Positions 1 through 64,000 of a stretch of 64,000 nt of DNA are shown piece by piece. How positions within the stretch are numbered: position 1 is the first letter of the stretch; the number at the start of each line of letters is the position of its first letter. The notes under the pieces are model-generated. The model ran no database searches. It was given only the letters and a program-made list of their open reading frames with translations, and was not told where the DNA came from. A program made the position numbers and the translations under genes. The stretch lies in IMG/VR virus record IMGVR_UViG_3300049043_000067, positions 269-64,268 of that record; one strand, written 5' to 3'. Source of the stretch: a virus (taxonomy: Duplodnaviria > Caudoviricetes).

Positions 1-177
1 CTTCTCGGCGTCGAAATCAAAGTATCTCCCGGCCGGTTTTCTCCGTCATCACCCTCGTTAGACAGGATCGTCCCGGATAAGGGCTATGTCCCGGGTAATG
101 TGATGGTTATAAGTTTCAGGGCCAACACGATAAAGAGCGATGCGGAACCCGATGAAGTTGTTTCTCATAGCGAATAA
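1..177 (+). CDS. C-terminal fragment of an HNH-like endonuclease (runs off the window start)
   Basis: Frame 1 translates as ...PSLDRIVPDKGYVPGNVMVISFRANTIKSD...*, the SLDRI-x4-GY-x2-GNV-x6-N-x2-K motif of phage HNH-like nucleases; absent from the ORF track because it lacks a start. Confidence 0.7.
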   Translation, partial: LLGVEIKVSPGRFSPSSPSLDRIVPDKGYVPGNVMVISFRANTIKSDAEPDEVVSHSE

Positions 178-201
178 CCTGCGGCGTATTTTGGGTGACA
201 A

Positions 202-687
202 ATGACACGTAAACCAACAGGCGAACCCATCGACACCGGCACCGCCGAGTTCAACCGTCGCCGTAAGGTGGTCCCTATCAAGATGCGGGCGAGCGTGCTG
301 GTCAGGGTGGTGGACAGCACCGCCATCGACCGGGCGCTGATGAACGCGCATGTCGATCCCGAACAGCACTCGGTACTGGTCGCATTCTCAAACGACTGTT
401 TCATCGCGAGCATGCTCGGGCCCCGGGCGCAGGACTACGGCAAGCCAATGGGGACCGGCGCGCGTCACGACATCGGCGAGCGCGAGGCAGCGGCGCGTCA
501 ACGTATCGGCCGGGCAATTGATCACGTGGACGCGACCAGCGGCAGGCCGGTGAGGGAGAGCCTCTTGCGGATGGTACTCGAAGACAGGGACATGCTGGCC
601 GCCGACGTCCTGTCAGTGGCGCTGTCTCTTGTTGAATTTTACAGAGGTCTCAGGCCGACCCCGCAACGGGCATCACAAGCAGGTTGA
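202..687 (+). CDS. hypothetical phage protein
   Basis: 161-aa ORF with globular composition; converges on the early operon. Confidence 0.55.
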   Translation: MTRKPTGEPIDTGTAEFNRRRKVVPIKMRASVLVRVVDSTAIDRALMNAHVDPEQHSVLVAFSNDCFIASMLGPRAQDYGKPMGTGARHDIGEREAAARQRIGRAIDHVDATSGRPVRESLLRMVLEDRDMLAADVLSVALSLVEFYRGLRPTPQRASQAG

Positions 688-1108
688 ACAGGTCTTTGCT
701 GGCCTCGACCTCGTTCGGGTCGGCACCGATCTCATCCAGCTTGATCAGCGCGCCGTCATAGATCAGGCCGGGCACGTCGAGTTCCCCGGATCCACCCCGC
801 AGCGCCGCGTCCCAGAACATGCGTGTCTGGAGAACCACGGACCCGATGCTCCCGATCTCCAGTGACTTGTCACAGAGTTCTGTGGTGGCGCAGTCGTTGA
901 CGGTCTTGACGCACGCGTCGTGTTCGGGCGTGCCGGGAACACGACAGCGGTGGTCCTTGCTTTCGAGCGTGTTGCGTGTGTGTAAAGTTATTCCGACAAT
1001 CCATTTGGCCAGAAACGTGCAGGCCTCGATGTAGATATACCCGGGCTGGCCGGGAACCGCGCGCTTGATGGCCCGGCGTAGCTTTGTGATTGTGATTTTC
1101 TTCGGCAT
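650..1108 (-). CDS. hypothetical protein (early operon)
   Basis: 152-aa ORF on the same strand as its neighbours. Confidence 0.55.
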   Translation of the reverse strand: MPKKITITKLRRAIKRAVPGQPGYIYIEACTFLAKWIVGITLHTRNTLESKDHRCRVPGTPEHDACVKTVNDCATTELCDKSLEIGSIGSVVLQTRMFWDAALRGGSGELDVPGLIYDGALIKLDEIGADPNEVEASKDLFNLLVMPVAGSA

Positions 1109-1150
1109 GCGCGTGACCCGGGCCGGTGGATCCGACCCGGGCCATTATGA

Positions 1151-1489
1151 TTAGTTCGTGCGCCGTTTCAAGGCGGCGACTTCGTGCATGTAGTGGGTGA
1201 CGTGCTCCGGGCTGAGCCAGCCCAGAACGTCGTCAACCTGAACGGCATGCCCGTCGGGGTGCTTCAGCGTCTGGTCGTAGCACAGGCTGTAGTCCAGCCC
1301 GACGCTGCGCAGGATTGCCAGCTCGTAGAACCCATCGGGTCCGCCGTATGAGTTCGGCCCACGGATGACGCTGACGGCATAGCCGTTGTCGAACTTATGG
1401 ATCGCCCGCTCGCCGCTAGGGTCGGCGGGGTGCCTGCTGAATGTAAGTGTCTGAAAGCTCGGCCTCGAAGTCTGCTTCACGTCGGTCAT
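1151..1489 (-). CDS. conserved phage hypothetical protein
   Basis: Motif FDNGYAVSVIRGPNSYGG..GFYELAIL resembles a recurrent small phage protein; GGAGGAG RBS before the ATG at 1489. Confidence 0.7.
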   Translation of the reverse strand: MTDVKQTSRPSFQTLTFSRHPADPSGERAIHKFDNGYAVSVIRGPNSYGGPDGFYELAILRSVGLDYSLCYDQTLKHPDGHAVQVDDVLGWLSPEHVTHYMHEVAALKRRTN

Positions 1490-1867
1490 TGTACTCCTCC
1501 ACTGTCTCAAGATTTTCGTAGTAATAAATCACGTCATCGACTGCCTTGATGGTCGAGCCGACCATCGAGATAAACACGGCAGCGATGAAGCAGATCAGCA
1601 CGCACCAGAGCATGCCGCCCGCCACCGAATCCCAGAAGCGATCCATCAGGGACCGCCTCCCCCAGCCACCGCGGGGACGCTTGATGGCCCGGCTCACTGC
1701 GTGCCTGCCACAACGAACAGGATGAACAGCGCGACGATCATGTCGAAGATGAACGCGATAACCCCGAAGGTGATCCAGTAAATCTGTTTGATCTTTCTCA
1801 TTCTTTCTCTCCTCTGCGCCGCTTGATCGCGGCTTTGTGTTTGTACCGTACATAAATTAACAACAGG

Positions 1868-2050
1868 CTAACGGGCCGGGACCACCCGGCAAGTAAATGG
1901 CAGGCGCAGGGTGGCTGCGACCCGCCCGGCTAGGTCTTCGCTGGCGAAGGCGTTGACTGTTGCCCGTTTCGCGAGCGCCTCCCGGATCAGTGTGGCCTGC
2001 GCGGCCTGCCGCTCGGGCGGGATGCCCGCCTCTGGTTGTAGTGTGAACAT
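1868..2050 (-). CDS. small hypothetical protein
   Basis: GGAGG RBS then ATG at 2050; 60 aa. Confidence 0.4.
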   Translation of the reverse strand: MFTLQPEAGIPPERQAAQATLIREALAKRATVNAFASEDLAGRVAATLRLPFTCRVVPAR

Positions 2051-2060
2051 TAACCCTCCC

Positions 2061-2086
2061 AAAAAAGAGGGGGCGCTAGCCCCCTC
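2061..2086 (-). terminator. intrinsic terminator
   Basis: Minus strand GAGGGGGC-tagc-GCCCCCTC followed by TTTTTT, just after the stop at 2094. Confidence 0.75.
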
Positions 2087-2093
2087 GTCGCTG

Positions 2094-2321
2094 TCAGAAG
2101 TAGAGCGGGGTGCACCGCTGTGTCGTCGCCTCGAAGGGCAACTTCATTGCCCTGATCGCCGCCTTCGCTGCGGCCTCCGTCTTGTATTGGTTGCGCCGCC
2201 CCTTTGCTTTGTGCCGGGCACCGATCTCGGCCTGTTGCTCGGCACGTTCCGCCTTCCGGCTGTATTCCTGAAAAGAAATCGGGCTCTCGATCCTGAAGAA
2301 GTCGCGTCCTGCATTGATCAT
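2094..2321 (-). CDS. small hypothetical protein
   Basis: GGAGG RBS and ATG at 2321 within ORF 2094..2393. Confidence 0.55.
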   Translation of the reverse strand: MINAGRDFFRIESPISFQEYSRKAERAEQQAEIGARHKAKGRRNQYKTEAAAKAAIRAMKLPFEATTQRCTPLYF

Positions 2322-2485
2322 GTGGTCCTCCGTTGGTCTCGTCACGAGACCCCTGAAATGTAAACAACTAATTGCCAAAAGTAAACAGGACAAATTGTCG
2401 CAGGTAGATCATGTTTGAGTGAAACGTGACAGGGATTTCCGTCACGTCTCGTTAGTATTAATACTTTCGAGAGCCGCCGCCGGTG

Positions 2486-3169
2486 TTACCGGGTCAGCTT
2501 TCTCGTGCCGTGGATCACGACCTGCCGCGCGGTCCAGCTCAGCGCGGTCTCTGGCTTCGCGCCGAAGCCCCGGATATTCGTGCCCCGGTACCGGCCGACG
2601 TACCCGGTCTGCGGCGTGTGCTTGTTGGCCCCGCTCTCGTGGTAAATAATTTCGAAAAGGTCGTACTCCCCGATCTGGTCAACGAGCTTAGCGCGCGCGA
2701 TGAACCGGCGACCGATGACCCCGCCGCCCACGGCTTCGGCGTGCTGCTTCCAGAGCACGCTGATGTTGCACACGGATCCGGGTCTGGTTGATGGCAGGAT
2801 GCCGGAGTGCTTGCCTAGCGCGACGTCAACCATCACATCGGCCGCATGCCGCGCGTCGAGGATCCTGTCGGCGACGGGGTTGTACACGGCGCGCTCGCGC
2901 AGGATCGCGCGCGACCGCCGGATGGTTTCGCGGCAGCCCCAGATCAACTTCAGGCACCCCTTAAACCACGACTGATCGTGATCAGGCAGCGGCGGCCAGT
3001 AATCGAGGTCAGTGAACTCATACCCACTCGATGACGCCGTAATGTTCTTCTTGAACGCATCCCGGAACCGGCGGACATCCTCGCTGGGTAGTTGCTGGGT
3101 GATGACATTGAGCTGGGTCCGGATCTTGTTTTTCAGTGACCGGATGGCATTCACGTTGTTGAGGCTCAT
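2486..3169 (-). CDS. hypothetical protein (early operon)
   Basis: 227-aa ORF with AGGAGA RBS. Confidence 0.7.
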   Translation of the reverse strand: MSLNNVNAIRSLKNKIRTQLNVITQQLPSEDVRRFRDAFKKNITASSSGYEFTDLDYWPPLPDHDQSWFKGCLKLIWGCRETIRRSRAILRERAVYNPVADRILDARHAADVMVDVALGKHSGILPSTRPGSVCNISVLWKQHAEAVGGGVIGRRFIARAKLVDQIGEYDLFEIIYHESGANKHTPQTGYVGRYRGTNIRGFGAKPETALSWTARQVVIHGTRKLTR

Positions 3170-3214
3170 TGGTGTCTCCTGTTTTTGTTAGATGTTACGA
3201 TCATTTTTTAGCGT

Positions 3215-3268
3215 GCTGCGAGCGCAGCGGATGGGGCAGGGAGTTACCCTGCCCACACCGCTAGGCTC
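3215..3268 (-). ncRNA. repeated intergenic RNA hairpin motif A, copy 3
   Basis: GAGCCUAGCGG-[GGGCAGGG/CCCUGCCC]-CCGCUGCGCUC-GCAGC; same architecture as the copies at 4694 and 6863, with compensatory changes. Confidence 0.7.
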
Positions 3269-4679
3269 AGATGTCGGCCGTGTTGATAGTGATCACGGTG
3301 CCGTAGGAGGGCTGTTGCGCACAACCCGTGCGGGCATCGACGGCGACCCAGATCAGGTCACGGTCGAAGTCAGGTGCGGGCGGGATGCCTGCTTCGAGAT
3401 CCGTGAACACCAGCACCCGGTCACCCGGCAGCCAGTGCTCTGCGGCGAAGCTAAGCGCCGCGTGGAACGAGGTGCCACCGCCAGCCTCGTAGCGGTACTC
3501 GATCAGCTCGCCGGGCCCGAAGACCTCGGGCTCGTGTACGTTGTGATCGAATGGCGCGACGATGACGCTATCGGGAGAACGTCTCGCCGATGATGGCGTT
3601 CAGCTCAGCGACGTAGGCGTGCGTCACTGCCTCGCTGATTGATCCTGACTTGTCGATCAGGACGATCAGCTTGCCAACCCCATCGCGTACCGGGGCAGGC
3701 ATGCGCCACGTGCTCAGGCGGCGCGGCAGCCGGGCGTAGGTGTATTCCCGGATGTTCGCGCCCTTGCTCAGCGTGTTGCGCAGCACCGCGCGCCAGTCCA
3801 CCCGGCTCGTGGACAGGTTGGAGACAGCCTTGCGCAGGCTGTCGCTGGCGGTCCCTGCCATCGTCGCCTCGTGCAGGGCGCGCTGCGTCAGCTCGGCGGC
3901 CTCGGCGATCACGCGGTCAGCCTCCTCATCGGAGACGTCGGCGGGCTCGACCTGACCCCAGCCCTGAGCGAGACCAGCCAGAGGATCCTGTGGTTTGTCA
4001 CCGGAACCTTCGGGCTGCTTGTCGTCCGGCGCAGAACCCTCACCTTTGCCGCCGGGCTGTTCGCCGTCGGGCTCCGGCGCAGAACCCTCGCCTTTGCCGC
4101 CGGGCTGTTCGCCCTCGGGCTTGTCCTCGGGCTTGTCCTCGGGCTTGCTCTCGGGCTTGCTCGGCGGCGCGTCTTCCTGCATCGCGTTGTAGATTTCTTC
4201 CCACGACGCGTGCCGCAGGGCCTCGATGCGTGCGGCGGGCCACTTCAGCTCGGCCCCGACCTTGTCGATGGTGACGCAGTCAGCCGGTGGCCGACCGACA
4301 CCGTCGTCGATCAGGATCTGGTTGATTGCGCAGTCCATCGCGATGTTGCACCGTGTCCTGTCGCGGTTACCGAACCTCACGTGATGCGCGAGCAGCGGGT
4401 GGAAGGCCTCGTGGGCCAGTACGAATTTACGCTCTTGCGGCGTCAGTGTTTCGAACCACGCCTCGCAGACGTACAGGTTCGCCTTCTCGTCTACGCCCGC
4501 CGTCCCCTCGGGCAGCGTGATGATCTCGCGCTGCATCAGGGCGGATGCGTAGAACCCGTGATCCCGCATGAGCTGGACCAGCGTGGCTCTCGACCGGCGC
4601 GAGGTTGCGCTGGCCGATCACGGTGCTGGTAATTTTTCGGCGGAACTGTATCAGCCGCCGCTGGATTGTAGCTTGTCAT
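3267..4679 (-). CDS. DUF2201-like metallopeptidase + vWA domain protein (frameshifted near 4600 and 3570)
   Basis: HEAFH zincin motif, NIAMD..IN, acidic Pro/Gly linker, IDKSGSI MIDAS motif; C-terminal GGGT and VFTDL lie in the shifted frame. Confidence 0.85.
4025..4113. repeat. 41-bp direct repeat (48-bp period) in the vWA-protein linker
   Basis: tccggcgcagaaccctc(a/g)cctttgccgccgggctgttcgcc at 4025 and 4073, encoding GEQPGGKGEGSAP twice. Confidence 0.85.
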
Positions 4680-4693
4680 TGTAGCCTCCTTTA

Positions 4694-4750
4694 GCTGCTA
4701 GTGCAGCGGGGAAGGCCCGCCTCGCGGCGGGCCCTCTGGCGCTAAACTAG
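4694..4750 (-). ncRNA. repeated intergenic RNA hairpin motif A, copy 2
   Basis: CUAGUUUAGCG-cca-GAGGGCCCGCC-gcga-GGCGGGCCUUC-cc-CGCUGCACUAG-CAGC. Confidence 0.75.
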
Positions 4751-5787
4751 GCGGACGTTTCCGGCGTTGAGCCAGTCACGGTAGGCCTGATGCTGAACGT
4801 AGTGCTGCTTCTCAGCGTCAGGTGCGGCGGCGTCGCGGTTCACGAGACTTTTTACGAAAAATATCTCGATCTCCTTGCTGGGCAGCCGCGACACGAACTT
4901 CAGTGCGTTGCCGAAGGTCCGGCGGTCAACGAGCTGGCTCAGCAACAGCGCAGTCACGTACTGAAGCTCGCGGCGCTCAGGCACGGCCACCGCGTCGGGC
5001 GTGGTCAGGATCTCCCGGACGTTGCCGATCTGGCTCCTGAGCTTACGGAAGCCGTTGAACGCGGCCGCCTGTTCGACACCGACCTGCCCGGCGATTGCCT
5101 CTGCCTCGATCTCATACGGCAGGCCGAGACCCACCGTCTGGGACACCGCGTCCCAGCTCCGCGGCGTGGGGTTAACATCGCGCTGCGGGTCGTAATTGTG
5201 CAGGGCCTTCTCGCCCGCATAGTCTATGTAAAACGTCACCGCTGGGTCGATCCCGGCCCCGGCAGCGTGCTCGACCCAGTCATCCTTGCCCACCTGCAGG
5301 CCCACAACCGTCAGGCGGTTGAGGTACTGGCCGGGCAGACGCGTCGAACCAGCGCGCGATTTCGCCGGGTTCCACGCCGAGACGATGGTCGTGAACCGTC
5401 CGATTTCGTGGTCACCTGCACGGCGGTCGAGGTGCAGGTTGGCGCAGGCGTTCTGCATCGACAGATGGGCCTGCCCGATTTCGTCGAGAAGCAGGACCCG
5501 CTTGTCGTCGCCTTCCGGCAGGAAGCGCGGGCGAAGCCACCCGGCATACTGACCGTCTGCGAACATGCCACCCGACAGGTCCGTCGGGTCGCGCATGCTG
5601 GCGAGGAAGGTCTGGGTGTATACCCGGACTTGCGGGCGGCCTGAGCCACCAGCGACGACTTGCCGATGCCCGGCTCACCCTCGACGCCGACGCGGATGTA
5701 ATCCAGCGCCGGGCCATTGCGCAGGGCGACCTGCTCGTTGTGCCGGATGACGCTGGTGAGGAACGCAGTGAAAGCCTTAGGACGCAT
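4742..5787 (-). CDS. MoxR-type AAA+ ATPase (frameshift near 5600-5640)
   Basis: Walker A GEPGIGKS (ORF 5311..5787); Walker B LLLDEI, sensor N and TPRSW (ORF 4742..5596); adjacent to the vWA gene. Confidence 0.9.
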
Positions 5788-5819
5788 TGCTTAGTCTCCT
5801 TTTTGTTTCTGTGATGTTC

Positions 5820-5874
5820 GGCCATCATCAGGCTGCACGTTATGCAGCGACCGGATTAACATCCGGTTTCGGCC
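5820..5874 (-). ncRNA. hammerhead ribozyme, type II
   Basis: Minus strand GGCC-GAAA-CCGGAU(guua)AUCCGG-UC^-GCUGCA(uaacg)UGCAGC-CUGAUGA-u-GGCC; complete core with one extra U; GUC site, cleavage predicted between 5849 and 5848. Confidence 0.9.
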
Positions 5875-5945
5875 TTGTAAATTAGTGACTTCCGTCTGTC
5901 AACTCAGGCGGGGATAAGGTGGAGAGGTCACCCTCCCCACCGCGA

Positions 5946-6845
5946 TTACCTGAGGAGCGCCGACATCAGTCCCGACGCTTTGGTAAGTGCATCTGTCCGG
6001 ATAGTATCGGACAGTTTCAGGTGCTCGGCGTCTACCGCGCCCAGCGCTTCCATCTCGGCGCAGACCTTGTCAAACTCCGCGTCACCCAGAAAATTGAGCG
6101 ACCGGCATATCCCAGCAATCTCACGGACATTGCTGACCGTAGACTGCCAGAACGCGCCCTCGGTCCGGATCCCGGACGGCGCGGTCGGATCCGCCACCTG
6201 CTTGTACCGGCCGACCGCCTCGACAAAGCGCTGCAGGACCGCAATGGCGCGGTCCCGGGCGTCTTGCTGGCTTTCCCTGAAGGTTGCCCTCGATCTCAGC
6301 CTGCAGGTCCAGCCGCATCGCGGCAGCCTCATCGGCAGCCAGCGCAAGGCGGAAGTCTTCGTCAACGTCGGCGACGGGCATGAACCCGACGCGGCAGTCG
6401 AACAGGCTGCGCACCTGATCTTCGTCCGGCCATTGGTGTCCGACGTAGGACTGCAGCCCGTTCAGCCGTGCGATGGCCTCGGCGCGGATCGTCGCATACT
6501 GGCCGACGAAGCGGTCAACCGTGGCCCTCCCATTCGCCGACGGCAGCGGCCAGTTCCGCCTCCACCTGCTTCACCGCGGGCATAGGGCAGGATCCTCACA
6601 CCGGCGGCTGCCCACGGCGCGCTGTAGTGTTCAACGACGCGGCGCACACGCTGGGCGTGCTTCGCGAGGGGCTTGAGGTAGTCCTCAGGTACCAGCCGCA
6701 CGACCGCGTTGACGGTGCGGTCGGAGGCTCCCTTGTCCCGCCTCGACCTCGGCGGACAGGCCGCGCGATGTCTTTTTGAAGGACGGGGTTCTCGATGCGC
6801 GACGTACACAAGGCACGCGCGCGACTGCAGGTCCATCTTTGTCAT
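5946..6845 (-). CDS. DUF3150-like protein (several frameshifts)
   Basis: Fragments ...HYSAPW...GVRILP..., ...FMPVAD..DFR..., ...LNFLGDAEF...LKLSDTIR; sits directly upstream of MoxR/vWA, a typical context for this family. Confidence 0.65.
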
Positions 6846-6862
6846 GTCTTAGTCTCTCATTG

Positions 6863-6921
6863 GCTGCGCTAGTGCAGCGGGGAAGGCCCGCCCTAAGGCA
6901 GGCCCTCTGACGCTAGACTAG
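6863..6921 (-). ncRNA. repeated intergenic RNA hairpin motif A, copy 1
   Basis: CUAGUCUAGCG-uca-GAGGGCCUGCC-uuag-GGCGGGCCUUC-cc-CGCUGCACUAG-CGCAGC. Confidence 0.75.
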
Positions 6922-7236
6922 CTCACGAGATCGACCCACGAGGTATCGACCGCGTTGCGTTGCTTTTCGATTTCGATATGCGCGGCGCGCAGGTCGATGA
7001 AGCGTGCGGCGTCTGCCAGCACGTCACGGCGGGATGTCCCCGGGTCCAGTACTGAGATGAAATGACCGGCCTTGTCGTGCACCCGGCCGCGCCAGCACGG
7101 CGCGCGTGTGTTGGATCCACCGGCCCCGGCTGACACCTGTGAAGGTGTCAACGCCTCGCCAGACGGTCACGACGCAGTCGCCGATGATGGCCTTGTAGGT
7201 GTCGGTTGCCACCTTCGTCACTGGTATTTTCGTCAT
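6918..7236 (-). CDS. hypothetical protein (one frameshift)
   Basis: AAGGAGA RBS and ATG at 7236; appears to continue into ORF 6918..7151. Confidence 0.55.
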
Positions 7237-7255
7237 GTTTGTCTCCTTGTTTGTT

Positions 7256-7309
7256 GGTCTCATCAGGCAGCGCCTTACGCTGCGACCGGGTTAAGCCCCG
7301 GTTTCGACC
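7256..7309 (-). ncRNA. hammerhead ribozyme, type II
   Basis: Minus strand GGUC-GAAA-CCGGG(gcuuaa)CCCGG-UC^-GCAGCG(uaagg)CGCUGC-CUGAUGA-GACC; perfect core; cleavage predicted between 7284 and 7283. Confidence 0.95.
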
Positions 7310-7548
7310 TTGTATGCAGCCACCTGCAGGACGGCGGCCTTTCTTTCGCCTCTGGCAAGATACTGAGCCTCCTCAGGCTCCTCAGTCAGGAATGCCTCCC
7401 GGATGTCGGTCGTGAACACGTTGTAGTTGGTCAGGTAGTGCGGCACGCCGCCGATCTTTTTCGTGATCGCGTATTGCCACCGTACCCCGGCGGCACAGGC
7501 TGCTTCGATCAGTGCGACGGCCAGAAAAATTGTTCCGTTGTTTTGCAT
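7291..7548 (-). CDS. hypothetical protein, first gene of the early operon
   Basis: 85 aa with GGAGA RBS; its stop codon lies in the stem III loop of the hammerhead at 7256-7309. Confidence 0.65.
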   Translation of the reverse strand: MQNNGTIFLAVALIEAACAAGVRWQYAITKKIGGVPHYLTNYNVFTTDIREAFLTEEPEEAQYLARGERKAAVLQVAAYKVETGA

Positions 7549-7560
7549 TTTCGTCTCCGT

Positions 7561-7612
7561 TGGTTTCGACCTGCCTCGGTCTCATCAGGCACGCGGCATC
7601 AGCGTGCTACCA
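7561..7612 (-). ncRNA. hammerhead ribozyme, type III
   Basis: Minus strand UGG-UA^-GCACGC(ugaugcc)GCGUGC-CUGAUGA-GACC(gaggca)GGUC-GAAA-CCA; loop1 UGCC is complementary to loop2 GGCA; cleavage predicted between 7608 and 7607. Confidence 0.9.
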
Positions 7613-7896
7613 GCCCAGCCGCCTTTGGAGCGGCTGGTACCCCTGCGGCGAGCCGGGCATTGCACGACGTCTGTGCAATCTCCCCGGCGACTTATGCCCC
7701 TCGTTTCCGTGGGCTGCGCGCAACACCGGAGAACCGGTGGCAGGTGGCTTTCCGCAGGTGACTCTCGCGTGCCTCTCGGCAGGCTTTCCCCCTGGTGGGT
7801 GCAGGCTCGCGTGGGATCCACGGTCTCGGCCAACCCTAGCTGCAACCCGGTCCCTGTAATCCCGCCTGTCGGCTAAACAGTCCGTCGCTGCAACGA
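7608..7896 (-). ncRNA. ~290-nt structured leader RNA of the early operon
   Basis: No credible ORF; many nested stems (UGCC-gaga-GGCA, CACCGG/CCGGUG, AUUGCAC/GUGCAAU within GCCGGG/CCCGGC, CCUGCGG/CCGCAGG, CCAGCCGC/GCGGCUGG) between the promoter and the hammerhead. Confidence 0.6.
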
Positions 7897-7902
7897 GATC
7901 AG

Positions 7903-7931
7903 AACTTAGGGCAGGTCTTGCCAAAACTCAA
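7903..7931 (-). promoter_or_regulatory. sigma70-type promoter of the early operon
   Basis: TTGAGT-17bp-TAAGTT on the minus strand. Confidence 0.55.
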
Positions 7932-8084
7932 CAGGGTATAGATGCGGCAGGGTGTCGCACCCCTGTGCAGGTCTGGAATGTCAGTGAAATCAGACAGATA
8001 CCAATGGAACGACCGCGCGGGGCGGGGTATGCTGCGCAGGTAAACGCTGGCCGGGACAGGCAGCGCAGGCAGATGAGGTGCAGG

Positions 8085-8691
8085 ATGACAGCGCGGAAAC
8101 GCAGGCAGGACGCGGCAGACAGGCTGCAGGGGATCGTGGATGATGCTAGCAACAAGTTACTAGTACTGAAGGGGCCAAAGCGACGGCTCACTGGAGCCGG
8201 AGCGCGAGACATTGAGGGGCAACCCGTCAACCTAGGCAACCTCACGGCAAGGCAGGAAGTGATGGCTGAGGCAGTAGCCAGCGGCCGGACAGGCATCGAC
8301 GCCTACCGCGATCGCGTTTGATTGCCCGACAGCCAGCGACAAGACGGTGGGCAGGAAGGTGAGCAGCCTAATGGGTAAGCCAGCCTTCAGGCAGGCTGTG
8401 GAGCGGCACAGGCAGCGGATAGCAGAAGAGTATCAGCGGGTGTTCCATCGGACCGCGCGCGACATCACGGCGGCGTTGTGGCGGGAAGCGGAGAGCGGGG
8501 AAAATGGCGGAGCGGTGCGGGTGCGAGCGCTTGAACTACTGGGGAAGGATCGGGGCATGTTCTCCGAAAAGGCGCAGAAATCCGAGGGTAAAACGCTTTC
8601 GAGTGAGGAAGTGGAGCAGCAGATTCGGGGAATGTTGGAGACGTATCTCGGAGGAAATGCCTTGATTATCAACGACTTAGAGAAGAAGTGA
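8085..8691 (+). CDS. terS: terminase small subunit (frameshift near 8315)
   Basis: LTARQEVMAEAVASG..GIDAYR HTH start and RVRALELLGK..GMF.EK C-terminal motif typical of TerS. Confidence 0.75.
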
Positions 8692-8968
8692 ATGGTTAGA
8701 GACACTAACCAATCCCAGAGAAAAATGGCGGAAATCAGCCATTCCTCCTCCTTTTGACCCCACCCTCCCCCGACCCCCCCTTTTTTCAGTCGGGTCCCCC
8801 GCGATTCTCCTACATGCGACCAACCACAAACAAAACAATATTTCAAATCCACGCAATAAAATGCATCCCCATCACCTACCCCCACCCCCTCGATTTTCTG
8901 CCGTTTCCAGCGGGTCCCATCCGCGCAATTTCTGCCCCATACCCCATACAAATTTTGAGAAGCCCCTA

Positions 8969-8997
8969 TTGACACTCCATAAACAGCTTGTTAAGCA
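8969..8997 (+). promoter_or_regulatory. sigma70-type promoter
   Basis: TTGACA-17bp-TAAGCA upstream of the gene at 9039. Confidence 0.55.
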
Positions 8998-9038
8998 TCG
9001 GTTCTCGCAGCGTGTGCTGCGTGCTGATGGAGACTGAT

Positions 9039-9353
9039 ATGGAAACGAACAACCGCAGGACGGCGCAGGACGTCATCCGCGTCAATGAACTTCTCCGTGG
9101 GGCGCTGGTGCAGCGTCAGGACGGCCTCTACTCCTACATAAACGGCCTGAACGATATCATGATCGCCGAGTCCGCCGGGGTGCCCGCCTCGACCGTCCGC
9201 GGGATCCGCAAGAGCGTCTACGGTCGTGTGCGTGGCTGGGAACGCCGCAAGCGCACCACCACGGTCCCGCCCGTGACGGACTTCGGCAAGCGTCTCGACG
9301 AGATCGAGGCGAAGCTGGACGCGGCACTGTCCATCCTGAAAACACTGGTGTAG
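9039..9353 (+). CDS. small putative HTH DNA-binding protein
   Basis: DIMIAESAGVPASTVRGIRK helix-turn-helix-like segment plus C-terminal coiled coil; GGAGA RBS. Confidence 0.6.
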   Translation: METNNRRTAQDVIRVNELLRGALVQRQDGLYSYINGLNDIMIAESAGVPASTVRGIRKSVYGRVRGWERRKRTTTVPPVTDFGKRLDEIEAKLDAALSILKTLV

Positions 9354-9446
9354 CTGTGAATTGCTGCAAGTGCACCCGTCCGGCCTCACTACGGCTGGAC
9401 GGGTCAGTGTACTGCGGTGATCATTACCCCCTGTACGAGGACAGCA

Positions 9447-9668
9447 ATGCTAACAACGGAACAGGCCGCGGAGGCGTGGTCAACCCTCAGGCGAATGTAC
9501 GTGCAGGCGGACAACACGTCCGCCAGCAGCTACCGGCTGGTAGCGGAAAAGTACGGCGTTACACCTGAAGAATTACATGAAGCGATTGTGAAATACAAAA
9601 AAGAGAAGCACCGGGTGTACATGCGCGGATACATGCGCAGGCGTCGCGGTAGTCAGAAAGTGGGTTAG
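9447..9668 (+). CDS. small basic hypothetical protein
   Basis: GAGGA RBS; VAEKYGVT HTH-like segment. Confidence 0.5.
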   Translation: MLTTEQAAEAWSTLRRMYVQADNTSASSYRLVAEKYGVTPEELHEAIVKYKKEKHRVYMRGYMRRRRGSQKVG

Positions 9669-9670
9669 CA

Positions 9671-9946
9671 ATGATGCGGTGGGGTCAGATGATAGGAGCT
9701 AGCATTATGAGTTGTGATCTCGTTGAAATCCGTCTGAACAACGGTCTGGTGATCAGCCTGCACGACGACGGGCACGCGGGGTGGTTCCGCGACCGTAAGG
9801 TGACGGAGCGCGAAATGTGGGAGCGTATGGCCCACCTGATCCAGAACACGGACTTCGAGGCCGTAAAGAGCCTCTACGGTTCAGTGTCTTCTGAGCCGCC
9901 GGTCACGCTGCGTCGGCTGGAGCCGCGCAAGATCGAGAGCAAGTAA
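9671..9946 (+). CDS. hypothetical protein
   Basis: ORF whose stop overlaps the next start (TAATG); true start may be 9707. Confidence 0.5.
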   Translation: MMRWGQMIGASIMSCDLVEIRLNNGLVISLHDDGHAGWFRDRKVTEREMWERMAHLIQNTDFEAVKSLYGSVSSEPPVTLRRLEPRKIESK

Positions 9947-10416
9947 TGGGGAAGCCGAAGCCCCCGGGGGTTAAGTGGACTTCGGCACGCGACGGGTTTC
10001 TGATGAAGCTCGTCGCGGCGGGCCTGAACCGGGAAGTGATAGCTGCGAAGCTGTCCGCCCGGTTCGGGCAGCGTTTTACCAAAAACGCAGTCATCGGCAG
10101 GTCCAACCGGATCAAGGCGGCGGCGGAGAAGAAGCCCGGAGTTTATTACAGGATATCGGACGCGAAGCCTCGCGTCGCCGCGGTACCTAAACCAGACAGC
10201 GTCGGCAACCCCGGCGGCTGTCAGTATATGGCGGGAGAGCCAAATGAGAGACAGTTCTGTGGCAAGCAAACGGTCGCCGCGCTTCGTGGTGGGCCCAGCG
10301 CGTGGTGCGAGACGCACTACCGCGCTGTCTACCAGAAGATTGACGCCAAAAAAGCAGCGGCTGCTGGACATTATGACGGCATACGTCCGTTCAAAAGGCT
10401 ACCCGCCAACGTATAA
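9946..10416 (+). CDS. gcrA: GcrA-like cell-cycle regulator
   Basis: N-terminal WT....LM.L...G.....IA..L......TKNAVIGRSNRI and C-terminal CQY..G....QFCG......WCETH..AVY of the GcrA family. Confidence 0.85.
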   Translation: MGKPKPPGVKWTSARDGFLMKLVAAGLNREVIAAKLSARFGQRFTKNAVIGRSNRIKAAAEKKPGVYYRISDAKPRVAAVPKPDSVGNPGGCQYMAGEPNERQFCGKQTVAALRGGPSAWCETHYRAVYQKIDAKKAAAAGHYDGIRPFKRLPANV

Positions 10417-10537
10417 CGAGCTGTCCGAGATGACCGGGTACCCCGTGTCCACGGTGCACCGGTACTGCTCGTACATGACGCACATCGGCGTTCTCCGCAC
10501 GGAGGACACCGCTGGCCGTAAGTACTGGCCTGTCTGA
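10340..10537 (+). CDS. LexA-like winged-helix DNA-binding domain protein (no peptidase domain)
   Basis: LTPKKQRLLDIM..Y....GYPPTYNELSEMTG...STVHRY...M...G matches the LexA DNA-binding domain; TTG start assumed. Confidence 0.7.
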   Translation: MTPKKQRLLDIMTAYVRSKGYPPTYNELSEMTGYPVSTVHRYCSYMTHIGVLRTEDTAGRKYWPV

Positions 10538-10614
10538 CCACTATGATTAACGGGGTGGAAAAAATATCAATACGTGTTATCCTTCAGGATGGGTAATTTG
10601 TCGTCAGGATTTCA

Positions 10615-12144
10615 GTGGTCAGCAACCCGATCAGCCCTCACCGCCTGACCACCGCTATGCTATCGGCCCTGCCGATAGCCGAGCGGGAGCGGCTGCTTGA
10701 CCTGCTGAAACAGCTCGAAGACGCAAAGAACAGGGAGAAGGCGAGGACAGACTTCATCGCCTTCACCAAAACGATGTGGCCGGGGTTTATCGCCGGTAAG
10801 CACCACCGGATAATGGCTGACGCCTTCGAGAAGGTCGCCACCGGCAAGAGCAAGCGCATCATCATCAATATGGCTCCCCGACACACGAAGTCGGAGTTCG
10901 CCAGCTTCTTGCTGCCCGCGTGGTATCTGGGAATGTACCCGGACAGGAAGATCATTCAGGCCTCGCACACCGCCGAGCTTTCTGTGAATTTTGGCAGAAA
11001 GGTCAGGAACCTAAGTGGGATCTGATCAGTACCAGACCGTCTTCCCGAACACGCGCCTTCAGCCTGACAGTCAGGCCGCCGGGCGATGGGCGACAGATAT
11101 GGGCGGCGAGTACTTCGCCGTTGGTGTCGGCGGCGCGCTGGCCGGTAAGGGTGCGAACCTGCTGATCATCGACGACCCGCACACCGAGCAGGACGCCATC
11201 TCCGGGATGACGTCGTCTGATGTATACAACAAGGCCTACGAGTGGTTTACCACCGGCCCCCGACAGCGTTTGCAGCCCGGTGCCGCCGTCATCATCGTGA
11301 TGACGCGCTGGTCGAAGCTGGATCTGACTGGTCGATTGCTCGAAAAAGCATGAAAGACTCAGGCACGTCTGAGTGGGAAGTCATTGAATTACCTGCGATA
11401 TTGCCGTCTGGCGACCCGCTTTGGCCTGAGTTCTGGACGAAAGGCGAGCTTGAGGCGGTCAAGGCCGACATCCCGGTCAATCGCTGGAATGCCCAGTACA
11501 TGCAGCAGCCGACCTCCGAGGAAGGCGCGATCATCAAGCGTGAGTGGTGGAAGCTCTGGGACAAGCCCCGCCCGCCGAAGTGCGACAGCGTGATTGTGTC
11601 GTGGGACACGGCATTCGAGACCAAATCCCGCTCAGACTACTCAGCCTGCACGACGTGGGGCGTGTTTCAGGTCGAGGGCAAGAACGGGAAGATGCACCAG
11701 AACCTGATCCTGCTGGACGCCTTCCGGGAGAAGATGGAGTTCCCGGAGCTGAAAAAGGTGGCCAAAAGGCACTACGACTTCTGGAACCCCGACGCCCTGA
11801 TTGTCGAAGCGTCCGCCGCCGGTATCCCCCTCATACAGGAGATGCGTGCCTACGGCATCCCGGTCGAGGATCACCGCGTGAGCTGGGCGCGTGACAAGAA
11901 GGCCCGCGTCAACGCCATCAGCGACATGTTCCAGTCCGGCTTCGTCTGGTATCCGGACCAGCGCTGGGCGCATGAAGTGATTGAGGAGTGCGCCGAGTTT
12001 CCCAACGGCCAGCACGATGACTACGTCGATACGGTATCTCAGGCCCTGCTGCGCGCGCGCAAGGGCGGGCTGCTGCTGGCGTCCGACTATGAATTTGGTG
12101 ACGTGCCACTCGATGACATGTCCATCCCGTTAAACCCATATTGA
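10615..12144 (+). CDS. terL: terminase large subunit (two frameshifts)
   Basis: INMAPRHTKSE Walker A, LLIIDDP Walker B, VMTRW, SWDTAF nuclease Asp and HDDYVD across ORFs 10615, 11015 and 11242. Confidence 0.95.
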
Positions 12145-12151
12145 GGCCATC

Positions 12152-14562
12152 ATGCCCATAACAAAGATCATGACCCCGTCCGGCTCGACGCCGATCAACC
12201 CCACCGAACAGGACGTCGAGATCCCCGATCTTCCGCCTGAACTCTCGGAAATGACCGAGATGGAAGACGGCTCATACATGTTCTCGGAGCCTGAGGACGA
12301 GTCGGCTGTTCCTGAAAGTTTTGACCAGAACCTTGCTGATGTCGTGGAAATCGACGAGCTGATGGCACTCGGGTCAGACCTGATCCAGAAGTTTGAGTCC
12401 GACAAGCGCTCGCGCGACCCGTGGGAGAAGACCTACAAGGACGGCCTTGATCTACTGGGGCTGAAGGTCGAGGCCAGAACGTCGCCGTGGGCCGGTGCGT
12501 CCGGCGTATTTCACCCCGTGCTGGCGGAGGCCGCCATCAGGTTTGAGGCTCAGGCGATGCTTGAGCTTTGCCCGGCGTCCGGACCGGCTGACGTCTCCAC
12601 CTACGGCCGGGAAGACGGCGAGCGCGTCAAGCGCGCCCTGCGCGTGAAGCAGGAGCTGAACTACCAGACGATGAACAAGATGCACGAGTTCCGCGCGGAG
12701 CACGAGCAGATGCTGTTCAACCTCGGACCGGCCGGTTCTGCCTTCAAGAAGGTGTACCGGGACCCGATCACCGGTCGTCCCTGCAGCATTTTCGTTCCGG
12801 CCGAGGACTTTGTCATTGCCTACGGCGCGTCTGACCTCATGACCGCGCCGCGCTACTGTCACGTCATTCGCCAACATGCCAATGAAATCAAGAAGTTACA
12901 GGCTGTCGGCTTCTACCGTAAGTGCAACCTGCCAACGCCGACCCCGAGTACAGCGAAATCGGGAACAAGCGTGACAAATTGCAGGGCGTCCAATCGCAGG
13001 TGGAGTACGACGACCGGCACACCATCCTTGAGTTTCACGTTGACTGCGACATCCCCGGCTTCGAGATGGAGTTTGCGGTACCGTACGTGATCACGGTCGA
13101 GAAGCAGTCCGGCGAGGTGCTATCAATCCGCAGGAACTGGCTCGAAGGCGACCCGCTGATGGAAAAGCGGATGCACTTCGTGCACTACCTGTACTTGCCG
13201 GGATTGGGTTTCTACGGCACCGGGCAGATCCACATTCTCGGCGGCCTCGCGCGCGCGTCAACCTCGATTTTGCGCCAACTTATCGACGCCGGAACCCTGT
13301 CGGTGTTGCCTATGGGATACAAGGCCCGGGGCTTCCGCGTGAAGCAAAACGACCAGCCGCTGCGCCCGGGCGAGTTCCGCGACTCAGACGCCCGCGGGCG
13401 TGCTGCGGGACAATATCTTCGTGATGCCTGCAAAGGATCCGTCGCCAGTGATGGCCCAGATCCTCCAGAACCTCGTCGAGGAGGCCCGCAAGGTGGGCTC
13501 CATCGCCGAGATGGATGTCTCCGGCATGTCGCAGCAGGCCCCGGTTGGCACGACGCTGGCGCTTCTGGAGAGAAATCTCAAGGTTATGTCCGGGGTTCAG
13601 GCCAGACTTCACGCGTCGATGCAGAAGGAACTCAGGCTGATCGCCGACATCATCGGCAGCACCGAAGGAAACTACGAATACGACGAGCAGCCCTACAACC
13701 GGTCCGAGGATTTCGCCGCCGTAGGCAAGGACATCATCCCGGTATCTGATCCGAACGCGTCGATGATGGCGCAGCGCGTGGTCCAGTATCAGGCGGGTAT
13801 GGAACTCGCCTACAAGTCGCCGGACCTGTACAACATGCCTCTCTTCCACCAGCAGATGCTGGGGTGCTGGGCATCAAGGAAGCCGACAAGATCGTCAAGC
13901 TGCCGGAAGACGCCCAGCCGATGGATCCTGTTTCGGAAAATATGGCTATTCTCAATGGCTTACCTGCCAAAGCATTCATCCATCAGGACCATCAGGCTCA
14001 CCTGCAGGTCCATATGGCGATGGTTCAGGACCCGTCCATCCTAGAGAAGGTTGGCCAGTCTCCGGCCGCAGGCAAGATACAGGGTGCGATGTCGGCTCAT
14101 ATTGCCGAGCATCTGGCCTTTGCCTACCGGTCGCAGATCGAGCAGAAGCTCGGCATCCAGTTGCCGCCTCCGGGCGAGCCGCTGCCGCCTGAGGTCGAGG
14201 GCCAGCTTGCGAAGCTGGTGGCCGAGGCCGCGCAGATGGTATTGGCTGAAAATCAGGGCGCAGCCGCCCAGAAGAAGGCCGAGGAGACTGTCAAGGACCC
14301 GATCTTCCAGCTCCAGAAGGAGAAGAACGAGAACCAGCGGCTGGAGGTCATGCGCAAGATGCAGAAGGACAAGGCCGAGCAGGTTATGGGCCTCGTGAAA
14401 ATTATCGCAGATAATGATCAGGAGGTTGCCCGTCTGGCCGTCGAGATGTACAAGGCTAATCAGGGTGTTGACGTCAAACAGGCGACCAACGCCGCCAACG
14501 CAGGCATGAAGCTGGTCGATATTATCGCCCGCTCTCAGACGAAACCGGGTGAACCGCAATGA
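12152..14562 (+). CDS. portal protein (three frameshifts)
   Basis: Follows TerL; PWAGASGVFHPVLAEA, GSAFKKVY, GLGFYG..LIDAGTL, VGTTLALLE and PVSDPN motifs of this portal family. Confidence 0.9.
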
Positions 14563-14771
14563 TGATGACGCCGTTTGAGGCTATACGGTCGAAACTCCGC
14601 GACGAGTTGAACCGCATAACCGACTCGACAATCAACGGATCCTGCGCCGATTTTGCCGCCTACCGGTTTGACTGCGGCACCGCCTACGGTCTGGTGATGG
14701 CCGAGGCAATCGTGAAAGAAATCGAAGCCGCCCTCTTCCGCGATGACCGCGAGGAGGATAGGATTGACTGA
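14559..14771 (+). CDS. small conserved head-module protein
   Basis: G...DFAAYR..CG...GL motif; located between portal and groES. Confidence 0.7.
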   Translation: MMMTPFEAIRSKLRDELNRITDSTINGSCADFAAYRFDCGTAYGLVMAEAIVKEIEAALFRDDREEDRID

Positions 14772-14884
14772 TCTAAGGGCGCTCGCGCTTCGCGCACGCA
14801 CTCTCCCCTCCTCCTCCGCGAGCCCCTAACTCGCGAGTGTGGCCCGGGCAAACCCGGGGAGCGCCCGCCAAACTCTGTTAGATC
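14770..14884 (+). ncRNA. candidate four-way-junction RNA with a single-stranded CU-rich (anti-SD) bulge
   Basis: GAUCUAA/UUAGAUC, GGGCGCUC/GAGCGCCC, GCGC/GCGC, CGCACU/AGUGUG plus CGCGAG/CUCGCG, CCCGGG/CCCGGG; bulge CUCCCCUCCUCCUC at 14803-14816. Confidence 0.6.
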
Positions 14885-14892
14885 TTTCTCCT

Positions 14893-14922
14893 ATTGACCA
14901 TAGTCAATGGTTAGTGCATAGT
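14893..14922 (+). promoter_or_regulatory. promoter with an overlapping palindrome upstream of groES
   Basis: TTGACC-17bp-CATAGT; palindrome ATTGAC-cata-GTCAAT covers the -35. Confidence 0.5.
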
Positions 14923-14928
14923 AACATC

Positions 14929-14955
14929 GCGGTACTGTCGCCGCTCAAATGACAG
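14929..14955 (+). promoter_or_regulatory. H-type RNA pseudoknot at the predicted 5' end of the groES transcript
   Basis: S1 GCGGU/GCCGC, L1 = A, S2 CUGUC/GACAG, no L2, L3 UCAAAU. Confidence 0.55.
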
Positions 14956-15031
14956 CTTCCTGCAACCTCCGCGCCGCTCGGCCGGGGGATTTTTTGTGCT
15001 CAATCCACCACTCACAAGGTGCCAAAAATAA

Positions 15032-15436
15032 ATGAACGTCACGAATCTGGCTGATGCCAGCGTCGAGGCGAAGGCGTCTGCACAGACCCTTCCCCTGCCT
15101 ACGGGTTATCACATCCTGATCGCCCTTCTAGAAGCCAAAGAAAAGACTGCCGGTGGCATTCTGCTTCCAGAGGAACACGTCTACCGGGAACAGACAGCCT
15201 CCATCGTGGGGTATGTGGTTCGCGTCGGTCCTGATGCCTACGTCGATCCGCGGAAATTCCCGAACGGCCCGTGGTGCAAGCAGGGCGATTTCATCCTGTT
15301 CAACCCGTACTCGGGAAGCCGGGTAAAGGTTCACGGAAAAGAGTTCCGCCTGATCAACGACGACACGGTACTGGCCGTGATTGAAGATCCGCGGGGGTCG
15401 AGCGCGCATGAGCACGTTCAAGAACCCCGAAAATGA
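15032..15436 (+). CDS. groES: GroES-like co-chaperonin
   Basis: PTGYHILI...EKTAGGILLP...VVRVGPDAY...GDFILF..YSG.......EFRLINDD; the true stop is probably near 15411 (frameshift). Confidence 0.9.
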   Translation: MNVTNLADASVEAKASAQTLPLPTGYHILIALLEAKEKTAGGILLPEEHVYREQTASIVGYVVRVGPDAYVDPRKFPNGPWCKQGDFILFNPYSGSRVKVHGKEFRLINDDTVLAVIEDPRGSSAHEHVQEPRK

Positions 15437-16370
15437 GGCCATCGAGGCCGAGGTCAACACCGACAGCGATGCCCTAGCGGGCAACAATATCGTCGTTGAT
15501 ATCGTCGATGACACGCCTGACAGTGACAAGAATAGAGCCCGCCGACCGGACAATGTCGATCCTGACATCCCGGAAGACGACGAAATTCAACAGTACAGCA
15601 AGGACGTCCAGAAGCGCCTGAACAAGCTCAAGTGGGAGTTCCACGAGGAGCGCAGGCGCAAGGAAGAGGCTCTCCGACAGACCGAGGAGGCCGCGCGCTT
15701 TGCCAAAGCTATGTACGACCAGAACCAGCGCCTTCAAAGCACGGTTCGCGGTGGCGAGCGGGTTCTAATTGATCAAGCCAAAGGTCGCGTTGATGCCGAG
15801 CTTGCTCAGGCAAAGGCGGACTACAAGGCGGCCTATGAAGCCGGAGACACCGAGTCCCTGATCCGGGCGCAGGAGAAGATCTCCGAGCTTAAAATTCAAG
15901 CCGACCGCGTTGCCAATTACCAGCCTACTCAGTTTGAGGAGCCTCCTGCCATCAGGATGCAGGCTCCCCAGCAGCCGACGCCGCAGCCTGATCCTCTATT
16001 CTCGGACTGGCGAACGCGCAACGACCGCTGGTTTGGCAAGGACGATGAGATGACGTCGTTCGCGCTCGGCGTTCACAAAAAGCTCGTCGAGAGCGGGACT
16101 GATCCGCGCTCGAAGGAGTATTACAACAAGATTGACTCTCGCATGCGCGAGGTGTTTCCAAACTTCTTCTCGGCAGAAAGGGCGAGTGGCAGCCCCGCAC
16201 GACCGAGGGGAGCGGGTAACGTGGTAGCCCCCGCCGTGAGGACCAGTGGTTCGTCCGGCGGAAATTCACCGCGCTCAGTGCAAATAACCGCCTCACAAGC
16301 TCAGCTTGCTCGCAGACTCGGCCTCACTCCGGAACAGTACGCGGCTCAAGTCTTTAAGGAGAACCAGTAA
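15408..16370 (+). CDS. putative capsid scaffolding protein
   Basis: Acidic N-terminus, long coiled coil, C-terminal LARRLGLTPEQYA; lies upstream of the capsid genes. Confidence 0.65.
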   Translation: MSTFKNPENEAIEAEVNTDSDALAGNNIVVDIVDDTPDSDKNRARRPDNVDPDIPEDDEIQQYSKDVQKRLNKLKWEFHEERRRKEEALRQTEEAARFAKAMYDQNQRLQSTVRGGERVLIDQAKGRVDAELAQAKADYKAAYEAGDTESLIRAQEKISELKIQADRVANYQPTQFEEPPAIRMQAPQQPTPQPDPLFSDWRTRNDRWFGKDDEMTSFALGVHKKLVESGTDPRSKEYYNKIDSRMREVFPNFFSAERASGSPARPRGAGNVVAPAVRTSGSSGGNSPRSVQITASQAQLARRLGLTPEQYAAQVFKENQ

Positions 16371-16876
16371 TGACCGGACGTGAACACGATAACCACGACA
16401 TCGACGATAACGGCGATGATCGCACCCCACGTCAAGGCGAGACCCGCCAGTTTGACGAACGGCAGATGGACTGGCAACAGCCGGGACTTTTGCCGGTACC
16501 TGACAAGCAGCCCGGATGGGTGTTCAGGTGGATCCGTATCTCGACGCAAGGCGAGGGCGACCCGACGAATGCCTCACTCAGGCTACGCGAAGGATGGGTT
16601 CCGGTAAGGGCGAAAGAACACCCCGAGCTACAGTACCTCTCCACATCGGACCAGAAGTCCCGGTGGAAGGACAACGTAGAGATCGGTGGTCTTGTCCTGT
16701 GCAAGATGCCTGAGCGCATGAGCAAGCAGCGTGCTGCCGCTATGCGCGATATGGCGAACCAGCAGATGTCAGCCGTAGATAACACCCTGATGAAAGAGAA
16801 CGACCCGCGCATGCCTCTTCTCGCGCCCGTGAAGAAGACAAGCACGTCGTTCGGCAACGGGCGAAAGCCCTCATAA
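16370..16876 (+). CDS. conserved head-module protein
   Basis: PGWVFRWIR...REGW.PV...IGGLVLCKMP motif; translationally coupled. Confidence 0.7.
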   Translation: MTGREHDNHDIDDNGDDRTPRQGETRQFDERQMDWQQPGLLPVPDKQPGWVFRWIRISTQGEGDPTNASLRLREGWVPVRAKEHPELQYLSTSDQKSRWKDNVEIGGLVLCKMPERMSKQRAAAMRDMANQQMSAVDNTLMKENDPRMPLLAPVKKTSTSFGNGRKPS

Positions 16877-16892
16877 ACAAAGGAGTTAGCCA

Positions 16893-17463
16893 ATGGCTGC
16901 TGTAGCTGCGCCGTACGGGTTCCGTCCCGTCGGTACGGTAAGCGGGGCTTACGCTGGTAAGGTCCGCCTCTTCAAAATGACGAACTCGTACTCCGCGACA
17001 CTTTTCTACGGTGATCCCTGCACGCTGACTGCGTCAGGCACCGTTGAGCGTCTTGCGGCGACAAACGCTGGCCCCGTGCTCGGCGTCTTTCTGGGTTGCA
17101 CGTACACTGACCCGAAACTCGGGCCAGAAGACGTGGAACAAGGTTTGGCGCGCGTCGATCACCGCAACCGACAACTACGCTTACGTGTGCGATGACCCTG
17201 ACCAGATCTTTGCCGTTCAGTCCGCCGTGACTGTGGCTCAGGCGGATCAGGGCCTGAACGCAGGCCTTAGCGCTGTCTCTTCGGGCAGCACGGTAACGGG
17301 CATGTCGAATGTTGCCATTACCGGCACCGGCACGACGACGACCCTTCCGTTCCGCATTGTCGGTTTCCAGTCCAACATCGGGCAGGCCATCGGCGACGCG
17401 AAGACGGACGTTCTCGTCATGATCAACGCACACCTCTACCGCGCTGCGGTTGTCGGCGTCTAA
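16893..17463 (+). CDS. putative head decoration/minor capsid protein (one frameshift)
   Basis: APYGFRPV...LFYGD...GVFLGC.Y continuing as YVCDDPDQIF.VQ; directly before the MCP. Confidence 0.65.
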
Positions 17464-17477
17464 GGGAGATCTAACCA

Positions 17478-18396
17478 ATGGTAACGACGACAAGAGCACA
17501 ACTCCTGAAGGAGTTGGTCCCGGGCCTGAACGCACTGTTCGGTCTGGAAATGAAGCGGTATCCCGACGAGCATGCCGAGATCTACGACGTCGAAACGTCC
17601 GAACGGGCGTTCGAGGAAGAGGTCAAGCTGGCTGGCTTTGGCGCTGCCCCGACGAAGGACGAAGGGGACATGATCTCCTGACGACACCGGTCAGGAAGCG
17701 TGGACGGCCCGCTATACGCACGAGACCATCGCGCTGGGCTTTTCGATCACCGAAGAGGCAATCGAAGACCAGCTCTACGACAGTCTCGCGGCCCGCTACA
17801 CGAAGGCCCTCGCTCGCGCGCTGGCCTACACGAAGCAGGTCAAGGCTGCGTTCCCGCTGAACAACGGCTTCACCGGCGGCACCTTTATTGGTGGCGACGG
17901 CGTGACGCTGTTCAACAACGCGCACCCACTGATCTCGGGCGGCACGAACTCGAACGTCCCTCCCACGGCGGTCGATCTGAATGAAACGTCGCTCGAAGCG
18001 GCTATCATCCAGATGTCGCTCTGGACGGACGAGCGCGGCCTGCTCATCGCGGCAAAGCCGGTCAAGCTGATCATCCCGCCCGCCCTCATGTTTGTGGCGA
18101 AGCGCCTGCTCGGTTCTGACCTGCGCGTCGGCACCTCTGACAACGACCTCAACGCCATCAAGACGCTGGGTGCCGTTCCTCAGGGTTACACCGTGAACCA
18201 CTGGCTCACGGACCCGAACGCGTGGTTCTGCAAGACCGACGTGCCGAATGGCATGAAGATGTTCCAGCGCGCCGCGCTGAAGACGTCGATGGACGGCGAC
18301 TTCAACACCGGCAACGTGCGGTACAAGGCTCGCGAGCGTTACTCGTTCGGCGTGTCTGACCCGCTCGGCATGTGGGGCTCTTCGGGCTCAAGCTAA
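17478..18396 (+). CDS. major capsid protein (frameshift near 17678)
   Basis: RAQLLKELVPGLNALFG, SERAFEEE, HETIALGFSITEEAIED, GGDGVTLF...HP, GDFNTGNVRYKARERYSFG. Confidence 0.9.
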
Positions 18397-18399
18397 AGT

Positions 18400-19068
18400 A
18401 TGGGGCGGCGGATTAAACCCCGCCGCCCCTGCTCCGTTGATGGGTGTGAAAAACCACGCATCAAGAATGGTTACTGCAACGCGCACAACATCAGGTTCAA
18501 GCGGTATGGGAGCCCAACCGCCCCCAGACTCAGAGCCGAGAATTGCAGCACTAAAGAGGAAAGCATCGCTCGCAAAAAAGATGCGAAGCGACGGCACTAC
18601 CTCAAAAACAAGCAGCGCTATCTGGAAAGATGCAGGAACTGGCGTCAGGCCAACCCTGAAATTGTCAAGGCCCAGAGAAAGTCGCACGCCAGCCGCGAAG
18701 AGTCTGTCCTGCGCGCACGCGAAGCACGCCGAGCGTGGCGCGAAAGAAATCTAGAGCGCGAGCGCGAGCGGAACGCCGCATACAAGCGGGCGAACAAAGA
18801 CAAGTCGAGAGCCAACCGGGCCAACTACAGGGCGTCCGTCCTGCAGGCCAGCCCGCCGTGGCTCACCAAAGAACACAAGCGCGAGATTGCGCAGGTCTAC
18901 AAGGAGTCAGTCAGGCTGTCATCCGAGACCGGCGAGCAGTATCACGTCGATCACATCGTACCGCTGCGCGGAAAGACCGTGTGCGGCCTGCACGTGCCGT
19001 GGAACCTGCGGGCAATAACTGCCTCAGAAAACCAACGCAGACCCCGCGTGTGGCGGGATGAGGAATAG
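18400..19068 (+). CDS. HNH endonuclease
   Basis: N-terminal CSVDGC..GYCNAH zinc motif; C-terminal [18 protein letters not shown]......N. Confidence 0.9.
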
Positions 19069-19071
19069 GGT

Positions 19072-19326
19072 ATGGCAAAGACACCAGCGTGGACCCGTAA
19101 AGAGGGTAAGGCCGAGTCGGGTGGCCTGAACGCAAAGGGCAGGGCCTCTTACAACAGGGCCAACCCGGACAAGCCCGGCCTCAAGGCTCCGCAGCCAGAA
19201 GGCGGGGCAAGGAGAGACAGCTTCTGTGCCAGAATGACCGGTATGAAAAAGAAGCTGACATCGGAAAAAACCGCCAACGACCCGAACAGCCGGATCAATA
19301 AATCGCTCCGCGCGTGGAAATGCTAG
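19072..19326 (+). CDS. conserved small basic phage protein (DUF6321-like)
   Basis: AWTRKEGK...GGLNAKGRASY...RRDSFCARM...SRINKSLRAWKC. Confidence 0.75.
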   Translation: MAKTPAWTRKEGKAESGGLNAKGRASYNRANPDKPGLKAPQPEGGARRDSFCARMTGMKKKLTSEKTANDPNSRINKSLRAWKC

Positions 19327-19341
19327 CAACAGGAGTATGTC

Positions 19342-19587
19342 ATGAATTACGTAAAGATCGGCCTTGATCTACTGATCAGCGCCCTGAACTATTTCCCCGG
19401 CTGGAAGACGAAGGCCGGTGCGGCACTGCAGCTTCTCGGCACGCTGCTGATTTTCTTCAACTCGTATCTCGCTGGCGTTTCCGGGTTTGAGATCCCGCAT
19501 GACATCGTGATTGCGATCAACGCGGCAGCGGCCACGCTGGTTGCTGTTGGTGCGGCTAACCAGCCGTCGAACGTAAGCAAGCCGTAG
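19342..19587 (+). CDS. holin-like membrane protein
   Basis: 81 aa; GWKT followed by two hydrophobic helices; precedes the spanin pair. Confidence 0.55.
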   Translation: MNYVKIGLDLLISALNYFPGWKTKAGAALQLLGTLLIFFNSYLAGVSGFEIPHDIVIAINAAAATLVAVGAANQPSNVSKP

Positions 19588-19979
19588 TGTTTTACTCCCT
19601 CGGTGGGGTCAGGGCTGTCGGGCTCCTGATCCTCATCCTTGCTCTGGGGGCATCCGCGTGGTGGGTGAAGAGCAGGATCGACCGCTCGTATGACGCTGAT
19701 CGTCTGCAGCGCGATCTTCTGGTAGCGAAGTCCGACATGATGAGGCTGAGTGTCAGCCTGAAAATCGCCGAGAGGCAAAAGCTGGAGATTGCCAGCGCCC
19801 TTGTCGATGCGCAGGAAAAACTCGACCAGAGGATCGGGAAGGCCGTCGAGCGTGTCAAAGTCGTTGTCAGGGATAACCCTGCTTGCAGGCTTAGCCGTGA
19901 TGCTATCAGCTTGCTCAACGACGCCAGAGCCCCGGCTGAGTTGCCTCCCGCCTCCGTCAACTCTTCTCCTTCCCCCTAG
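19587..19979 (+). CDS. i-spanin (Rz-like)
   Basis: N-terminal TM helix, coiled coil, C-terminal C.LS.DA..LLN.AR. Confidence 0.7.
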   Translation: MFYSLGGVRAVGLLILILALGASAWWVKSRIDRSYDADRLQRDLLVAKSDMMRLSVSLKIAERQKLEIASALVDAQEKLDQRIGKAVERVKVVVRDNPACRLSRDAISLLNDARAPAELPPASVNSSPSP

Positions 19980-20184
19980 ACAACTCAAACCTATCCAGAA
20001 GCCAGAGCTTCAGCAGTCAGAAGCAATCGAGCAATGGATGGAAGACGTAAAAATTTTCCAGTACAATGCGCTGGATCACTCAGCCTTGCAGCGATGGGGT
20101 GCCATCAACTGCGGCTGGCCATTACCGGGTGAACCGCCCTCTTCGACAGTCCCGGCTGACAATGCAGAGACGAAGAAGGCATAA
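19789..20184 (+). CDS. o-spanin (Rz1-like lipoprotein), overlapping the i-spanin
   Basis: Lipobox LSAC followed by a Pro-rich segment in the +1 frame; true start probably downstream of 19789. Confidence 0.7.
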   Translation: MPAPLSMRRKNSTRGSGRPSSVSKSLSGITLLAGLAVMLSACSTTPEPRLSCLPPPSTLLLPPRQLKPIQKPELQQSEAIEQWMEDVKIFQYNALDHSALQRWGAINCGWPLPGEPPSSTVPADNAETKKA

Positions 20185-20201
20185 TCTGCAAGGAGCAAAC
20201 A

Positions 20202-20648
20202 ATGTCATTTTCTACCTTTTCAGGCCCGCTTCGAGTTGGCACCGTCAAGGACGGCGCGGCAAAGAACTGCGGTCTCGTCACGCTGAGTCAGGTCAAGCTC
20301 GTTAATTTCAACGATGCCGATAACTCGGTAGCGTGTATTGTCCCCGCCGGTGCGCTGATCATGCGCGCGACCTTCGTCACGACGACGACGTTTACGGCCG
20401 CCACCACCGTCACACTGAGCATCGGTGGAACAGCAGTCAGCTCGGCGGTTACGATCACGACTGGTGGCAGCTACGCAATTGCGACAACTCAGTCGCAGGC
20501 GGTTGGTCAGTTGCAGAATGTCGGAACGGCTGATGCTTCTGTTACCTACACGGTGGCCGAAGGTGCCTCAACCGCCGGTCAGGGTTATCTGGTTATTGAG
20601 TACATCCAGCGCGCTGATGATCGCTCTGTAAACCCCGCCAATTCCTAA
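20202..20648 (+). CDS. virion structural protein
   Basis: MSFSTFSGPLRVGT start; Thr/Ala-rich beta composition; strong RBS. Confidence 0.65.
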   Translation: MSFSTFSGPLRVGTVKDGAAKNCGLVTLSQVKLVNFNDADNSVACIVPAGALIMRATFVTTTTFTAATTVTLSIGGTAVSSAVTITTGGSYAIATTQSQAVGQLQNVGTADASVTYTVAEGASTAGQGYLVIEYIQRADDRSVNPANS

Positions 20649-20664
20649 GTTTTAGGAGAGCAGC

Positions 20665-23346
20665 ATGAGCAGCTTTGCGCCACTCACTGACACGACTACT
20701 GGTCGCGTCTCGCACTGGAATGCGACAGGCGCGGCTGCGCATGTTGTTTCTGCGAACGTCACGACAAAGTTCCGGGAAGCGTTTGAGACATACACTCCCG
20801 GGGCAAACTGGACCGAATCGAAGGCTAGCGGCGATCTCGTATTTGTTGACGGGAACGCCGCAGCAGCCTCTTATCTGGTCATTTCTCTGAGCCCGACTCG
20901 CATCCGGGACAGAGACATCTGTAACCAGCCTCAATACATTCGACCTGCCAATTGAAATGGCATTTGGAGCTTCTATGTCCCAGCGCACGCTGGGGCAGGA
21001 GTTTTCCGTTGAGCTTATTGATACCGGGGCGGCACTGGCAGACATCCCGGATCTGGCGAGATATCGTCCATCACCCAGACCACCACCACCCTGACAATCG
21101 ACACCGTGCTTCCTCACGGGCTGAGTGTGGTAAGAGCTTCGGCGTGTTTGGGTGCTCCAACACGCTCGTAAACTACCCGTCTCTGGTCGTGGCGTCTGTT
21201 CCCGGCCCGAACCAGATTACCGCAACTGCAGGCCCGGGCGGCACCATCCCATCCCAGACCGTAACAAACCCGGCAGGCGCAAAGGGGTCTATCTATTTTC
21301 GAGAGAGGTTTGGTCGCGCCCGCAATGGTGTCAGCCAGATCTTTGAGAGCGCGACCGTTACCAACTCAAGCCTATATGTCCGGTCTGAGTCTGGAAGACG
21401 CACTTCCCAGTGGCACAGTAGCTGGCAACCACGCAGTATCTGTAGGCACGACGGCACCAATCCAGCTCGTCAACGCGCCATACCAGTATGCGTTCTCACC
21501 AACCACAGAGTTCAGAATCACGGCGCAGTCTGACCGCGTCCAGTGGTTTGAGCTCCGCTGTTGACGTTATCACCGCCACGACAAACAGGCTCCTGCGAAC
21601 ACAGGTTTGCCCCGATCCTTCGGAGAAAGTACAAGCTCCGCATCAGGGCAAACAACAACAAGGGCCTTACTGTCCCGGCTGCCCAGATCGTGTCGGCAGT
21701 AAAGACCGGCACCACCACCGGCAACAATCACCACAGATCGTCCCCACGGCCTCGCGGCTGCTGATCTGGTTGTGATCTACGGCATCAGGGATCAGGCTGC
21801 AGCCTCATTCCCAAACCTTACCAACAGCTGCAGCCGTGGCTTCTGTTGTCGATGCAACCACATTCACGATTGTCATCGGAACGGCAAGCACGGTCACCAG
21901 CTACGGTGGGTATGTTGCGAGGGTCAACGGCGGCAACCTGATGTCGGCTCTGGGAGCCGTCACGATGGCCGCTCAGACGGTGTCTCTGCAGACCCTAGCG
22001 GACGGCACCAGACAGCTTATGGTTGTTGGGGTCAGCATCGTGGGCTGGTCTGTCGGTTGGCGATCTTGTCGAGGTTGTCGGTCTTCGGGACAACACATCA
22101 GGCGCAACCCTCAATCTGGATGGCGCGTGGAAGGTTGCTGCGGCATCTGCCCGCAAACCTGACGCTTGTTCTGCCATTCTCTGGCCAGCGCACGCTCACG
22201 CCGTCAAATACCACCCAGACATCTATTGATGCGGCTAGCAACGGCCTTGCGCTCCCTCAGGGCACAATCACCGTCCTGAGCACCACTGGGTATCCGGCAT
22301 CCGGAACATTCTGGGTGCAGACTACAAACGGCCCTCAGCTCATTACCTACACCGGAACAACTGGAACCACCTTCACTGGATGTACTGGTGGCACCGGAAC
22401 TCTTCTGACTGGTCAGTCCGTGATATGGCGTTATTGCCTGTGGTGGCGGCGTAATTAAGCGCACCGACTTCAGGCTCAGCTTTGTCCGGGTCTTTGACTT
22501 TGAGCGTGAGCGGGTCGAGTTAGCCCGAGGCCAACCGGCGATATCGCCGGATGCGTTCCCGGTCAGCGTCAATAACTCTCCAACCGTCGGTATCGCTGCA
22601 GGCCAGACCTTAGGCACGGTGACAACTGTGTCGACTGTGACAACTGTTGGCTCTGTAACAGCATCGAACGGTGGTCTTCCGGTTATCGTTGCCGGACGTT
22701 GCGTCAGCAGCCCTCAACGACGACCACGACCGCCGCGTTTACCCCGACATCCGGGCCTGCATACTCGGTCAACATTGTTGTGGGTGCCGTGACTGGTACC
22801 ACGCCGACGCTGGATGTCAGCATCGAAGAGTCTGATGACTCCGGCACGAACTGGTACAAGGTCTATGACTTTCCCCGCATCACGTCTGGCACTCAGGTGG
22901 TCAGGAGCCCGGTAATCGCCCTGACTGGTAACCGCGTCAGATATGTTCAGACTGTCAGCGGAACGACCCCCAGCTTCACGCGAGCCATTAACCGCCTGCA
23001 GTCATCGTTTAACGGCGATCCTATCAGGCAGCTCGTGGATAGGTCGATTGCCGTCAACACGCTCAACTCTACCACACCAAACCTTCAGTGCGGCGCGGTC
23101 GGAAACAGGCACCAGCTTGTTGTGTCTATGGGCGCAATCACCACAACCGCACCAGTCATCCAGCTTGAAGGCTCTGATGATCTGGGTGTGTCGTGGTACT
23201 CGATTGGCGCAGCCCTCACGGCTGTCGCAAGCTCGACTGTGCAACTGACGAACGCCAATATCAATGCGGCGCTCATCAGGGCCAGAGTTTCCACGGCGGG
23301 TTCAGGAGCCACGCTGAACTACATCGCAATCAAGTCACACGATTAG
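20665..23346 (+). CDS. large Thr/Gly/Val-rich virion protein (many frameshifts)
   Basis: Continuous coding-like fragments (20665, 20952, 21310, 21836, 22023, 22699) with no intergenic signals between them. Confidence 0.55.
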
Positions 23347-23354
23347 GTCAAAAA

Positions 23355-23516
23355 ATGACAATAGAAGAATTGATCCTGATCCTCAGGAACCGCTTGTCAA
23401 CAAACTCCCAGCAGCGAGCAATTGCGGTTGAGCGCGGAGATCTGTCGGCAATCGAGTTACTTGATGCAGACACGGCATCAACGACGGTAACGTTAACCGC
23501 ACTGCTAGACATCTAA
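23355..23516 (+). CDS. small hypothetical protein
   Basis: MTIEELILILRNRL..., 53 aa. Confidence 0.5.
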   Translation: MTIEELILILRNRLSTNSQQRAIAVERGDLSAIELLDADTASTTVTLTALLDI

Positions 23517-23587
23517 CGACAGCCCGGCCAGATTGCGACGGCCTGTTCTGCATGCTACAAGGCAGCTCCCACATCAGGAGGTGCCTT

Positions 23588-24330
23588 GTGTCTGAAGAAC
23601 TTTGCCCACTTCGCGGGCAGCATATTGTCGTGGCAGTCCCGAGCTACGACGGGAAGATCCCGATTGAGGTGGTTAACTCCCTGTTCGGGCTCCAGCAGCT
23701 CATCCACCTCAATCAGGGGCGGATGTCCTTCATCTACCAGCGGGGGATGGCACTGGTTCAGTCGGCGCGCAATGCCCTTCTGGCCGAGATCATGAAGTAC
23801 CCGGACGTGACCGGGGTGCTGCATCTGGACGCTGACATCGAGTTCGACCCGATGGACGCGCTCAGTCTGATCGCCTATGCCGACGATAAGTACGACGTGA
23901 TGGCCGGGCTCTACCGGGCGAAGACCGACAAGAGCTTCTGGTATTACGTTACCTACGAGGGTCCGAATGACCCCGTTCTGGACGGTGAGGTGCTGCCCTG
24001 CAAGCGGGTGCCGCTGGGATTTGCCTATGTAAAGCGCAAGGTTCTGGACGCCCGTGGGAAAATGCGGCGGATAAGCCGTTCGTTATCGGCACGAATGATG
24101 CCCGCCTCGTGTTTGACACGCCCTACAAGGACGGCGACTTCGTCGGCGAAGACTATGATTTCTGCGACAAGGTCCGCGCGGCAGGGTTCAGGATCGGCGC
24201 ACTGCCTAGGATCGAACTCGGCCACATCGGGCACAAATCCTATCGCGGGTCCTTCTGGAAGGCCATCGAGGCGTCCCGCAAGGGCGAGCTTGAGGTCATC
24301 GACGGGAGAACAGAGGGTCTCACGCTATGA
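23588..24330 (+). CDS. GT-A-fold glycosyltransferase-like protein (frameshifted)
   Basis: VAVPSY, ARNAL, LHLDADI (DxD), GFAYVKRKV, GEDYDFC, LGHIG. Confidence 0.8.
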
Positions 24331-24869
24331 GCCTTGAAGTTCTTGTTATTGGTTCGCGGAAACAAGAAGACCTCCGGCTGCTCCCGAAGGGGACCGAGAA
24401 CGTGCCCCGCAATCAGTTCAGGCTGGACGTGAGATCCGGCCTGCAAGCCTGACCTGCTGGCAGACCTTAACGACGGCCTGCCGCCGGATTGGGGTGGACA
24501 AATTTGACGAGATCCACGCTTACGAAGTTCTGGAGCACGTAGGGCGTCAGGGCGACTGGCGTGGGTTCTTCGAGGAGTTTGAGGGGTACTGGCGAGCACT
24601 CAAGCCAAACGGCTTCCTGATCGCCTCTGTGCCCCGCTACGACAGCATCTGGGCGTGGTCGGATCCGGGACACACCCGGGTCATCTCGCCCGGACATCGT
24701 TAGTCCTGAGCCAGTCCGTTTACGAGCGGGACATAGGCAAGAGCTACGATGACCGATTACCGCTCGGTGTACCGGGGTGATTTTCGAGGTCTTCCATCTG
24801 CAGGCCGAGGGTGACTCATTTCTGTTCGCTCTCAGGGCCATAAAGGATAAATTCAATGCCGGTGTCTAA
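24327..24869 (+). CDS. class I SAM-dependent methyltransferase-like protein (frameshifted)
   Basis: DLNDGLP...FDEIHAYEVLEH...WRALKPNG...VP...AWSDPGH. Confidence 0.75.
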
Positions 24870-25161
24870 GGGGCCCAAAGGGGTCGCGCAGGAGATGCGC
24901 AAGTTCAAGGAAGGCAAGTTCGCACAGCGGGCTCGAAGAAGGGCCCGGTTGTAACTGACAAGAAGCAGGCGATTGCTATCGCCCTCAATCAAGCGGGAAT
25001 GAGCGACATGAAGAAGAAAGCCCCTGAGAAGAAGATGGCCAAAGGCGGGATGGTCAAGATCCGCGTGCGGCGCGAAGGCCTACGCCAAAGGCGGTATGGT
25101 CAAGGGCACCTGCAAGGGGATGGGCGCGGCCACCCGCGGCGGCAAGTTCAAGGCCTGCTAA
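24856..25161 (+). CDS. small basic protein(s), DUF6496-like (frameshifted)
   Basis: EMRKFKEGK...GPVVTDKKQAIAIAL..AG followed by MAKGGMV/YAKGGMV repeats. Confidence 0.55.
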
Positions 25162-25855
25162 GTGGCGACCTCCGGCACCACGGCATTCAATCCCAGCCTG
25201 AACGAGATCATTGAGGAGGCGTTTGAACGCGCCGGTACTCAGATCCGTTCGGGCAACGACTTGCCGGTCTGCGCGGCGCTCACTCAATATCCTCGTGTCC
25301 GAGTGGGCAAACCACGGGCTCAACCTTCTGGACCTTGCAGGAAGCCAGTTTAACTGCTGAGGGTCCAGCCTCTTATTCTGCCGGGCGATTGCCGCTTTGA
25401 TATCGTCGATCACTCGATCCGCATTGGCTCTGGCCCACAGCCGGACGGACTCCGCCAGTCAGCGGATCGGTGTTGGGCGCGTGGGCGAACCTGTCGGCCA
25501 GAGGCCAGACGGGCAGGCCGCTGCAGATCTTTGTCGAGCGCAAGGTCCCGGCGAATATCAGGGTATGGCCGACGCCTGACGTCAGCTACACGCTGATCTA
25601 CTGAGTATCTGCGACGCATTCAGGACGCAGGAGCCTCCGGCACGCTGACGATGGACATCCCGGCACCGGTTCGTCCCGTGGTCGCCGGTAACTGGCGTAC
25701 CAGATCGCGATGAAGAAGTCGGCGACAACAGCCTGAGCTTATGAGCCGGGTCGCGTTCCTGAAGAGTTATTACGAAGAGCAGTTCCGACTTGCCCGCAGG
25801 CGAGCGAGCCGACCGGTCCAGCCTCGTTGCGGTAGCCCCGTATCAGGAGGGCTGA
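25162..25855 (+). CDS. putative head-tail adaptor (heavily frameshifted)
   Basis: MATSGTTAFN..LNEIIEEAFERAG...EWAN.GLNLWT...VWPTPD...RRIQDAG fragments. Confidence 0.6.
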
Positions 25856-25856
25856 C

Positions 25857-26189
25857 ATGTCGGCATCCGGCAAGCGTGCGTTAGGGATATGCGACCGGTG
25901 CGGACGGTCTTACGGATTGCACGAACTGAAGCGTGAAACCCAGAATCCCGCGACCATCAATAACCGTGTTTGCCCGGATTGTTCTGATCCGGACCAGCCG
26001 CAGTACCGGGTGTCTAAGCTCTGGTTCTGGGACGAGATCAGCGTGCCCGACGCAGCTTCCGGCCTCAAGACGGCCTCGATCAGGGCTTCAACTGGCGCGA
26101 TCTGTGTTGGTAACATGACCGGGGTCCCGAGCGGCGTCCTGGGTGACCGGGGCAGGCTCGTCTCGACCGTAACCGTGGTGATTTCATGA
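25857..26189 (+). CDS. conserved Cys-containing virion-module protein
   Basis: ASGKRALGICDRCG...VCPDC.DPDQPQ. Confidence 0.65.
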   Translation: MSASGKRALGICDRCGRSYGLHELKRETQNPATINNRVCPDCSDPDQPQYRVSKLWFWDEISVPDAASGLKTASIRASTGAICVGNMTGVPSGVLGDRGRLVSTVTVVIS

Positions 26190-26833
26190 ATTTCCGCAAC
26201 ACTCGTCGATCAGATCCAGAACTATCTGGTTGGAGAACTCGCGAGGCGACGTTTGGCGCTGCCGTCCGGATATGTGTGCCAGAACGCCGAGTGGCGGATC
26301 CCCCATCACGACCTGCAGCTTCCTGCTTCCCGCCGGAAGCAAGACAACGACCACAACGACAAACAACCGCTATCTGGGTGCGCCGCCTGATTACATCTCG
26401 GCCTTCGAGGCCAGCGTAATCTCTGGGGCACGACCTACAACCCGCTGGTGTTTGTGGATGCCAGCTATATCCGCGAGGCCTATCCCGGACGCGTCAGCCA
26501 CCGGCATCCCGCAGCATTACGCGGTGTGAAAACGACGACGTTCTTGCTGGGCCCGACGCCGGATGCAAACTACTCCGTCGAGCATTCACTACTTCAGCCT
26601 GCCCCGAGAGTATCGTGACGGCCAGCACGACGTGGATCGGCAACAACGCCGCGCGCGCTGCTGTATGCCTGCCTTGTCGAAGGCTACGTGTCAACAAGGG
26701 CGAAGCCGACATGCTCAAGGTCTACGAGACCCGCTATCAGGAAAACATCGAACTCCTGAAGGTGACGTCTGCTGGTCGCTCGCGCGGTGACGCATACCGC
26801 GACGGTCAGTTCAAAGTACCGGTGCAGAAATAA
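26186..26833 (+). CDS. putative tail adaptor/tubular protein (frameshifted)
   Basis: Fragments SYIREAYP...GIPQHYA...LLGPTPD...KGEADML..YE.RY...DAYRDG. Confidence 0.55.
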
Positions 26834-27118
26834 TGGACGTCGCTGGCATCATCGGCGTCGGTAACGTAAGTGTTACCATAACGAATTACCGCGGGCGTGT
26901 CGCCGGAGGAACTCGCAGACGCCGCGATGAAGGACATCCTCGACGTGCGCGGCAACCGCGCCAGAGATTATCCGGCAACAGCTTGTCGCCTTTCAGCACA
27001 GGCTGCACGAGGTTCTGGTGGGATATTTCCGAGCTCAGGCGGAAGAGCGAAACAATATTACGGCGCGCTGGTCAAGCACGGGGCGGCTGACATCGCCAAA
27101 GTCATAAAGGAAATGTGA
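26833..27118 (+). CDS. hypothetical virion-module protein (frameshifted)
   Basis: VGNVSVTITNYRG then SPEELADAAM..I fragments. Confidence 0.45.
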
Positions 27119-27572
27119 TGGCCACTCAGGCAATGTGCACGAGCTACAAGGCTGAGCTGATGCAGGCCTTGCATAACCACACGCAGACGTCCGGGCACGT
27201 GTTCAAGTGCGCGATGTATACGTCGTCATCGACGATGAGCAAGGCGACCACCGTCTACTCAAACACCAACGAAATCACGAACACCGCGGTCAGCGCCGCT
27301 GGCGGGTTGCGTGGACGGCGGCGCAAAACATCACGCCGATTGCCGGAACAGGACGCGTCGTATACAAGCTGGTCTGTTAACCCGTCGTGGTCGTCGGCAA
27401 CATTCACCGCAAATTCCTGCCTGATCTACAACTCGTCGTCGGGCAATAGGGCCGTGTGCGTCCTGACGTTTGGCGGCAACCAGCAGGTCACCGCCGGTAC
27501 GTTCACGATCCAGTTGCCAACCAATGGCGAGGGCTGCGTCGATCCTGCGCATTACCGCCTCAGGAGGCTGCC
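27115..27572 (+). CDS. tail structural protein, paralog 1
   Basis: TQAMCTSYKAELMQALHN...FKCAMYT...LIYNSS...AVCVL.FG......GTFTIQ.P; 3' end uncertain. Confidence 0.65.
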
Positions 27573-27992
27573 GTGGCGATTACGCAAGCGGTCTGCAACA
27601 GCTTCCGGGTGGAGCTGATGCAGGGGTTCCACCTATTCAACTCCGGCGGCAGCGCATTCAAGATGGCGCTGTGTCGTCATCGGCGAATATCGGGTCAGCG
27701 ACAACCACCTACACATCTGCGGGTGAGGTGTCTGGCCCGGGGTACAACGCTGGAGGAAACGTGCTGCCAGGACAGAACACGTTCCTGTCAGGCGGCACGG
27801 CCTACGTTGACTTCAACGACATATTCTGGTCATCGCCGTCACGGCGCGCGGGGCTTGATTCTACAACAGCACAAACGGAAACCGTGCGGTGTGTGTCTGG
27901 ACTTTGGCGCAGACCGCGTCACGTCGAACAGTACATTCACCGTCAGGTTCCCGACGCCGTCAGTAACGGAAGCCATCATCAGAATTACCTAG
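27573..27992 (+). CDS. tail structural protein, paralog 2 (frameshifted)
   Basis: AITQAVCNSFRVELMQG.H.F...FKMAL...LDFGAD...TFTVRFP. Confidence 0.65.
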   Translation: MAITQAVCNSFRVELMQGFHLFNSGGSAFKMALCRHRRISGQRQPPTHLRVRCLARGTTLEETCCQDRTRSCQAARPTLTSTTYSGHRRHGARGLILQQHKRKPCGVCLDFGADRVTSNSTFTVRFPTPSVTEAIIRIT

Positions 27993-28003
27993 CGGATCGG
28001 TAA

Positions 28004-30991
28004 ATGCCCAGATTCTTGATCGCATCAAGGACACGTGGACCGCCGGATCGCCAACGACGCTGTCTGCGCTCCGCCACATTCGCAGTGAGCGGCACCGCGC
28101 CAACCGGTTACCAGACATTCAGCGCCCGGTATGTATCGACGCCGACGCCTGACGCAAACATCCCGTTCCATCATCAGCCAGACCACCGGCAACTGGCGGA
28201 TCTGCTGGTGTACCTACACGTCCGCCAACACCCTGCGCGTAACACGATCATCTTCTCCAGCAACGGAGACGCTGCCGTTACGTTCCCGGCTGGCACCAGC
28301 GATGTTGTGACCGCGTCCTCTAGGCATACCGGGCATCCGGAAGCCAACACCTTCACTGCGAACAACACGTTCCCAAATACCGGCCTCCGCATACTCGATA
28401 CAAATGCATCCCACGCCCTGACCATCACGACAAACTCGAATATCACGGCAGACCGGACGCTCACCGTGACGACTGGTGACGCATCGAGAACGCTGGATAT
28501 ATCTGCCAGCAAACGTCACCGTCTCGTCGTTTCGGTACTCTTGTTGACGACGCCGACGCCAGCACCGCGCGCAGCACGCTGGGCTTAGGCGCCGCATCAA
28601 CAGTAAACACTGGCACCAGTGAGACTACAATCCGCTTCTGAATGGGACCAATACGTGGTCGGCAAATAACGCGTTCTCTGGCACGGTTGGGATTCGAAGC
28701 AGCAGCGGCTACCGCATCCATTACCGTCAAGGGAACAGCCAGCAACCTTAATGCTGTAGATGTTCTGGCTCAGGACAGTGGCCCTCCGGCGATATTTGCC
28801 GATGGGGCTGACAATGGGTGGTTAAGGCTTTGGACCGGTGCCGGTGTGGAGGATATACGGCTCCGCGTCGGCGGTGACTCCTATATCACCAGCAATCTCG
28901 GAGTTGGTGATGCGGCTCCGCAGGCAAGGCTTCACGTCAGGTCCGATGTCCGCCGAGTCCGGCATCTTCGTCCAAAATAATAAGCGCAAGCGGGTACACA
29001 TCCGTCCGCATCGGCAACAGTGGCCGAGGCACCAACAGCAACCACCTGATCTACGGATCAGGATTGCTGGCATCAGGTCGAAAACAACCGCGCCCATCGC
29101 ATTTGAGCCAGCCGGTACGGAAGCGATGCGCATCCTGACCAGCGGCAACGTCGGGATTGGGGTATCAAACCCCTCTGTCACTCTCCACGTTCAGCACAAT
29201 CAGGCTGTTCATTTTGGGTCTCGCGTAAAGAACCTTTCGACTACCCAGTTTGCGGGGTCTGGTGTTGACTGCTCTGGCACGGGCGGCGGCGCTGCATTTT
29301 ATTATTACAACACAAATGTCGGCGGCACTCTGGACGCTGCAGCGATAGCTGAGCTTACTCGTCAGGCGTTTATCAAAGGACGCTCTGCGGATTACGACTT
29401 CAACAGCCAGTACCATCGGTTCGCGACATCCAATGTCGAGCGGATGCGTATTGATAGTACCGGCAACGTCGGCATCGGACTGTCGGCACCCTCAGGGACA
29501 CTGCACACGCTCGGATCGACAGCGTTATTTATGGATCGCGCGGGATCAGCGCACCTACTTGCTGCGAAGCTCAAACGGCACAACGGCATCGCCGACCGCT
29601 CTGGTCAGCGCGAACGTAATTGGTCGCGTGAGTTTTCAGGGTTATGACGGCACGCAGTGGGCAAGCGGCACGCTTACTGGAATTACGGCGACGGCCACGG
29701 AAAACTGGACATCAACAGCGCGCGGTGGGCAGCTTCAGATCCTCACAACGCCAAACACAACGACTGCCGCCGTCGAGCGCATGACGATTAACGCTGGCAA
29801 CGTCGGCATCGGCATCTCTAACCCTGACACACGCCTGACAATATCTGCCGCGACCATTGGTGGGTCCGCAGGAAACACCTCAAGGGCCAGTCGCATCAGC
29901 ACGCTTGATGGGATAAATACGCAGCTTTTTGACGGGACGTTTAGGCGGCACACCGCAGGTCGGACTGGGATGAAACCGTATCGCATCCAGCGGACCATCA
30001 GACGTCACCAGCTCAAGGGTTTATAGACTTTGGTATAGACGGACTGTCTCTTAACTCTGGCCTCGGCTTTAGGGTCTGGCTCGACCACATATGGCCCTCA
30101 CGTCTGCAGGGCTTCTCGGAATCGGCACCACAGCGCCGTCATTTAACATCGACGTGCTGGGAACCAACACGGTTATCAGGTCAAAGGCATCATCGGGGTA
30201 CGCCTCATTCTACGCAGATGCGCGGCGGAGAACCGTCATATTACTTCTTCGGAACCAATAGCGTCGAAACCGCGAGGATTGCCAGCAACTCTACCCGGGT
30301 ATTATTTCATTTCACACTGGGTCTGCAGCCACTGAGCGCGCGCGATCGGATAAACCGGCGGCTTCGTGTAAGCGCAACCGCAGACGGCAGCAGGGGACAC
30401 TCAGAATTGGCCGACAAAATGCGTCTGGAGTGAGGGTGGCCAGCTTGAGTTTTGCCGCTCGTCAGACAATGCCCTTAATATGACTATCGACCTTGTAACA
30501 GTATCAGTGTTAATTCATTGCGATTTATCGACGTGCCGGGCGGCGTTACGATTGCAGCTTACGCGCTCTGGAGACCTGTACTTCCAGAACCACCAGGCCC
30601 GACACAGACCACATCCATCGGGTATATGGGTACTCCGAAACAATGACCGGACTGGTACGACGACCTACACTCTGGCTCTGACTGATGCTGGCAAGACGAT
30701 ATTCAAGAACGACGACAGCGCCCAGACGATAACCATTCCGCCAAACTCGTCGGTCGCCTTCCAATCGGGACAGCAATCATCATTGATAATACAAACGCTG
30801 GTGGCACATCATTCAATACCGCGACTGTTGTCACGATTGCTCAGGGAGCTGGTGTCTCTCTGTACCGAGGAGACGCATCGGCCTCGTGGGCAACGCCGCA
30901 GAACAGAACGATAGCGCGCGGTCATATTTGCACCATACGCAAAGTGCGCACCGACACGTGGGTTGTAACTGGAACGGGGCTGTCAGCATAA
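28004..30991 (+). CDS. long tail fibre protein (many frameshifts)
   Basis: Repeated E.MRI..SGNVGIG...P...LHV units; C-terminal TYTLALTDAGK...TITIP...VAF domain. Confidence 0.75.
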
Positions 30992-31604
30992 TGCCCGGGA
31001 TATTGGCGACCCTCTCCATCTACGATGATTTTGTTTTGTTCGCTCCGGGAACAACAACAATAACAACAATTCCGTCAAACGCTACGGCTGGGTCATTTTC
31101 TTGCAGGCCGCTGGAGGATCCAGCAAGGGGCGAGCGTCCCCAGTCGATGGATCCGCTGGTGGGGGCGGTGGGTTTTCTGCGATCACGCGCACCATCTTGA
31201 GTGGGGAGCGCGGCACAAACCTCACCGTCAGCGTCGGCGTCGGCGTTGCCGGTAGTGACGGCGGAAACACAACGCTGTCTGGAACGCTCAACGGATCCTC
31301 TGTATCAGTCACTGCCAATGGTGGGAAAAAGGGTACGTCTCTGGCGGATGGTGCCGGGGGCACAGCCTTCCGGCGGTGACATCAACCTGTCCGGCGAGGC
31401 AGGGTATGGGTACGTAGCCAGCCCGCCGGGAGAGAGGCTCCGGGTTATCCGGGGCTCGCTGGTGGCGTCTACAATGCGGGCGCGGGGTATCCTGCCGAGG
31501 GCGCACTGGATTATACATTCTTCGGCCCCGGCGGTGGCGGCATTGCTTCCGTCTCAGACGAGCCGGGATTTGATGGGTATATCAGGGTAAGGTGGACGTA
31601 TTAA
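30991..31604 (+). CDS. glycine-rich tail-associated protein (frameshifted)
   Basis: GGGGGFS...LTVSVG.G...DGGNTT...ANGG..G. Confidence 0.55.
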
Positions 31605-31928
31605 TGGCAATTACATATTCGTGGAATTTTACTACCTTCGAGAAGGCCCTGCTCGCAGACGGCCTGCTGGATGTGGTCAAGGTTATTCACTGGTCCATCG
31701 GGGCCACTGACGGGACCTACTCGTCTTCCGTGTACGGCACCGCATCGCTTGCCGCCCCGGACCCCGATAACTACGTCGCCTACGAGGACATCACGAAGCA
31801 GTGGGCCATTGACGTGGTGTCTCAGGTTGGTAGACGTTCCGGCTATGGAGGCGTTGTTGGCTCGGGAAATCGACCATCAAAAGAACCCACCTACCGTGAG
31901 TTCTCCGCCGCCGTTCTCTAACAACTGA
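31604..31928 (+). CDS. conserved fibre-associated small protein (frameshifted)
   Basis: MAITYSW......DGL.DVV..IHW...YG...PDP..Y..YEDIT. Confidence 0.6.
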
Positions 31929-32102
31929 GGTTACAGTGAAGTATCTGGTTATCCCAATCGGAGCAGGCTCAGAAGTTTGCGGAGTCTATTGCGTCTTTGC
32001 CGCTCCCCTACGTCCAGTCCCGCCCGCTGATGCTCGTCCTTGAGCAGGCGAAGGTCAGGGATCTTGAGGACGAGAGAGCCCCGTCAAGACTGAGGGCTAG
32101 CG

Positions 32103-32336
32103 GTGTTTGGTGAGACCCCGTTCGCCGACCTGCCATTCAGCTCCCTACCGAGCAACGTGGTGGTGGCTGTCGATGTCGTCGGGGTCTCCCTCACCGTCCT
32201 GATAGGCTGTTACCAGTATTACTCGTGGGCCGAGATCCCTGACGGATCCGCTACGTGGACCCAGATCAACACGGCAGGGGCCAGTTGGTCTAACATTCCA
32301 ACACCGACAAATGTGTGGGGCGAACCGACGTGCTAG
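32103..32336 (+). CDS. small virion protein
   Basis: MFGETPFADLPFSSL start; C-terminal W..I repeats. Confidence 0.55.
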   Translation: MFGETPFADLPFSSLPSNVVVAVDVVGVSLTVLIGCYQYYSWAEIPDGSATWTQINTAGASWSNIPTPTNVWGEPTC

Positions 32337-32353
32337 CCCCGGAGAGGTGATCT

Positions 32354-34099
32354 ATGCCTACCTATTCAAGCAGCTACCGCTTTGAGCTTCCCGCCGCGAC
32401 GGCGAACGCGCTGGCACGTGGGGCCAGATGATGAACACGTTTATGGGCACGCTGCTCGAAGACGCGCTGTCCGGTGGCTCGACGATCACCATCCCGACAA
32501 ACGCCAATTACACGCTGATCACGGCGTCTGGCGCCGGCAGACGAGACTAGGCGTCTGGTCCTGAATGTTTGTCAGCTCCGTTGCGCTCACGGCAACGCGC
32601 GACATCATCATCCCTAGTGCGCGCAAGGTTTACTCTGTCCTGAACAGCACGACTGGCTCTCAGGCGATCAGGGTCGTGACCAGCGCGAGCACGGTTTCGG
32701 TTACCGTGCCAAACGGATCCCGCCGGTTCATTTTCTGCGATGGCACAAATACCTACGACATGCTGACAGACCTGCCCACCGGCGTGTCTGCTCAGGGCGT
32801 CCCCATCGTCACGACGACAGCCAGTCAGACCCTGACGAACAAGACGATTGATGCGGCGGTCATCACGTCTCCAACGCTGACGGTCAGGGATAACGTGTTT
32901 ACGGTTCAGGACGAGCTGGACAACACAAAGCAGGCCCGCCTTCAGTTGTCAGGCATCACGACAGCAAACACTCGCACGCTGACAGTCCCAGACGCCGATG
33001 GCACGTTATTGCTGAACGGCGCGACCCAGACCGTCTCGAACAAGACGCTCGACAACACGAACATCATCACGGTCCGAGACGACCGCCTGACCATTCAGGA
33101 CAACGCCGACACGACGAAGCAGGCGACACTTGAGCTGTCTGGTATAACCACGGCGACAACCCGCATCATGTCGGTTGCCGACGGCAGTTTCACGCTGGGT
33201 GGCCGACCCATTCTGGGAACAAGCTCGGCGACGTACAACGTTACCGCGGCCGACCGGAATGGCATCATAACCTGTTACACCGGATGCACGGCGGTCGCGT
33301 TCCCAAACCCAGCGTCCGCTGGCGTTACCAATAACTTCCACTGCACGATCTACAACAACACGGGTGTCAGCATCACCCTGTCCACTGCATCTGGATCGTT
33401 TATCATTGCGGGCACCGGGTCAGCGGCAACGCATGTCCTGCCCCACCTGATGTACGCCACGGTCATCTCGGATGGCACGAACTGGTGGATCGAAACCGCC
33501 ATCCCGTCGGACAACTGTCGATCACGACAGCTAAGCTGGCCGACGCCTGCCGTCACGCCTGCAAAGCTGTCGCAGCGGTTTACGCAAATGACGCCGCGGT
33601 ACGATGAGCGGCACCGCTTCAGGACTTGGACTGGCATCCCGTCGTGGGTCAAACAGGGTCACGATAAATTTTGGCGACGTTAGCTTAGTGCGGCAGGCGC
33701 TGAACGCAAACACATACCACGATGCTCCAGCTCGGAAGCATGCAGCTGTTGACCGAAACAAACACTGGGTATACCGCCTGGTACCACGAATCTGTAGCAG
33801 GTTGGCTACGAGCGGGAGCGGCTACGGGTGAGATCTCACAGGCGCTGGATGACAACACTGGGTTCTACACGGGCATTGTGACCACTGCATCCATACGGGG
33901 TAAGCAGAACATCTGTGGTGCCTTCAACGTGACCGGATCAAACCCAACACTGGGCACACGGAACTCTGTCGAGGCAGGAAGTCTGGTTTCGACGCTAAGT
34001 GGCGCGCTCGATAGCGTTCAGGTTGCGTCATACAACGCGTCTGGCGGGCAGGGGACAGCAACTTTCGATGCCGGAACGGTAACTGTTTATTACGAGTAA
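32354..34099 (+). CDS. tail fibre/spike protein (frameshifted)
   Basis: QTLTNKT motifs and a duplicated QD..D.TKQA.L.LSGITTA.TR unit. Confidence 0.7.
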
Positions 34100-34112
34100 C
34101 ACGCAATGGCCC

Positions 34113-36012
34113 TTGATGAAACTCAACTTCAAGCCGGGATTCTACAGGGATGTGACGCGATACTCTGCGACCGGCGGCTGGTGGGACGGAGACAACATCC
34201 GTTTTCATTTTGGCCAGCCTCAGTCAATCGGCGGCTGGGTCAAGGCACCGGGAGGACCGTTTCTCGGCAGTTGCCGGTTCATGCACGAGTGGGGCGCGCT
34301 AACCGGCGACACGATTGTTGGGGTTGGAACCCACCTGAAGTTTTACCTGTATTACGGCGGCGCATTCTACGACGTGACGCCGATCCGCAAGACCGTGAAC
34401 CCGCTGTCATCGACACCCAGTCAGCCGTTTTCGGTGACGAACCTTAGCAACAAGCTGACGGTAAGAGACAACAGCCACGGCGCAACCGTCAACGACTTTG
34501 TGACGTTCAGCGGTGCGGTGGCGATTGCCAATATTACTGCGGCGCAGCTCAATACCGAGTTCCAGATCACCGAGATCGTGGACGGAAACAACTACCGCGT
34601 AACCCTGCCTGTAAGCGCAAACGCAACCGTGACGGCGGGCGGCGGCACCGCCATTGTCGCGACCTATCAGGTGAATACCGGTCTGGACACCGGAACCAGC
34701 GGCGGCTCCGGGTGGGGCGCTGGGCCGTGGGGTGGCAACTATCTGGGAGGCGGAACCAATACCGGCTGGGGTATCCCAGCAAACACGTCGGTATCTGTCA
34801 GTCAGCAGATCGGTATGTGGAGCGGCTCAAACTACGGCGAGGACCTCGTATACAACCAGCGCAACGGGTCGATCTACTACTGGGACAAGACGGCAGGATA
34901 CAGCGCGCGCCGGTGTGGCGCTATCAACCCTGACCGGCGCGACGTCGGTGCCTCAGATCGCGACTGAGACCACGGTGTCGGCGGAGCGTCACGTGATCGC
35001 GTTCGGCACTGGATCCGTTTGACGCGCCCGGGGTGCCAGGACAAGGCGCTCATCAGTTCAGCTCTCAGGAAACGGCAGTTGACTGGTTACCGATCCCGAC
35101 CAACACCGCCGGTGACCTTCGCCTGATCCTAGGATCGACGTTTGTCACGCACATGCAGACCACTCAGGAAATTCTGGTGTGGTCAAACACAGCCCTGCAC
35201 TCGATGCGGTACGTCGGTGCGCCATTCGTGTACGGCATTTCGGTGCTGTCATCGAAGGCGACCATCATCGGGCCTAAGGCGAAGACCGTGCTTGATGACA
35301 CGGTCTACTGGATGAGCAAGGGTGCCTTCTTCCGGTACTCCGGACGGGCTGGAGATGCTGCCCTGCCCGATCTTGATTACGTGTTCAAGGACCTGAACTA
35401 CGACCAGAGCGACAAGGTGTACGCATCGACGAACTCCCTGTTCGGGGAGGTCATGTGGTTCATCCCGACGGTTGGGTCTCAGGAGGTCAACCGCTGCATT
35501 ATCTTCAATTCGATCCAGAACATCTGGTACTACACCTCAATGTCCCGCACGGCGTGGATGGACCGGGTGTCCAGCCCGTACCCGCAAGCGACCATCGGCG
35601 GGTACATTTACCAGCATGAAAATGGCCAGATGGACGGGTCAACTTCCCGGCCAGCGCCATTGTCAGCTACATCGAGAGTGCCCCAGTCGAGATTGGCAAC
35701 GGCGAGAAGATCTTCTTTGCCAGCCAGATCATCCCGGACATCACGTTTAACAACTCCACCGCCGTTGCCCCGCAGGTCGCCCTGTCGATCAAGCCTCAGG
35801 ACTCCCCGGGCGGACCGATCACGGCCACCTCAACATCAGGCGGCAATGTTCAGAGAATAACCTCCGCAACTGTAGAACAATTTACAGACAAGGTGTATGT
35901 TCGCCTAAGGGGTCGAGGCTTGTCCCTGCGGGTTGACTGCAACACCGCCGGTACGTCGTGGCAACTGGGTACCCCGCTAATTGACGGAAGACCGGACGGG
36001 AGTCGCATATGA
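34113..36012 (+). CDS. tail hub / packaged-DNA stabilisation protein, P22 gp10-like (frameshifted)
   Basis: KPG..RD.T.Y...GGW.DGD.IRF...IGGW; FSSQE...W.P..TNTAG; F.EV.WF.P; RTAW.D. Confidence 0.7.
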
Positions 36013-36358
36013 CCACCAGACGCAGCGGCGGAAATCTACAGCGGGTTCTGCCGCGCGCTGGAATACCTCGGGCGCTCAGGACGGCGAAGTTACCGTCGAG
36101 TACCTGACCCGGCTTGTTGCTGCGCTGCAGCAAATCGTTAACGACCTGTCGAGTCCTGCAACCCTGCGTTGCGGAAACCTCATCATCACCGACTGCCGTC
36201 AATCACAGCAGCGATCTGGGGCTCGGCGATGTTTACGTAGACGGTGCCGGGTATCTCCGGCTTCGCGTCGCGGGATACCCCCTTGTTGATCCAGTAACTG
36301 GCCGTGGTCAGGTGCCAGCAACCAACATCACTGTCAGCATAACCTAAGGATTACAAAA

Positions 36359-38502
36359 ATGTCTCAGGCAAAATATCTCGCCGATCATCTGAGCGGCTAC
36401 GGCCGGTATGGCGACACGATGCTGATGCACGTGAACCCCGAGGAAGTCCGGGCCCTCGACATGATGGCTGGCATTGCCGGTCGCCACCTTACGACAAATC
36501 CGGACACTGGCCTGCCTGAGGCCTTCAGCCTGTTCGACATTCTACCCTTTGCCATCGACATCATCGCGCCCGGTATGGGAACGGCGGGCTGAGATTCCGA
36601 TCGGTGCCGCCTCTGGTGCGGCGTCTCAGGCGGTGCAGGGCGGCGACCCGCTGACTGGTGCGCTGACCGGCGGCGTCATGAGCGGCGTGAGCAACAGCCT
36701 GTTCGGAGGCAGCGGTGCGGCTGGAGAAGCAGCTAAAGCTCCGCTGGCGGAAGGCGCTCTGCCTCCGGCACACCTGAATCCTGCGGGCGCAACGACAATG
36801 ACGTCTGGCCCGGGCATGACCCCGCCACCGCCTCCAATGTCCTTAAATCCGGCTGGCGCAACTTATGTGCCTCCCACCCCTACCCCGGATCAGGGTTATT
36901 GGAAAGACATCCTCGGAGAGGGGTCGGACGAAAAGATCGGCAAGCTGTTCGGGCTCGAAGGAATCACGGCCCTGTCTACGGCGGCCAGCATGTTCCCCGG
37001 CGGCGAGGGCAAGCCTGAAGAGGAAGAGTATGGTCCTCGCGGCGAGTGGCGTCCGGGTCAGGGATACGTGCCCTTCCAGCAGGCCGGTGTCCGGTCATTC
37101 AGCCCAGCCGCAGCAAGCCCGTCCGGGATGGAGCAGAGCTGGATCAATTACAGCCCGTCCGCGGATCCCAGCACCTACCGCCGCTTTGCAGACGGCGGAC
37201 CGGTCTACACGGACAACTACGGTACCGCCATTCAGGGCATCAGGTCCCGCTCGGGCGCGCGCCGGATGACCGACAATCAAGGCAGTGAGATGACACCCAT
37301 CGGCCGGGCGCTTACTGGCCCTCCCGGGAGTTGGGTATAATAGGCGCGGATCAAGGCAGCCCGGCAAGGCAGGCAAGGGCGCGAGACGTCAGGAGCCGAC
37401 TCCGCAGCCGCAGGTATCGCCTGTGGTGCAGGGCCGCGATCCGAACTCGTACATTCAGGGCGGGCAGACCTCCGGGTCTGACTTCTTCGCCGCGGCAATG
37501 CCAGCCGGTATCAACGCGGCACCACAGAAGGCTCCAATGGGAATGCCCTCGACGGTACCGATGGCTCCCAACGGGGATATGGGCTTTGCTGACGGCGGGT
37601 ACGTGACATCCCCAGCAACGGCAAGGCCGGTATGCCGTCGTCCCAGCCTGAACCTCAGATGGCGTCTGGCAAGGGTGGCCTGCAGGGATCAGCCCCAGTC
37701 TATATGGGCGCTGGTCAATATGAGGGCATGCCGAATACAGAGCAGAACATTGCGGCTTACAGGCAGTCTCTGGTGGCCCAGCAGCCTGCCCCGCAGCCTG
37801 CGTCCGGCAAGGGCGGCATGCAGCCGTCAGCGCCGCCAAAGGGCGCGGAGATGCCGCAGATAATGCCCCAGCAGACACAGCCTGCCGCGGCGCAGCCAGC
37901 CTCAGGCAAGGGCGGCATGCAGCCACAGCAGGCGCAGCAGGCGGCGGCGATGATGGGCGGCGGTATGGTGCCTCGCCGTGGTCGCTTCCGCGGCGCACGC
38001 TTTCGCGGATGGCGGGCCTGTTATGGGTGGAATTGCGCAGGGAATGGAAGTGCCGCCGGAGCCTCAGGGCATGCCGGGCGGACAGGGTGGTGGGTCCGAG
38101 ATGGACGATCAGCGCCTGATCCAACTGGCAGCCGCCGCGCTGTCTGGTCAGATCCCGAATGGTGAACCGATCATTCAGTTGTTTGTTGCCAAATTTGGCG
38201 AAGGCGCGCTGCAGAAGCTGATGTCTATGGTCAACCCTCAGGTGCCTGAAAATATGGGCAGGTTGTTGCAGGGACCCGGCGACGGGCGGTCAGACAGCAT
38301 CCCGGCGTCCATCGACGGTCGCGCCCCAGCGAAGCTGAGCACCGGCGAGTTCGTTGTGCCTGCAAAGGCGGTGTCGAAGCTCGGTCGGGGATCGACGGAA
38401 GCTGGCGCGAAAAAGCTGCAGGGTATGGTAAATAAAGTGAACCGCACGTCCTACGACCGGGCTGGCGGCATCATTGATGACGAAGAGGCGATGACCACTT
38501 GA
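36359..38502 (+). CDS. internal virion / DNA-ejection protein(s) (frameshifted)
   Basis: GRYGDTMLMHVNPEE...TTNPDTGLPEAF; FADGG repeats; C-terminal GPGDGRSDSIPA...LSTGEFVVPA. Confidence 0.65.
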
Positions 38503-38918
38503 CCCCGACACTCGTCCCGCCCGAAGCGGTAAACAAGGTTTGGCTGCAGGTCCTTCCATACGTTCGTAACCTGATTGAAAAAATATCAGGCGGCCGCATG
38601 ACGGAGATGTCCATCTACGAGGACGTCATCGACGGCACAAGCCAGCTTTGGGTGGTGTTTGACGAGGACGACGGGAACAAGATGGTCGCGTTCGTTGTCA
38701 CCCGCATGATCGAGTACGAGAAGATCAAGATGCTCTGCATAGATCATCTTGCCGGTGAACGTCTCGATGAGTGGATGCAGCCGATGTACGAGCTGATCGA
38801 GCGCTGGGCGCGCGACGTCGGCGGCGCTGATGGCGTCGAAGTGATGGGCCGTCCGGGCTGGGAGCGGGCATTCGGAGAAGATCGGGTACCCGTTCAAGAA
38901 AAGATTTACGTTGATTGA
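38499..38918 (+). CDS. GNAT-like acetyltransferase-fold virion-module protein
   Basis: QLWVV...AFVVTR...LAG...W......WAR..G...VE..GRPGW.R. Confidence 0.65.
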   Translation: MTPTLVPPEAVNKVWLQVLPYVRNLIEKISGGRMTEMSIYEDVIDGTSQLWVVFDEDDGNKMVAFVVTRMIEYEKIKMLCIDHLAGERLDEWMQPMYELIERWARDVGGADGVEVMGRPGWERAFGEDRVPVQEKIYVD

Positions 38919-38930
38919 AAGGTTATTCTG

Positions 38931-39924
38931 ATGGGCAGCAAGGGACCGAAGGGCCTCAGGTTTCGAAGCCCTATAACTCCAGCATCCCCGAGTTTGCGCG
39001 GCCGTACTACGAAAACATTATGGCGCGCGCGGAGACCGAGAGTAACCAGCCGTATATCCAGTACGGATCTCCTCGCATCTCCGGCTTCACGGGCGAGCAG
39101 GAGAGTGCGTTCAGGGGTGTATCCGATCTGGCTAGGGCCGGGCACCCACGGTCGATACCGCCGCGCGTATGGCCTATGAATCCGGGCAGAGCGCGATGGG
39201 TGCAACCGGCTTCAGTCCAATGATGACCGGCACTCAGGGCTGGAACGAGGCTGCAGCGCAAAAGTACATGAACCCGTATATCGGCAACGTGCTGAAGGCG
39301 GCGCAGCGTCAGGCGACTGAAAGGTATCAGGAGCAACAGGGAACGCGATCCGCCGCCGCGAGGCAGGCCGGTGCATACGGCGGGTCACGTCAAGCCATTC
39401 AAGACTACCTGTCAGAGCGTGACATGAATGAGCAGCTCAACCGGATGAATGCCGAGCAGCTTGCTCAGGCATACGGTCAGGGCGCTCAGATGTTCACGCA
39501 GGATCAGGCGCGCGAATTGCAGGCTCAAATGGCAAACCAGCAGGCGCTTGAACGGGCGATGGGCATCAGGCTTCAGGGCGCGCAGCAGGGTCTGGCCGCG
39601 GCTCAGGGTCTCGGGCAGCTCGGCACGATGCAGCAGGGCCTGACGATGGATCGTCTGGCGGCGCTGGAAAAGGTCGGCGCAACGCGTCAGGCAATGTCTC
39701 AGGCCGCGATGGAGCAGGCCTACAAGGACTTCATCAACCAACGCGACTATGAACGACAGAACATCAACTGGCTCACCGGCATCATGTCCGGCGTGCCGGT
39801 CGGCGCTCAACAGGAAGTGCTGCAGTACGAGGGTGCGCCAAACCCGTACAGCACCGCACTGGGCCTCGGGCTCGCGGGCGGCGACTTGTCGAAGATGATG
39901 GCCGGTTCTTCTACGAAGGGTTAG
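38931..39924 (+). CDS. DNA transfer / ejection protein (frameshifted)
   Basis: Gln/Ala-rich helical protein with YMNPY...AGAYGGSRQA motif. Confidence 0.7.
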
Positions 39925-39928
39925 GGCA

Positions 39929-42900
39929 ATGCCTATTACCAGTGATTTCGAGCTGGCAGCCAGCGCGCCAGATGATGCCCTCGCGCAGGCCGTGCGCGAC
40001 CCGATGTCGTCACCTATCTCTCAGATCGCAGCGCTGTCGGAATTGCGTAGCAGGCAACAGCTTCGTCAGGAAGCGGCGGCAGCTCAAGGCGCGCAGACCG
40101 GTACGGTGGCTGACAAGATCCTTGCGCCCGTCGGGTATGCAGACGGCGGTATGGTCGAGCAGCCTCAGGAGAAATCGAACTTCTTCGACGGCCTGACGTC
40201 CGGCATGCCTCTCGGCATAATGCCGTGGGCACTGAACAAGATCTCCGACGGCGACGGCTGGAAGCTCGGGGCCATCGGTCTCGCAAACGAGCTGTTTGGA
40301 AAAAACAAGAAGCGTCCGCCGGTCGGCGCTCCGATGCCTGTCGGCCCGGAGATTGCTGGCCCTATGCCGGTTGGCCCGCAGCCTGTCGGACCGCAGCCAG
40401 TCGGCCTGCGCAATGGCGGAATTGTCCAGCACTTCCGGGATGGTACTGGCGACAAGCCCGTAACCGCCATCCCTGAGTCGTACATCAAGCGGATTGCGTC
40501 CTACGAGGGACAGAACAACCCCAACGCAAGAAACCCGTTCGGAACTGCGTCTGGCCTGTTCCAGATGATCGACTCGACGCGCGCGTATCTGGACAAAGAA
40601 GTATGGCCTTGACCCGAAGGACAGGTCGCCAAAAACAGAACGCAAGCGGATGGATTTCTACACTCGCGAAACCATAGATCAGCTTGAGAGGAACAACATC
40701 CCCGTTACTGGTGGCACGATGTACGGCGGCCACCTGATGGGGCAGCGCGGCGTGACTGACTTCTACAAGGCCTATCAGGCCAACCCGGACATGCGCGTCG
40801 AAGACTTCTTTCGCCTGAGGTGATTCGCGTCAATCCTGACATCTTCAATCCAAAGGGCGGCAAGAAGCGCGAGACGCTCGCGCAGGTTATGACGAAACTT
40901 GATCAGGTTGGTGGCGGCACGTCGAAGACACCGCGCTCGGCGGAGGACATGAACCTCGGTGCAGCGATGCAGGTTGCCCGGCGCGCTGACCGTGGCGACG
41001 TGGGCCCGGGATACGAAGACGCAAACATGAGCGCGGCAATGGGGCTTGCTCGCATGTTCGAGAGGCCAAATACGCAGCAAGCACCGCAGCCAAAGTCGCA
41101 GCCTCAGTACGCCGAGGATCCGACCCTCGAAAGCCTGTACGCCGCAATCGGTGCGAGATCTCGCCAGAACCAGACCGCAGACACCGGCGAGGATGAGCAG
41201 ACGATTGAGGAGATTAACAATCAGGTTCGTCGCAGACTGGCTCAGTTCAGGGCGAGCGCGGCGGGCGAAGGCGCAGGGTTCCGCAACGGCGGGATTGTGC
41301 AGCATTTCAAGGATGGCAGCCGTGGCGGCGTGAGCATGCCTGATGGCAGCTATGTCCTGCCGCTGCGCGGGCCGTATGACAGGCCGGGTCCGGGCTACGA
41401 CCCGATGGCATACACCGGGACGGTGTTAGGTCAGCCTGATATGCCTCCCGCAGACGAGCCTATGACAGGAGCCCAACTCCTGTCGGCGCTGCTCAGCCGG
41501 ATCCAGACTGGGAGCATTCCGAGCGAAAACCCTATTGGCATTCTCCCGCCAACGAGTGTGATGACCAACCTGCCATTCGGCAGAAACCCGCTCTCCTCGA
41601 CTAAGGGCGAACCATCGGGTCTGAACTTCGAGAACCCGTTCTCACTCACTGGTGAGCCAGCACGGGATTGCTAAAGAACAAGCTGCGGCTGCCGAGCGTG
41701 AGAGATATTACACGGAGGTGTTGCCTGCGCGCGAAAGAGAGAAGCTGAATGCGCAGCGCAGAGCGGCAAGGGGCGAACCTGAGCCCGGCGATAAGTCGGT
41801 TATGATTGACTACATTCCCGACCCGTACGCGCCGGGAAGGTCTATGCCGCAAAAAGCAACCGCCCCAAATGAAGGTTTCTCTCTGGGCAGAGATATTGCG
41901 AAATGGTCCGAGGAAAACCTTGTGCGCCCGGAGCCGAAAGCATTTATGCGCCGCTCGGCGATTTTGCCACCGTACGAGGAGACACCTATGGGCGTCGGCG
42001 TTCCGTACAATATGTACGGGATTGGACGCGAACTTCTGGGAGAGGGGGCCGGAGCGGTCCAGTTCGGTCTGGGTTTAGCTGGAACCGGAACTGGTGCGTT
42101 ACTCGACCTTCTGGCTGGCTCCGGCCCAGAAGCCAGAAAGTGGCTGACCGACCAGCGAAAGGATCAACCCGTCGCCGAGAAAAAGAAACCACCTGTCGCG
42201 GCAAAGCCGCCCGCTGGTGCCGGCGCCAGCCAGCCAGAAACCCCCCGCCGCCACCGTATCCCCTGTCAGGGACACAGGCGTCGCTGGAGGATCGAGATCA
42301 GGCACCGGGGATCAGGTTGCGCCACCCGCCGAAGCGCCAGCCTACGGCCCCACAGAGCAGTTTGTGCGCGACCTGTACAAGGACGACGCCGCTCGTCTTG
42401 AACGTGCTGCGCGCCGCGAGGAAGAACTCAAGGCGATGGCTCGCATTCAGGCTGGTCTCGCAATCGCCTCGGGTGACTCGCAATACTTTGCGAAGAACCT
42501 CGCGCGGGCCATCCCGGTGATGGCTGACTACCAGAGGCTCGTGCCGGTCGACACCGAGGCCGATCAGTTTGAGCAGCAGTTCCGCGAAGGCTTGCCGGTG
42601 CGCGCGGCATCGACATACAGCAGGGTGAGCTGATGAAGCGGGCTCAGGCCCAGAACGCGGCAGAGATCCGCAAGGCGGAAATCGAGGCGCTCGGCAAGAT
42701 CGAGGAGGAGCAGATGAGAGGTCGGCTGACCGATCAGCGCGCCATCGAGATCGTGAAGGAAGTATATACGAGTGGCGCAGCTCAGGTGCCGGACGAGTAC
42801 AAAGATGACCCCTTCCGTATTACGCTCAGGTGGCGGCGAAGCTGAAACGATCAATGACGCCGATTGTCCTGAAGCGAGCAAAAACCGCACTCGGAGGCTG
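39929..42900 (+). CDS. ejection protein with a lytic-transglycosylase-like domain (frameshifted)
   Basis: IASYE...NPNARNP..TASGLFQMIDST SLT-like motif near 40490-40580; GxRNGGIVQHFxDG occurs twice. Confidence 0.6.
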
Positions 42901-42904
42901 ATGA

Positions 42905-45900
42905 ATGCCTGAGATCAGGGTCCCAACCGCCGACGGCTGGTTTCTCACGCTTTGACATTGACGGAGACAAGCCGTCTCCGGAGCAGCAAGCCCAGATCAG
43001 CGATTATGTAAATCTTTACAATCAACAGTACCCGGCAAGTCAGGCCTCGTCTGCGCCGCAAAACGAGATCGGTCCGTGGAGTGCCGGGTGGAAAAACCTG
43101 TACGCAGATACCACGACTGCCGCGTCGGGCATCGCGCAGTTCTTCAATGCGCCTGAGGCCGCTAAGCGTCTGGAAGATGAAGCCAACGCCGTGCGGGCGG
43201 ATGTGGCCAAACGCTACAACCCCATCGACCTAGACCAGCTCAGCATCGCGAACACCCCGCAGTTCCTGTACGAGAACCTCGTCTCGTCTGTGCCGTACAT
43301 GATCCCCGGCCTACTGACTGGTGGCGTGGGCGGTCTGGCGGCGCGAGGCATCGGGCTCGGCGCACGCGGCATCGCGGCGGCTGGTCAGGCAGGCTACGTC
43401 GCGGGAACCGTCCCGACCTTCACCGGGTCGATGGCCAGCCGTCAGGCGGAAGAGCAGAACATCCCGCTGGCTCAGGTTGACTGGGGCAAGGCGCTGGCTG
43501 CGGGCACCGCCGCCACCGCGCTCGATCTCGTGACACCGAACGTCCTCGGCCTGTTCGGCCGCCTCGCGTCTCGCGTGAAGGCTGGCGACAAGGTGGCAAC
43601 AGAGATGCGCTGACCGAGTGGTGGAAGAACCTGCCGAAGAGTGCCAGTCAACGCGATGGCCTCGGAAAGGCATCACCGAAGGCGCACAGCAGGCCATCGA
43701 AATCTTTCAGGCAAATCCTGAGAAGTTCTACGAGTTCGACAAGGACACGCAGAAGGAGATCGTCACCGCCCTTATCGCTGGCGGGTTGCTCGGTCCCGTC
43801 TTCGAAATCCCCGCGGGCGGCTCTGGCCTTCACGCAGTCCCGCGAGGAGCAGGCACGGCAGAAGCGCTTCGAGGCGCAGCGCAACATCGACAGCGCCATC
43901 GTCAGTGGCGACAGCAGGAAGGCGCCGCCGCCACACAGAAACTGGCAGACGAGTACTCGCGCGCCATCGCGACAGAGGCCCAGTACGCGCAGGACGATAT
44001 CGCGGACGCCTGCCAGTTCGGCCCGGACACGCCGCGCTACAAGCCGTCCGAGGACATGGCTCGCTTCAGGGCCGAGGTCATTGTCTCTGCCACGCCGGTA
44101 CCCCGGCGTCAGTTCCGGTGGCTGGTCGCGACGGGGCGAGACCAATCTCCGAGCATCCGTCGCCTCGACTCGGCACGCAATTCCGCCCAGACCCTGAATG
44201 ATAGCGCGCCGCATTCAGCCTCAATCCTTGAGAGCTTCCCCGTCATCCCCGTCGAGCCTGTCTGCGACCACGCGTGAGGCGCTGGTCCGCAAGCGGTACG
44301 AGATGGGTCAGGCAGAATCTGGACGCCAACACGTCTCTGACCGAAATCAGGAACCTGCTCGGCGATGCCTTCGCAACAGCCGAGAGCCGTCTGGCGGACC
44401 CAAATGATGCCGGGCGACCCATACCGCCCACGTCCATCTTCTCGCCTGTACGGTCCGCTAAATCGGATGTCGAGGCCGAGTCAAAGCCACTCAAGACGCC
44501 GACATTGACCGGGCTGTGGCTGACCTCGCCGCCGCCGAGAAGGCCCCGACTGAAACCGCAGTCAAGAAGCCAACGCCGGTCAACCCGACCACTGGCACGC
44601 CTATCAATAAACCACAGACAGGTCCTGTAGAACCCGGCGCGTATGACGCCGCCGAGATGGCTCAGGCCGCCGACGCCCTGAACGAGCCAGTCGATGAGGA
44701 GTTCCCCGGGTTCGAGCCCGGCGAGCTGGGTGGCGCAGATTACGCACGCAGGCGCGCGCGTGGTGCCGCGCGGGCTGAGCCTCAGGCCGCACCCGCCGCC
44801 GCTCCGTCGCCTGAGGGACCGCGGTTCTCGGTATCTGAAGTGGACGCCGTCACGGCGGAGACTGTCGGCAACGAGGTGAATGAATACGAGATCTTCAAGG
44901 GCGGCAAGCGCGTAGCCACCGTCAAGGGTCTGGCCCCGGCGCAAGAGCGCGCCAACAAGATGATGCAGGCTGAGCCGACGTCTGACGTCAGGGTCAGGCC
45001 GAAGCGCCGCGGGTTCGCTGTAAATGAATACAGAGGATCCAAAGACGGCGATGTGTTTCTCAGCACCGTCAAGACCTTCAACACCCGGGCCGAGGCTCAG
45101 GCAGACGCGGACGCCCGCAATCAGGCGCGCACGGCCCGCGCAGAAGAGCGCACGGCAAACCGCGAAACCATCAAGCGGATACGAGAACCTGATCGAGAAG
45201 CGTCAGGCGGTTGTCGGTCGGCTGATGGCGAGGTCTCCGCTCGCTGGGTGCGCCGGATATGGCGCTCAAGCTGCGCTCGCTCCTGTCGGCCCCTGACAGG
45301 GCGAACGACCCGGCATCGAGGGATACTACAGCCACACCGCGAAGCTGATCGCGCTGGCGATGGACATCTACGATCCGAACATGACCGAGGACCAGATGTT
45401 CGCCCGGATGGTGGGCGTGCTGGATCACGAGTTCGTGCATCACCTGCAGCGTTCAGGCGCGTTCTCGCAGGCAGAGTGGAAGCAGATCGTCAAGTACCTG
45501 CAGAACAATCAGGCCTATGGCCGCGACGGCAGCGTGATCAAGGGCCAGACGTGGTGGGAGCGTGCGCGCGACCAGAACCCGCGCGAGGATGGCGAGAGCG
45601 ACGCCGAGTACGCGTCGAAGATCGCGCGCGCGAGGCAATGTCCGAAGCGTTCAGGTCGTGGGCGCAAAACAAGAAAACAGTTACAGCGAAACCGGCCAGC
45701 ATTTTCCGGCGCATCGTCGAGATCATCAAGACGCTCAGCCGGTTCGGCAAGTCTGATCCCCGCGTCGAGCAGATCTTCCGGGAGATCGACGAAGGCAAGC
45801 GCACCGGTGTCGTGAAGATGAGAACGCCGGATATGGGCGGCGTTGACTTTTCGGCACGTGATGTTAATGTGCCTTTCTCAGGAGGAATAGATGTCCAGCA

Positions 45901-48900
45901 AGAACGCGAAGGATTGGGACCCGAACGGGCCGGAGACGGAAGAGGACGCAATCGAGGCAGAGGCTATGCGCCGCTTGCAGGTGTTGCGACTGTCAAGGGT
46001 GCGACCGGGCCAGACCCGGGGCTCGTGGACGTCGCGGAGTCTTATGCACTTGCCGCAGGCATCCCGCATCGTCGGCAAGCTGAATACGTCGAAGTAGACC
46101 CCGAGCGCGCCGCGCGCATCGCGGACGCTTACGCGGAGATGAAGCACGACCCTCAGAACCCTGAGGTGAAGGAAGCGTATGCGGATCTGATCCGCCAGAC
46201 AAAAGACCAGTATCAGGCGCTGGTTGACGCTGGATACAAGTTTACATTCTTTGATAGTGCTACGGACCCGTACGAGGGGAATCCGTATGGCGCGATGCGC
46301 GACCTGCGGTCAAAAAAGCAGATGGCCGTTTATGGAACGTACGACGGCTATGGAACCGAAGGAATTACCGGCGCGGCAATCGAAGACAATCCGATGCTTG
46401 AGCCAACAGGTCTTCGGTGGCCAGATCAAAAAGGGTTCATGCGCCCAGTCACAGCGAACGACCTGTTCCGTGCGGTTCACGACGCGTTTGGACACGGGCT
46501 TGAGGGGGCAGGGTTCAGGGCGCGCGGCGAGGAGAACGCGTGGCAGGCGCATGTCAGGTTGTTCACCGGCCCCGCAGTCAAGGCCATCACATCGGAGACG
46601 CGTGGTCAGAACTCGTGGCTGAACTTCGGTCCGTACGGAGAGAAGAACCGGACGGCAAAGCTGGAAGACACGGTATTTGCTGAGCAGAAGACCGGCATCA
46701 TGCCGGAGTGGACGTGGACAGAGGGTCTCGCCCCGGATGAGGTGATGGAGTCTAAGTCCGTTGGATATAACGATCCGGATCCCGGCGAAGCCACCGCTGT
46801 AGAGCGCGGGATTCAGGGAAAGTCTTTTGACAACGCGCTTCGGTGGGTCGCTGAGAATGCGCCAACGGAAGATTACAAGGAGATCGCTCGCGGCGTAGAG
46901 CGGACAATGCTGGCCCTCAAGGGGAAGGGTTACAAGTTCTCGATAAAGGTTGCTCACATTGGCGACTCGGTTCCTTCGACGCTTATAGGCAGTCGCGGCA
47001 TTGCAAAGGTAAACGTTAACACCGGAAATACAGAGGTCTGGCTTAATGGCGCTGATGTCACCGGGTCAGTCGGCGTAAGCTACGAGACCGCGCTGCATGA
47101 GATGATCCACGCCGTTACTATGGCGTCGCTGTGGGCTGGGAATCTCAAGTCAATGGACGGCACGAAGGTCCAGAAATTCACCACCGATCTGTACGCCGTA
47201 TCAAACGCGGTAAGGGCTGAGTTCAATAAGCGGGTCCGCGAGGTTGGCGTTGACGGCCTGTCTGATTTCGAGGCGAAGGTTTATAATCGCCTGAACAATG
47301 CAATCAACACCGTCGATGAGATCCTCGCGTGGGGTCTTACCAACCGCGAGATGCAGCGATGGCTTGATACAATACCGTACAATAACAAGACGCTGTGGGC
47401 GTCCCTTGTTGACGCAATCCGTCGGCTGCTCGGGATAAGCAGCGACAGGCAGACTGCGCTGTCTGAGATAATCAGCATTGGAGACAACCTGCTGAGCCCG
47501 GACATTGTGTCGGATCTTCCTCAGATTCCGGCACCGGCGTCGCCACAGCGCGGCGGCGCTGCCGCAGCAACAAGCGCCCGAATTGACATCCCCGCAGAGT
47601 TCCAGAATGGCCGTGGCGGTATCGACTTCTCTCGCCGCAACCTAGAACTCCACACGATGTTCACGGACAACGTCCTGCCTGAGGACGTCAGTGGCAGGCC
47701 GTTCCCGGACAAAAGCGGGACTTACGTCGAGTACCAGATCAGACCTAAGGGCAAGGTCAAGGAGCTGGGTCAGCTATATGGCAGTGTGCCGGAGAGTGAC
47801 CCGACTACATTCTACGTCGAGTGGGCGAGCTTTGACCCAGACGACATGACGATGGCCGAGACAATCGGTCTGATCAACTTGCTGGGAAAAGATTTCCCAA
47901 ACATCAGGACCATCACCGGCAAGCGGATCTCTGGCGCGAGATACGAGAACCGATCAGAGCGTGCGAAGGCTGCACTGAAAAGGATGTCGGCTGCCGAGAA
48001 GGCGTTATCTATTGAGCTGATGGCGCGCACAGACGCGTCAACCGACGCCGCCGAGAAGGCATTCCGCAAGCGGTTTTTGGTGCTGCACCTCGCTCACCCC
48101 GAGCTGGTAATCAACGCGGCACGTCGTGACTTGCCTGACCTATTCAATGAAGACACACAAGCCAGCCGCGAGTATTACCTCGCTAAGGCTCTGGCCGAAC
48201 AGGTGTCGAAGCTGAGCACGGAGCAGACCATCAACGTCGGGCGCATGCGCGACCGCGGCATGCTGGATTTCTCCCGTCGCCAGAAGTCAGTGATTGCCAC
48301 CGTCGAAAAGACGAAGGCTGAAAAGAAGTCTATGGCTCAGCGGATCGCTGACCTGAACAGTGAAATTCAGAGCAAGCCTCACTTGTTTGAGGCGATCATA
48401 AATGTGTACGGCGATCAGGTCATGATCCCGCGTGAGATCACGCGGGGCGCACCAGAGATCAGGCGCATCCTGCCATACCTGAGCACGGAAGAGATCGGCA
48501 CGACCAATGCTGTCGGTGCACGCGGCCTGATCCAGATGTTCAATAGCGTTCCCAGCAAGGAAGAGATGGCGGCTGTAGCCATCAGCGGCAGGGCGAAGCG
48601 CGGGTGGTATGAGAACTCGGCACGGGCACTGATCAGCGTGTTCGGTAGGGAAGACGCTCCTAGGTTCTCGGCACTACTGGCGGCGCTGTCTCCGCAGACG
48701 TCCGTTCAGGACAACGCGATCAACGCCTTGAATGTCTGGGTGAACTGGGACAAAGCCGGTCGCCCGACGGACAGGGCGACAATCATGCGCATTATGGGCC
48801 AGAGTGTTCAGGGCACGAAGGGCGAAGGCTCGGTGCTCGGCGCGTGGAAGAGTAACTCGGTCACCGCATTGCAGGCGCTCGACCCGCACTCGATCATTAT

Positions 48901-51900
48901 CAGCGGGAACAAGGTCAACTCGTTCATGAAGAACCTGAACGATGTCGTGAACGCGGTGACAAACGACGCGTGGATGGCGAACTACGCGGACGTCGATCAG
49001 GACAGGTTCAAGGGCGCGTCCTATCACGGATACAGCGCGAAGGTCCGGCAGGCGGCGGAGGTTGCAACCGAGCTGACAGGCTACGTGTGGACGCCGCGCG
49101 AGATACAGGAGACTGTCTGGTCGTGGGCAAAGACAACGTATGAGCTGCGCAAGAAGTTCAGGGAAATGCAGGTGGAGGTGCGTCCGTTGGAGATCTGCTG
49201 CGCGCTGGCAGGGTAACCAACGCGATGATCGCCAACACGCCTGATTTCGCCACACTGTTTACAGACGGCGTCTACAGGAACATACTTGAGCGCGGCGGTT
49301 ACGGACAACAGATCGACAGGATCATCAATGACAACCGAATTACAAAAGGCTCTGGATCGCTTGATGCAGCATTTGGCCAGCGGTCCGTCTATGACGCCGA
49401 AGGAACAGGCATTGCTGAAACTACTTACCGAGGATACCTCGACACAGCCGCCGGACGTCTTGAGCAGCGATACCAGCGACGCAAGGCAGAGGCCGCCGCA
49501 AAAAAGCAGCAAGGTCTAGAACTCGACGAAGGCGAAGACGCCGACGCAGACTACTCGCGCAGGCTGGTGGACAGCACCGAGTTCATCGAATGGTTTGGTG
49601 ACAGCAAGGTTGTCGGATCCGACGGCAAGCCGCTCGTGGTGTTCCACCGGGACATCGCAGGCTGACATATTTGAGCTTGTCAGATCCGCCTTCGGAATAC
49701 ACGTCGCGCGCGCATTGATCAGGCGGAAGACAGGTTCACCGGCCTCGGGCGGGCGCAGGCGTCGTTTACCCGCTGTACGCGCAGGACAACGAACCCGCTG
49801 CAGGCTGGTCATGAATTGCGAAACGCAGCTGGGCATGATCCGGTTTACAATCGACAGCCAGCGGGCGTGCTGGCGGTATCCTGTCTGATCGAAAACCCGT
49901 ACATATTCGAGCGCTCCGGCAGAAGACCGGCGCAAGATGAAAGAGCATCCAATCGGACGAGCGGTCAGGCTGACGCGGAAGGTGGCCGTACCCCATCAAT
50001 GCGTGGATCAGGGCAAGAACTTAAGGCTTCGGGGCATGCTGGCATCGCGCAATGCGGTCACGACGGCGGGGCCTCGCTGGGCGACGCGCATGCGATGGGC
50101 TCGTTCATTGCGTTTGACCCGGAGCCAGATCAAGTCAGCCATCGGCAACCGCGGCACGTTCGGCCTGAACGAGAAGCGCATCGACTACTCGCGCCGCCCG
50201 AACCCGCTGACGCCGCAGGAAGTGTCTGAGGTAACTGACCGCCTGAGATACGGACTGATCCGCGACCAGATCGCGAACGCCCTGTCGCGCACGAAGAAGT
50301 ACACCGGCATCGACGAAGAGATCGCCAAAAAGAAGAGCAGCAAATTCTACGAGAACTTCATCGACCACGCGCTCCCGCTGGGCGATATGGTCGATATGGT
50401 CCGCGAGAAGAAGGGCTCCATCCCTGACATGTTCGACGCCTACCTTGCCCAGCAACTCTGGTCATCGAAGGCAACGGACCACCTGAAGCGTCTGGAGCGC
50501 AGCCTCTACAGCCCGATCTACCGCGCGATCCGCGGGCTGCAGGTATCTGACGCCGACGTCGCTGATTTCAAGAAACGCTTCCCGTCTCCTGGCCAAAGTC
50601 ATAGACGCGTCCGGGGACAACCGGAACGGCACGCTGTCGGCCCTGCTCTACGCCCGTCACGCGCCAGAGCGAAACCTCGTAATCAATTCTATGAACGAGG
50701 GCCTGATGCCAAACGGATCCGGCGTGCCCACCGCGGAGGCCAACGCCGCCGTGAAATGGTTCGAGAACCGGATGGACTCGGGACAAGTATCGCGAGGCCG
50801 AGATGCTCGTCCGCAAGGTTGTCGATGAGACGAACAACATCCGCGTGAAGTACGGCCTGACGCCTGACTTCAGGAAGATGCAGGCCAACCCGCATTTCCA
50901 GAAGGCGGGACTGCCGAACGGATACAAGTACTACGTCCCCCTGCGCGGCATCATCGAAGAAGACATGCTGCCCAACGATCTAGAGCTTCAGCGCCTGCGG
51001 ACTGGTGTCGGGTTCAAGCTGAACTCGAAGGAAGACCTCACCGCGATGGGCCGTGACAAGCTGGCCAACGCAGTGGTCGAGCATGTCATCCTGCAGAACG
51101 AGGTGTCGGTTGTCCGGGCGCACAAGAATCAGGTCGGCAACTCGCTGTACAATCTGGTCAACGCGAACCGCGACATGTTCAAGGGCATCCTTGAGATCGT
51201 TGAGAAGGCTCCGACGATTCGCCGGGTCGGGAAGGAAGACGGCATCGTCAGGCTGATGCCGGATGCAAACTACATGAACTCCGACGAGTACTTCGTCACG
51301 AAGATCGGCGGCGAGAACAAGGTGATCAAGATCATTGATCCGCGTCTGGCTCGCATCCTGAACGGCAACACCGGGTACGGTGACGAGGGCCTGCAGAAGG
51401 TGGTGAACTTCATCGGCGGATACACCCGTCTGATGAGCCGACTGGCTACCGGCCTGAACCCTGAGTTCTGGATGAAGAACACGCCGCGCGACGTGATGCT
51501 GGCGTCGATCAACATCAATCAGTACGGCATACCCGGACTGTCGGATGCGCTGGTAAAGAACTGGATCCCGGCGTGGCGGGCAGCCAAACGGGCCAACGCG
51601 TCGGACTGGAACTACGTCAAGACAGGCGAGGAGAAGTACGTCCCGCCCGTCACCGAAGACGACAAGATGTACGCCGAGTTTCTGGAAGATGGCGGCTTCA
51701 CCGGGTACCTCGGGCTTCATGATCTTGAGACGCGCATCGCGGACATCAACAAGCAGATCACGAAGGGCGAGGGCAGCAAGCTCGCCGAGGGCATCGAGGT
51801 CGTGAAGCGCTTCGGGGACTTTGTCGAATCTTACAACAACGTGCTGGAGAACGCGACGCGCTTCGCCGTGTACAAGACGCTGCGTGAGGCGGGCATGCCC

Positions 51901-53154
51901 CGTGATCGTGCGGCTCAGGCAGGCAAGACGGTGACGACCAACTTCAATGCCGGTGGTTGGTACAAGAACATGATCAACCCGTTCTACATGTTCTACAACG
52001 CCAGCATTCAGGGGTCGATTGGCATTCTCACGGCGGGCGTCAGATCGAAGGCGGTGCGCAAGATTATGGGCGGCATCATTGTCGCTGGCACCTGCAGGAC
52101 TCGTCGATGGCGGCACTGAGCGACGAGGACGAGACCGGCGCGCTCAAGTACGACAACATCAAGGAGCACGTGCACCGCACGCACATGATCTTCCTCGACC
52201 TGACCGGCATGACGAACGACGGCTTCATCAAGGTGCCGATGCCGTACACGTTCAACGCAATATTTAACTTCGGCCGGGCGATGGCGAAGTACGCACGCCA
52301 TCAGGCAACGGGCGGTGACTTCGATCTGGCGAAAGCGGCGGAACAGCTCGCTCGGCACGCTGATTGATGCGACCAATCCGCTGGGCGGGGACGAACTGCC
52401 GATGAACTTTGTCGCGCCGACGTTCCTGAGATCCGGTCGTCGACCTGACAATTAACAAGGACTTCGCGGATCGCATGATCGTGAAGCGCCCGATGGGTAC
52501 AGGCGTGGACCTGCCGTCGAGCCAGCTCTACCTGAACAGCACGTCGCCGATGTTTGTCAGCATTGCCGAGTTCATTAACAGCTACACCGGCGGCACGGAC
52601 GTCATACCGGGCTACGTCGATATGTCTCCCGACGCGATGCAGTACCTGTTCGAGTACTACCTCGGCGGCGCGGGTGCCTTCGTGCGACGCGTCGCGGACT
52701 TCGGCAGCGTGGGCGTGCCGTCGGCGCTGCAGGGTGAGTTCGATGACATCGAGGTCGGTCAGGTGCCGTTCGTCCGGGCGTGGGTCGGTCAGGCCCCGTC
52801 CGGTGCGCCAGATGGAACGCTACCTCGAAGTACGCGACGAGATCCTGATGATCGGCAAGGAGCTGGAGACAGCGGCCAAAGCCTCCGACATAGAGCGGGT
52901 CAGGAGTGTCCCGTGAGAATTACCAGAAGCAATTACAAGTTTACGGTGTAGTTAAGGGGGCCGACCGCCAGCGCGCGTCGATCACCAAAAAGATTGCGCA
53001 GATCAAGAGCAACGACCGGCTCTCGGCGGACGTGAAGAAGGACCTCATCAAGCGCCTCCGCGAGCAGGAGGAGCAGGCGATGAACCGGGCAGTCACCGCC
53101 TACAACCGTGTCGTCGAAGGCATGAGCATCCCAACCGCAGGAGAACTCCAGTGA
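42905..53154 (+). CDS. giant polyvalent internal virion protein (~3,400 aa if frameshifts are repaired)
   Basis: HEFVH and HEMIH zincin motifs, FRAVHD..GH domain, WY...LSPQT...KV.SF...VTND glycosylase-like domain, WFGDSKVV..DGKPLVVFH...QIKSAIGNRGTF ART-like domain, LPD38-like C-terminus. Confidence 0.7.
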
Positions 53155-53533
53155 CCACCTTCGCCGAGCGCACCAAACGCAGCCTGAAGGGGTGCACCCC
53201 GATCTGGTTAAGGTCATCGAGCTGGCACTCAAGACCTCCTCCGTGCCCTTTCTGGTGACCGAGGGCCTGAGGACCATCGCCCGGCAGCGGGAGCTGGTGG
53301 CGGCCGGGGCCTCGACCACGATGAACAGCAGGCACATCACGGGTCACGCCGTCGATATCGTGCCCATCGTGGGTGGTAGTATCTGTTGGAAGACACCGGC
53401 ATTCAAACAACCGTTGGACGCCATCCGGCAGGCAGCCAAAAAACTCAAGGTTAATGTCGAATTTGGCGCTGACTGGCGGTCCTTCAAGGATTATCCTCAC
53501 GTCCAGTTAAGTCGCAAATCACACCCGGTGTAG
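53151..53533 (+). CDS. endolysin, M15 family L-Ala-D-Glu peptidase (frameshift near 53190)
   Basis: VTEGLRT..RQ..L...GAS.TMNSRHITGHAVD...GADW..FKDYPHVQL. Confidence 0.9.
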
Positions 53534-53806
53534 CCTCATGACATACGCAGACGCGATCATTGCCGCCTTTACCGCGGCCACAGTCCTGACCAGCGCCAGT
53601 CTCGTTGCGTACACGCGACACCGAGCGACAGCGACAAATCCTACCAATCGGTAGATAGTGCTGGAAAATCGATAAACTTGATCAGATCGAGCGGCGTCTG
53701 GATGAGGCGATCAAGCGCCAAAAAGAAATCATCATCAAGATCGAAAAGATTAACGCCGTGAAGGACGCGAAGAAGTCTCAACAGACTGAGTCGGGACAAG
53801 ACGGGA

Positions 53807-54061
53807 ATGAAGATTGACCTTCACGCAACCAGCACAGTCGTTGCGATCCTCGGGCTGCTGATCACAATCATGCTGGGCTCGATGTGGATGGGCGAGCTAT
53901 CCAACTCAGTGACGTACCTGAAACAAACCACAGTGAATGGCGAGCGCATCGCGCGGATTGAGGCGAGGCTCGAAGCGCTGGTGGACGGCCAGTCAAGGCT
54001 GTCCCTTGCCATCGACAGCCTCGCCACTCGCATCGACCAGACCGAAAACAGACCGCGATAA
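53807..54061 (+). CDS. holin-like protein (one TM helix plus coiled coil)
   Basis: N-terminal hydrophobic helix and RIARIEARLE coiled coil; near the endolysin. Confidence 0.5.
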   Translation: MKIDLHATSTVVAILGLLITIMLGSMWMGELSNSVTYLKQTTVNGERIARIEARLEALVDGQSRLSLAIDSLATRIDQTENRPR

Positions 54062-54214
54062 CGCGACCTCTTCGAGGGCGATGCTGAGCAGACTGGTCGC
54101 AAAGCGCACAGCCTGCTCAGGCGTCATCGTGTGCAGGACGCAGTCGTGGTTCTCGGCAATCACGATCTCCGCCCGCCCCTGACCAGTGGCCCGGGGATAC
54201 ACAATCAGCATTAC

Positions 54215-54673
54215 TTATCCTCCTTCGTACCTCGCAGCGGGATCATGTGGTAGATCTCCGCCCACTGGTACGCCTTGCACGCGACCTTCACCGGCGGGCG
54301 GGGTGCCGCGCCGAAGATGTATCCGGTCACGAACACGCGCGAAATAACAACGATCTTGAATGCAGTGTCGTTCATTTTTGGTCTCTCCTGTCTGATGAGG
54401 TCCGTGCTCTCCGCCGACCTGTTTCTTCTTCCTAGGCGCTGAACTAAGCGGGTAGTCCGTACCCTGCGGGTCACCTTCCTCGTACACGGCATTGTGCCTG
54501 ATCCCTTCGATCATGCTCATCGCTGCGCGGCGTGCCGCCGAGCGGAAGCTGTACTCGATTGATGACCGGGCCAGTATAGACCCGACCGGGTTAATAAATT
54601 CCCAAAGCCATCCGTCATCACCGCGGCGATAAACGAGCCTGAACATCTTTTTGTTCGTGCGGGTCTTTCTCAC
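54215..54673 (-). CDS. YegP/DUF1508-like small protein (probably read through into the next gene by a frameshift)
   Basis: F....R..DGW.W.F....G.ILARS...Y..RSAARRA. Confidence 0.5.
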   Translation of the reverse strand: MRKTRTNKKMFRLVYRRGDDGWLWEFINPVGSILARSSIEYSFRSAARRAAMSMIEGIRHNAVYEEGDPQGTDYPLSSAPRKKKQVGGEHGPHQTGETKNERHCIQDRCYFARVRDRIHLRRGTPPAGEGRVQGVPVGGDLPHDPAARYEGG

Positions 54674-55518
54674 AGTTTCTCAAGCCTCTCGATTGCGTTG
54701 GTTGTCAGCTTCGATTTGTTGGCTGACTTGATGTACTTCATCGTCGTCGTCGTTGACTGGTGCCCGGTGACCGACATGATCTCCGGCATCGAGCAGCCTG
54801 CCTCGGCGAGGCGTGTGGCGCAGAACTTCCTGAGGCCGTGGAACGGCTTGCTCACCCCGATCTTCCGGCAATACCTCATGTAAACCCGGTAGAAGGAATG
54901 CTTCGTCACCTTGCCGAAAAGCGGCTTGCTCGACAGCGCGCGCTTCACGAGGTCGAGGTTCGCCGTCGAGGCGGTGAGCGGCATGTCAATCACCGCGCCC
55001 GTTTTGGACTGCGTGTACGCGAGATGTACACGGTCATTCTGCTTGTAGAAATTCAGGTGGTTCAGCGAGAGGATGTCGCCGCGACGCATGCCGGTGCCTG
55101 CCGCAAACAGGACGATGTCACGCATCACCCCGAACTCAGGGCCAGAGATCGCCTTGTCAACGTCCTGTGGCGTCCACGGTTCCCACTCGCCGACAATCTT
55201 CACGGCGCAGCGCGACCACGGCACGCCGCCGGTGATCTTGCCGCGCTTGCGAGCGTAGTTGATTGCCGCAGACGCGAGGTTCATGACCTGAGACTTGACG
55301 CCAACAGGCAAGGTCATGTTACCGATGTCGTCAGGCGACAGCGCCGCCGCGCTGCGGTCTCCGTAAGAACTTATCAACGTCGTCGCCGCGCGTGCGTAGA
55401 TGCGGCGCGTCTCAGGTGCGAGTTCAAACCACCTCACGGCAAGGTAGTGCCTCGTTATCGCGCTGACAGATCCGGCCTTGTCGGTGTCTGTAATTTGTAG
55501 CTCATCAGGTATGGTCAT
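54670..55518 (-). CDS. tyrosine recombinase / integrase-family protein
   Basis: Catalytic set TGMR(R), SK(T), HGLR, GH, Y (KYIK). Confidence 0.9.
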   Translation of the reverse strand: MTIPDELQITDTDKAGSVSAITRHYLAVRWFELAPETRRIYARAATTLISSYGDRSAAALSPDDIGNMTLPVGVKSQVMNLASAAINYARKRGKITGGVPWSRCAVKIVGEWEPWTPQDVDKAISGPEFGVMRDIVLFAAGTGMRRGDILSLNHLNFYKQNDRVHLAYTQSKTGAVIDMPLTASTANLDLVKRALSSKPLFGKVTKHSFYRVYMRYCRKIGVSKPFHGLRKFCATRLAEAGCSMPEIMSVTGHQSTTTTMKYIKSANKSKLTTNAIERLEKL

Positions 55519-55530
55519 AGTTCCCTCCTC

Positions 55531-56034
55531 CTAGCAGTGTATGTTACCGAACCCGCCGTGCTCGAACGCCGAGACGGGTATGGTCATCATGATCCCCTTG
55601 TCCTGAGGATCGTTGCGGTCAACGCGACCGCCAAAGAAAAACCCCGGCTTGAAGCCAGCCTCGCTCTTGTAAGGCGAACCCGGGTAAAAGATTTTGGGCA
55701 GGTCAAGCCACCTGACCTCGCCGTGGCAATCGCGAACGACAAGCCACACCTGCAGCCCCATCATTACGTGAATGGCCAGCACGCAGAACTTGTCGCAATC
55801 AATGAGCGCGCCACCGTATCGGCTCATCTTCTCCCACGACCAGTCATCCGCCCGGCACTTGACCTCGATCACGCCGATCACGCGCCGCGATCCGCGCTGG
55901 ATCATCACGTGATCAATGGCCGAGAACTTCTTCGGCACCTTCTCGTAGTCGTATCCCTTCTCGTCGGCGAACAGCCGGGCAACCTCGGCCTCGCGATCAA
56001 TATCAGCCTGCGTCTCGTATCCGTCCGACCTCAT
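55531..56034 (-). CDS. PD-(D/E)xK nuclease-family protein
   Basis: E..VA...ID.V......IEVKCR; GGR.DRNDPQD. Confidence 0.7.
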   Translation of the reverse strand: MRSDGYETQADIDREAEVARLFADEKGYDYEKVPKKFSAIDHVMIQRGSRRVIGVIEVKCRADDWSWEKMSRYGGALIDCDKFCVLAIHVMMGLQVWLVVRDCHGEVRWLDLPKIFYPGSPYKSEAGFKPGFFFGGRVDRNDPQDKGIMMTIPVSAFEHGGFGNIHC

Positions 56035-56465
56035 TAGCGCAGCTCCGTTTCGAACTGGTTAACCAGTTTCATGAATTTGTCCCGCGCAGACTGATTAACC
56101 TTAAGATCAGCCCGGCTGGTTATGTTCAGGTATCGGCGCAAGGCGGCGGCTGCGTGGTCTTCGCTCACGTCATCGGCCAGACCGTTGTTCAACAGCCAGA
56201 CCTGAAACTCCTGACGCGCGCACAGCATCGCCGCCATCGTCACCACCTTGCGGGCCTTGTCGGCTTCCGGGTTAGGAATTACAGACCCGTCATCGCCAGT
56301 GCGCACCATTGCCACAACGTACCGTGCGCCAACCCAGTCACGGAGCAGGCTTTCAGGCACGTCGTTGGGATGGATGCTCAGCTTGAGGACGTACCCGTTT
56401 TTGTCTTGCGTGATGCTGAGCTTGACGGCTTCGAAATTGACGGCGTCATCGCTGGGGTTTGGCAC
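56034..56465 (-). CDS. conserved hypothetical protein
   Basis: 143 aa; FQ.WL...LRRYLNITSRADL..N..AR motif. Confidence 0.65.
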   Translation of the reverse strand: MPNPSDDAVNFEAVKLSITQDKNGYVLKLSIHPNDVPESLLRDWVGARYVVAMVRTGDDGSVIPNPEADKARKVVTMAAMLCARQEFQVWLLNNGLADDVSEDHAAAALRRYLNITSRADLKVNQSARDKFMKLVNQFETELR

Positions 56466-56589
56466 TCCTGTATCTCCTTCTCAATGAGCGCGGCTGTGCG
56501 CTTCAGTATGTTGTTGGCCCTGTTTGCAATCTCTGCGTCGAGTGGTGCGAGCTTGTCGCGACGATCACCAACCAGCCACATGACAGTCT

Positions 56590-56943
56590 TCAGGTGCTCT
56601 TTGACTTCTTCCAGTCTCTGTAAGTTGTCTCTGCCCATTTGATTGCGTCTATCCCCCTGAGCGACCACCACAGCATCTCATCTATGCCACCCTGATGCAG
56701 GTCCATATGGCAGCGGTGGCACAGTGGCACCGCCCACTTGTCGCTGCTCTTCAGTCCCATACCCTTCTCACCCACCCGCTGAATGTGATGCGCTGATGGG
56801 TAAGGGCTCCGACACGCGAGGCACGGAGAACTCCTCACGTGCCGGAGATACGCAGGCTCAGATCGCTCCGAGCCCGCCTTGTTAGAACGGGATCTCGTCA
56901 GACGAGCCACCGCCAGCTCCCTGTCTCGGGGTGTCAGCCTCAA
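56590..56943 (-). CDS. DUF968-like (HNH-fold) protein
   Basis: YLRHVR..PCLAC...AHH...GMGLK.SD.WAVPLCHRCH..LH; start uncertain. Confidence 0.75.
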   Translation of the reverse strand: MRLTPRDRELAVARLTRSRSNKAGSERSEPAYLRHVRSSPCLACRSPYPSAHHIQRVGEKGMGLKSSDKWAVPLCHRCHMDLHQGGIDEMLWWSLRGIDAIKWAETTYRDWKKSKST

Positions 56944-57157
56944 CCTTCAGGCTCAGGAACTTATTGCCGTTGTTTGAGGTCTTGCTCCACGCGACGACAC
57001 GCACCTTTGCGGGCTGCTTGCCGTTGACCAGACCGGCCAGATGCCGGACCAGTTCAGGCGACAGGACGATGTCACCGCGCAAGTCTGGGGCCTTGTCGCT
57101 GGTCTTCTTGTTGTTGGTAAACAGTGCGCCCGAGTCGGGCCTCGTTTCGAAAGCCAT
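56882..57157 (-). CDS. small single-stranded DNA-binding protein
   Basis: GALF.N..K....PD..G...AW.K......FLSL and acidic DEIPF C-terminal tail. Confidence 0.75.
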   Translation of the reverse strand: MAFETRPDSGALFTNNKKTSDKAPDLRGDIVLSPELVRHLAGLVNGKQPAKVRVVAWSKTSNNGNKFLSLKVEADTPRQGAGGGSSDEIPF

Positions 57158-57858
57158 AGTCTCTCCTCCTTCAGTTCTGCCTCGCGGCGGGTAAACAGTT
57201 CCTTGATTTCGTTGAACGATTTCTCGTTCGACTTCTTCAGGTCGGCGAACGCTGCGCTGTTCGCTGTCCAGAATTTCATAAGGTCATCGACCGTGCTGCA
57301 CTCAGGCAGGAAGGTCTTGACCACCTCGACAAACAACGGCTCGCTGCCGCTCTTGCCGGGCACCTCAACGACAGCGTCGCCAGCCTGCGTGGGGATGGCA
57401 ACCTCGACGGTCTCCTTCACGGGCTCCTTAGGCACGACCTTCAGGTGCTCGCGCTTCGCCTCGGCGATGTCGATCTCGTTGGCCGATGCGTATTCACCGC
57501 CGTGCAGACCGAGTGCCGCCAGCGCGCGACCGATTGCCGATGTCTCGGCGTTCTCGATGGCGCTGGTCTGGTTCACGTAAGACTTGCTCCGCCATTCCTC
57601 GGCGTGACCTGTCGCGACAATGCTGCCTTCGCCGTTGCGGATGACAGCCTTGACCAGCACAGGCTCGTCGGCACTGTTCGGGTTATAATTCACCAGCTCG
57701 GTGGTGATCCGGTAGTAGTCGCCAGACACACGACGCAGCGCCTCGATGCGGTCGGCCACCACCGTGTAGAGCTTGCCGCCCTTCTGCTTGATGCCGCGCT
57801 TTTCCTTCAGGCTCTGGATCATGTCCAGCATCTGGTTGATGTTTTCCGTGTTACTCAT
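56953..57858 (-). CDS. single-strand annealing protein-like recombinase (true end probably near 57160)
   Basis: GKLY..VADRI...ATGHAEE.R...VN.TSAIENAETSAIGRALAALG..G.EYASA.E; lies between the exonuclease and SSB genes. Confidence 0.65.
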   Translation of the reverse strand: MSNTENINQMLDMIQSLKEKRGIKQKGGKLYTVVADRIEALRRVSGDYYRITTELVNYNPNSADEPVLVKAVIRNGEGSIVATGHAEEWRSKSYVNQTSAIENAETSAIGRALAALGLHGGEYASANEIDIAEAKREHLKVVPKEPVKETVEVAIPTQAGDAVVEVPGKSGSEPLFVEVVKTFLPECSTVDDLMKFWTANSAAFADLKKSNEKSFNEIKELFTRREAELKEERLWLSKRGPTRAHCLPTTRRPATRPQTCAVTSSCRLNWSGIWPVWSTASSPQRCVSSRGARPQTTAISS

Positions 57859-58064
57859 GCTCGGTCTCCTTTTAGGGCAAGGTTTGCAATCTCAACGCAC
57901 GTGCCCGCCGTGTGTTTGCCGCTAGCGATGTTAGTCAGCGCCGCGCGCAGGCGCTCGATCTCGTGCGCAGCTTCCAAAATTGCGTTAGCGAGACCGTCGC
58001 GACCCTCTTGACGCTGTTGCCACGCTAGAATTTTTGTCCGCTCAGCGATTTCGCTGAAGAGCAC
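57855..58064 (-). CDS. small hypothetical protein
   Basis: EAAHEIERLRAAL motif; ATGA coupling to the next gene. Confidence 0.5.
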   Translation of the reverse strand: MLFSEIAERTKILAWQQRQEGRDGLANAILEAAHEIERLRAALTNIASGKHTAGTCVEIANLALKGDRA

Positions 58065-58078
58065 CGACTTGATCCACC

Positions 58079-58459
58079 CTATAATTCCTCTTCGCCGGAG
58101 CCGTTGCCGTAGCCGTAGCCGTCGCCGTAGCCGGAGCCGTTGCCGTCGCCGTAGCCGTTGCCGCTGCCGTCGCCGTCGCCGTAGCCGTAGCCGTCGCCGT
58201 AGCCGGAGCCGGAGCCGTTGCCGTCGCCGTCGCCGTCGCCGTTGCCGTCGCGCCGTAGCCGGAGCCGGAGCCGTAGCCGGAGCCGGAGCCGTTGCCGTCG
58301 CCGTAGCCGGAGCCGAAGCCGGAGCCGTAGCCGGAGCCGAAGCCGAGAGCCGTAGCCGGAGCCGAAGCCGGAGCCGGAGCCGGAGCCGAAGCCGTTGCCG
58401 TCGCCGTCGCCGTAGCCGGAGCCGAAGCCGGAGCCGGAGCCGTCGCTTAGTGTGCCCAT
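58079..58459 (-). CDS. Gly-X repeat protein (G-S/D/Y/N/F)n, with compensating indels
   Basis: Tandem GGC-NNN hexamers; the central RLRLR stretch is the same repeat read out of frame. Confidence 0.75.
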   Translation of the reverse strand: MGTLSDGSGSGFGSGYGDGDGNGFGSGSGSGFGSGYGSRLRLRLRLRLRLRLRRRQRLRLRLRLRLRLRRDGNGDGDGDGNGSGSGYGDGYGYGDGDGSGNGYGDGNGSGYGDGYGYGNGSGEEEL

Positions 58460-58729
58460 TTCGCGGCCTCGATAGAGGCGACTGCCTCAGGGGTGCAGTC
58501 GATAATTTCGATTGCTTCCGTCAGAGTGATTGAGACGGGCACCGCGACGCGGGACTTTTTATCGTCAAAACCGCTCGTTGCGATCTCGCTGAGGGTGTTG
58601 GCTCCCGACCACGACCAGATCCGCCGCGAGCGGACAAGATCGACCTCGCGCCCTTCGCGGCGGACGCAGGTATCCGAAATGGACACCAGCGGAATACGTT
58701 CTGACGATTACTGCTTTGTGGTCAGTCAT
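58447..58729 (-). CDS. DUF6948-like Sm-fold protein (frameshift near 58668)
   Basis: VIVRTYSAGVHFG...RRIWSW.GA.TLSEIA..G...LTEAIEIIDC...A..SI. Confidence 0.75.
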
Positions 58730-58733
58730 TGGT

Positions 58734-59073
58734 TCAGTCTCCTGTGAAAGTTGGTCTGCTGTTTTCAGTTACCGAGGATTCCTCGGCAGCTGGGGCTTGA
58801 CAGTCATGCTGCGTCCAATCCTTTAAAAGTTGGTCACGGGTTTTTCTCCCGCTTTCTCTCTCAGCCTGCATCCCGTTTTCCAGCCCGGTCAGATAAACGG
58901 ACAGGATAGCTTCGTGGAACGCACAGCCTGTGTTGCTTGCCCTCGTAAACACATCGAAGGCAAGGTTTCCCAAATGCTCCTTCATGCCGTCTGGCATGGC
59001 CACGCGGTCGAAGCCGTCAGGGCTTCATGCCCCGGCGCATGAGTTGCCAATCAACTATGTGTTTGTGGGCCAT
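58734..59073 (-). CDS. hypothetical protein (possible frameshift)
   Basis: Extended RBS before the ATG at 59073; ORF 58734..59003. Confidence 0.45.
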
Positions 59074-59499
59074 ACCTCCCCCTCCTCCTCGCCGCTGGCC
59101 GCTGCCGTCGCCAATCTTATTGACCATTAGTTGAGATCGCCACATCCGGCGGGATCAACGGCAAGAACATAGCCCTCCCACGCTCGGGCATCACCCTCGG
59201 CCCTTTTGAATGACCGATAGACGCCGACCGCCATATCATGTCCATTCCTGTCTTTGCAGATCACGACAAATCGCATAACTGATGCCTCCCTCCTCCGCTG
59301 CCGTCACTAACGACCGTTATCTCGGTCACTGTTGTCGTTACTGCCTAAACCAATGGCCCGCCGGACTATTGCCAGCGTGTTGCGCTCGCTGCGCCGGTCA
59401 CTCGGGGACCGGCTCAGTGTCAGCACCATCGACCGACCCGTCGCCGGATCACGTCACCCTGACCACCGCGTGCTTGTTTTCCCTTAGAACTTCGACGCT

Positions 59500-60296
59500 T
59501 AGGTTTAGGTCCGTCAGGAACCTCAGTCGCTTCTTTTCCATCCTGCTCCTCCTTAAAGCGCGCCCACTGCGCGCAGGTAATCCTGCACGTCGCAGTAGTT
59601 CCTGCAACGGATCGGGTCCCCATCCCTGAGCCAGCGATCCTCATCGCTGCACTCAGGTCATTCTTCGTCCATATGAAGGGCGGACGACGCCTGCATCAGG
59701 CCCATCACCCGCTCCTCGACCCAGCGCGTCTGGTCCTCGTAGGACCACACAGGGATCTCGGCCATCACCACCGGTGCCGGTGGGTAGACCTTGCGACGCG
59801 TCACGTCAGTGAGCCGCCAGTCCCTCAGGATGGCGCAGACATGCAGGCTCTCGACCTCCAGCCCCTTCTCCTTGCGGAGCAGGTCGGCGTAGGCATTGAG
59901 CTGCTGTTCCCACTCCGGCTTCGGTCGGCTGACCGAATAGACCGACGTGAACTTGTAGTCGATGATCCCGACCTTGCCGTTCTGGTGACGTTGCAGGTCG
60001 ATCTGACCTGAGATGCGCATGCCGTGGACCTCGGTGTGGATCCGCTCCTCGACGACGTGATCCTCGGCGGTCGCGCCTTCGAGGATCTTGTGAATGTTCG
60101 AGCCCATCAGGGCCCAGAACCTGTCGCTCAGGTCCTCCTTCGCCGCGATGGCCTCGGCATGCTCAGACCGCAGCACCGCGATTTTCGCGGGGCTAACGAG
60201 TTGTGTTACACTCCAGTGGCTCGCGCCTTTGGAGTATTGCTGACGCCCAAACAGGGCGACGAAGGGTGCCGGGAGATTGTGTCTGTTGCTGATCAT
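59500..60296 (-). CDS. PD-(D/E)xK (Cas4-like) exonuclease (frameshift near 59660)
   Basis: SVTQL, G..IH..LE, ISGQIDL, IIDYK, QLNAY; C-terminal RC..YC....C in the shifted frame; 3' end approximate. Confidence 0.8.
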
Positions 60297-60302
60297 GCGG
60301 AC

Positions 60303-60331
60303 AGGTTATTGAAGGACATTCCGAATGTCAA
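60303..60331 (-). promoter_or_regulatory. promoter of the recombination operon (leaderless) with a palindromic operator
   Basis: TTGACA-17bp-TAACCT, then 6 nt, then the ATG at 60296; palindrome GACATTC-c-GAATGTC at 60315-60329. Confidence 0.7.
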
Positions 60332-60385
60332 CTGAGTCGGGCAGAATTATTTCAGGCCGCACAAGGCGCCGGTGGTGTCAGGCTG

Positions 60386-60784
60386 GTGATATTTGGGGAG
60401 CCAGCCAGCAAGGCGAACAGCCGGATCGTGCGGGTCATTCGCGGGCGGGTGCTGAATATCAAGAGCCAGAAGGCTCAGGGATACAAGGCCCAGTTCCTGA
60501 AGCAGTGCCCGGTTATTGATCCGATGTTAACCGGTGACCTGTCGGTAACTATCAGCATATACTACGCATCACGCAGGCCTGATTTGGACCCGAGCCTGAT
60601 ACTGGATCTTATGCAGGAGAGGATTTACCTGAATGACCGGCAAGTCAAAGAGCAGCACCTCTACTGGGGCCTCGACCCGGAGAACCCGCGCGCCGAAATT
60701 CTTGTCGAACAAAGAGCTGAAGCAGCACTACCGAAAGAAATACGCGGAGCGAAAGGTCGAGGAAAAGCGCGCGCTACTGGCTAG
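60386..60784 (+). CDS. rusA: RusA-like Holliday junction resolvase
   Basis: GEPASKANSR...RRPDLD...ILD.MQ..IYLNDRQV......DPENPRAEI. Confidence 0.8.
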   Translation: MIFGEPASKANSRIVRVIRGRVLNIKSQKAQGYKAQFLKQCPVIDPMLTGDLSVTISIYYASRRPDLDPSLILDLMQERIYLNDRQVKEQHLYWGLDPENPRAEILVEQRAEAALPKEIRGAKGRGKARATG

Positions 60785-61013
60785 CGTGCTTATTCAGGCG
60801 ATCAAGGACGCGGGATGGGGCGGTGTCCGGGAACGCAACGACGTCATCAGGTGGCTGTCGAAGATAGACGACTTCCGCCGCATCGTTGAGCCGCTCGGCC
60901 TCAATGCCGAGGATGTCCGCATGCAAATAGCTAATTTGTTCAGGGTCTCACCGGCGCTGTCGGTGCATTACGCACAGCAACTGATCGCTCGGATAAAGAA
61001 AAATATCGGGTAG
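60633..61013 (+). CDS. hypothetical protein
   Basis: L..SVL.QAIKDA...WL...DF..I....G motif; start uncertain. Confidence 0.55.
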   Translation: MTGKSKSSTSTGASTRRTRAPKFLSNKELKQHYRKKYAERKVEEKRALLASVLIQAIKDAGWGGVRERNDVIRWLSKIDDFRRIVEPLGLNAEDVRMQIANLFRVSPALSVHYAQQLIARIKKNIG

Positions 61014-61107
61014 GCATGCCACCGTCAAACAGCACACCCACCCGATAAGTTGCCGTTACCACAACGGACGGAGGAGACTACACATGATCACGGTTGGTTA
61101 GGCCGTG
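60995..61107 (-). ncRNA. candidate ~110-nt sRNA with an anti-SD/anti-AUG seed
   Basis: Upstream promoter; seed UCAUGUGUAGUCUCCUCC (61087-61070); terminal 17-bp hairpin (61047-61004, five G-U pairs on this strand) followed by UUUUUCUUU. Confidence 0.5.
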
Positions 61108-61112
61108 GTATT

Positions 61113-61141
61113 TACATACCATCGAGCCGGTAGTACCGCAA
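61113..61141 (-). promoter_or_regulatory. promoter for the candidate sRNA
   Basis: TTGCGG-17bp-TATGTA with an extended -10 TG. Confidence 0.45.
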
Positions 61142-61386
61142 CAGGGCAAGCAGCTCGTTAACTGACTCTTTCTTGAATTTGTTTTTTGTTAAGCATGATC
61201 CAGTCCCGGCTCGGAATGCCGTTGGATCTTTCCACGCTTACCGTCGCTGATCCCGAGCTGATCGTCGTAGAACATCACAGCTTCTACAGGGCCGTAGATT
61301 TCAGATCTTTCTGACGTATGGTTTACACGCTGGTACAAGGCCCGACGAGTTAGGCTTCAGCATCTCAAGACAATCCTGTTCCCGAC

Positions 61387-61468
61387 GCTGTTCTCAGCGC
61401 TGTGCTCAGCAGATGCTTCGCTTGTGGCGAAGCATCGACAGCCAACCGACAGCCAAACCGACAGCCAA
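61387..61468. repeat. cluster of direct repeats and palindromes (candidate origin)
   Basis: GCTGT(T/G)CTCAGC x2 (61387, 61399); 10-bp inverted repeat at 61412-61436; CGACAGCCAA x3 (61436, 61447, 61459). Confidence 0.7.
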
Positions 61469-61494
61469 AAAAAGAGCGCAGCCCCGAAGCTGCG
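61467..61494 (-). terminator. intrinsic terminator
   Basis: CGCAGCT-tcgg-GGCTGCG-ctc-TTTTTTT on the minus strand. Confidence 0.7.
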
Positions 61495-61960
61495 TTTCTT
61501 CAGACCAGAGGTCTTCGGAAAACTTGCCTTCTCTGTACGCATTTCACAGAACAGCCAGTGTAATCTGCAGATAGATCCGAGGGACAGAGCAGACACACTC
61601 CCCCTTCCGGAGAAGCGTGTCAGCGTGACCTGCAGATGAGTCGTCGGTCCGTCGCTTTAACACAATCACACAAGGATTTAAGGGGCGGTCACCCTGCCCC
61701 GCAGTACGGTCTCCGGCTTTTCCTGCTCACGTCTGACGGTGCACCCGGGTACCGTGTGATTAGCATCCCAGATGGCTACCCGGGCTGTACGGGTTCTTTT
61801 TTCAGGCGTTGCCGTCCGGAAGTCCGAGCCCTCAGGCCCTCGACCGGCCGGGTTTCCCGGGGGTTGTCGGCTATGACGTGTCGCAGCAAGACCCTGCCGC
61901 GCCACCACAGTCCGTCCCGTTTCTCACAGATCCGGCGGCCAGTCAACTGTTTCAGATGAA
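61467..61960 (-). ncRNA. candidate ~490-nt structured non-coding RNA
   Basis: No credible ORF; stems with GNRA loops and minus-strand G-U pairs (e.g. GACACGCUUCUCC-ggaa-GGGGGAGUGUGUC); ends in a terminator; 5' end approximate. Confidence 0.55.
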
Positions 61961-62033
61961 ACAGTTTCAGTTGTAACTAAATTTCACAAGCATTTATGTG
62001 GTAACGGGATGTTAGCTGGTCCTCGTTACTCTG

Positions 62034-62062
62034 TTGACATCCGGTAGCCGCACGGCAAGATT
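62034..62062 (+). promoter_or_regulatory. promoter of the primase-helicase gene
   Basis: TTGACA-17bp-AAGATT. Confidence 0.45.
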
Positions 62063-62114
62063 GCCCTTGCCTGTTGCCGCTGTTCGCCCCAGTATCAGGA
62101 CCCCGCAGGAACAC

Positions 62115-63810
62115 GTGATCCCGTCAGAAATCTCCCGTCTTGTCCCCCATTCCGTCGGCCAGTGGCGTGCCGCCGTGTGCCCGTGGTGTGCCAAGACCCG
62201 GAGCCCGAGGCACCGCCGGGTCCCGACCCTGAGCGTGGTCAGGAACCCGGACGAATCGGTGGGGTGGCATTGCAATCACTGCGGCGAGAAGGAAGAGGCG
62301 AGATGTTTCAGGAAGAGGTTACGGTTAAGCCTGTGCCCCGCAGCCAGCGTCAGGAACGAACGGATCAGGCGCTATCGTTTCTGGGGCAGCGCGGTATCTC
62401 CGAGCCCGTCGCAAAGAAGTACGGATGCTATCAGGTCAGCCGGTATTTCACAGGATCCGGACGTGAAGAACCGGCGGTGGCGTTCCCCGTCCTGTACAAG
62501 GGGGCCGAGGCCAGCGTTAAGTACCGGGCGGTATCGGGTAAGCACTTCGCCGCGTCTGGTTCGCCGCCCGTTCTGTTTCGGCCTGAACCTGCATGACCCC
62601 AGCAACAAGACCGTGATCATCTCTGAAGGTGAGATCGACGCGCTGTCGTGGGCCGAGGCAGGTGTCAGCAACAGCTTCTCGGTACCGACAGGGGCATCCG
62701 TGTCCGAGCAGGAGAAGGGCTGGCTGTGGCTGAGCCGCGAGGTCTTCGACCAGTCGGAGCGCATCATCCTCGCCCTCGACAACGACGAACCCGGGCAGGC
62801 CGCCGCCGAGGAGATCGCCCGGCGCATCGGCAAACACCGGGGTCTGGCGTGCGAATACCCGGACGGGTGCAAGGACGCGAACGACGTGCTCACCCGGCAC
62901 GGCAAGGACAGGCTGGTTAAAGTTTACGAGAGCGCCCAGCCGTGGCCCGTGACCGGGCTCTACGACACGAACCACTACACCCAACAGGTCTACGACCTGA
63001 TCGAGAAGGGCGACGACGCCGGGCTCAGCACCGGCCTGACCGGCATAGATGAGATCTATCGGGTAGGCACGGGACAGCTAGTTATGGTTACCGGCATCCC
63101 CGGCTCAGGCAAGAGTCGAGTTCATCGACCAGTTGCTGGTCAACCTCGCCGAGCAGAACGGATGGAAGGCCGCGCTTTGCTCGTTCGAGAACAGTCCGCC
63201 GGAGCACATCAGGAAGCTGGTCGAGAAGCGAGCGCGCGCCACCGCCCCGGCCGCGGCCGAGCTGGACAAGGTTATTGATTGGGTCGCTAAGCATTTCTTT
63301 TTCATCCGTTTCGATGACGGATCACCCGCAACCATCGAGGCAATCCTTGAGCGTGCCCGGGTGGCGGTGCTGCGGTATGGGATCCGGTCGCTGGTCATCG
63401 ACCCGTACAACTACATCACCCGCAATCAGGATGTCAGTGAGACTTTGTACGTATCTGATGCCCTGACCCTGTGTCGCCAGTTTGCGGCCGCCACCGAGTG
63501 CAACGTGTACTTTGTGGCTCACCCGCAGAAGATGGCAAGATCTAACGGATTATCCTATCCGACACCGACAGGTTATGATATATCAGGATCGGCTGCGTGG
63601 TTTGCAAAAGCTGACAGTGGGTTGACTGTCGGCCGGTCCGATGTGCCCGGGTTCTCTGTGGTTACTAGCTGGAAGTCTAGGCACAAGCGTCTCGGCAAGC
63701 TCGGCATTGCAAACGTCGCCTACGACGTCAAGACCGGGAGGTTCTCGGACGCCGATGAACTGCCACCGATAGTTGTAAACACGGATGATGACGATGGGTT
63801 CAACTTGTAG
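62115..63810 (+). CDS. primase-helicase (Zn finger + TOPRIM + DnaB-like; T7 gp4/Twinkle-like; frameshifted)
   Basis: CPWC...WHCNHC; ISEGEIDALS, LALDNDEPG, KDAND; TGIPGSGKS; VIDPYN; VAHP; YDISGSA.W..KAD. Confidence 0.92.
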
Positions 63811-63882
63811 GCCTTGCCGGGAATGTGGGGCAGATATAATTACGCGAGCTCAGGCAGGCTCGGTATTGCTCGGTTTCTTGCC

Positions 63883-64000
63883 AAAATAAGATGCGTTCTA
63901 CGGGTGAACCGCCAGAGGTGCGACCCAAAATCGAAGGTCAGGGAGGCTTCCTGCCCTGTGTGCGGCGGGGTTTTTGCGGGCCGCCAGAACCGGCAAGATT
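63883..64000 (+). CDS. partial ORF with a CxxC motif (runs off the window end)
   Basis: ...REASCPVCGGVFAGRQNRQD; could be the N-terminus of the nuclease at 1-177. Confidence 0.35.

What the first reader, a model, noticed from the sequence alone, without database searches (positions are those of the whole stretch)
3215..6921. Motif A: thrice-repeated covarying hairpin with a built-in alternative stem, occupying the same slots as the hammerheads
Seen: copies at 6863-6921, 4694-4750 and 3215-3268 share NNNN-Y-UAGCG...[internal loop + GC-rich hairpin]...CGCUG-C-NNNN and end in GCAGC. The basal 4 bp covary (UAGU/ACUA in two copies, GAGC/GCUC in the third). The upper stem and loop differ while staying paired, and a Y-C mismatch next to a U-G pair is kept. 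The 3' GCAGC can instead pair with GCUGC, which excludes the long stem. Each copy overlaps an upstream stop codon and lacks a U-tract. I do not recognise it as twister, twister-sister, pistol, hatchet or HDV-like. Inference: a new self-cleaving motif, an RNase III site, or a translation-coupled switch.
Basis: partly seen in the sequence, partly recalled or inferred. Interest (0 to 1): 0.85.

Follow-up and report, generated by a model that had tools for sequence, protein, structure and literature searches.

The report
Two-state hairpin between phage genes
Three gene-boundary RNA hairpins in this lake phage belong to a previously uncatalogued family, shared with many other aquatic phages, that can fold in two mutually exclusive ways and probably marks where the operon's messenger RNA is cut or protected.

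Summary
Three ~55-nt hairpins lie on the minus (coding) strand at 3269-3215, 4750-4694 and 6921-6863. Each starts on the stop codon of one gene and ends 23-54 nt before the next start codon. None has a U-tract.

They are not a chance pattern. A covariance model built only from other viral contigs finds exactly these three sites in the 64-kb window (38.7, 27.6 and 20.9 bits; the next hit scores 11.3).

The family has 53 distinct sequences in 52 of 91 sources searched. In the long hairpin, 20 of 21 pairs show compensatory changes. The element is therefore truly bistable, with a median predicted energy gap of 5.7 kcal/mol.

Rfam 15 has no match, and it recognises no hammerhead anywhere in the window.

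My best reading (0.4) is a T7-type RNase III-like intercistronic processing and stability site. After cleavage, the downstream product would refold into a protective 5' hairpin. The main rival is a switch flipped by the ribosome terminating on the embedded stop codon. A ribozyme is unlikely. Function is untested because no RNA data were available.

The parts
3215..3269 (-). Copy A: stop UGA (3269-3267), basal stem GAGC/GCUC, C.C mismatch, lower stem UAGCGGUG/CA-U-CCGCUG, 8-bp upper stem with UAACU loop, tail GCAGC (3219-3215)
   Evidence: Sequence. Fold -37.7 kcal/mol, z -5.2. R1 hit 3269-3209, 38.7 bits, E 1e-9, from a model that holds no window sequence.
4694..4750 (-). Copy B: basal CUAGU/ACUAG, U.C mismatch, UAGCG/CGCUG (its UAG 4744-4742 is the stop of the ATPase ORF), 3x2 internal loop, 11-bp upper stem with GCGA loop, tail GCAGC (4698-4694)
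   Evidence: Fold -38.3 kcal/mol, z -4.8. R1 hit 4750-4688, 20.9 bits, E 4.8e-4. The ORF 4742-5596(-) matches ATPase phrog_1297.
6863..6921 (-). Copy C: stop UAG (6920-6918) inside basal stem CUAGU/ACUAG, C.C mismatch, UAGCG/CGCUG, 3x2 internal loop, 11-bp upper stem (one U.G pair) with UUAG loop, tail GCAGC (6867-6863)
   Evidence: Fold -39.8 kcal/mol, z -4.4. R1 hit 6921-6857, 27.6 bits, E 3.5e-6.
3215..3229 (-). Alternative hairpin of copy A: GCUGC (3228-3224), loop GCUC, GCAGC (3219-3215); mutually exclusive with the lower stem
   Evidence: The forced-alternative fold is 7.6 kcal/mol above the long hairpin. Family covariation of this helix.
4694..4708 (-). Alternative hairpin of copy B: GCUGC, loop ACUA, GCAGC
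   Evidence: Energy gap 4.3 kcal/mol. With downstream context the minimum-energy fold already contains this hairpin.
6863..6879 (-). Alternative hairpin of copy C: GCUGC, loop ACUAGC, GCAGC
   Evidence: Energy gap 4.1 kcal/mol. With downstream context the minimum-energy fold contains this hairpin.
3167..3169 (-). Start codon of the gene downstream of copy A (ORF 2486-3169), 54 nt after the mismatch C; preceded by AGGAG
4677..4679 (-). Start codon of the DUF2201/VWA gene downstream of copy B, 23 nt after the mismatch C; preceded by AAGGAGG
6843..6845 (-). Start codon of the gene downstream of copy C (ORF 6462-6845), 28 nt after the mismatch C

Best explanation
The three copies belong to an uncatalogued family of intercistronic mRNA elements found in aquatic tailed phages.

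Shown:
- Each element is read on the coding strand and begins on the stop codon of the upstream gene.
- It can adopt two mutually exclusive folds, and both are kept by compensatory evolution.
- Fold 1 is a helix of about 20-22 bp: a 4-5 bp basal stem, a conserved N.C mismatch, a 5-8 bp lower stem, a bulge or small asymmetric loop, and a 7-11 bp GC-rich upper stem.
- Fold 2 keeps the upper hairpin. The freed 3' strand (GCUGC) pairs with a downstream tail (GCAGC) to form a second small hairpin 8-30 nt before the next ribosome-binding site.

Inferred:
- Fold 1 is a processing and stability signal of the kind phage T7 places between its early genes. A host RNase III-type enzyme, or decay arriving from upstream, cuts or removes one side near the internal loop.
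- The upstream cistron keeps a protective 3' hairpin.
- The released 3' strand snaps into fold 2, giving the downstream cistron a protective 5'-terminal hairpin.
- The conserved mismatch would weaken the cut duplex so that the two products separate.
For: 1. Real family. Model R1 was built from 33 sequences of other viral contigs. It finds exactly the three window copies (38.7, 27.6, 20.9 bits; next 11.3).
2. Long hairpin. On alignment A4, 89.3% of cells are paired and 20 of 21 pairs show changes on both sides. The covariation score is 0.499 against 0.185 for shuffles (0 of 500 reach it). Slid controls give 36-42% pairing.
3. Alternative helix. 84.3% of cells are paired and 4 of 5 pairs show changes on both sides. 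There are 28 doubly changed cells against 9.1+-2.6 in shuffles (0 of 500). 42 of 53 distinct sequences have 5 of 5 pairs, in 11 haplotype combinations (GCUGC/GCAGC 23, GAUGC/GCAUC 7, ACUGC/GCAGU 2, GGUGC/GUACC, GCUAC/GUAGC, GAUGG/CCAUC and others). All departures in tail-bearing rows are G.U wobbles, never A.C.
4. Position. In 59 of 59 contexts an ORF stops 0-10 nt before the lower stem. The next start lies 17-54 nt after it, median 31 (55 contexts with a call).
5. Architecture like T7. Folded T7 early intergenic regions show the stop codon in or at the base of the hairpin, an 8-9 bp lower stem, an asymmetric internal loop, a 9-10 bp upper stem, and shared sequence between sites. R1.1 is described as an RNase III site with an asymmetric 4/5 internal loop (passages of PMC6121014). 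A single cut that leaves a 3' hairpin stabilises the mRNA, and 5' hairpins raise half-life (passages of PMC6993053).
6. Refolding. If the RNA is started just after the upper stem, the alternative hairpin forms in 12 of 14 tested members, with 5 or fewer free 5' nucleotides.
7. Not a terminator. No U-tract follows any copy, although the same operon has a canonical U-tract terminator at 2086-2067(-).
Against: - No cleavage or RNA-end data exist. No RNA sequencing run was on offer.
- 11 of 53 distinct family members lack the tail, so a 5' hairpin is not obligatory.
- Model R1 finds nothing in T7 1-9000 (best 10.5 bits). The likeness to T7 sites is architectural, not homology.
- The invariant A-U pair (53 of 53), the U.G pair (44 of 53) and the mismatch C (49 of 53) are more sequence-specific than RNase III is known to need (my knowledge). 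They would fit a specific protein partner, or simply the double pairing constraint.
- The strict embedding of the stop codon, and the small energy gap between the folds (median 5.7 kcal/mol, as low as -1.8), fit a ribosome-driven switch at least as well.
- In five rows (3' strand GGUGC) the lower stem carries a G.G mismatch while the alternative helix is compensated. Fold 2 therefore matters in its own right.
- Sense and antisense strands fold equally well across the family (-29.35 against -28.78 kcal/mol; sense more stable in 24 of 47, less in 22). Strand choice rests on gene orientation and on wobble pairs in the alternative helix, not on energy.
Confidence: 0.4

Rival explanations
1. Ribosome-actuated switch. 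A ribosome terminating on the embedded stop codon unwinds the basal stem and part of the lower stem. This tips the near-balanced element into fold 2. The fold then reports 'upstream gene translated' to some downstream step, such as nuclease access, RNA polymerase pausing, or re-initiation at the next gene.
For: - The stop codon lies 0-10 nt before the lower stem in 59 of 59 contexts.
- The energy gap between the folds is small: median 5.7 kcal/mol, 4.1-7.6 in the window, and -1.8 to 1.4 in six members. Loss of the 4-5 bp basal stem should be enough to flip it.
- The alternative helix covaries. In the GGUGC rows it is kept even where the lower stem is not.
- With downstream context, 4 of 14 members, including window copies B and C, already have fold 2 as their minimum-energy structure.
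Against: - No output is visible. The Shine-Dalgarno region and the AUG are not systematically more paired in one state than in the other.
- The tail is not followed by a U-run in the window.
- Stop codons at the base of intergenic hairpins also occur in T7, so they may simply reflect tight gene packing.
- 11 of 53 members have no tail.
Confidence: 0.25
2. Binding site for a specific factor. This could be a phage or host RNA-binding protein, or RNA polymerase itself as with the put RNAs of phage HK022. The factor would recognise one of the two folds. Fold 2 is two hairpins separated by about one nucleotide.
For: - Some paired bases are invariant: A-U in 53 of 53, U.G in 44 of 53, and the mismatch C in 49 of 53.
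- The same core occurs in phages with no protein similarity in the sequence held around the motif.
- Fold 2 is two adjacent hairpins.
- The likeness to put RNA is recalled, not tested.
Against: - No shared candidate protein was found. Window ORFs match contig G001 only in structural proteins, and match contig G002 not at all.
- The loop sequences of both hairpins vary freely.
- The double pairing constraint alone could freeze the conserved bases.
Confidence: 0.12
3. DNA-level or mobile element. This would be a REP-like palindrome or recombination cassette that spreads between phages, with no RNA function.
For: - The same 18-nt core occurs in otherwise dissimilar phages.
- Sense and antisense strands fold equally well.
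- Several copies occur per genome: 3 in the window and 4 in L147.
Against: - All 59 contexts lie on the coding strand, at a fixed place between a stop codon and a start codon.
- The alternative helix tolerates G.U wobbles but shows no A.C mismatches.
- Stems covary instead of being copied.
- A scan of 185,579 species genomes found only 1 true copy among 6 hits, on a 2.8-kb MAG contig. It is therefore not a host repeat family.
Confidence: 0.08
4. Transcription attenuator. The small 3' hairpin would act as a weak terminator and the long hairpin as its anti-terminator.
For: - In some relatives the tail is followed by UUUU or UUU (for example GCAGCUUUUAAC).
- In the slot after the 90-aa gene, some relatives carry a canonical terminator where others carry the motif.
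Against: - The window tails are followed by UAAAGG, CAAUGA and ACGCUA.
- Most family members have one to three U here.
- The stem is only 5-6 bp.
Confidence: 0.05
5. A new class of self-cleaving ribozyme.
For: - The motif is not in Rfam.
- It has a conserved mismatch, a U.G pair and bulges.
- It lies between phage genes, where ribozymes are known to occur (my knowledge).
- Alternative folds are common in ribozymes (my knowledge).
Against: - It is a nearly continuous hairpin.
- The internal loop varies in size and sequence between subtypes: 1-nt bulges, 2x3, 3x3, 3x2 and 2x2.
- No junction or pseudoknot is seen.
- Conserved bases are mostly paired.
Confidence: 0.04

Closest known systems
RNase III processing sites of the phage T7 early operon (R0.3, R0.5, R1, R1.1, R1.3)
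   Same: - Both are repeated hairpins between genes of one polycistronic mRNA.
- The stop codon lies in or at the base of the hairpin.
- Both have a helix of about 20 bp, broken by an asymmetric internal loop about 10 bp below the apical loop.
- No U-tract follows.
- The next ribosome-binding site lies 15-35 nt downstream.
- Copies within a phage share helix sequence.
Sources: folds of T7 intergenic regions; R1.1 described in passages of PMC6121014. The site names and positions are recalled.
   Different: - There is no sequence or model similarity (R1 on T7: best 10.5 bits).
- The T7 folds show no covarying alternative helix that uses the 3' strand.
- Cleavage of the present motif is untested.
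Leader-type attenuators (trp operon logic)
   Same: Both have three segments that pair 1:2 or 2:3, and a stop codon placed so that a terminating ribosome masks segment 1. This comparison is my knowledge.
   Different: The 2:3 hairpin here has no U-tract in the window. The upstream ORFs are full-length genes, not leader peptides.
REP/BIME extragenic palindromes
   Same: Both are imperfect palindromes after stop codons inside operons, thought to protect upstream mRNA. This comparison is my knowledge.
   Different: The motif is not a host repeat: 1 true copy in 185,579 species genomes for the tested pattern. It has a single orientation. Its stems covary.
Synthetic insulator RiboJ (ribozyme followed by a hairpin)
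   Same: Both follow a 'cut, and leave a hairpin at the new 5' end' logic that insulates and stabilises the downstream cistron (passages of PMC6993053).
   Different: RiboJ is man-made and cuts itself. Here the cut, if there is one, would be made by a nuclease, and the 5' hairpin is assembled from one strand of the cleaved helix.
put RNAs of phage HK022; PeSL promoter/stem-loop cassettes of T4-type phages
   Same: Both are cis-acting structured cassettes in early operons. put RNA consists of two adjacent stem-loops. This comparison is recalled and not tested.
   Different: No comparison was run. No promoter is seen in the motif.

Membership tests
Rfam self-cleaving ribozymes (hammerhead, twister, twister-sister, pistol, hatchet, HDV-like) and all other Rfam 15 families | Match to the family covariance model at or near its gathering score | tested here: not met
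   0 matches at gathering score and at E<=1 on the whole window. At E<=10 on 3100-7000 there are only chance hairpin hits (isrB 18.4 of 35 bits, HCV_SL588 17.6 of 79 bits). Four relatives' loci give nothing relevant.
Self-cleaving ribozyme (any class) | Protein-free site-specific self-cleavage | not testable with these tools
   Needs an in-vitro transcript assay.
T7-type RNase III intercistronic processing site | Lies between cistrons of one mRNA, directly after the upstream stop codon | tested here: met
   Window copies. 59 of 59 family contexts. T7 shows the same layout.
T7-type RNase III intercistronic processing site | About two helical turns of irregular duplex, with an asymmetric internal loop or bulge about 10 bp from the apical loop | tested here: met
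   compared with T7 folds and with the R1.1 description in PMC6121014.
T7-type RNase III intercistronic processing site | Sequence or structure homology to the T7 sites | tested here: not met
   R1 search of T7 1-9000 with filters off: best 10.5 bits, E 0.15.
T7-type RNase III intercistronic processing site | Cleavage by RNase III in vivo or in vitro | not testable with these tools
   No RNA holder was listed for the window.
Intrinsic (Rho-independent) terminator | GC-rich hairpin directly followed by a U-run | tested here: not met
   No terminator-like site is reported at the three copies. The tails read GCAGC then ACGCUA, UAAAGG or CAAUGA.
REP-like host repeat | Many copies in bacterial chromosomes, in both orientations | tested here: not met
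   The genome-contig scan with the core-plus-tail pattern gave 6 stretches, of which 1 folds as the motif, on a 2.8-kb MAG contig. Only this one pattern was scanned.
The new family itself (model R1) | Significant score to a model built without the window, on the coding strand, between a stop codon and a start codon | tested here: met
   38.7, 27.6 and 20.9 bits (E 1e-9, 3.5e-6, 4.8e-4), against 11.3 bits for the next hit.

The most novel reading that the evidence does not exclude
The element is a ribosome-actuated two-state RNA. Termination on the stop codon buried in its base flips a near-isoenergetic long hairpin into a two-hairpin form. This couples translation of one phage gene to the processing, stability or transcription of the next. 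It would be a new class of translation-sensing gene-boundary switch, exchanged among unrelated aquatic phages.
Probability: 0.25. Interest if true: 0.8.

Novelty: new variant of a known kind. Interest (0 to 1): 0.62.

Why it matters
Hairpins between phage genes are common, but they are usually written off as terminators or stabilisers. Here two mutually exclusive helices are both maintained by compensatory mutations, across phages that share no local protein similarity. The element always sits on a stop codon.

This gives a compact (~60 nt), well-defined candidate for studying how operon mRNAs are punctuated, by processing or by ribosome-driven refolding, in aquatic phages whose closest cultured match is a roseophage. 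It is also a possible natural 'insulator' part for synthetic operons. The covariance model built here allows it to be annotated in viromes.

Tried and rejected
- Hammerheads or any known RNA family: rejected.
- tRNA or tmRNA in the window: none.
- Near-identical phage records: none.
- Relatives of the window's DUF2201 protein: none in viral contigs. In metagenome contigs, 196 pattern matches but none confirmed. The syntenic slots of close relatives of the window phage could therefore not be examined.
- The B/C-type word pattern found only one chance match in viral contigs.
Of the folded matches listed, only L082 was a true copy.
- The second pattern gave 53 loci, of which 20 contigs hold true copies and the rest have no inner hairpin.
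- Host REP family: rejected.
- Virion RNA polymerase hairpin promoter (N4-like): dropped. The 1566-aa ORF matches only an internal virion protein (PDB 9sfn_G) and DUF7178. It has a short phrog_2206 hit outside any polymerase evidence, and the phage has an integrase.
- T7-like ancestry of the relatives: not shown. G001 has DNA polymerase, helicase and primase but no RNA polymerase among the 10 ORFs scanned. Only one 230-aa protein is 62% identical to Roseobacter phage CRP-118, whose genome has no motif.
- Sequestration of the ribosome-binding site by either fold: not seen.
- Strand choice by folding energy: no difference.
- RNA evidence: no RNA holder was listed. One DNA run (X1) holds 0.43 of the sampled words.
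- Literature. Searches (0 papers; 7 listed; 12 of 26 listed; 2 listed) turned up no description of this motif. I saw only listings, plus passages of PMC10690425, PMC6121014 and PMC6993053.
- PMC10690425 catalogues 8,495 candidate structured RNAs from IMG/VR. Its alignments are in supplements that were closed, so the motif may already be listed there under a DNAVirus_ number.

Full report
What is there. The window is almost all of a 64,268-bp single-contig virus record (one search calls G000 a virus record). It has 59.8% G+C. It encodes a terminase, portal fragments, tail-fibre-like and internal virion proteins, a tyrosine integrase, nucleases and a primase/helicase. The left arm (about 1-10.6 kb) is coded on the minus strand.

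Each copy has the same layout:
- a stop codon of the upstream ORF;
- a 4-5 bp basal stem;
- a pyrimidine.C mismatch;
- a UAGCG/CGCUG lower stem whose first pair is U.G;
- a bulge or 3x2 internal loop;
- a GC-rich upper stem of 8-11 bp;
- then GCAGC, a Shine-Dalgarno sequence and an AUG.

The neighbouring genes are a frame-broken ATPase (phrog_1297) and a DUF2201 metallopeptidase/VWA gene, plus genes of unknown function. The minus-strand RNAs fold at -37.7 to -39.8 kcal/mol, with z -4.4 to -5.2. No U-tract follows any copy. A textbook U-tract terminator does exist further down the same arm, at 2086-2067(-).

Is it more than chance? The bare word pattern is not significant: 3 matches against 1.57 expected. 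I therefore looked outside the window.

A loose pattern in IMG/VR gave mostly chance hits, but also one contig (L082) with two copies of the same core as copy A. A tighter pattern gave 53 loci that split cleanly. 20 contigs have a strong inner hairpin and a paired basal stem. The rest have neither. Using a 90-aa protein that sits between two motif slots, I then fetched 80 related loci without regard to the motif. Many of these carry variants whose lower stem is changed on both strands (UAGCCC/GGGCUG, UAGCUC/GAGCUG, UAUUGG/CCAAUG, UAUCA/UGAUG, UAGUGG/CCACUG).

A covariance model (R1) was built from 33 of these sequences and no window sequence. Run with filters off, it scores the three window copies at 38.7, 27.6 and 20.9 bits (E 1e-9, 3.5e-6, 4.8e-4). 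The next hit scores 11.3 bits. The window therefore holds exactly three members of a wider family.

Structure. A search of 91 sources gave 89 hits, stored as alignment A4. I set aside 20 rows that are the antisense reading of the same sites (rows 58, 59, 61, 62, 65, 66, 68, 69, 73, 74, 76, 77, 79, 80, 82, 84-88). That leaves 69 sense rows and 53 distinct sequences, from 52 sources. Some sources are overlapping pieces of one contig.

On the full A4, the long hairpin has 89.3% of cells paired. 20 of 21 pairs show changes on both sides. The covariation score is 0.499 against 0.185 in shuffles (0 of 500 reach it), and slid controls give 36-42%. The alignment was fitted to this structure, which favours it.

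The conserved positions are an A-U pair (53 of 53), the U.G pair next to it (44 of 53), the mismatch C (49 of 53), and an N.C mismatch (47 of 53).

The alternative stem. The model treats the tail as unpaired, so this test is not biased by the fit.
- On A4, the helix (columns 51-55 with 66-70) is 84.3% paired.
- 4 of 5 pairs show changes on both sides.
- There are 28 doubly changed cells against 9.1+-2.6 in shuffles (0 of 500). Slid controls give 18-62%.
- Among the 53 distinct sense sequences, 42 have 5 of 5 pairs, in 11 haplotype combinations: GCUGC/GCAGC (23), GAUGC/GCAUC (7), ACUGC/GCAGU (2), GGUGC with GUACC, GUGCC or GCAUC, GCUAC/GUAGC, GAUGG/CCAUC, plus wobble variants.
- 11 have no tail.
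- In the GGUGC rows the lower stem carries a G.G mismatch while the tail has changed to keep the alternative helix.

Forced folding shows that the second state also extends the upper hairpin by a register shift (GGUG with CAUC). It lies a median 5.7 kcal/mol above the long hairpin, with a range of -1.8 to 15.3. The window copies have gaps of 7.6, 4.3 and 4.1 kcal/mol. With downstream context, 4 of 14 members tested, including window copies B and C, already have the second state as their minimum-energy fold.

Context. In 59 of 59 distinct contexts an ORF of at least 42 open codons stops 0-10 nt before the lower stem. The offsets are -6 (25 contexts), -8 (18), -7 (5), 0 (5), -9 (4), -10 (1) and -5 (1). 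At least two of the '0' calls are frame mis-picks of my heuristic. A start codon with a purine-rich Shine-Dalgarno follows 17-54 nt later, median 31, in the 55 contexts where one was called. All copies are on the coding strand.

The relatives' loci have 50-62% G+C and no protein similarity to the window around the motif. One complete-ish relative (G001, 39 kb) does share virion structural proteins with the window at 38-43% identity. It encodes DNA polymerase, helicase and primase. One 230-aa protein in the relatives is 62% identical to a protein of Roseobacter phage CRP-118 (Autographiviridae). That genome has no motif. A scan of 185,579 species genomes with the core-plus-tail pattern found one true copy, on a 2.8-kb MAG contig. 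The motif is therefore phage-borne and not a host repeat.

What it is not. Rfam 15 has no match for the window copies or for relatives. This also means the hammerheads in the finding's title are not recognised. It is not an intrinsic terminator, since there is no U-run. A ribozyme is unlikely: the element is an almost continuous helix, and its internal loop changes in size and sequence between subtypes.

How it most likely works. I folded the early intergenic regions of phage T7. They show the same plan:
- the stop codon in or at the base of the hairpin;
- a lower stem of 8-9 bp;
- an asymmetric internal loop;
- an upper stem of 9-10 bp;
- no U-tract;
- the next ribosome-binding site close by;
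- shared helix sequence between sites.

That these T7 hairpins are the RNase III sites is partly recalled. It is partly supported by passages of PMC6121014 (R1.1, between genes 1.0 and 1.1, with an asymmetric 4/5 internal loop, cleaved in vivo) and of PMC6993053 (R0.5 and R1.1; a single cut leaves a stabilising 3' hairpin; 5' hairpins raise half-life). R1 finds nothing in T7, so this is analogy and not membership.

My preferred model (confidence 0.4) is a T7-like processing and stability site with one addition. Once the helix is cut, or its 5' strand is degraded, the 3' strand pairs with the tail. This gives the downstream cistron a 5'-terminal hairpin, which forms in 12 of 14 simulated 3' products. 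The model explains the three-way covariation and the conserved helix-weakening mismatch.

The main rival (0.25) is a switch flipped by the terminating ribosome. It is favoured by the strict stop-codon embedding and the small energy gap, but I could find no output for it. The ribosome-binding site is not differentially masked. The other rivals are a specific protein or polymerase partner (0.12), a DNA-level mobile palindrome (0.08), an attenuator (0.05) and a ribozyme (0.04).

Limits.
- No RNA data were available.
- The window sequence has many frame breaks that look like indel errors, so single bases of the copies may be wrong.
- Sense and antisense strands fold equally well across the family.
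- The family was collected partly with patterns that fix some bases. The 80 protein-anchored loci and the model search relax this, but only within one phage group.

Verdict. This is a real, conserved, bistable gene-boundary RNA element that is not in Rfam. It is a new variant of the known kind 'intercistronic phage mRNA hairpin'. Its mechanism is inferred, not shown.

Noticed in passing
window 5785-5950 (-): A 166-nt intergenic stretch before the ATPase gene is strongly structured (MFE -61.7 kcal/mol, z -4.9, several hairpins). It contains the words CUGAUGA and GAAAC but has no Rfam hammerhead match. It also holds a fourth GCUGCA-loop-UGCAGC hairpin at 5849-5832 that resembles the motif's alternative hairpin.
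   Followed up: partly
window, many genes (e.g. 4742-5787, 3267-4679, 5946-6845, 11242-14562): Genes are split into overlapping frames throughout: the ATPase, the DUF2201/VWA gene, and the terminase and portal. This looks like indel errors in the assembly rather than biology.
   Followed up: no
window 2067-2086 (-): A canonical intrinsic terminator (8-bp GC stem followed by UUUUUU) lies inside the left arm. More minus-strand ORFs follow it.
   Followed up: no
L230, L197, L245, L251 (upstream of the 90-aa gene): The relatives' early regions carry sigma-70-like promoters (TTGTAG/TTGAAG-N17-TACAAT) directly before genes, with a GC hairpin placed inside the spacer.
   Followed up: no
L197, L198, L201, L207 (just after the 90-aa gene): In the slot where other relatives carry the motif, these carry a canonical hairpin plus U-run terminator. 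Other slots hold plain GC hairpins without a U-run.
   Followed up: partly
window 44516-52119 (+): A 1566-aa ORF matches an internal virion protein (PDB 9sfn_G, E 2.6e-18) and DUF7178. The following ORFs match giant phage proteins of unknown function and a large-polyvalent-protein domain.
   Followed up: no
window ~58100-58310: A repetitive GCCGTAGCC/GGAGCC stretch turned up as fuzzy pattern hits. It is probably a Gly-rich repeat coding region on the minus strand.
   Followed up: no
L268 (T7 850-930, 1428-1500, 5850-5925, 6410-6480): The T7 early intergenic hairpins share the words CUCAAGGUC and GUGGCCUUUAUGAUU. Two of them have the upstream stop codon inside or next to the hairpin base.
   Followed up: partly

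Follow-up and report, generated by a model that had tools for sequence, protein, structure and literature searches.

We propose, with a confidence of about one half, that a GC-rich stretch of a phage contig is an untranslated 5' leader of a leftward operon that is excised from the transcript, being trimmed off the first gene by a type III hammerhead ribozyme, HH1. The window is the whole stretch of DNA analysed, 64,000 nucleotides from a virus contig in IMG/VR that is 64,268 bases long, is estimated to be 72% complete and has a GC content of about 60%. The feature under study lies on the minus strand only, and is read from 7896 to 7608, finishing at the hammerhead cleavage site, with the leader itself at 7613..7896 and its 3' end set by HH1. 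A preliminary description of this DNA presented the interval as a highly structured RNA that the hammerhead would release, and this observation is partly confirmed, in that a non-coding GC-rich leader and a credible hammerhead are present, but folding beyond chance is not. The accompanying interpretation is likewise partly supported, the interval being non-coding, situated upstream of a credible hammerhead, and having a GC-rich hairpin near the cut. The leader that is cut away is most likely a by-product.

The leader lies within a non-coding divergent control region of 536 nt (7549-8084) between the leftward and rightward operons. The first gene after HH1 is P0001 (7291..7548, minus strand), which encodes an 85-residue orphan, starts with an ATG at 7548 preceded by the Shine-Dalgarno (SD) sequence GGAG at 7558-7555, and has itself as sole match among 5.8 billion proteins. 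It is followed by a second small gene, P0002 (7024..7236, minus strand, 70 aa), situated behind HH2, and by an ATPase gene (phrog_1297, minus strand, ATG at 5787) situated behind HH3. The rightward operon opens with a gene for 78 aa (8085..8321, plus strand; ATG at 8085, SD GAGG), and a small protein encoded at 8371-8691 (plus strand) resembles the C-terminal part of the protein at the small-terminase position in another hammerhead-bearing phage, L027; terminase and portal pieces come after it in the operon. The 296 nt behind this gene (8692-8987, plus strand) have no obvious open reading frame, are rich in C and poor in G (C 0.38, G 0.13, C/G 2.97), contain CCCCACCCTCC repeats, and resemble a Rho loading site in composition. 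A gene for a GcrA-like cell-cycle regulator (9946-10416, plus strand; Pfam PF07750, E 1.1e-08) is found among the packaging genes, from which we infer an alphaproteobacterial host. The genes for the large terminase, the portal protein, and the ATPase (phrog_1297) are each in two overlapping or separated frames (10615-12144, 12152-13749, and 4742-5787, respectively), reflecting either indel errors in the contig or interrupted genes, and because several genes are broken in this way, single-base errors are possible in the leader or in HH1 too. Searches of the window for tRNA and tmRNA genes found none, and there are no meaningful tandem repeats.

HH1 (7561..7612, minus strand) is a type III hammerhead with a full core that reads UGGUA^GCACGC-UGAUGCC-GCGUGC-CUGAUGA-GACC-GAGGCA-GGUC-GAAA-CCA (7612-7561), with the predicted cut after A7608, between 7608 and 7607. 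Stem I is 6 bp (GCACGC/GCGUGC), and stems II (GACC/GGUC) and III (UGGU/ACCA, including A15.1-U16.1) are 4 bp each. The core is canonical throughout (CUGAUGA at 7588-7582, GAAA at 7567-7564, and U7609-A7608), and the core-adjacent pairs are standard (G7581-C7568 at 10.1-11.1, G7607-C7589 at 1.1-2.1, and A7564-U7609 at 15.1-16.1). The available text of Perreault et al. 2011 (PMC3088659) accepts as hammerheads those sequences with standard core-adjacent pairs and three stems without multiple mispairs, and HH1 has both. A direct search of the phage record with RF00008 finds HH1 over the full model (positions 1-54) with 27.1 bits (E 3.6e-5), which is below the Rfam gathering score of 48.5 bits; canonical phage hammerheads in L027 and others likewise go unreported at gathering, as judged by eye. 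Folded in isolation, HH1 has the three-way junction as its minimum free energy (MFE) structure, with a fold z of -0.62. As the catalytic core is complete and the cut would fall after A7608, the ribozyme-defined 3' end of the preliminary description is sound. HH1 is thus a credible ribozyme, and upstream RNA transcribed through it would acquire a ribozyme-made 3' end, with a 2',3'-cyclic phosphate after A7608. Efficient cutting is not assured, since stem III is just 4 bp and equilibrium folding of the full leader disfavors the ribozyme fold.

Two further hammerheads, both putatively type II and both on the minus strand, lie downstream. HH2 (7256..7309, predicted cut after C7284), identified by motif scanner and by fold, overlaps the end of P0001 (7284-7309), such that the last codons of the gene form the GGUC-GAAA-CCGGG of the ribozyme and its UAA stop lies in loop III. 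HH3 (5820..5874, predicted cut after 5849) precedes the ATPase gene and has an extra U after A9. Both fold in isolation as a canonical three-way junction (fold z -3.66 for HH2 and -4.23 for HH3); RF02276 has no match at either, and RF00008 matches them in part, with 13.6 and 15.3 bits respectively. Scanning the whole 64 kb for the motif returns exactly three hammerheads, all on the minus strand, and the same scanner returns no match in 30 shuffles and again none in 20. With cmscan, the Rfam gathering mode reports no hammerhead in the window, and the E-value mode reports HH3 alone of the three, weakly, through RF00008. The cluster spans 1.8 kb and flanks P0001 and the block from P0002 to 5946, with each hammerhead ending 12-40 nt before an SD and start codon. 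To judge from sequence and predicted fold, HH1 is real and HH2 and HH3 are probably so, and the cluster has the prophage-type arrangement of the available text of PMC3088659.

The leader is non-coding. Its GC content is flat over the three codon phases (0.66-0.70 over 7620-7890, and in every 150-nt window), as compared with about 0.6/0.4/0.7 in the flanking genes (0.60/0.42/0.70 in P0001), and there is no SD-led open reading frame of at least 10 aa on the minus strand between 7608 and 8095, which bears out the earlier statement that no reading frame here has a ribosome binding site. The interval is crossed by one long open reading frame (7924-7607, 105 codons), whose stop is a UAG at the cut site. 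It could be viewed as a gene that has decayed or been mis-sequenced and that corresponds to the open reading frame found before the first hammerhead in some phages, as in L027, where one of 122 aa occupies the equivalent place. A contig with its terminase, portal, and ATPase genes in pieces is one where such decay might be expected, but we give this explanation very little credence, given the flat GC at all codon phases, the TTG start without an SD, the R/G/P-rich product, and the lack of any relative among 5.8 billion proteins; the open reading frame itself is also absent from the records. It is the composition of the leader, and not its fold, that is the real oddity. The GC content is 0.67, relative to 0.51-0.59 in two other nearby non-coding stretches, and a GC content this high is found in just 5% of the contig windows; the RNA is G-rich (G 0.36, C 0.31, U 0.13), and no part of it is repeated elsewhere in the window.

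The fold of the leader is within the range of chance. The MFE of the minus strand has a z of -1.64 relative to 200 dinucleotide shuffles, 15 of which fold as well, and the plus strand has a z of -1.90, so the opposite strand folds as well as the leader strand. After regression of MFE on GC over 220 contig windows of equal length the leader residual is -1.05 sd, and 12.7% of the windows are as low. The ensemble is diffuse, with the MFE structure at a frequency of 0.0056 (about 0.6% of the ensemble). Two elements singled out in the preliminary description are indeed in the MFE fold, namely the CCUGCGG/CCGCAGG helix (7758-7752 with 7648-7642) and the GNRA loop GAGA, on a 4-bp stem; its phrase highly structured is not justified by these z values. 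Local perfect hairpins are mildly enriched. Three distinct ones occur in the 289 nt (7615-7637, 7659-7679, and 7724-7739), the first being the hairpin of the hammerhead module described below; the count of five, which includes register duplicates, is matched in 2.6% of the contig windows and in 1.6% of the shuffles. The leader matches no described RNA family in the Rfam search that had been suggested as a check: the Rfam 15 covariance models give no match to it in gathering mode over the window, and the E-value mode, applied to 6500-9500, 7230-7640, 5780-5920, and 7600-8090, gives noise together with the weak RF00008 row for HH3, the leader row being mir-596 at a noise level of 18.1 bits (E 3.8).

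The leader has its strongest stem in the 8-bp hairpin CCAGCCGC-UCCAAAG-GCGGCUGG (7615..7637, minus strand), which constitutes the last 23 nt before HH1 (7637-7615); just 2 nt separate it from stem III downstream, and the cut is 6 nt away. We compared this with 47 non-redundant type III hammerheads from fetched phage contigs (loci L002-L153; 55 before removal of near-duplicates), scoring a hairpin as present where the 40 nt just upstream of the hammerhead reach -10 kcal/mol, with segments 100 and 200 nt further up as controls. Thirty of the 47 reach this value, compared to 12/47 and 3/47 of the respective controls (Wilcoxon p of about 5e-6 and about 1e-6). The upstream 40 nt have a mean fold of -12.4 kcal/mol, with -6.9 and -5.7 for the control segments at 100 and 200 nt, and the median gap between the end of the hairpin and stem III is 0 nt. 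The recurrence of such a hairpin at 30 of 47 phage type III hammerheads argues that the one at 7637-7615 is part of the ribozyme module. Its role may be to stack on the short stem III or to shield the 3' end of the fragment released upstream, and the presence of such a hairpin at about two-thirds of the sampled type III hammerheads suggests that the module shapes the upstream 3' end or props the short stem III. We found no description of a hairpin upstream of stem III in the literature, although supplementary figures may show one, and this general observation is possibly a more useful lead than the leader itself.

The position of the hairpin and the composition of the leader also raise the question of whether the excised RNA has a function, as a free and stable phage RNA expressed early. 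HH1 would form its 3' end, the 8-bp hairpin would serve as a cap, and the RNA would act in trans, whether as regulator, decoy, or anti-defence RNA. The leader is GC-rich and G-rich despite being non-coding, the density of its perfect hairpins is within the top 2.6% of contig windows, and one of these is 2 nt from stem III and 6 nt from the cut. There is also precedent for ribozyme-made phage guide RNAs in the vrRNAs of VIPR, which in the available text of the preprint (10.64898/2026.04.26.720920) have 9-16 YNNGG repeats and a conserved tail and are found in hammerhead-interspersed arrays. The leader itself is not a vrRNA of this kind, having at most two in-phase GGY units per nine pentamers (shuffle mean 2.55), and no nine-pentamer window with at least six GGY units occurs on either strand of the 64 kb. 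Besides the absence of YNNGG repeats, the overall fold is within chance and no better than that of the opposite strand, the MFE frequency is low (0.0056), neither an Rfam family nor a homologue was found, and leaders are not conserved in one related lineage. The hairpin at the cut is moreover generic to phage type III hammerheads, and in L027 at least the piece upstream is mRNA. A free functional RNA is thus possible but unlikely, and the discrete ncRNA proposed in the preliminary description is not supported by the fold, family, and homologue searches. We consider it rather improbable that the leader is deliberately stabilised for early action in trans, its HH1-made 3' end being capped by the hairpin and the 2',3'-cyclic phosphate, with hairpin and type III hammerhead together serving as a general phage device for exonuclease-resistant 3' ends. 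Should the leader prove to be a stable RNA, a ribozyme-made ncRNA would be added to the phage repertoire.

The 5' end of the leader is placed less securely than the 3' end. The promoter predicted previously, TTGAGT-17-TAAGTT (7903..7931, minus strand), is weak, with 7/12 consensus matches; it is missed by a consensus scan and ties with two other minus-strand candidates, although it is located at a local GC minimum of 0.47. As the promoter is this weak, the leader length of about 290 nt is a guess. No promoter-like site is present between 7612 and 7830, and a sigma-54 type promoter at TGGCAAG was rejected, as the spacing is wrong when checked by hand. Among sequencing runs, no RNA run was found with the stretch, and one lake-water DNA run contains 7% of the sampled words, giving three short near-identical contigs at a depth of about 2, one of which covers 7828-7995. 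At 7899-7915, within the spacer and -10 hexamer of the proposed promoter, this contig has three substitutions and lacks one base, and over the 70 nt of leader that it covers it has no differences. Coverage from this run is too sparse to build on.

The uncertain start of transcription leaves room for a different account, in which the stretch acts mainly as DNA, its palindromes being putative protein-binding sites, with leftward transcription starting close to HH1 and little leader RNA being made. The palindromes are TTGCAC-N7-GTGCAA (7660-7678), CACCGG-N4-CCGGTG (7724-7739), and CCAGCCGC-N7-GCGGCTGG (7615-7637). A region between divergent operons is where such sites might lie, a perfect inverted repeat is symmetric with respect to the strands, the plus strand is no less folded than the minus strand, and no strong promoter fixes the start site at 7896. 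However, operator sets have a motif in common and these three palindromes do not, and their sequences are not repeated elsewhere in the window; one of them is the hairpin of the hammerhead module, and the interval 7612-7830 has no promoter-like site either. We therefore regard a primarily DNA-level role as quite unlikely.

A further consideration is whether the leader controls the ribozyme, as a cis-acting switch that gates HH1 or translation, with cleavage depending on the leader fold. The segment AGGCACGCG (7774-7766) can pair with CGCGUGCCU (7595-7587), a perfect 9-nt complement that covers the 3' strand of stem I plus C3-U4, and an arm of the adjacent hairpin can compete for stem III. With the full leader present the predicted probability of the ribozyme fold is about 0 (ddG 6.8 kcal/mol), and with 40-90 nt of leader the probability of stem III is just about 0.05-0.13. 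These effects are not unusual, in that 8% of shuffled upstream sequences contain a complement as long, and as great a cost to the ribozyme fold is seen with 8 of 60 shuffled leaders. At five loci that share stem I (L015, L121, L122, L123, and L124), only one of six other hammerheads has a significant complement, of 10 nt in L124 (1% of shuffles), with none at the other five (0.20-1.00 of shuffles). Co-transcriptional folding would also favor local stems. Gating of HH1 by the leader is thus unsupported after the complement and fold tests against shuffles, and the switch has a small chance of being correct.

No leader homologue was found among deposited phages (blastn against phage GenBank), and viral contigs searched with P0001, the ATPase, and P0003 gave no close relative. 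Hammerhead-pattern scans of viral and metagenome contigs return hammerheads, to which local blastn matches the ribozyme core only; the same type of scan of genome contigs gave no matches, and 80 terminase relatives (52-62% identity) have no hammerhead by the scanner and no similarity to the leader. Three loci, L015 (2000-3080), L121 (1600-2960, minus strand), and L138 (1-260), carry a hammerhead with the stem I of HH1 (GCACGC/GCGUGC); that of L015 also has its stem II (GACC/GGUC), and is 89.6% identical to HH1 over 48 nt. The sharing of stem I by HH1 and these three loci, without any neighbouring protein in common, suggests that the ribozyme module moves between phages.

The organization of L015 and L121 is of particular relevance, as in both a terminase gene is followed by a tRNA, direct repeats, and a long non-coding stretch, and then by a type III and next a type II hammerhead, each with a small gene behind it. 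The long stretch before the hammerhead has no convincing open reading frame in either, and blocks of direct repeats lie between the tRNA gene and the leader. L121 has a back-to-back pair of 10/12 promoters about 525 nt upstream of the cut, and a long untranslated leader before the first hammerhead is therefore recurrent. No alignment is obtained between the L015 and L121 leaders, even though the coding parts of these two loci are 66-68% identical, and in the closer pair, L121 and L138, the last ~115 nt alone align, at 74%. Because the leaders are not alignable despite similar coding parts, and because the L121 leader has an ordinary fold (z -0.54), the leader behaves as a weakly constrained spacer in this lineage.

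We favor the excised-leader interpretation and envisage the following sequence of events. Transcription would begin in the AT-richer part of the region, at about 7830-7980, and would proceed first along the leader, which is rich in G and prone to hairpins, and next along the module formed by the hairpin at 7637-7615 and HH1. The ribozyme would fold as it is transcribed and cut after A7608, and if it does so in vivo the detached leader would carry a 2',3'-cyclic phosphate, and the mRNA for the first gene would start with a 5'-hydroxyl and retain the compact stems of the ribozyme, 12 nt ahead of its AUG. HH2 and HH3 would cut likewise before the later genes, resolving the operon into defined pieces as in prophage hammerhead clusters. 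The leader would have no sequence-specific job, its stems being what a GC content of 67% provides. Any role for the stems would be at most generic, such as hindering Rho loading on a long untranslated RNA (G exceeds C) or avoiding interference with ribozyme folding. There are several points against this interpretation. A GC content of 0.67 is odd for non-coding DNA here, and the perfect hairpins are in the 2-3% tail; an upstream fragment meant to last would be expected to have a hairpin close to its end, as is the case here at 6 nt from the cut; and HH1 scores below Rfam gathering, has a 4-bp stem III, and is disfavored as a fold by the full leader.

The arrangement is related to several known systems. 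The putL and putR RNAs of phage HK022 are about 70 nt long with two defined stem-loops, and they act while tethered to the polymerase that made them. The leader would resemble them as a structured RNA transcribed directly behind an early promoter of a phage, but differs from put in that it would be cut loose by HH1, and cutting it off the nascent RNA would untether a cis-acting antiterminator of this type. There are also no intrinsic-terminator-like sites on either strand within 6800-8800, so that the premise of terminator read-through is without support, and the put-like antiterminator entertained in the preliminary description is unlikely. The vrRNA arrays of VIPR offer a second parallel, at least as far as the available text of the preprint describes them, as phage-borne non-coding RNAs with hammerhead-made ends. 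Beyond that preprint and PMC3088659 we found no ribozyme-cut phage leaders of this kind in the literature, although supplements may show them.

The prophage clusters of PMC3088659 are a close parallel in the available text of that paper, which describes clustered hammerheads flanking genes in prophages, with three clusters cleaved in vitro and one in E. coli. Those clusters and the one described here are alike in having mixed types (III, II, and II here) on one strand, each before a phage gene, and in the expected processing of a polycistronic RNA into gene-length pieces. Relative to the clusters in the same text, the flanked genes here are orphans, and the Rfam gathering scores are unreached. 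A second difference is that HH1, because it precedes the first gene, would remove a long untranslated leader instead of separating two genes. For the question of what purpose bacterial and phage hammerheads serve, this locus is a clean case, with the first ribozyme placed between a long leader and the first ribosome site.

RiboJ is an engineered element in which a satellite-RNA ribozyme is joined to a downstream hairpin. Insulators of the RiboJ type resemble the module described here in that a self-cleaving ribozyme between a promoter-proximal leader and the ribosome site removes a variable 5' leader, leaving a defined 5'-OH end and a structured element before the SD. The differences are that the module here is natural, that it has an extra hairpin upstream, and that its insulator function is putative. 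The locus looks like a naturally occurring equivalent of the ribozyme insulators that are built in synthetic biology (PMC6206723).

Follow-up and report, generated by a model that had tools for sequence, protein, structure and literature searches.

The locus considered here raises the question of whether a short intergenic stretch of a phage genome encodes, on its minus strand, an RNA that blocks translation starts elsewhere in the genome, or whether its complementarity to such starts is the mirror image of a ribosome-binding site on the plus strand. The first possibility had been put forward in a preliminary description, in which a trans-acting sRNA of ~110 nt, made from a promoter at 61141-61113, shuts off a leftward "early" module by means of a seed that evolved to block the starts of a vWA-like gene, an ATPase gene, the genes starting at 6845 and 1489, and others.

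The virus record is a single contig of 64,268 bp with 59.8% GC, and the window, i.e. the whole stretch of 64,000 nucleotides that was analysed, spans almost all of it. Encoded are an integrase (54670-55518, minus strand), pieces of a terminase and a portal, an exonuclease, RusA and a T7-gp4-like primase/helicase starting at 62034. Since an integrase is present, the phage is, judged by its gene content, temperate. Leftward genes form two modules, module A (~650-8300), with a DUF2201/vWA-like protein, an ATPase and small ORFs, and module C (54211-60296), from the exonuclease through to the integrase. The genes outside these modules run rightward, and the AT skew tracks these blocks. The gene labels "MoxR" and "DUF3150" used in the preliminary description found no match in a Pfam search; for 4742-5596, the PHROGs annotation is ATPase. 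Across the window, neither tRNAs nor, at the gathering threshold, Rfam families were detected. Several genes are split between frames, namely those for the primase/helicase (62034-63810), the DUF2201/vWA-like protein (4569-4679), the ATPase (5311-5787/4742-5596), and the large terminase and DUF6948 (listed spans 10615-12144 and 58686-58727), which suggests that the assembly contains indel errors or that the phage is decaying.

Terminator and orphan start site behind orf126

The plus-strand gene orf126 ends with its stop codon at 61013, and from there to at least 61635 there is no coding signal. "orf107" (61636-61959) appears to be non-coding too, and the gap may extend to the primase start. 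The features at the left end of this gap are:

60994-61003, minus strand: U-run TTTTTCTTTA of an intrinsic terminator, inside the last codons of the plus-strand orf126
61004-61047, minus strand: terminator hairpin with an 18-bp stem, an 8-nt loop and several G-U pairs that form on the minus strand only
61052-61066, minus strand: small hairpin of 5-6 bp between seed and terminator, -4.4 kcal/mol
61070-61087, minus strand: anti-RBS "seed" of 18 nt, UCAUGUGUAGUCUCCUCC, the plus strand of which reads GGAGGAGACTACACATGA, i.e. SD, spacer, ATG and A
61084-61101, plus strand: orphan five-codon ORF (MITVG*) behind the plus-strand SD, with no coding signal after it in any plus frame

The terminator-like hairpin that had been described on the minus strand is well borne out. 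It folds with -28.2 kcal/mol on the minus strand (z -5.9) and with -16.6 kcal/mol on the plus strand, because several of its pairs are G-U on the minus strand only, and the U-run that follows it is absent on the plus strand. Its U tail, given as UUUUUCUUUA, corresponds to that of the rho-independent terminator of an sRNA gene. In our genome-wide scan of both strands for hairpins with a T tail, it is the most stable site (rank 1 of 97). The arrangement with orf126 is compact and convergent, as the stop codon of this gene (61011-61013) lies in the stem and its last codons lie in the T-run and the left arm. The terminator and its strand bias, like the complementarity treated below, are observed features of the DNA. 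The small hairpin at 61052-61066 does not reach significance by itself, as 26 of 200 shuffled sequences fold equally well.

The seed lies ~20 nt upstream of the terminator stem and is the reverse complement of plus-strand positions 61070-61087. That the plus strand reads here as an RBS with a five-codon ORF had already been noted as a caveat, and it does: GGAGGAG, a 7-nt spacer and ATG ATC ACG GTT GGT TAG, with the ATG at 61084-61086 and an anti-SD duplex of -9.5 kcal/mol. Strong SD, ATG and a very short stopped ORF are features of lambda bar-type minigenes, and their presence in the sequence does not imply that function. The motif belongs to a GGAGAC type, which many of the phage's genes use. 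In the genome there are nine instances of GGAGAC with an ATG within the next 4-7 nt, and by our own reading of the ORF lists the other eight sites are at or near gene starts; the claim that GGAGAC precedes the ATGs at 3169, 7236 and 7548 is correct. A hidden plus-strand gene behind the motif was considered and rejected, as no frame carries a coding signal in 61020-61400, and the same applies to a duplicated gene start, as no match longer than 11 nt exists elsewhere in the genome.

These observations bring in a second explanation, by which the plus-strand SD and ATG are the functional or ancestral part and the minus-strand complementarity is a by-product. The motif could be the start of a lost gene at a mosaic junction, a lambda-bar-like minigene or a message-stabilising orphan SD; the terminator would merely end some leftward transcript, and the complementarity to other starts would follow from all of them being of the same start-site type. 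The position of the motif, 57 nt behind the orf126 stop, is where the start of a next gene would be expected, GGAGAC-ATG motifs predict real gene starts elsewhere in the genome, and several genes of this phage are disrupted. The identical 18-mer (GGAGGAGACTACACATGA) moreover heads a gene of 44 to 73 codons in all nine viral contigs that hold it. On the other hand, there are stops in all three plus frames within ~80 nt of the motif and no coding signal, so that any gene loss would have to be complete. This explanation also leaves unaccounted for why the strongest terminator of the genome, strictly of the minus strand, stands directly behind the motif between plus-strand genes. We consider it quite possible, if somewhat less than an even bet.

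The nine contigs with the 18-mer (L161-L169) belong to one uncultured viral family, in which it forms the start of a conserved small gene (MSPDLL...). This family appears, by sequence, to be unrelated to the present phage, as tblastx of four of the nine contigs against it gave no match.

It could also be that an SD-like, ATG-containing 18-mer has come to lie near a hairpin by chance and that there is no functional minus-strand transcript. Eleven of the 33 strong-SD ATGs in the genome are orphans, single seed matches of 9-11 nt are at chance level (E 2-34), and the candidate had been chosen post hoc out of 64 kb. Such a coincidence is nevertheless unlikely in view of the strand-biased stability of the hairpin with its T-run, the position within more than 600 bp devoid of coding signal, and the likeness to real starts that, as described below, extends to the level of the spacer.

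Predicted pairing with translation starts

The pairings that had been claimed for the seed do exist. With the vWA-like start, it forms 11 bp with one G-U plus 4 bp (-20.4 kcal/mol), with the ATPase ("MoxR") start a perfect 9 bp (-17.0 kcal/mol), and with the start at 6845 7+6 bp (-17.2 kcal/mol); the pairing with the start at 1489 has -16.5 kcal/mol. The further claim that pairing extends beyond a generic SD and AUG was addressed by a spacer control, in which UCAU and CUCCUCC were kept fixed, the seven middle bases were permuted, and the mean energy over 16 module-A starts was calculated. Only one of 139 permutations and none of 150 random spacers were as good as the seed, which places the claim above chance. 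For the four claimed targets, the energy of the seed was reached by none of the 139 permutations and none of the 150 random middles; at non-early starts the seed is unremarkable, with 118 of 139 permutations as good. The complementarity modestly exceeds anti-SD plus anti-AUG, and it follows from the permutation result that the plus-strand 18-mer shares spacer features (..GAC UA(C)A..) with module-A starts.

A different picture is given by controls that use the antisense of real starts. When the antisense of each of 114 predicted starts was tested as a pseudo-seed against the early starts, those of two (2321 and 57858) bound at least as well, which is in line with the by-product explanation, and the seed came third best of 115. 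By the mean energy of the best four targets, 37 of the 114 pseudo-seeds do as well, and none of the 114 separates early from other starts as sharply as the seed. The seed is thus not exceptional among antisenses of real starts. In a genome-wide duplex scan, sites internal to coding regions (-24.1, -23.4 and -21.7 kcal/mol) beat the best claimed target (-20.4 kcal/mol) and hence all the others, and the ATPase start is outside the 40 best sites.

The decisive point for a dedicated sRNA is specificity for module A, the "early" timing of which is itself inferred. In the hand-extended list of 114 starts, early starts pair better than others (-14.0 kcal/mol, n = 16, versus -10.0 kcal/mol, n = 98; p 9e-5), a list that is biased by including four starts taken from the preliminary description. 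After correction for SD strength and AUGA, an early effect of -2.6 kcal/mol remains (permutation p 4e-4). In this list the vWA-like ATG, which is at 4679, was entered as 4678, which leaves the energies unaffected and gives this start a window shifted by one base and a wrong AUG flag in the correction. With strong SDs only (9 early of 37) p is 0.011, and with AUG only it is 0.053. Full-length cofolding still favours early starts, more weakly (p 0.03), and ranks the main targets 15th (6845), 17th (vWA-like) and beyond the top 20 (ATPase) of 114. Of the four starts matched best in the same list, two are the integrase start (55518) and 57858, and its best ten also include 56034 and 9039.

A rule-based list was compiled from starts with ATG, an SD duplex of -7 or better, at least 25 codons, a positive coding score and the strand of their module (n = 34); the starts at 4679, 6845 and 7548 failed these rules and were dropped. 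Here module A (n = 8, -15.9 kcal/mol) is equal to the integrase-side module C (n = 9, -15.4 kcal/mol; p 0.67), module A does not stand out from the rest (p 0.14), and modules A and C together are matched better than the rightward plus-strand modules (p 0.02). The ranking of early starts above others, which had been named as a check on the model, is therefore seen with the hand-extended list and is lost with the rule-based list, in which the result comes near to early starts ranking no better than those of other genes. What the seed complements is thus a start-site class common to both leftward modules, with no specificity for an early regulon, and the data do not support a silencer dedicated to early genes. 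The specific contribution of the spacer, the sharp separation of early starts against all pseudo-seeds and the unpaired seed in a 119-nt RNA (see below) speak for the sRNA as it was first proposed, yet with the rule-based comparison, the ranks of its main targets, the strong matches outside module A and a promoter at background level we regard it as improbable.

There is a similarly slim chance that an RNA mimicking the anti-Shine-Dalgarno tail together with an anti-start codon collectively damps GGAGAC-type starts in both leftward modules, integrase and vWA-like/ATPase cassette included. In that case, the orphan "RBS" on the plus strand would be no more than the shadow of the RNA gene. For the most part, the value of this analysis is a cautionary one, as the reverse complement of any consensus RBS "targets" many gene starts; a regulon claim of this kind therefore calls for controls built from antisenses of genuine starts and for a start list free of bias.

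Module A contains further structured elements. It had been described as segmented by ribozymes, and the one hammerhead-like element that was checked (7558-7615, minus strand) matches the type III hammerhead ribozyme model over its full length, with 27.1 bits below the Rfam gathering threshold of 48.5 (E 4.3e-4 in a 181-nt search). This element, with CUGAUGAG, a GACC/GGUC stem II and CGAAAC, abuts the GGAGAC SD of the gene starting at 7548. CTGATGA motifs, with no model match, are also found upstream of the starts at 7236 and 5787. By our own gene calls, the ~750 nt upstream of the first clear module-A gene (7550-8300, minus strand) hold no convincing leftward ORF, and they may represent a long structured leader containing the hammerhead-like element. 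A GC-rich structured element of ~54 nt is present in two copies (4697-4750 and 6868-6920, both minus strand), the first immediately before the vWA-like start, the second upstream of the start at 6845. Its 19-nt core occurs exactly twice, versus 0.01 times expected, and has no Rfam match.

Promoters, extent and relatives of a possible leftward RNA

The features to the right of the seed that could start or delimit a transcript are:

61094-61122, plus strand: promoter-like site TTGGTT-17-TACCAT, score 8.04, 99.99th percentile, the best in the gap
61103-61140, either strand: imperfect inverted repeat (the "5' hairpin") of the same stability on either strand, overlapping the plus-strand promoter-like site at 61094-61122
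61113-61141, minus strand: promoter TTGCGG-17-TATGTA of the preliminary description, matched by ~0.2% of genome placements and missing from the consensus scan
61165-61192, minus strand: TTAACA-16-AAGAGT, the best minus-strand promoter-like site upstream of the seed, score 6.2
61189-61338, minus strand: 49-codon ORF with a TTG start and no SD, the sole weak coding signal in the gap (61200-61290), of no family
61467-61494, minus strand: two-way terminator-like hairpin with a minus-strand T-run, limiting the leftward unit to at most ~470 nt

The promoter originally assigned to the RNA does not stand out, as it lies at the 99.78th percentile of 639,650 placements, i.e. ~1,400 placements are as good. 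A consensus scan of 60000-62200 yielded two sites versus 1.0 expected, neither of them upstream of the seed; these scans used a sigma-70-type consensus, which may not be that of the host. No promoter motif common to the heads of the leftward modules was found, and only a 10-nt repeat recurs there. The inverted repeat had been said to pair better on the plus strand, which is not the case (-11.6 kcal/mol minus, -11.4 kcal/mol plus). The plus-strand site TTGGTT-17-TACCAT overlaps this repeat (GTGGTAT..ATACCAT) and could serve the replication genes as a rightward promoter combined with an operator. Transcripts from it would begin downstream of the SD and ATG motif, which argues against this motif being the functional part.

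A leftward RNA would have a length of about 110 to 470 nt. As seed and terminator lie too close together to accommodate a promoter between them, any RNA that ends at 60994-61003 would necessarily carry the anti-RBS stretch. How far this stretch would be accessible depends in the predictions on the start. In a 119-nt form (start 61112), the seed is predicted to be unpaired with a probability of 0.55-0.99; a start from TTAACA-16-AAGAGT would give an RNA of ~165 nt with a partly paired seed, and with starts at or beyond 61160, as computed for 61160 and 61200, 9 of the 18 seed bases are internally paired in the minimum-energy fold. If the 49-codon ORF is real, the seed is in its 3' UTR.

A search of RNA libraries gave three RNA runs and one DNA run, in none of which more than 14% of the sampled words were present. 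A single contig from an RNA library covers the site (60928-61084); it is unstranded, has a depth of 2 and extends 66 nt past the terminator. A terminated sRNA accounts for it less well than a plus-strand message, read-through or carry-over of DNA, and its crossing of the terminator is a further point for the by-product explanation. The contigs of these libraries are unstranded throughout, with a depth of ~2, and none of them covers 61116-61418, an absence that carries no weight.

Relatives close enough for a comparison of the non-coding DNA were sought by several routes. Blastn against phage records gave no DNA match, and no relatives were found with orf126 or orf107 in viral contigs, with orf126 in metagenome contigs or with orf126 or the exonuclease in prokaryote genomes. 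Relatives of the primase (80 loci kept of 193 and of 363 matches) have ~28-57% protein identity and are therefore too distant for this purpose. Among the databases searched, no relative was sufficiently close to provide covariation partners for the seed. Rfam searches at E up to 10 of 60300-62100 or 60980-61220 gave nothing relevant, and a permissive search with 241 nt gave only a chance-level miRNA match (E 1.4), with no homology to a curated family.

The reading we tentatively prefer is a leftward, probably non-coding RNA that exposes an anti-RBS stretch and acts as a cis-antisense RNA, perhaps also as a generic anti-RBS. It is the most likely of the explanations, and the by-product or relic of a plus-strand start is nearly as likely. 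The gene-poor control region from orf126 to the primase/helicase would give rise to a short leftward transcript with this stretch at its 3' end, and the strong intrinsic terminator, of the minus strand only and overlapping the orf126 end, would set this 3' end. The RNA would carry the mirror of the orphan plus-strand RBS and ATG of the GGAGAC type, it would be perfectly antisense to any rightward read-through message from RusA-orf126, and it would cover the orphan RBS in cis, in a way comparable to lambda OOP or P22 sar. As the site matches the consensus start of the phage, weaker pairing (9-15 bp, -15 to -20 kcal/mol) would also be possible with GGAGAC-type starts of both leftward modules. 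Against this preferred reading, there is no promoter above background, and the opposite-strand "gene" has only five codons, so that a cis target of obvious value is missing; the making of the RNA, its start site and any regulatory effect are inferred.

Other repeats mark the same gap. Three tandem copies of CGACAGCCAA, 11-12 bp apart (61436-61468), stand beside a perfect 10-bp palindrome (61412-61436) and also adjoin the two-way terminator-like hairpin (61477-61494); one RNA-library contig has an extra copy of this tandem repeat. The 10-mer CCGACAGCCA recurs perfectly once, at 8326-8335, where module A and the late genes diverge. These repeats (CGACAGCCAA/CCGACAGCCA) are candidates for the binding site of a phage regulator or for an origin iteron. 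Two 24-nt imperfect inverted repeats (61040-61063 and 61997-62020; 79% complementary, with a perfect 11-mer CCGTTACCACA) flank the ~1-kb gene-poor region, and by a rough estimate they are not significant alone.

Comparison with known systems

Lambda OOP is a 77-nt antisense RNA, and P22 sar (68/69 nt) and the c4 RNA of P1/P7 block translation by covering an RBS, c4 at sites away from its own coding position (PMC12197685). Both sar and c4 have one defined target gene (ant and icd-ant, respectively) within an immunity circuit, and for OOP, sar, c4, DicF, PreS and VpdS the targets described are either one phage gene or genes and sRNAs of the host (PMC12197685). Like OOP, the present candidate would be a short leftward RNA of a temperate phage. 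It would lie beside replication genes, end at an intrinsic terminator that reaches into the 3' end of a convergent upstream gene, and act by pairing with the opposite-strand message. It differs from OOP in that the overlap with orf126 is only ~20 nt, an equivalent of the promoter pO was not found, there is no sequence or Rfam relation, and the main complement is an orphan RBS instead of a regulator gene. Like sar and c4, the candidate would cover a ribosome-binding site. Unlike in these systems, the opposite-strand ORF has five codons with no coding signal after it, so that the sar-type covering of the RBS of a functional opposite-strand gene was not found here, and the trans targets are predictions that extend over more than one module.

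RsaE/RoxS and LhrC are sRNAs with C/U-rich seeds that mask Shine-Dalgarno sites; they are conserved bacterial genes with mapped promoters and validated targets. The candidate would share with them an exposed stretch of the CUCC type, a mimic of the 16S rRNA tail with the ability to pair with many SDs, and it differs by its additional anti-AUG and spacer match. The lambda bar minigenes and the STAB-SD type of orphan SD have, within a phage or an mRNA leader, a strong SD with a few-codon minigene or no gene behind it. The plus-strand reading of the locus likewise has a strong SD with no real gene behind it, whereas the best plus-strand promoter-like site here is downstream of the motif, and neither peptidyl-tRNA drop-off nor mRNA stabilisation is implied.

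T4 RegA is a protein repressor that binds the initiation regions of many phage messages and lowers their translation. The likeness is a functional analogy only, one phage factor for many messages, with a protein in T4 and a candidate RNA here. If the RNA exists and blocks a class of starts, it would add a multi-target, RNA-only translational control to the development of temperate phages. Should the collective damping of GGAGAC-type starts hold, a temperate phage would possess a global translational switch specific for one sequence class, with an RNA as the counterpart to RegA.

Follow-up and report, generated by a model that had tools for sequence, protein, structure and literature searches.

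The window, by which we mean the whole stretch of DNA analysed here (64,000 nucleotides), corresponds to bases 269-64268 of a 64,268-bp linear IMG/VR record with a completeness rating of 72%. Near one end of it lies an ORF-poor intergenic stretch (hereinafter the gap), present in one copy in the record and flanked by genes that could be assigned as follows:

About 40.8-53 kb: giant 'polyvalent protein' gene, broken into many ORFs
54670-55518, minus strand: integrase (phrog_1, E 8e-29; Pfam Phage_integrase)
55531-56034, minus strand: PD-(D/E)XK-type nuclease
59658-60296, minus strand: PD-(D/E)XK-type nuclease
60386-60784, plus strand: RusA
60633-61013, plus strand: orphan 126-aa gene
61014-62114: the gap, from the end of the 126-aa gene (61013) to the GTG of the primase-helicase (62115)
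About 62115-63810, plus strand: T7 gp4-type primase-helicase with Zn ribbon, Toprim and helicase domains, and with three frame changes

The integrase at 54670-55518 marks the phage as temperate, and no HTH, repressor or initiator family was found among the 58 ORFs of at least 55 aa in the 52.4-64 kb segment. The primase-helicase starts at GTG 62115 with AGGAA at 62107-62111, and its relatives align to the window in three frames, with frame switches within 62285-62354, within 62578-62598 and around 63100-63125. The sequence-only reading from which this work set out had drawn attention to 61467-61960, described as about 0.5 kb without a credible ORF and as a single structured RNA. This segment is part of the gap, in which the longest ORF with an ATG, GTG or TTG start is 107 aa; the description as ORF-poor was thus borne out, for a stretch (~1.1 kb) larger than the one claimed. 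Scans for terminators, repeats, palindromes and promoters, together with folding and inspection by eye, placed the following elements in and at the edges of the gap:

60998-61050, minus strand: strong intrinsic terminator, an 18-20-bp hairpin (61047-61004) followed by TTTTTC, overlapping the stop codon of the 126-aa gene
61053-61063 and 61997-62007: arms of a perfect 11-bp inverted repeat (79% over 24 nt if extended) bracketing the gap
61189-61338, minus strand: possible small gene of 49 aa with a TTG start, upstream of the 61047-61004 terminator
61386-61436: repeat/palindrome with a 12-nt period (61386-61410), then a perfect 10-bp hairpin (61412-61436)
61435-61468, plus strand: three direct, iteron-like 11-12-nt repeats CCGACAGCCAA with a period of 11-12
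61467-61500, minus strand: intrinsic terminator, a 7-bp stem (61494-61477) with 5 G-C pairs, then CTCTTTTTTT (T7 tail)
61555-61645, minus strand: 91-nt minus-specific folded domain made up of an outer stem of 10 bp, a GGAA-capped 13-bp stem that includes three G-U pairs, and a small hairpin at the side
61682-61700: GGGGC..GG hairpin with a GUGA loop on the minus and a UCAC loop on the plus strand, the pairing being identical on both
61739-61802, plus strand: terminator-like long hairpin, then UUCUUUUUU; the scan picks an inner 5-bp version
61865-61915, minus strand: minus-favoured hairpin with four G-U pairs
61945-61976: operator-like site in which the arms of a perfect 10-bp inverted repeat lie 2 bp apart, joined by a third half-site
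62034-62062, plus strand: promoter-like site for the primase gene (TTGACA, 17 nt, AAGATT), picked by eye and under the scan threshold

The frame breaks raise an unlikely alternative, namely that the gap is an orphan protein gene, or several, or their decayed remains, masked by breaks that are either sequencing errors or real decay. The adjoining primase-helicase has three such breaks, the giant gene (about 40.8-53 kb) is fragmented into numerous ORFs, the adjacent 126-aa gene is likewise an orphan, and on its plus strand the gap has overlapping open frames of 56-131 codons. Codon usage speaks largely against a gene: among 11 stop-free gap pieces of at least 55 aa, the scores fall within the wrong-frame distribution with the sole exception of 61192-61356 (minus strand), though this test is weak, in that it rates two genuinely coding pieces of the primase as non-coding too. 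Alone among the gap pieces, the possible small gene at 61189-61338 scores as coding-like (0.07, above 95% of wrong-frame pieces), and it is without a homologue in Pfam, in PHROGs and in a word-index search. Also against a gene, the GC periodicity by codon position breaks down between 60960 and 62040, although it is low in other coding parts of the window too, and the translations of the gap are high in Arg, Ser, Pro and Cys.

Protein-level searches of the gap point in the same direction. The 11 distinct six-frame stop-free pieces had no match below E 0.05 in Pfam and PHROGs, three pieces had no homologue in a word-index search of 5.8 billion clusters, and the best match of 40 stop-free pieces in tblastn searches of 214 related loci (E 0.005) was non-syntenic. 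With phmmer, the 131-aa plus-frame piece recovered a single match among 1.84 billion representatives (P0001, E 2e-15), which we rejected as a tandem-repeat artefact: it is built of a 61-aa unit repeated ten times in tandem, each unit contributing ~29 bits at 29% identity. ESM recognition was low for two small gap ORFs. The sequence-only reading had named a conserved gene recovered at the protein level as one result that would overturn it; none appeared in the six-frame searches, and it was not refuted on this count. With frame breaks in the contig and weak codon and periodicity tests, a broken orphan gene nonetheless keeps a small share of the probability. Separately, a type I toxin was considered for a hydrophobic stretch in the minus-strand ORF 61357-61596 and dropped, as this ORF crosses the terminator and the repeats, and its codon score is like that of wrong-frame sequence.

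Relatives of the phage were sought through the flanking proteins. With the helicase piece as query, 595 of 599 stretches from IMG/VR and 540 of 591 from metagenomes (JGI) proved to be relatives, with identities of up to 51% among the best 80 of the 595 and up to 52% among the best 80 of the 540; the Toprim piece recovered relatives in 49 of 183 cases from genomes (GTDB), at up to 46% identity. None of 30 IMG/VR stretches obtained with the 126-aa protein was a relative, and the PD-(D/E)XK nuclease gave 5 of 17 in IMG/VR (37-38% identity) and 0 of 229 in genomes. Where our script could locate the primase-helicase gene (191 related loci), this gene is one ORF of ~590 aa and the gap upstream of it spans at most 371 bp, taking as its far edge the nearest upstream ORF of at least 70 aa, a measure that may understate the gap if spurious ORFs intrude. 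The 1.1-kb region is thus lineage-specific rather than a conserved companion of the primase-helicase. A blastn search of the gap against phage and plasmid collections gave no match. Against the 214 related loci (1.76 Mb), its best blastn E-value was 1.7 and nhmmer recovered nothing at E up to 10; the collection of homologues next to primase genes that had been proposed for a covariation analysis hence yielded no relative sharing the gap. Exact-motif scans of IMG/VR likewise returned zero matches for the repeat pair and zero for the operator palindrome.

A G+C-rich stem-loop followed by a U-tract, the hallmark of an intrinsic terminator, occurs in the gap at 61047-61004 and 61494-61477 on the minus strand and at 61739-61802 on the plus strand. 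The first is very strongly folded (60998-61050: minus strand -28.2 kcal/mol, z -6.67, 0/200 shuffles; plus strand z -3.87). As for the second, a clean minus-strand terminator abutting a repeat cluster had been claimed, and the scan indeed detects 61494-61477, adjoining the three repeats at 61435-61468; on the plus side its hairpin is trailed by TTTCTT and may act bidirectionally. At the third, the fold of 61735-61806 favours the plus strand (-30.6 kcal/mol, z -2.71, 3/200; minus strand z -1.24), and the hairpin ends in UUCUUUUUU, which places a predicted plus-strand terminator inside the minus-strand RNA proposed earlier. Terminator-like sites are concentrated here, with 5 of the 12 in 52000-64000 falling within the 1.1-kb gap and with 5 found in 60900-62400 vs 1.5 +/- 1.2 in shuffles. 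The promoter scan gave none for the proposed transcripts; it also misses the promoters of known genes and hence tells nothing either way.

The sequence-only reading had interpreted 61467-61960 as a single minus-strand structured ncRNA of ~490-500 nt, running from about 61965 to 61467 divergently from the primase-helicase and acting either as a large ncRNA or as a primer/R-loop RNA. Its inventory of stems is sound: all are present in the minus-strand sequence and most also appear in the computed minimum-energy fold, including AUCUGCAG/CUGCAGAU enclosing the 13-bp GGAA-capped stem, the GUGA-capped GGGGC hairpin, GCCCGGGUA/UACCCGGGU, and CUGUGGUG/CGUCAUAG around CGCGGCA/UGCUGCG. Two of the claimed stems, however, are formed by paired copies of palindromes, one of them ATCTGCAGAT-like (copies at 61563 and 61628) and the other TACCCGGG (copies at 61744 and 61777); such copies pair by construction, so these stems can equally be read as protein-binding sites. 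Judged by whether the fold energy lies below that of dinucleotide shuffles on the transcribed strand, the usual generic mark of a structured ncRNA, the 494-nt minus-strand fold is unexceptional (-194.3 kcal/mol, z -1.54, 9/100 shuffles as good), and the plus strand reaches z -2.47 (1/100 shuffles as good). The ensemble diversity is ordinary as well, with 8/22 (minus) and 3/22 (plus) shuffles at or below the observed value.

Resolved along the gap, strand preference is mixed. The segment 61000-61460 is structured on both strands (minus z -3.77, plus z -3.00, 0/100 shuffles each), 61467-61660 favours the minus strand (z -2.56, 3/200; plus z -0.85, 43/200), and 61660-61975 favours the plus strand (z -3.85, 0/100; minus z -1.34, 8/100). 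The earlier statement that G-U pairs favour the minus strand consequently stands locally, at 61555-61645 and 61865-61915 (z -2.90, 2/200, vs plus z -0.77), and fails for 61660-61975 taken as a whole, where the plus strand folds better. The domain at 61555-61645 is the most distinctly minus-specific of these (-39.5 kcal/mol, z -4.27, 0/200; plus z -0.63, 47/200), albeit with an optimistic z-score, as the coordinates of this and the other elements were picked after viewing the folds. From these folding models we regard it as the best candidate for an RNA, lying just upstream of the minus-strand terminator. The minus strand also has more G than C across the gap.

Known RNA families and structural look-alikes were sought at both scales. 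Rfam 15 (including ROOL, GOLLD, HEARO and Proteo-phage-1) gave 0 matches at gathering score in the whole window, and at E up to 10 in 61000-62300 only two chance-level ones, Proteo-phage-1 (15.7 bits vs a gathering score of 42, E 8) and mir-1994 (15.5 vs 47, E 7.2); the Rfam check that had been suggested accordingly found no family. A covariance model built from 61555-61645 (minus strand) as its single sequence recovered, across the window and the 214 loci, nothing but its own source and two matches at E above 4.

Public sequencing runs provide independent material. Two of them contain small shares of the stretch, an aquatic metatranscriptome and a lake DNA run. From the metatranscriptome, a 157-nt contig is identical to 60928-61084, and a 187-nt contig aligns to 61552-61730 with one mismatch and small indels at 61696-61707, covering the folded domain at 61555-61645. 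These RNA-library contigs have a depth of 2-3, reveal neither strand nor transcript ends, and may stem from carried-over DNA; they constitute an independent occurrence of the sequence and only a hint of expression. The lake DNA run supplied six identical contigs of 150-220 nt, which lie outside the gap interior and the frame-break sites. As both runs contain only small shares of the stretch, no weight attaches to the parts that they leave uncovered.

Taken as a whole, this evidence makes a single ~490-nt RNA distinctly unlikely as the explanation of the gap. In its favour are the existence of all the listed stems, the good minus-strand terminator, the minus-specific G-U hairpins at both ends (61555-61645 and 61865-61915), the GNRA caps (GGAA and GUGA) of two minus-strand hairpins, the G excess, the RNA-library contig over 61552-61730 and the lack of a protein homologue in the searches above. 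It is opposed by the non-significant whole-length fold with its ordinary ensemble diversity, by the central and upstream two thirds folding better on the plus strand and containing a plus-strand terminator, by the Rfam result and by the absence of a homologue or structural look-alike from the window and the 214 related loci. Its primer version faces the further difficulty that a primer RNA must reach the origin, and this one would be released by its terminator just before the repeats. The large-RNA reading thus came through the protein searches and gained an overlapping RNA-library contig, but found no backing in Rfam, the whole-length fold, strand preference or homologue searches; one ~490-nt minus-strand structured RNA is neither confirmed nor refuted by these data. 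A shorter minus-strand RNA of ~180 nt survives as plausible.

The repeats and palindromes are local motifs, confined to the gap. The direct repeats at 61435-61468 amount to 2.9 copies (period 12, 95% matches), and a pattern search sees three copies with 0-1 mismatch. The adjacent 61380-61440 folds alike on both strands in the manner of a DNA palindrome (z -2.90 plus, -2.52 minus), and 3 of the window's 6 matches to the operator-like motif lie at 61945-61976, a short way upstream of the putative primase promoter. Of the features expected of an iteron-type origin, phased direct repeats in three or more copies are present, and the combination of an AT-rich element, host-factor boxes and an initiator gene was not found: the window's only match to a DnaA box is at 53491, outside the gap, and AT-richness is weak, with GC about 0.51 at 61100-61399. 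Primase-helicases of the gp4 type are not known to bind iterons.

The inverted repeat at the gap's edges prompts another account, which we consider the most improbable of those weighed here: a non-autonomous MITE-like insertion of about 955-980 bp into an originally short spacer. The repeat (61040-61063 / 61997-62020) does bracket the region, and the spacer left outside its arms, ~40 bp plus ~110 bp, is like the gaps of the relatives (none above 371 bp in the 191 loci, with the 60 largest spanning 109-371 bp). Yet by our estimate an 11-bp inverted repeat arises by chance in 1.4 kb about 1 time in 5, and the arms, of which the window holds only two copies, are of marginal significance (16/100 shuffles give at least two matches). 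Moreover, the perfect part lies at the inner rather than the outer end of the arms, no target duplication was seen by eye, and searches of the window, the related loci and the collections of phages and plasmids turned up no second copy; the set of terminal inverted repeats, target-site duplication and multiple copies by which MITEs are recognised is therefore not displayed.

The explanation that we lean toward, tentatively and with somewhat less than even confidence, is that 61014-62114 is a lineage-specific control or origin-like mosaic made up of terminators, repeats and an operator-like palindrome, possibly together with a short minus-strand RNA. It accords with the mixed strand preference, the strand-specific elements with U-tracts, the enrichment of terminators, the local motifs, the blank protein searches, the lineage-specific occurrence, the temperate setting given by the integrase and the independent RNA-library contigs. 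Counting against it, structured 120-nt windows (z <= -2.9 in 59400-63870) are just ~2x as frequent in the gap as outside (6/66 vs 10/210 strand-windows; mean z -1.0 plus and -1.2 minus in the gap, -0.6 on both strands outside), and the scans made identified no promoter, binding protein, initiator or DnaA box. The low depth of the RNA-library contigs, with their possible origin in contaminating DNA, and the frame breaks, which leave some probability to hidden orphan genes, count on the same side.

Under the mosaic explanation, the region between the early genes (RusA and the 126-aa protein) and the primase-helicase would be an assembly of small elements. Its terminators would insulate the primase-helicase from upstream read-through and end short transcripts made on both strands. 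One such transcript might be a minus-strand RNA of ~180 nt (about 61645 to 61467) or somewhat longer, with the 61555-61645 domain and the 61494-61467 terminator as its 3' part. The repeats and palindromes would be protein-binding sites, forming an operator and/or an origin, and might set the timing of primase-helicase expression and the place where replication starts. Transcription toward the repeats could help opening, as transcriptional activation and not priming; transcriptional activation is established for the lambda and T7 origins.

A more daring variant, which we hold to be very doubtful, would have the primase-helicase, and thereby replication or immunity, controlled by RNA alone: a structured minus-strand RNA with its end at 61467 would overlap a structured plus-strand leader that stops at about 61802, and the two would act as convergent antisense partners, following the logic of P4 CI and P1 c4 with unrelated sequences, and would be tied to the origin-like repeats. 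As a side observation touching on this idea, there is no recognisable protein repressor between the integrase and the replication gene. Should the mosaic explanation hold, it provides an annotation of the control or origin-like region in a temperate freshwater phage that is poorly sampled; should either the short minus-strand RNA or the convergent pair prove true, a further independent case of RNA-based control beside a phage replication gene would be added. The locus also carries a caution, in that hairpin-rich intergenic DNA, especially with paired palindrome copies, can by eye mimic a large structured RNA.

Among the closest known systems are the intrinsic terminators of phage intergenic regions, including bidirectional ones, which have the same G+C-rich hairpin and U-tract as the predicted elements at 61047-61004 and 61494-61477 (minus strand) and 61739-61802 (plus strand); the locus differs in that three of them are crowded with other hairpins into 1.1 kb with no gene between. 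The large ornate bacterial and phage RNAs ROOL and GOLLD (papers on which include PMC12286853 and PMC5737381) and HEARO are comparable in size class and in their occurrence in ORF-free stretches of phage or prophage DNA, but the gap has no covariance-model match to them up to E 10, no conserved relatives and a global fold that is not significant.

With iteron-type origins, such as lambda ori and the plasmid and P4 origins, the locus shares three direct repeats phased at one helical turn, beside hairpins and near a replication gene, and it differs from them in having 2.9 copies only, no identified initiator, no DnaA box and a weak AT-rich stretch. The ColE1 RNAII analogy drawn in the sequence-only reading rests on a several-hundred-nt stem-loop RNA transcribed toward a replication-associated site, without sequence or Rfam similarity. 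RNAII, which has the antisense RNAI as its regulator, reads into the origin, where it forms a persistent hybrid that is cut by RNase H. The RNA proposed here would instead be stopped short of the repeats (61435-61468) by the T7-tailed intrinsic terminator at 61494-61477, and the analogy is weakened on this account. Lambda oop, P4 CI RNA and P1 c4 are short, structured, terminator-ended RNAs of control regions next to temperate-phage replication genes, and P4 has its region of RNA-based immunity upstream of the operon for the primase-helicase (alpha). While there is no sequence similarity or Rfam match to them here, the candidate short RNA would, by analogy, be like them in its place beside the replication gene and in its terminator end.

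Between about 40800 and 53000 of the window, successive ORFs follow one another on one strand with a shifting frame, and match separate parts of giant phage proteins:

43618-44274, ORF matching positions 361-530 of 3406 in phrog_2206
50803-52116, ORF matching positions 2711-3091 of 3427 in phrog_14770
52475-52948, ORF matching Pfam LPD38

The run includes a single intact stretch of 1566 aa and looks like a single 'large polyvalent protein' gene cut by many frame breaks.

From the virion genes to the contig end (52400-64000), none of the 58 ORFs of at least 55 aa matched an HTH, CI-like or Cro-like family, despite the presence in this span of the integrase gene (54670-55518, minus strand). A repressor gene could sit in the 28% of the genome that the contig lacks; it could also be disrupted by frame changes or be of an unrecognised kind.

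A scan of 4.5 kb (59400-63870, both strands) in 120-nt windows against shuffled sequences placed the strongest folding at 59520-59700, with z down to -4.4 on the plus and -5.5 on the minus strand. Because this site falls between the convergent ORFs 59282-59629 (plus) and 59658-60296 (minus), it is probably a bidirectional terminator. Within the ORF-poor gap 5′ of the primase-helicase gene (61014-62114), the sole coding-like codon score belongs to a 49-aa minus-strand ORF (61189-61338), which lies upstream of a strong minus-strand terminator (61047-61004) and for which a search recovered no homologue.

Repeats also occur elsewhere in the window. A long tandem array of 12-nt period (58052-58470; GCCGTAGCCGGA-like unit, at least 23 copies in register) coincides with a local rise in GC to about 0.70-0.76; on the minus strand the array falls in a 126-aa ORF (58079-58459) that has no family match. 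Separately, a 54-nt element present in two copies, 87% identical (4697-4750 and 6868-6921), contains a G+C-rich hairpin with GCTAGTG...CTAG at its flanks, and the pair may represent a repeated terminator or regulatory hairpin.

The gene for the gp4-type primase-helicase (62115-63810) is interrupted by three frame changes:

between 62285 and 62354, frame 0 to frame 2
62578-62598, frame 2 to frame 0
near 63100-63125, frame 0 to frame 1

The contigs of the DNA run lie outside these sites, and the frame changes may reflect either assembly errors or real decay; in the related loci, the primase-helicase is encoded by one uninterrupted ORF of about 590 aa.
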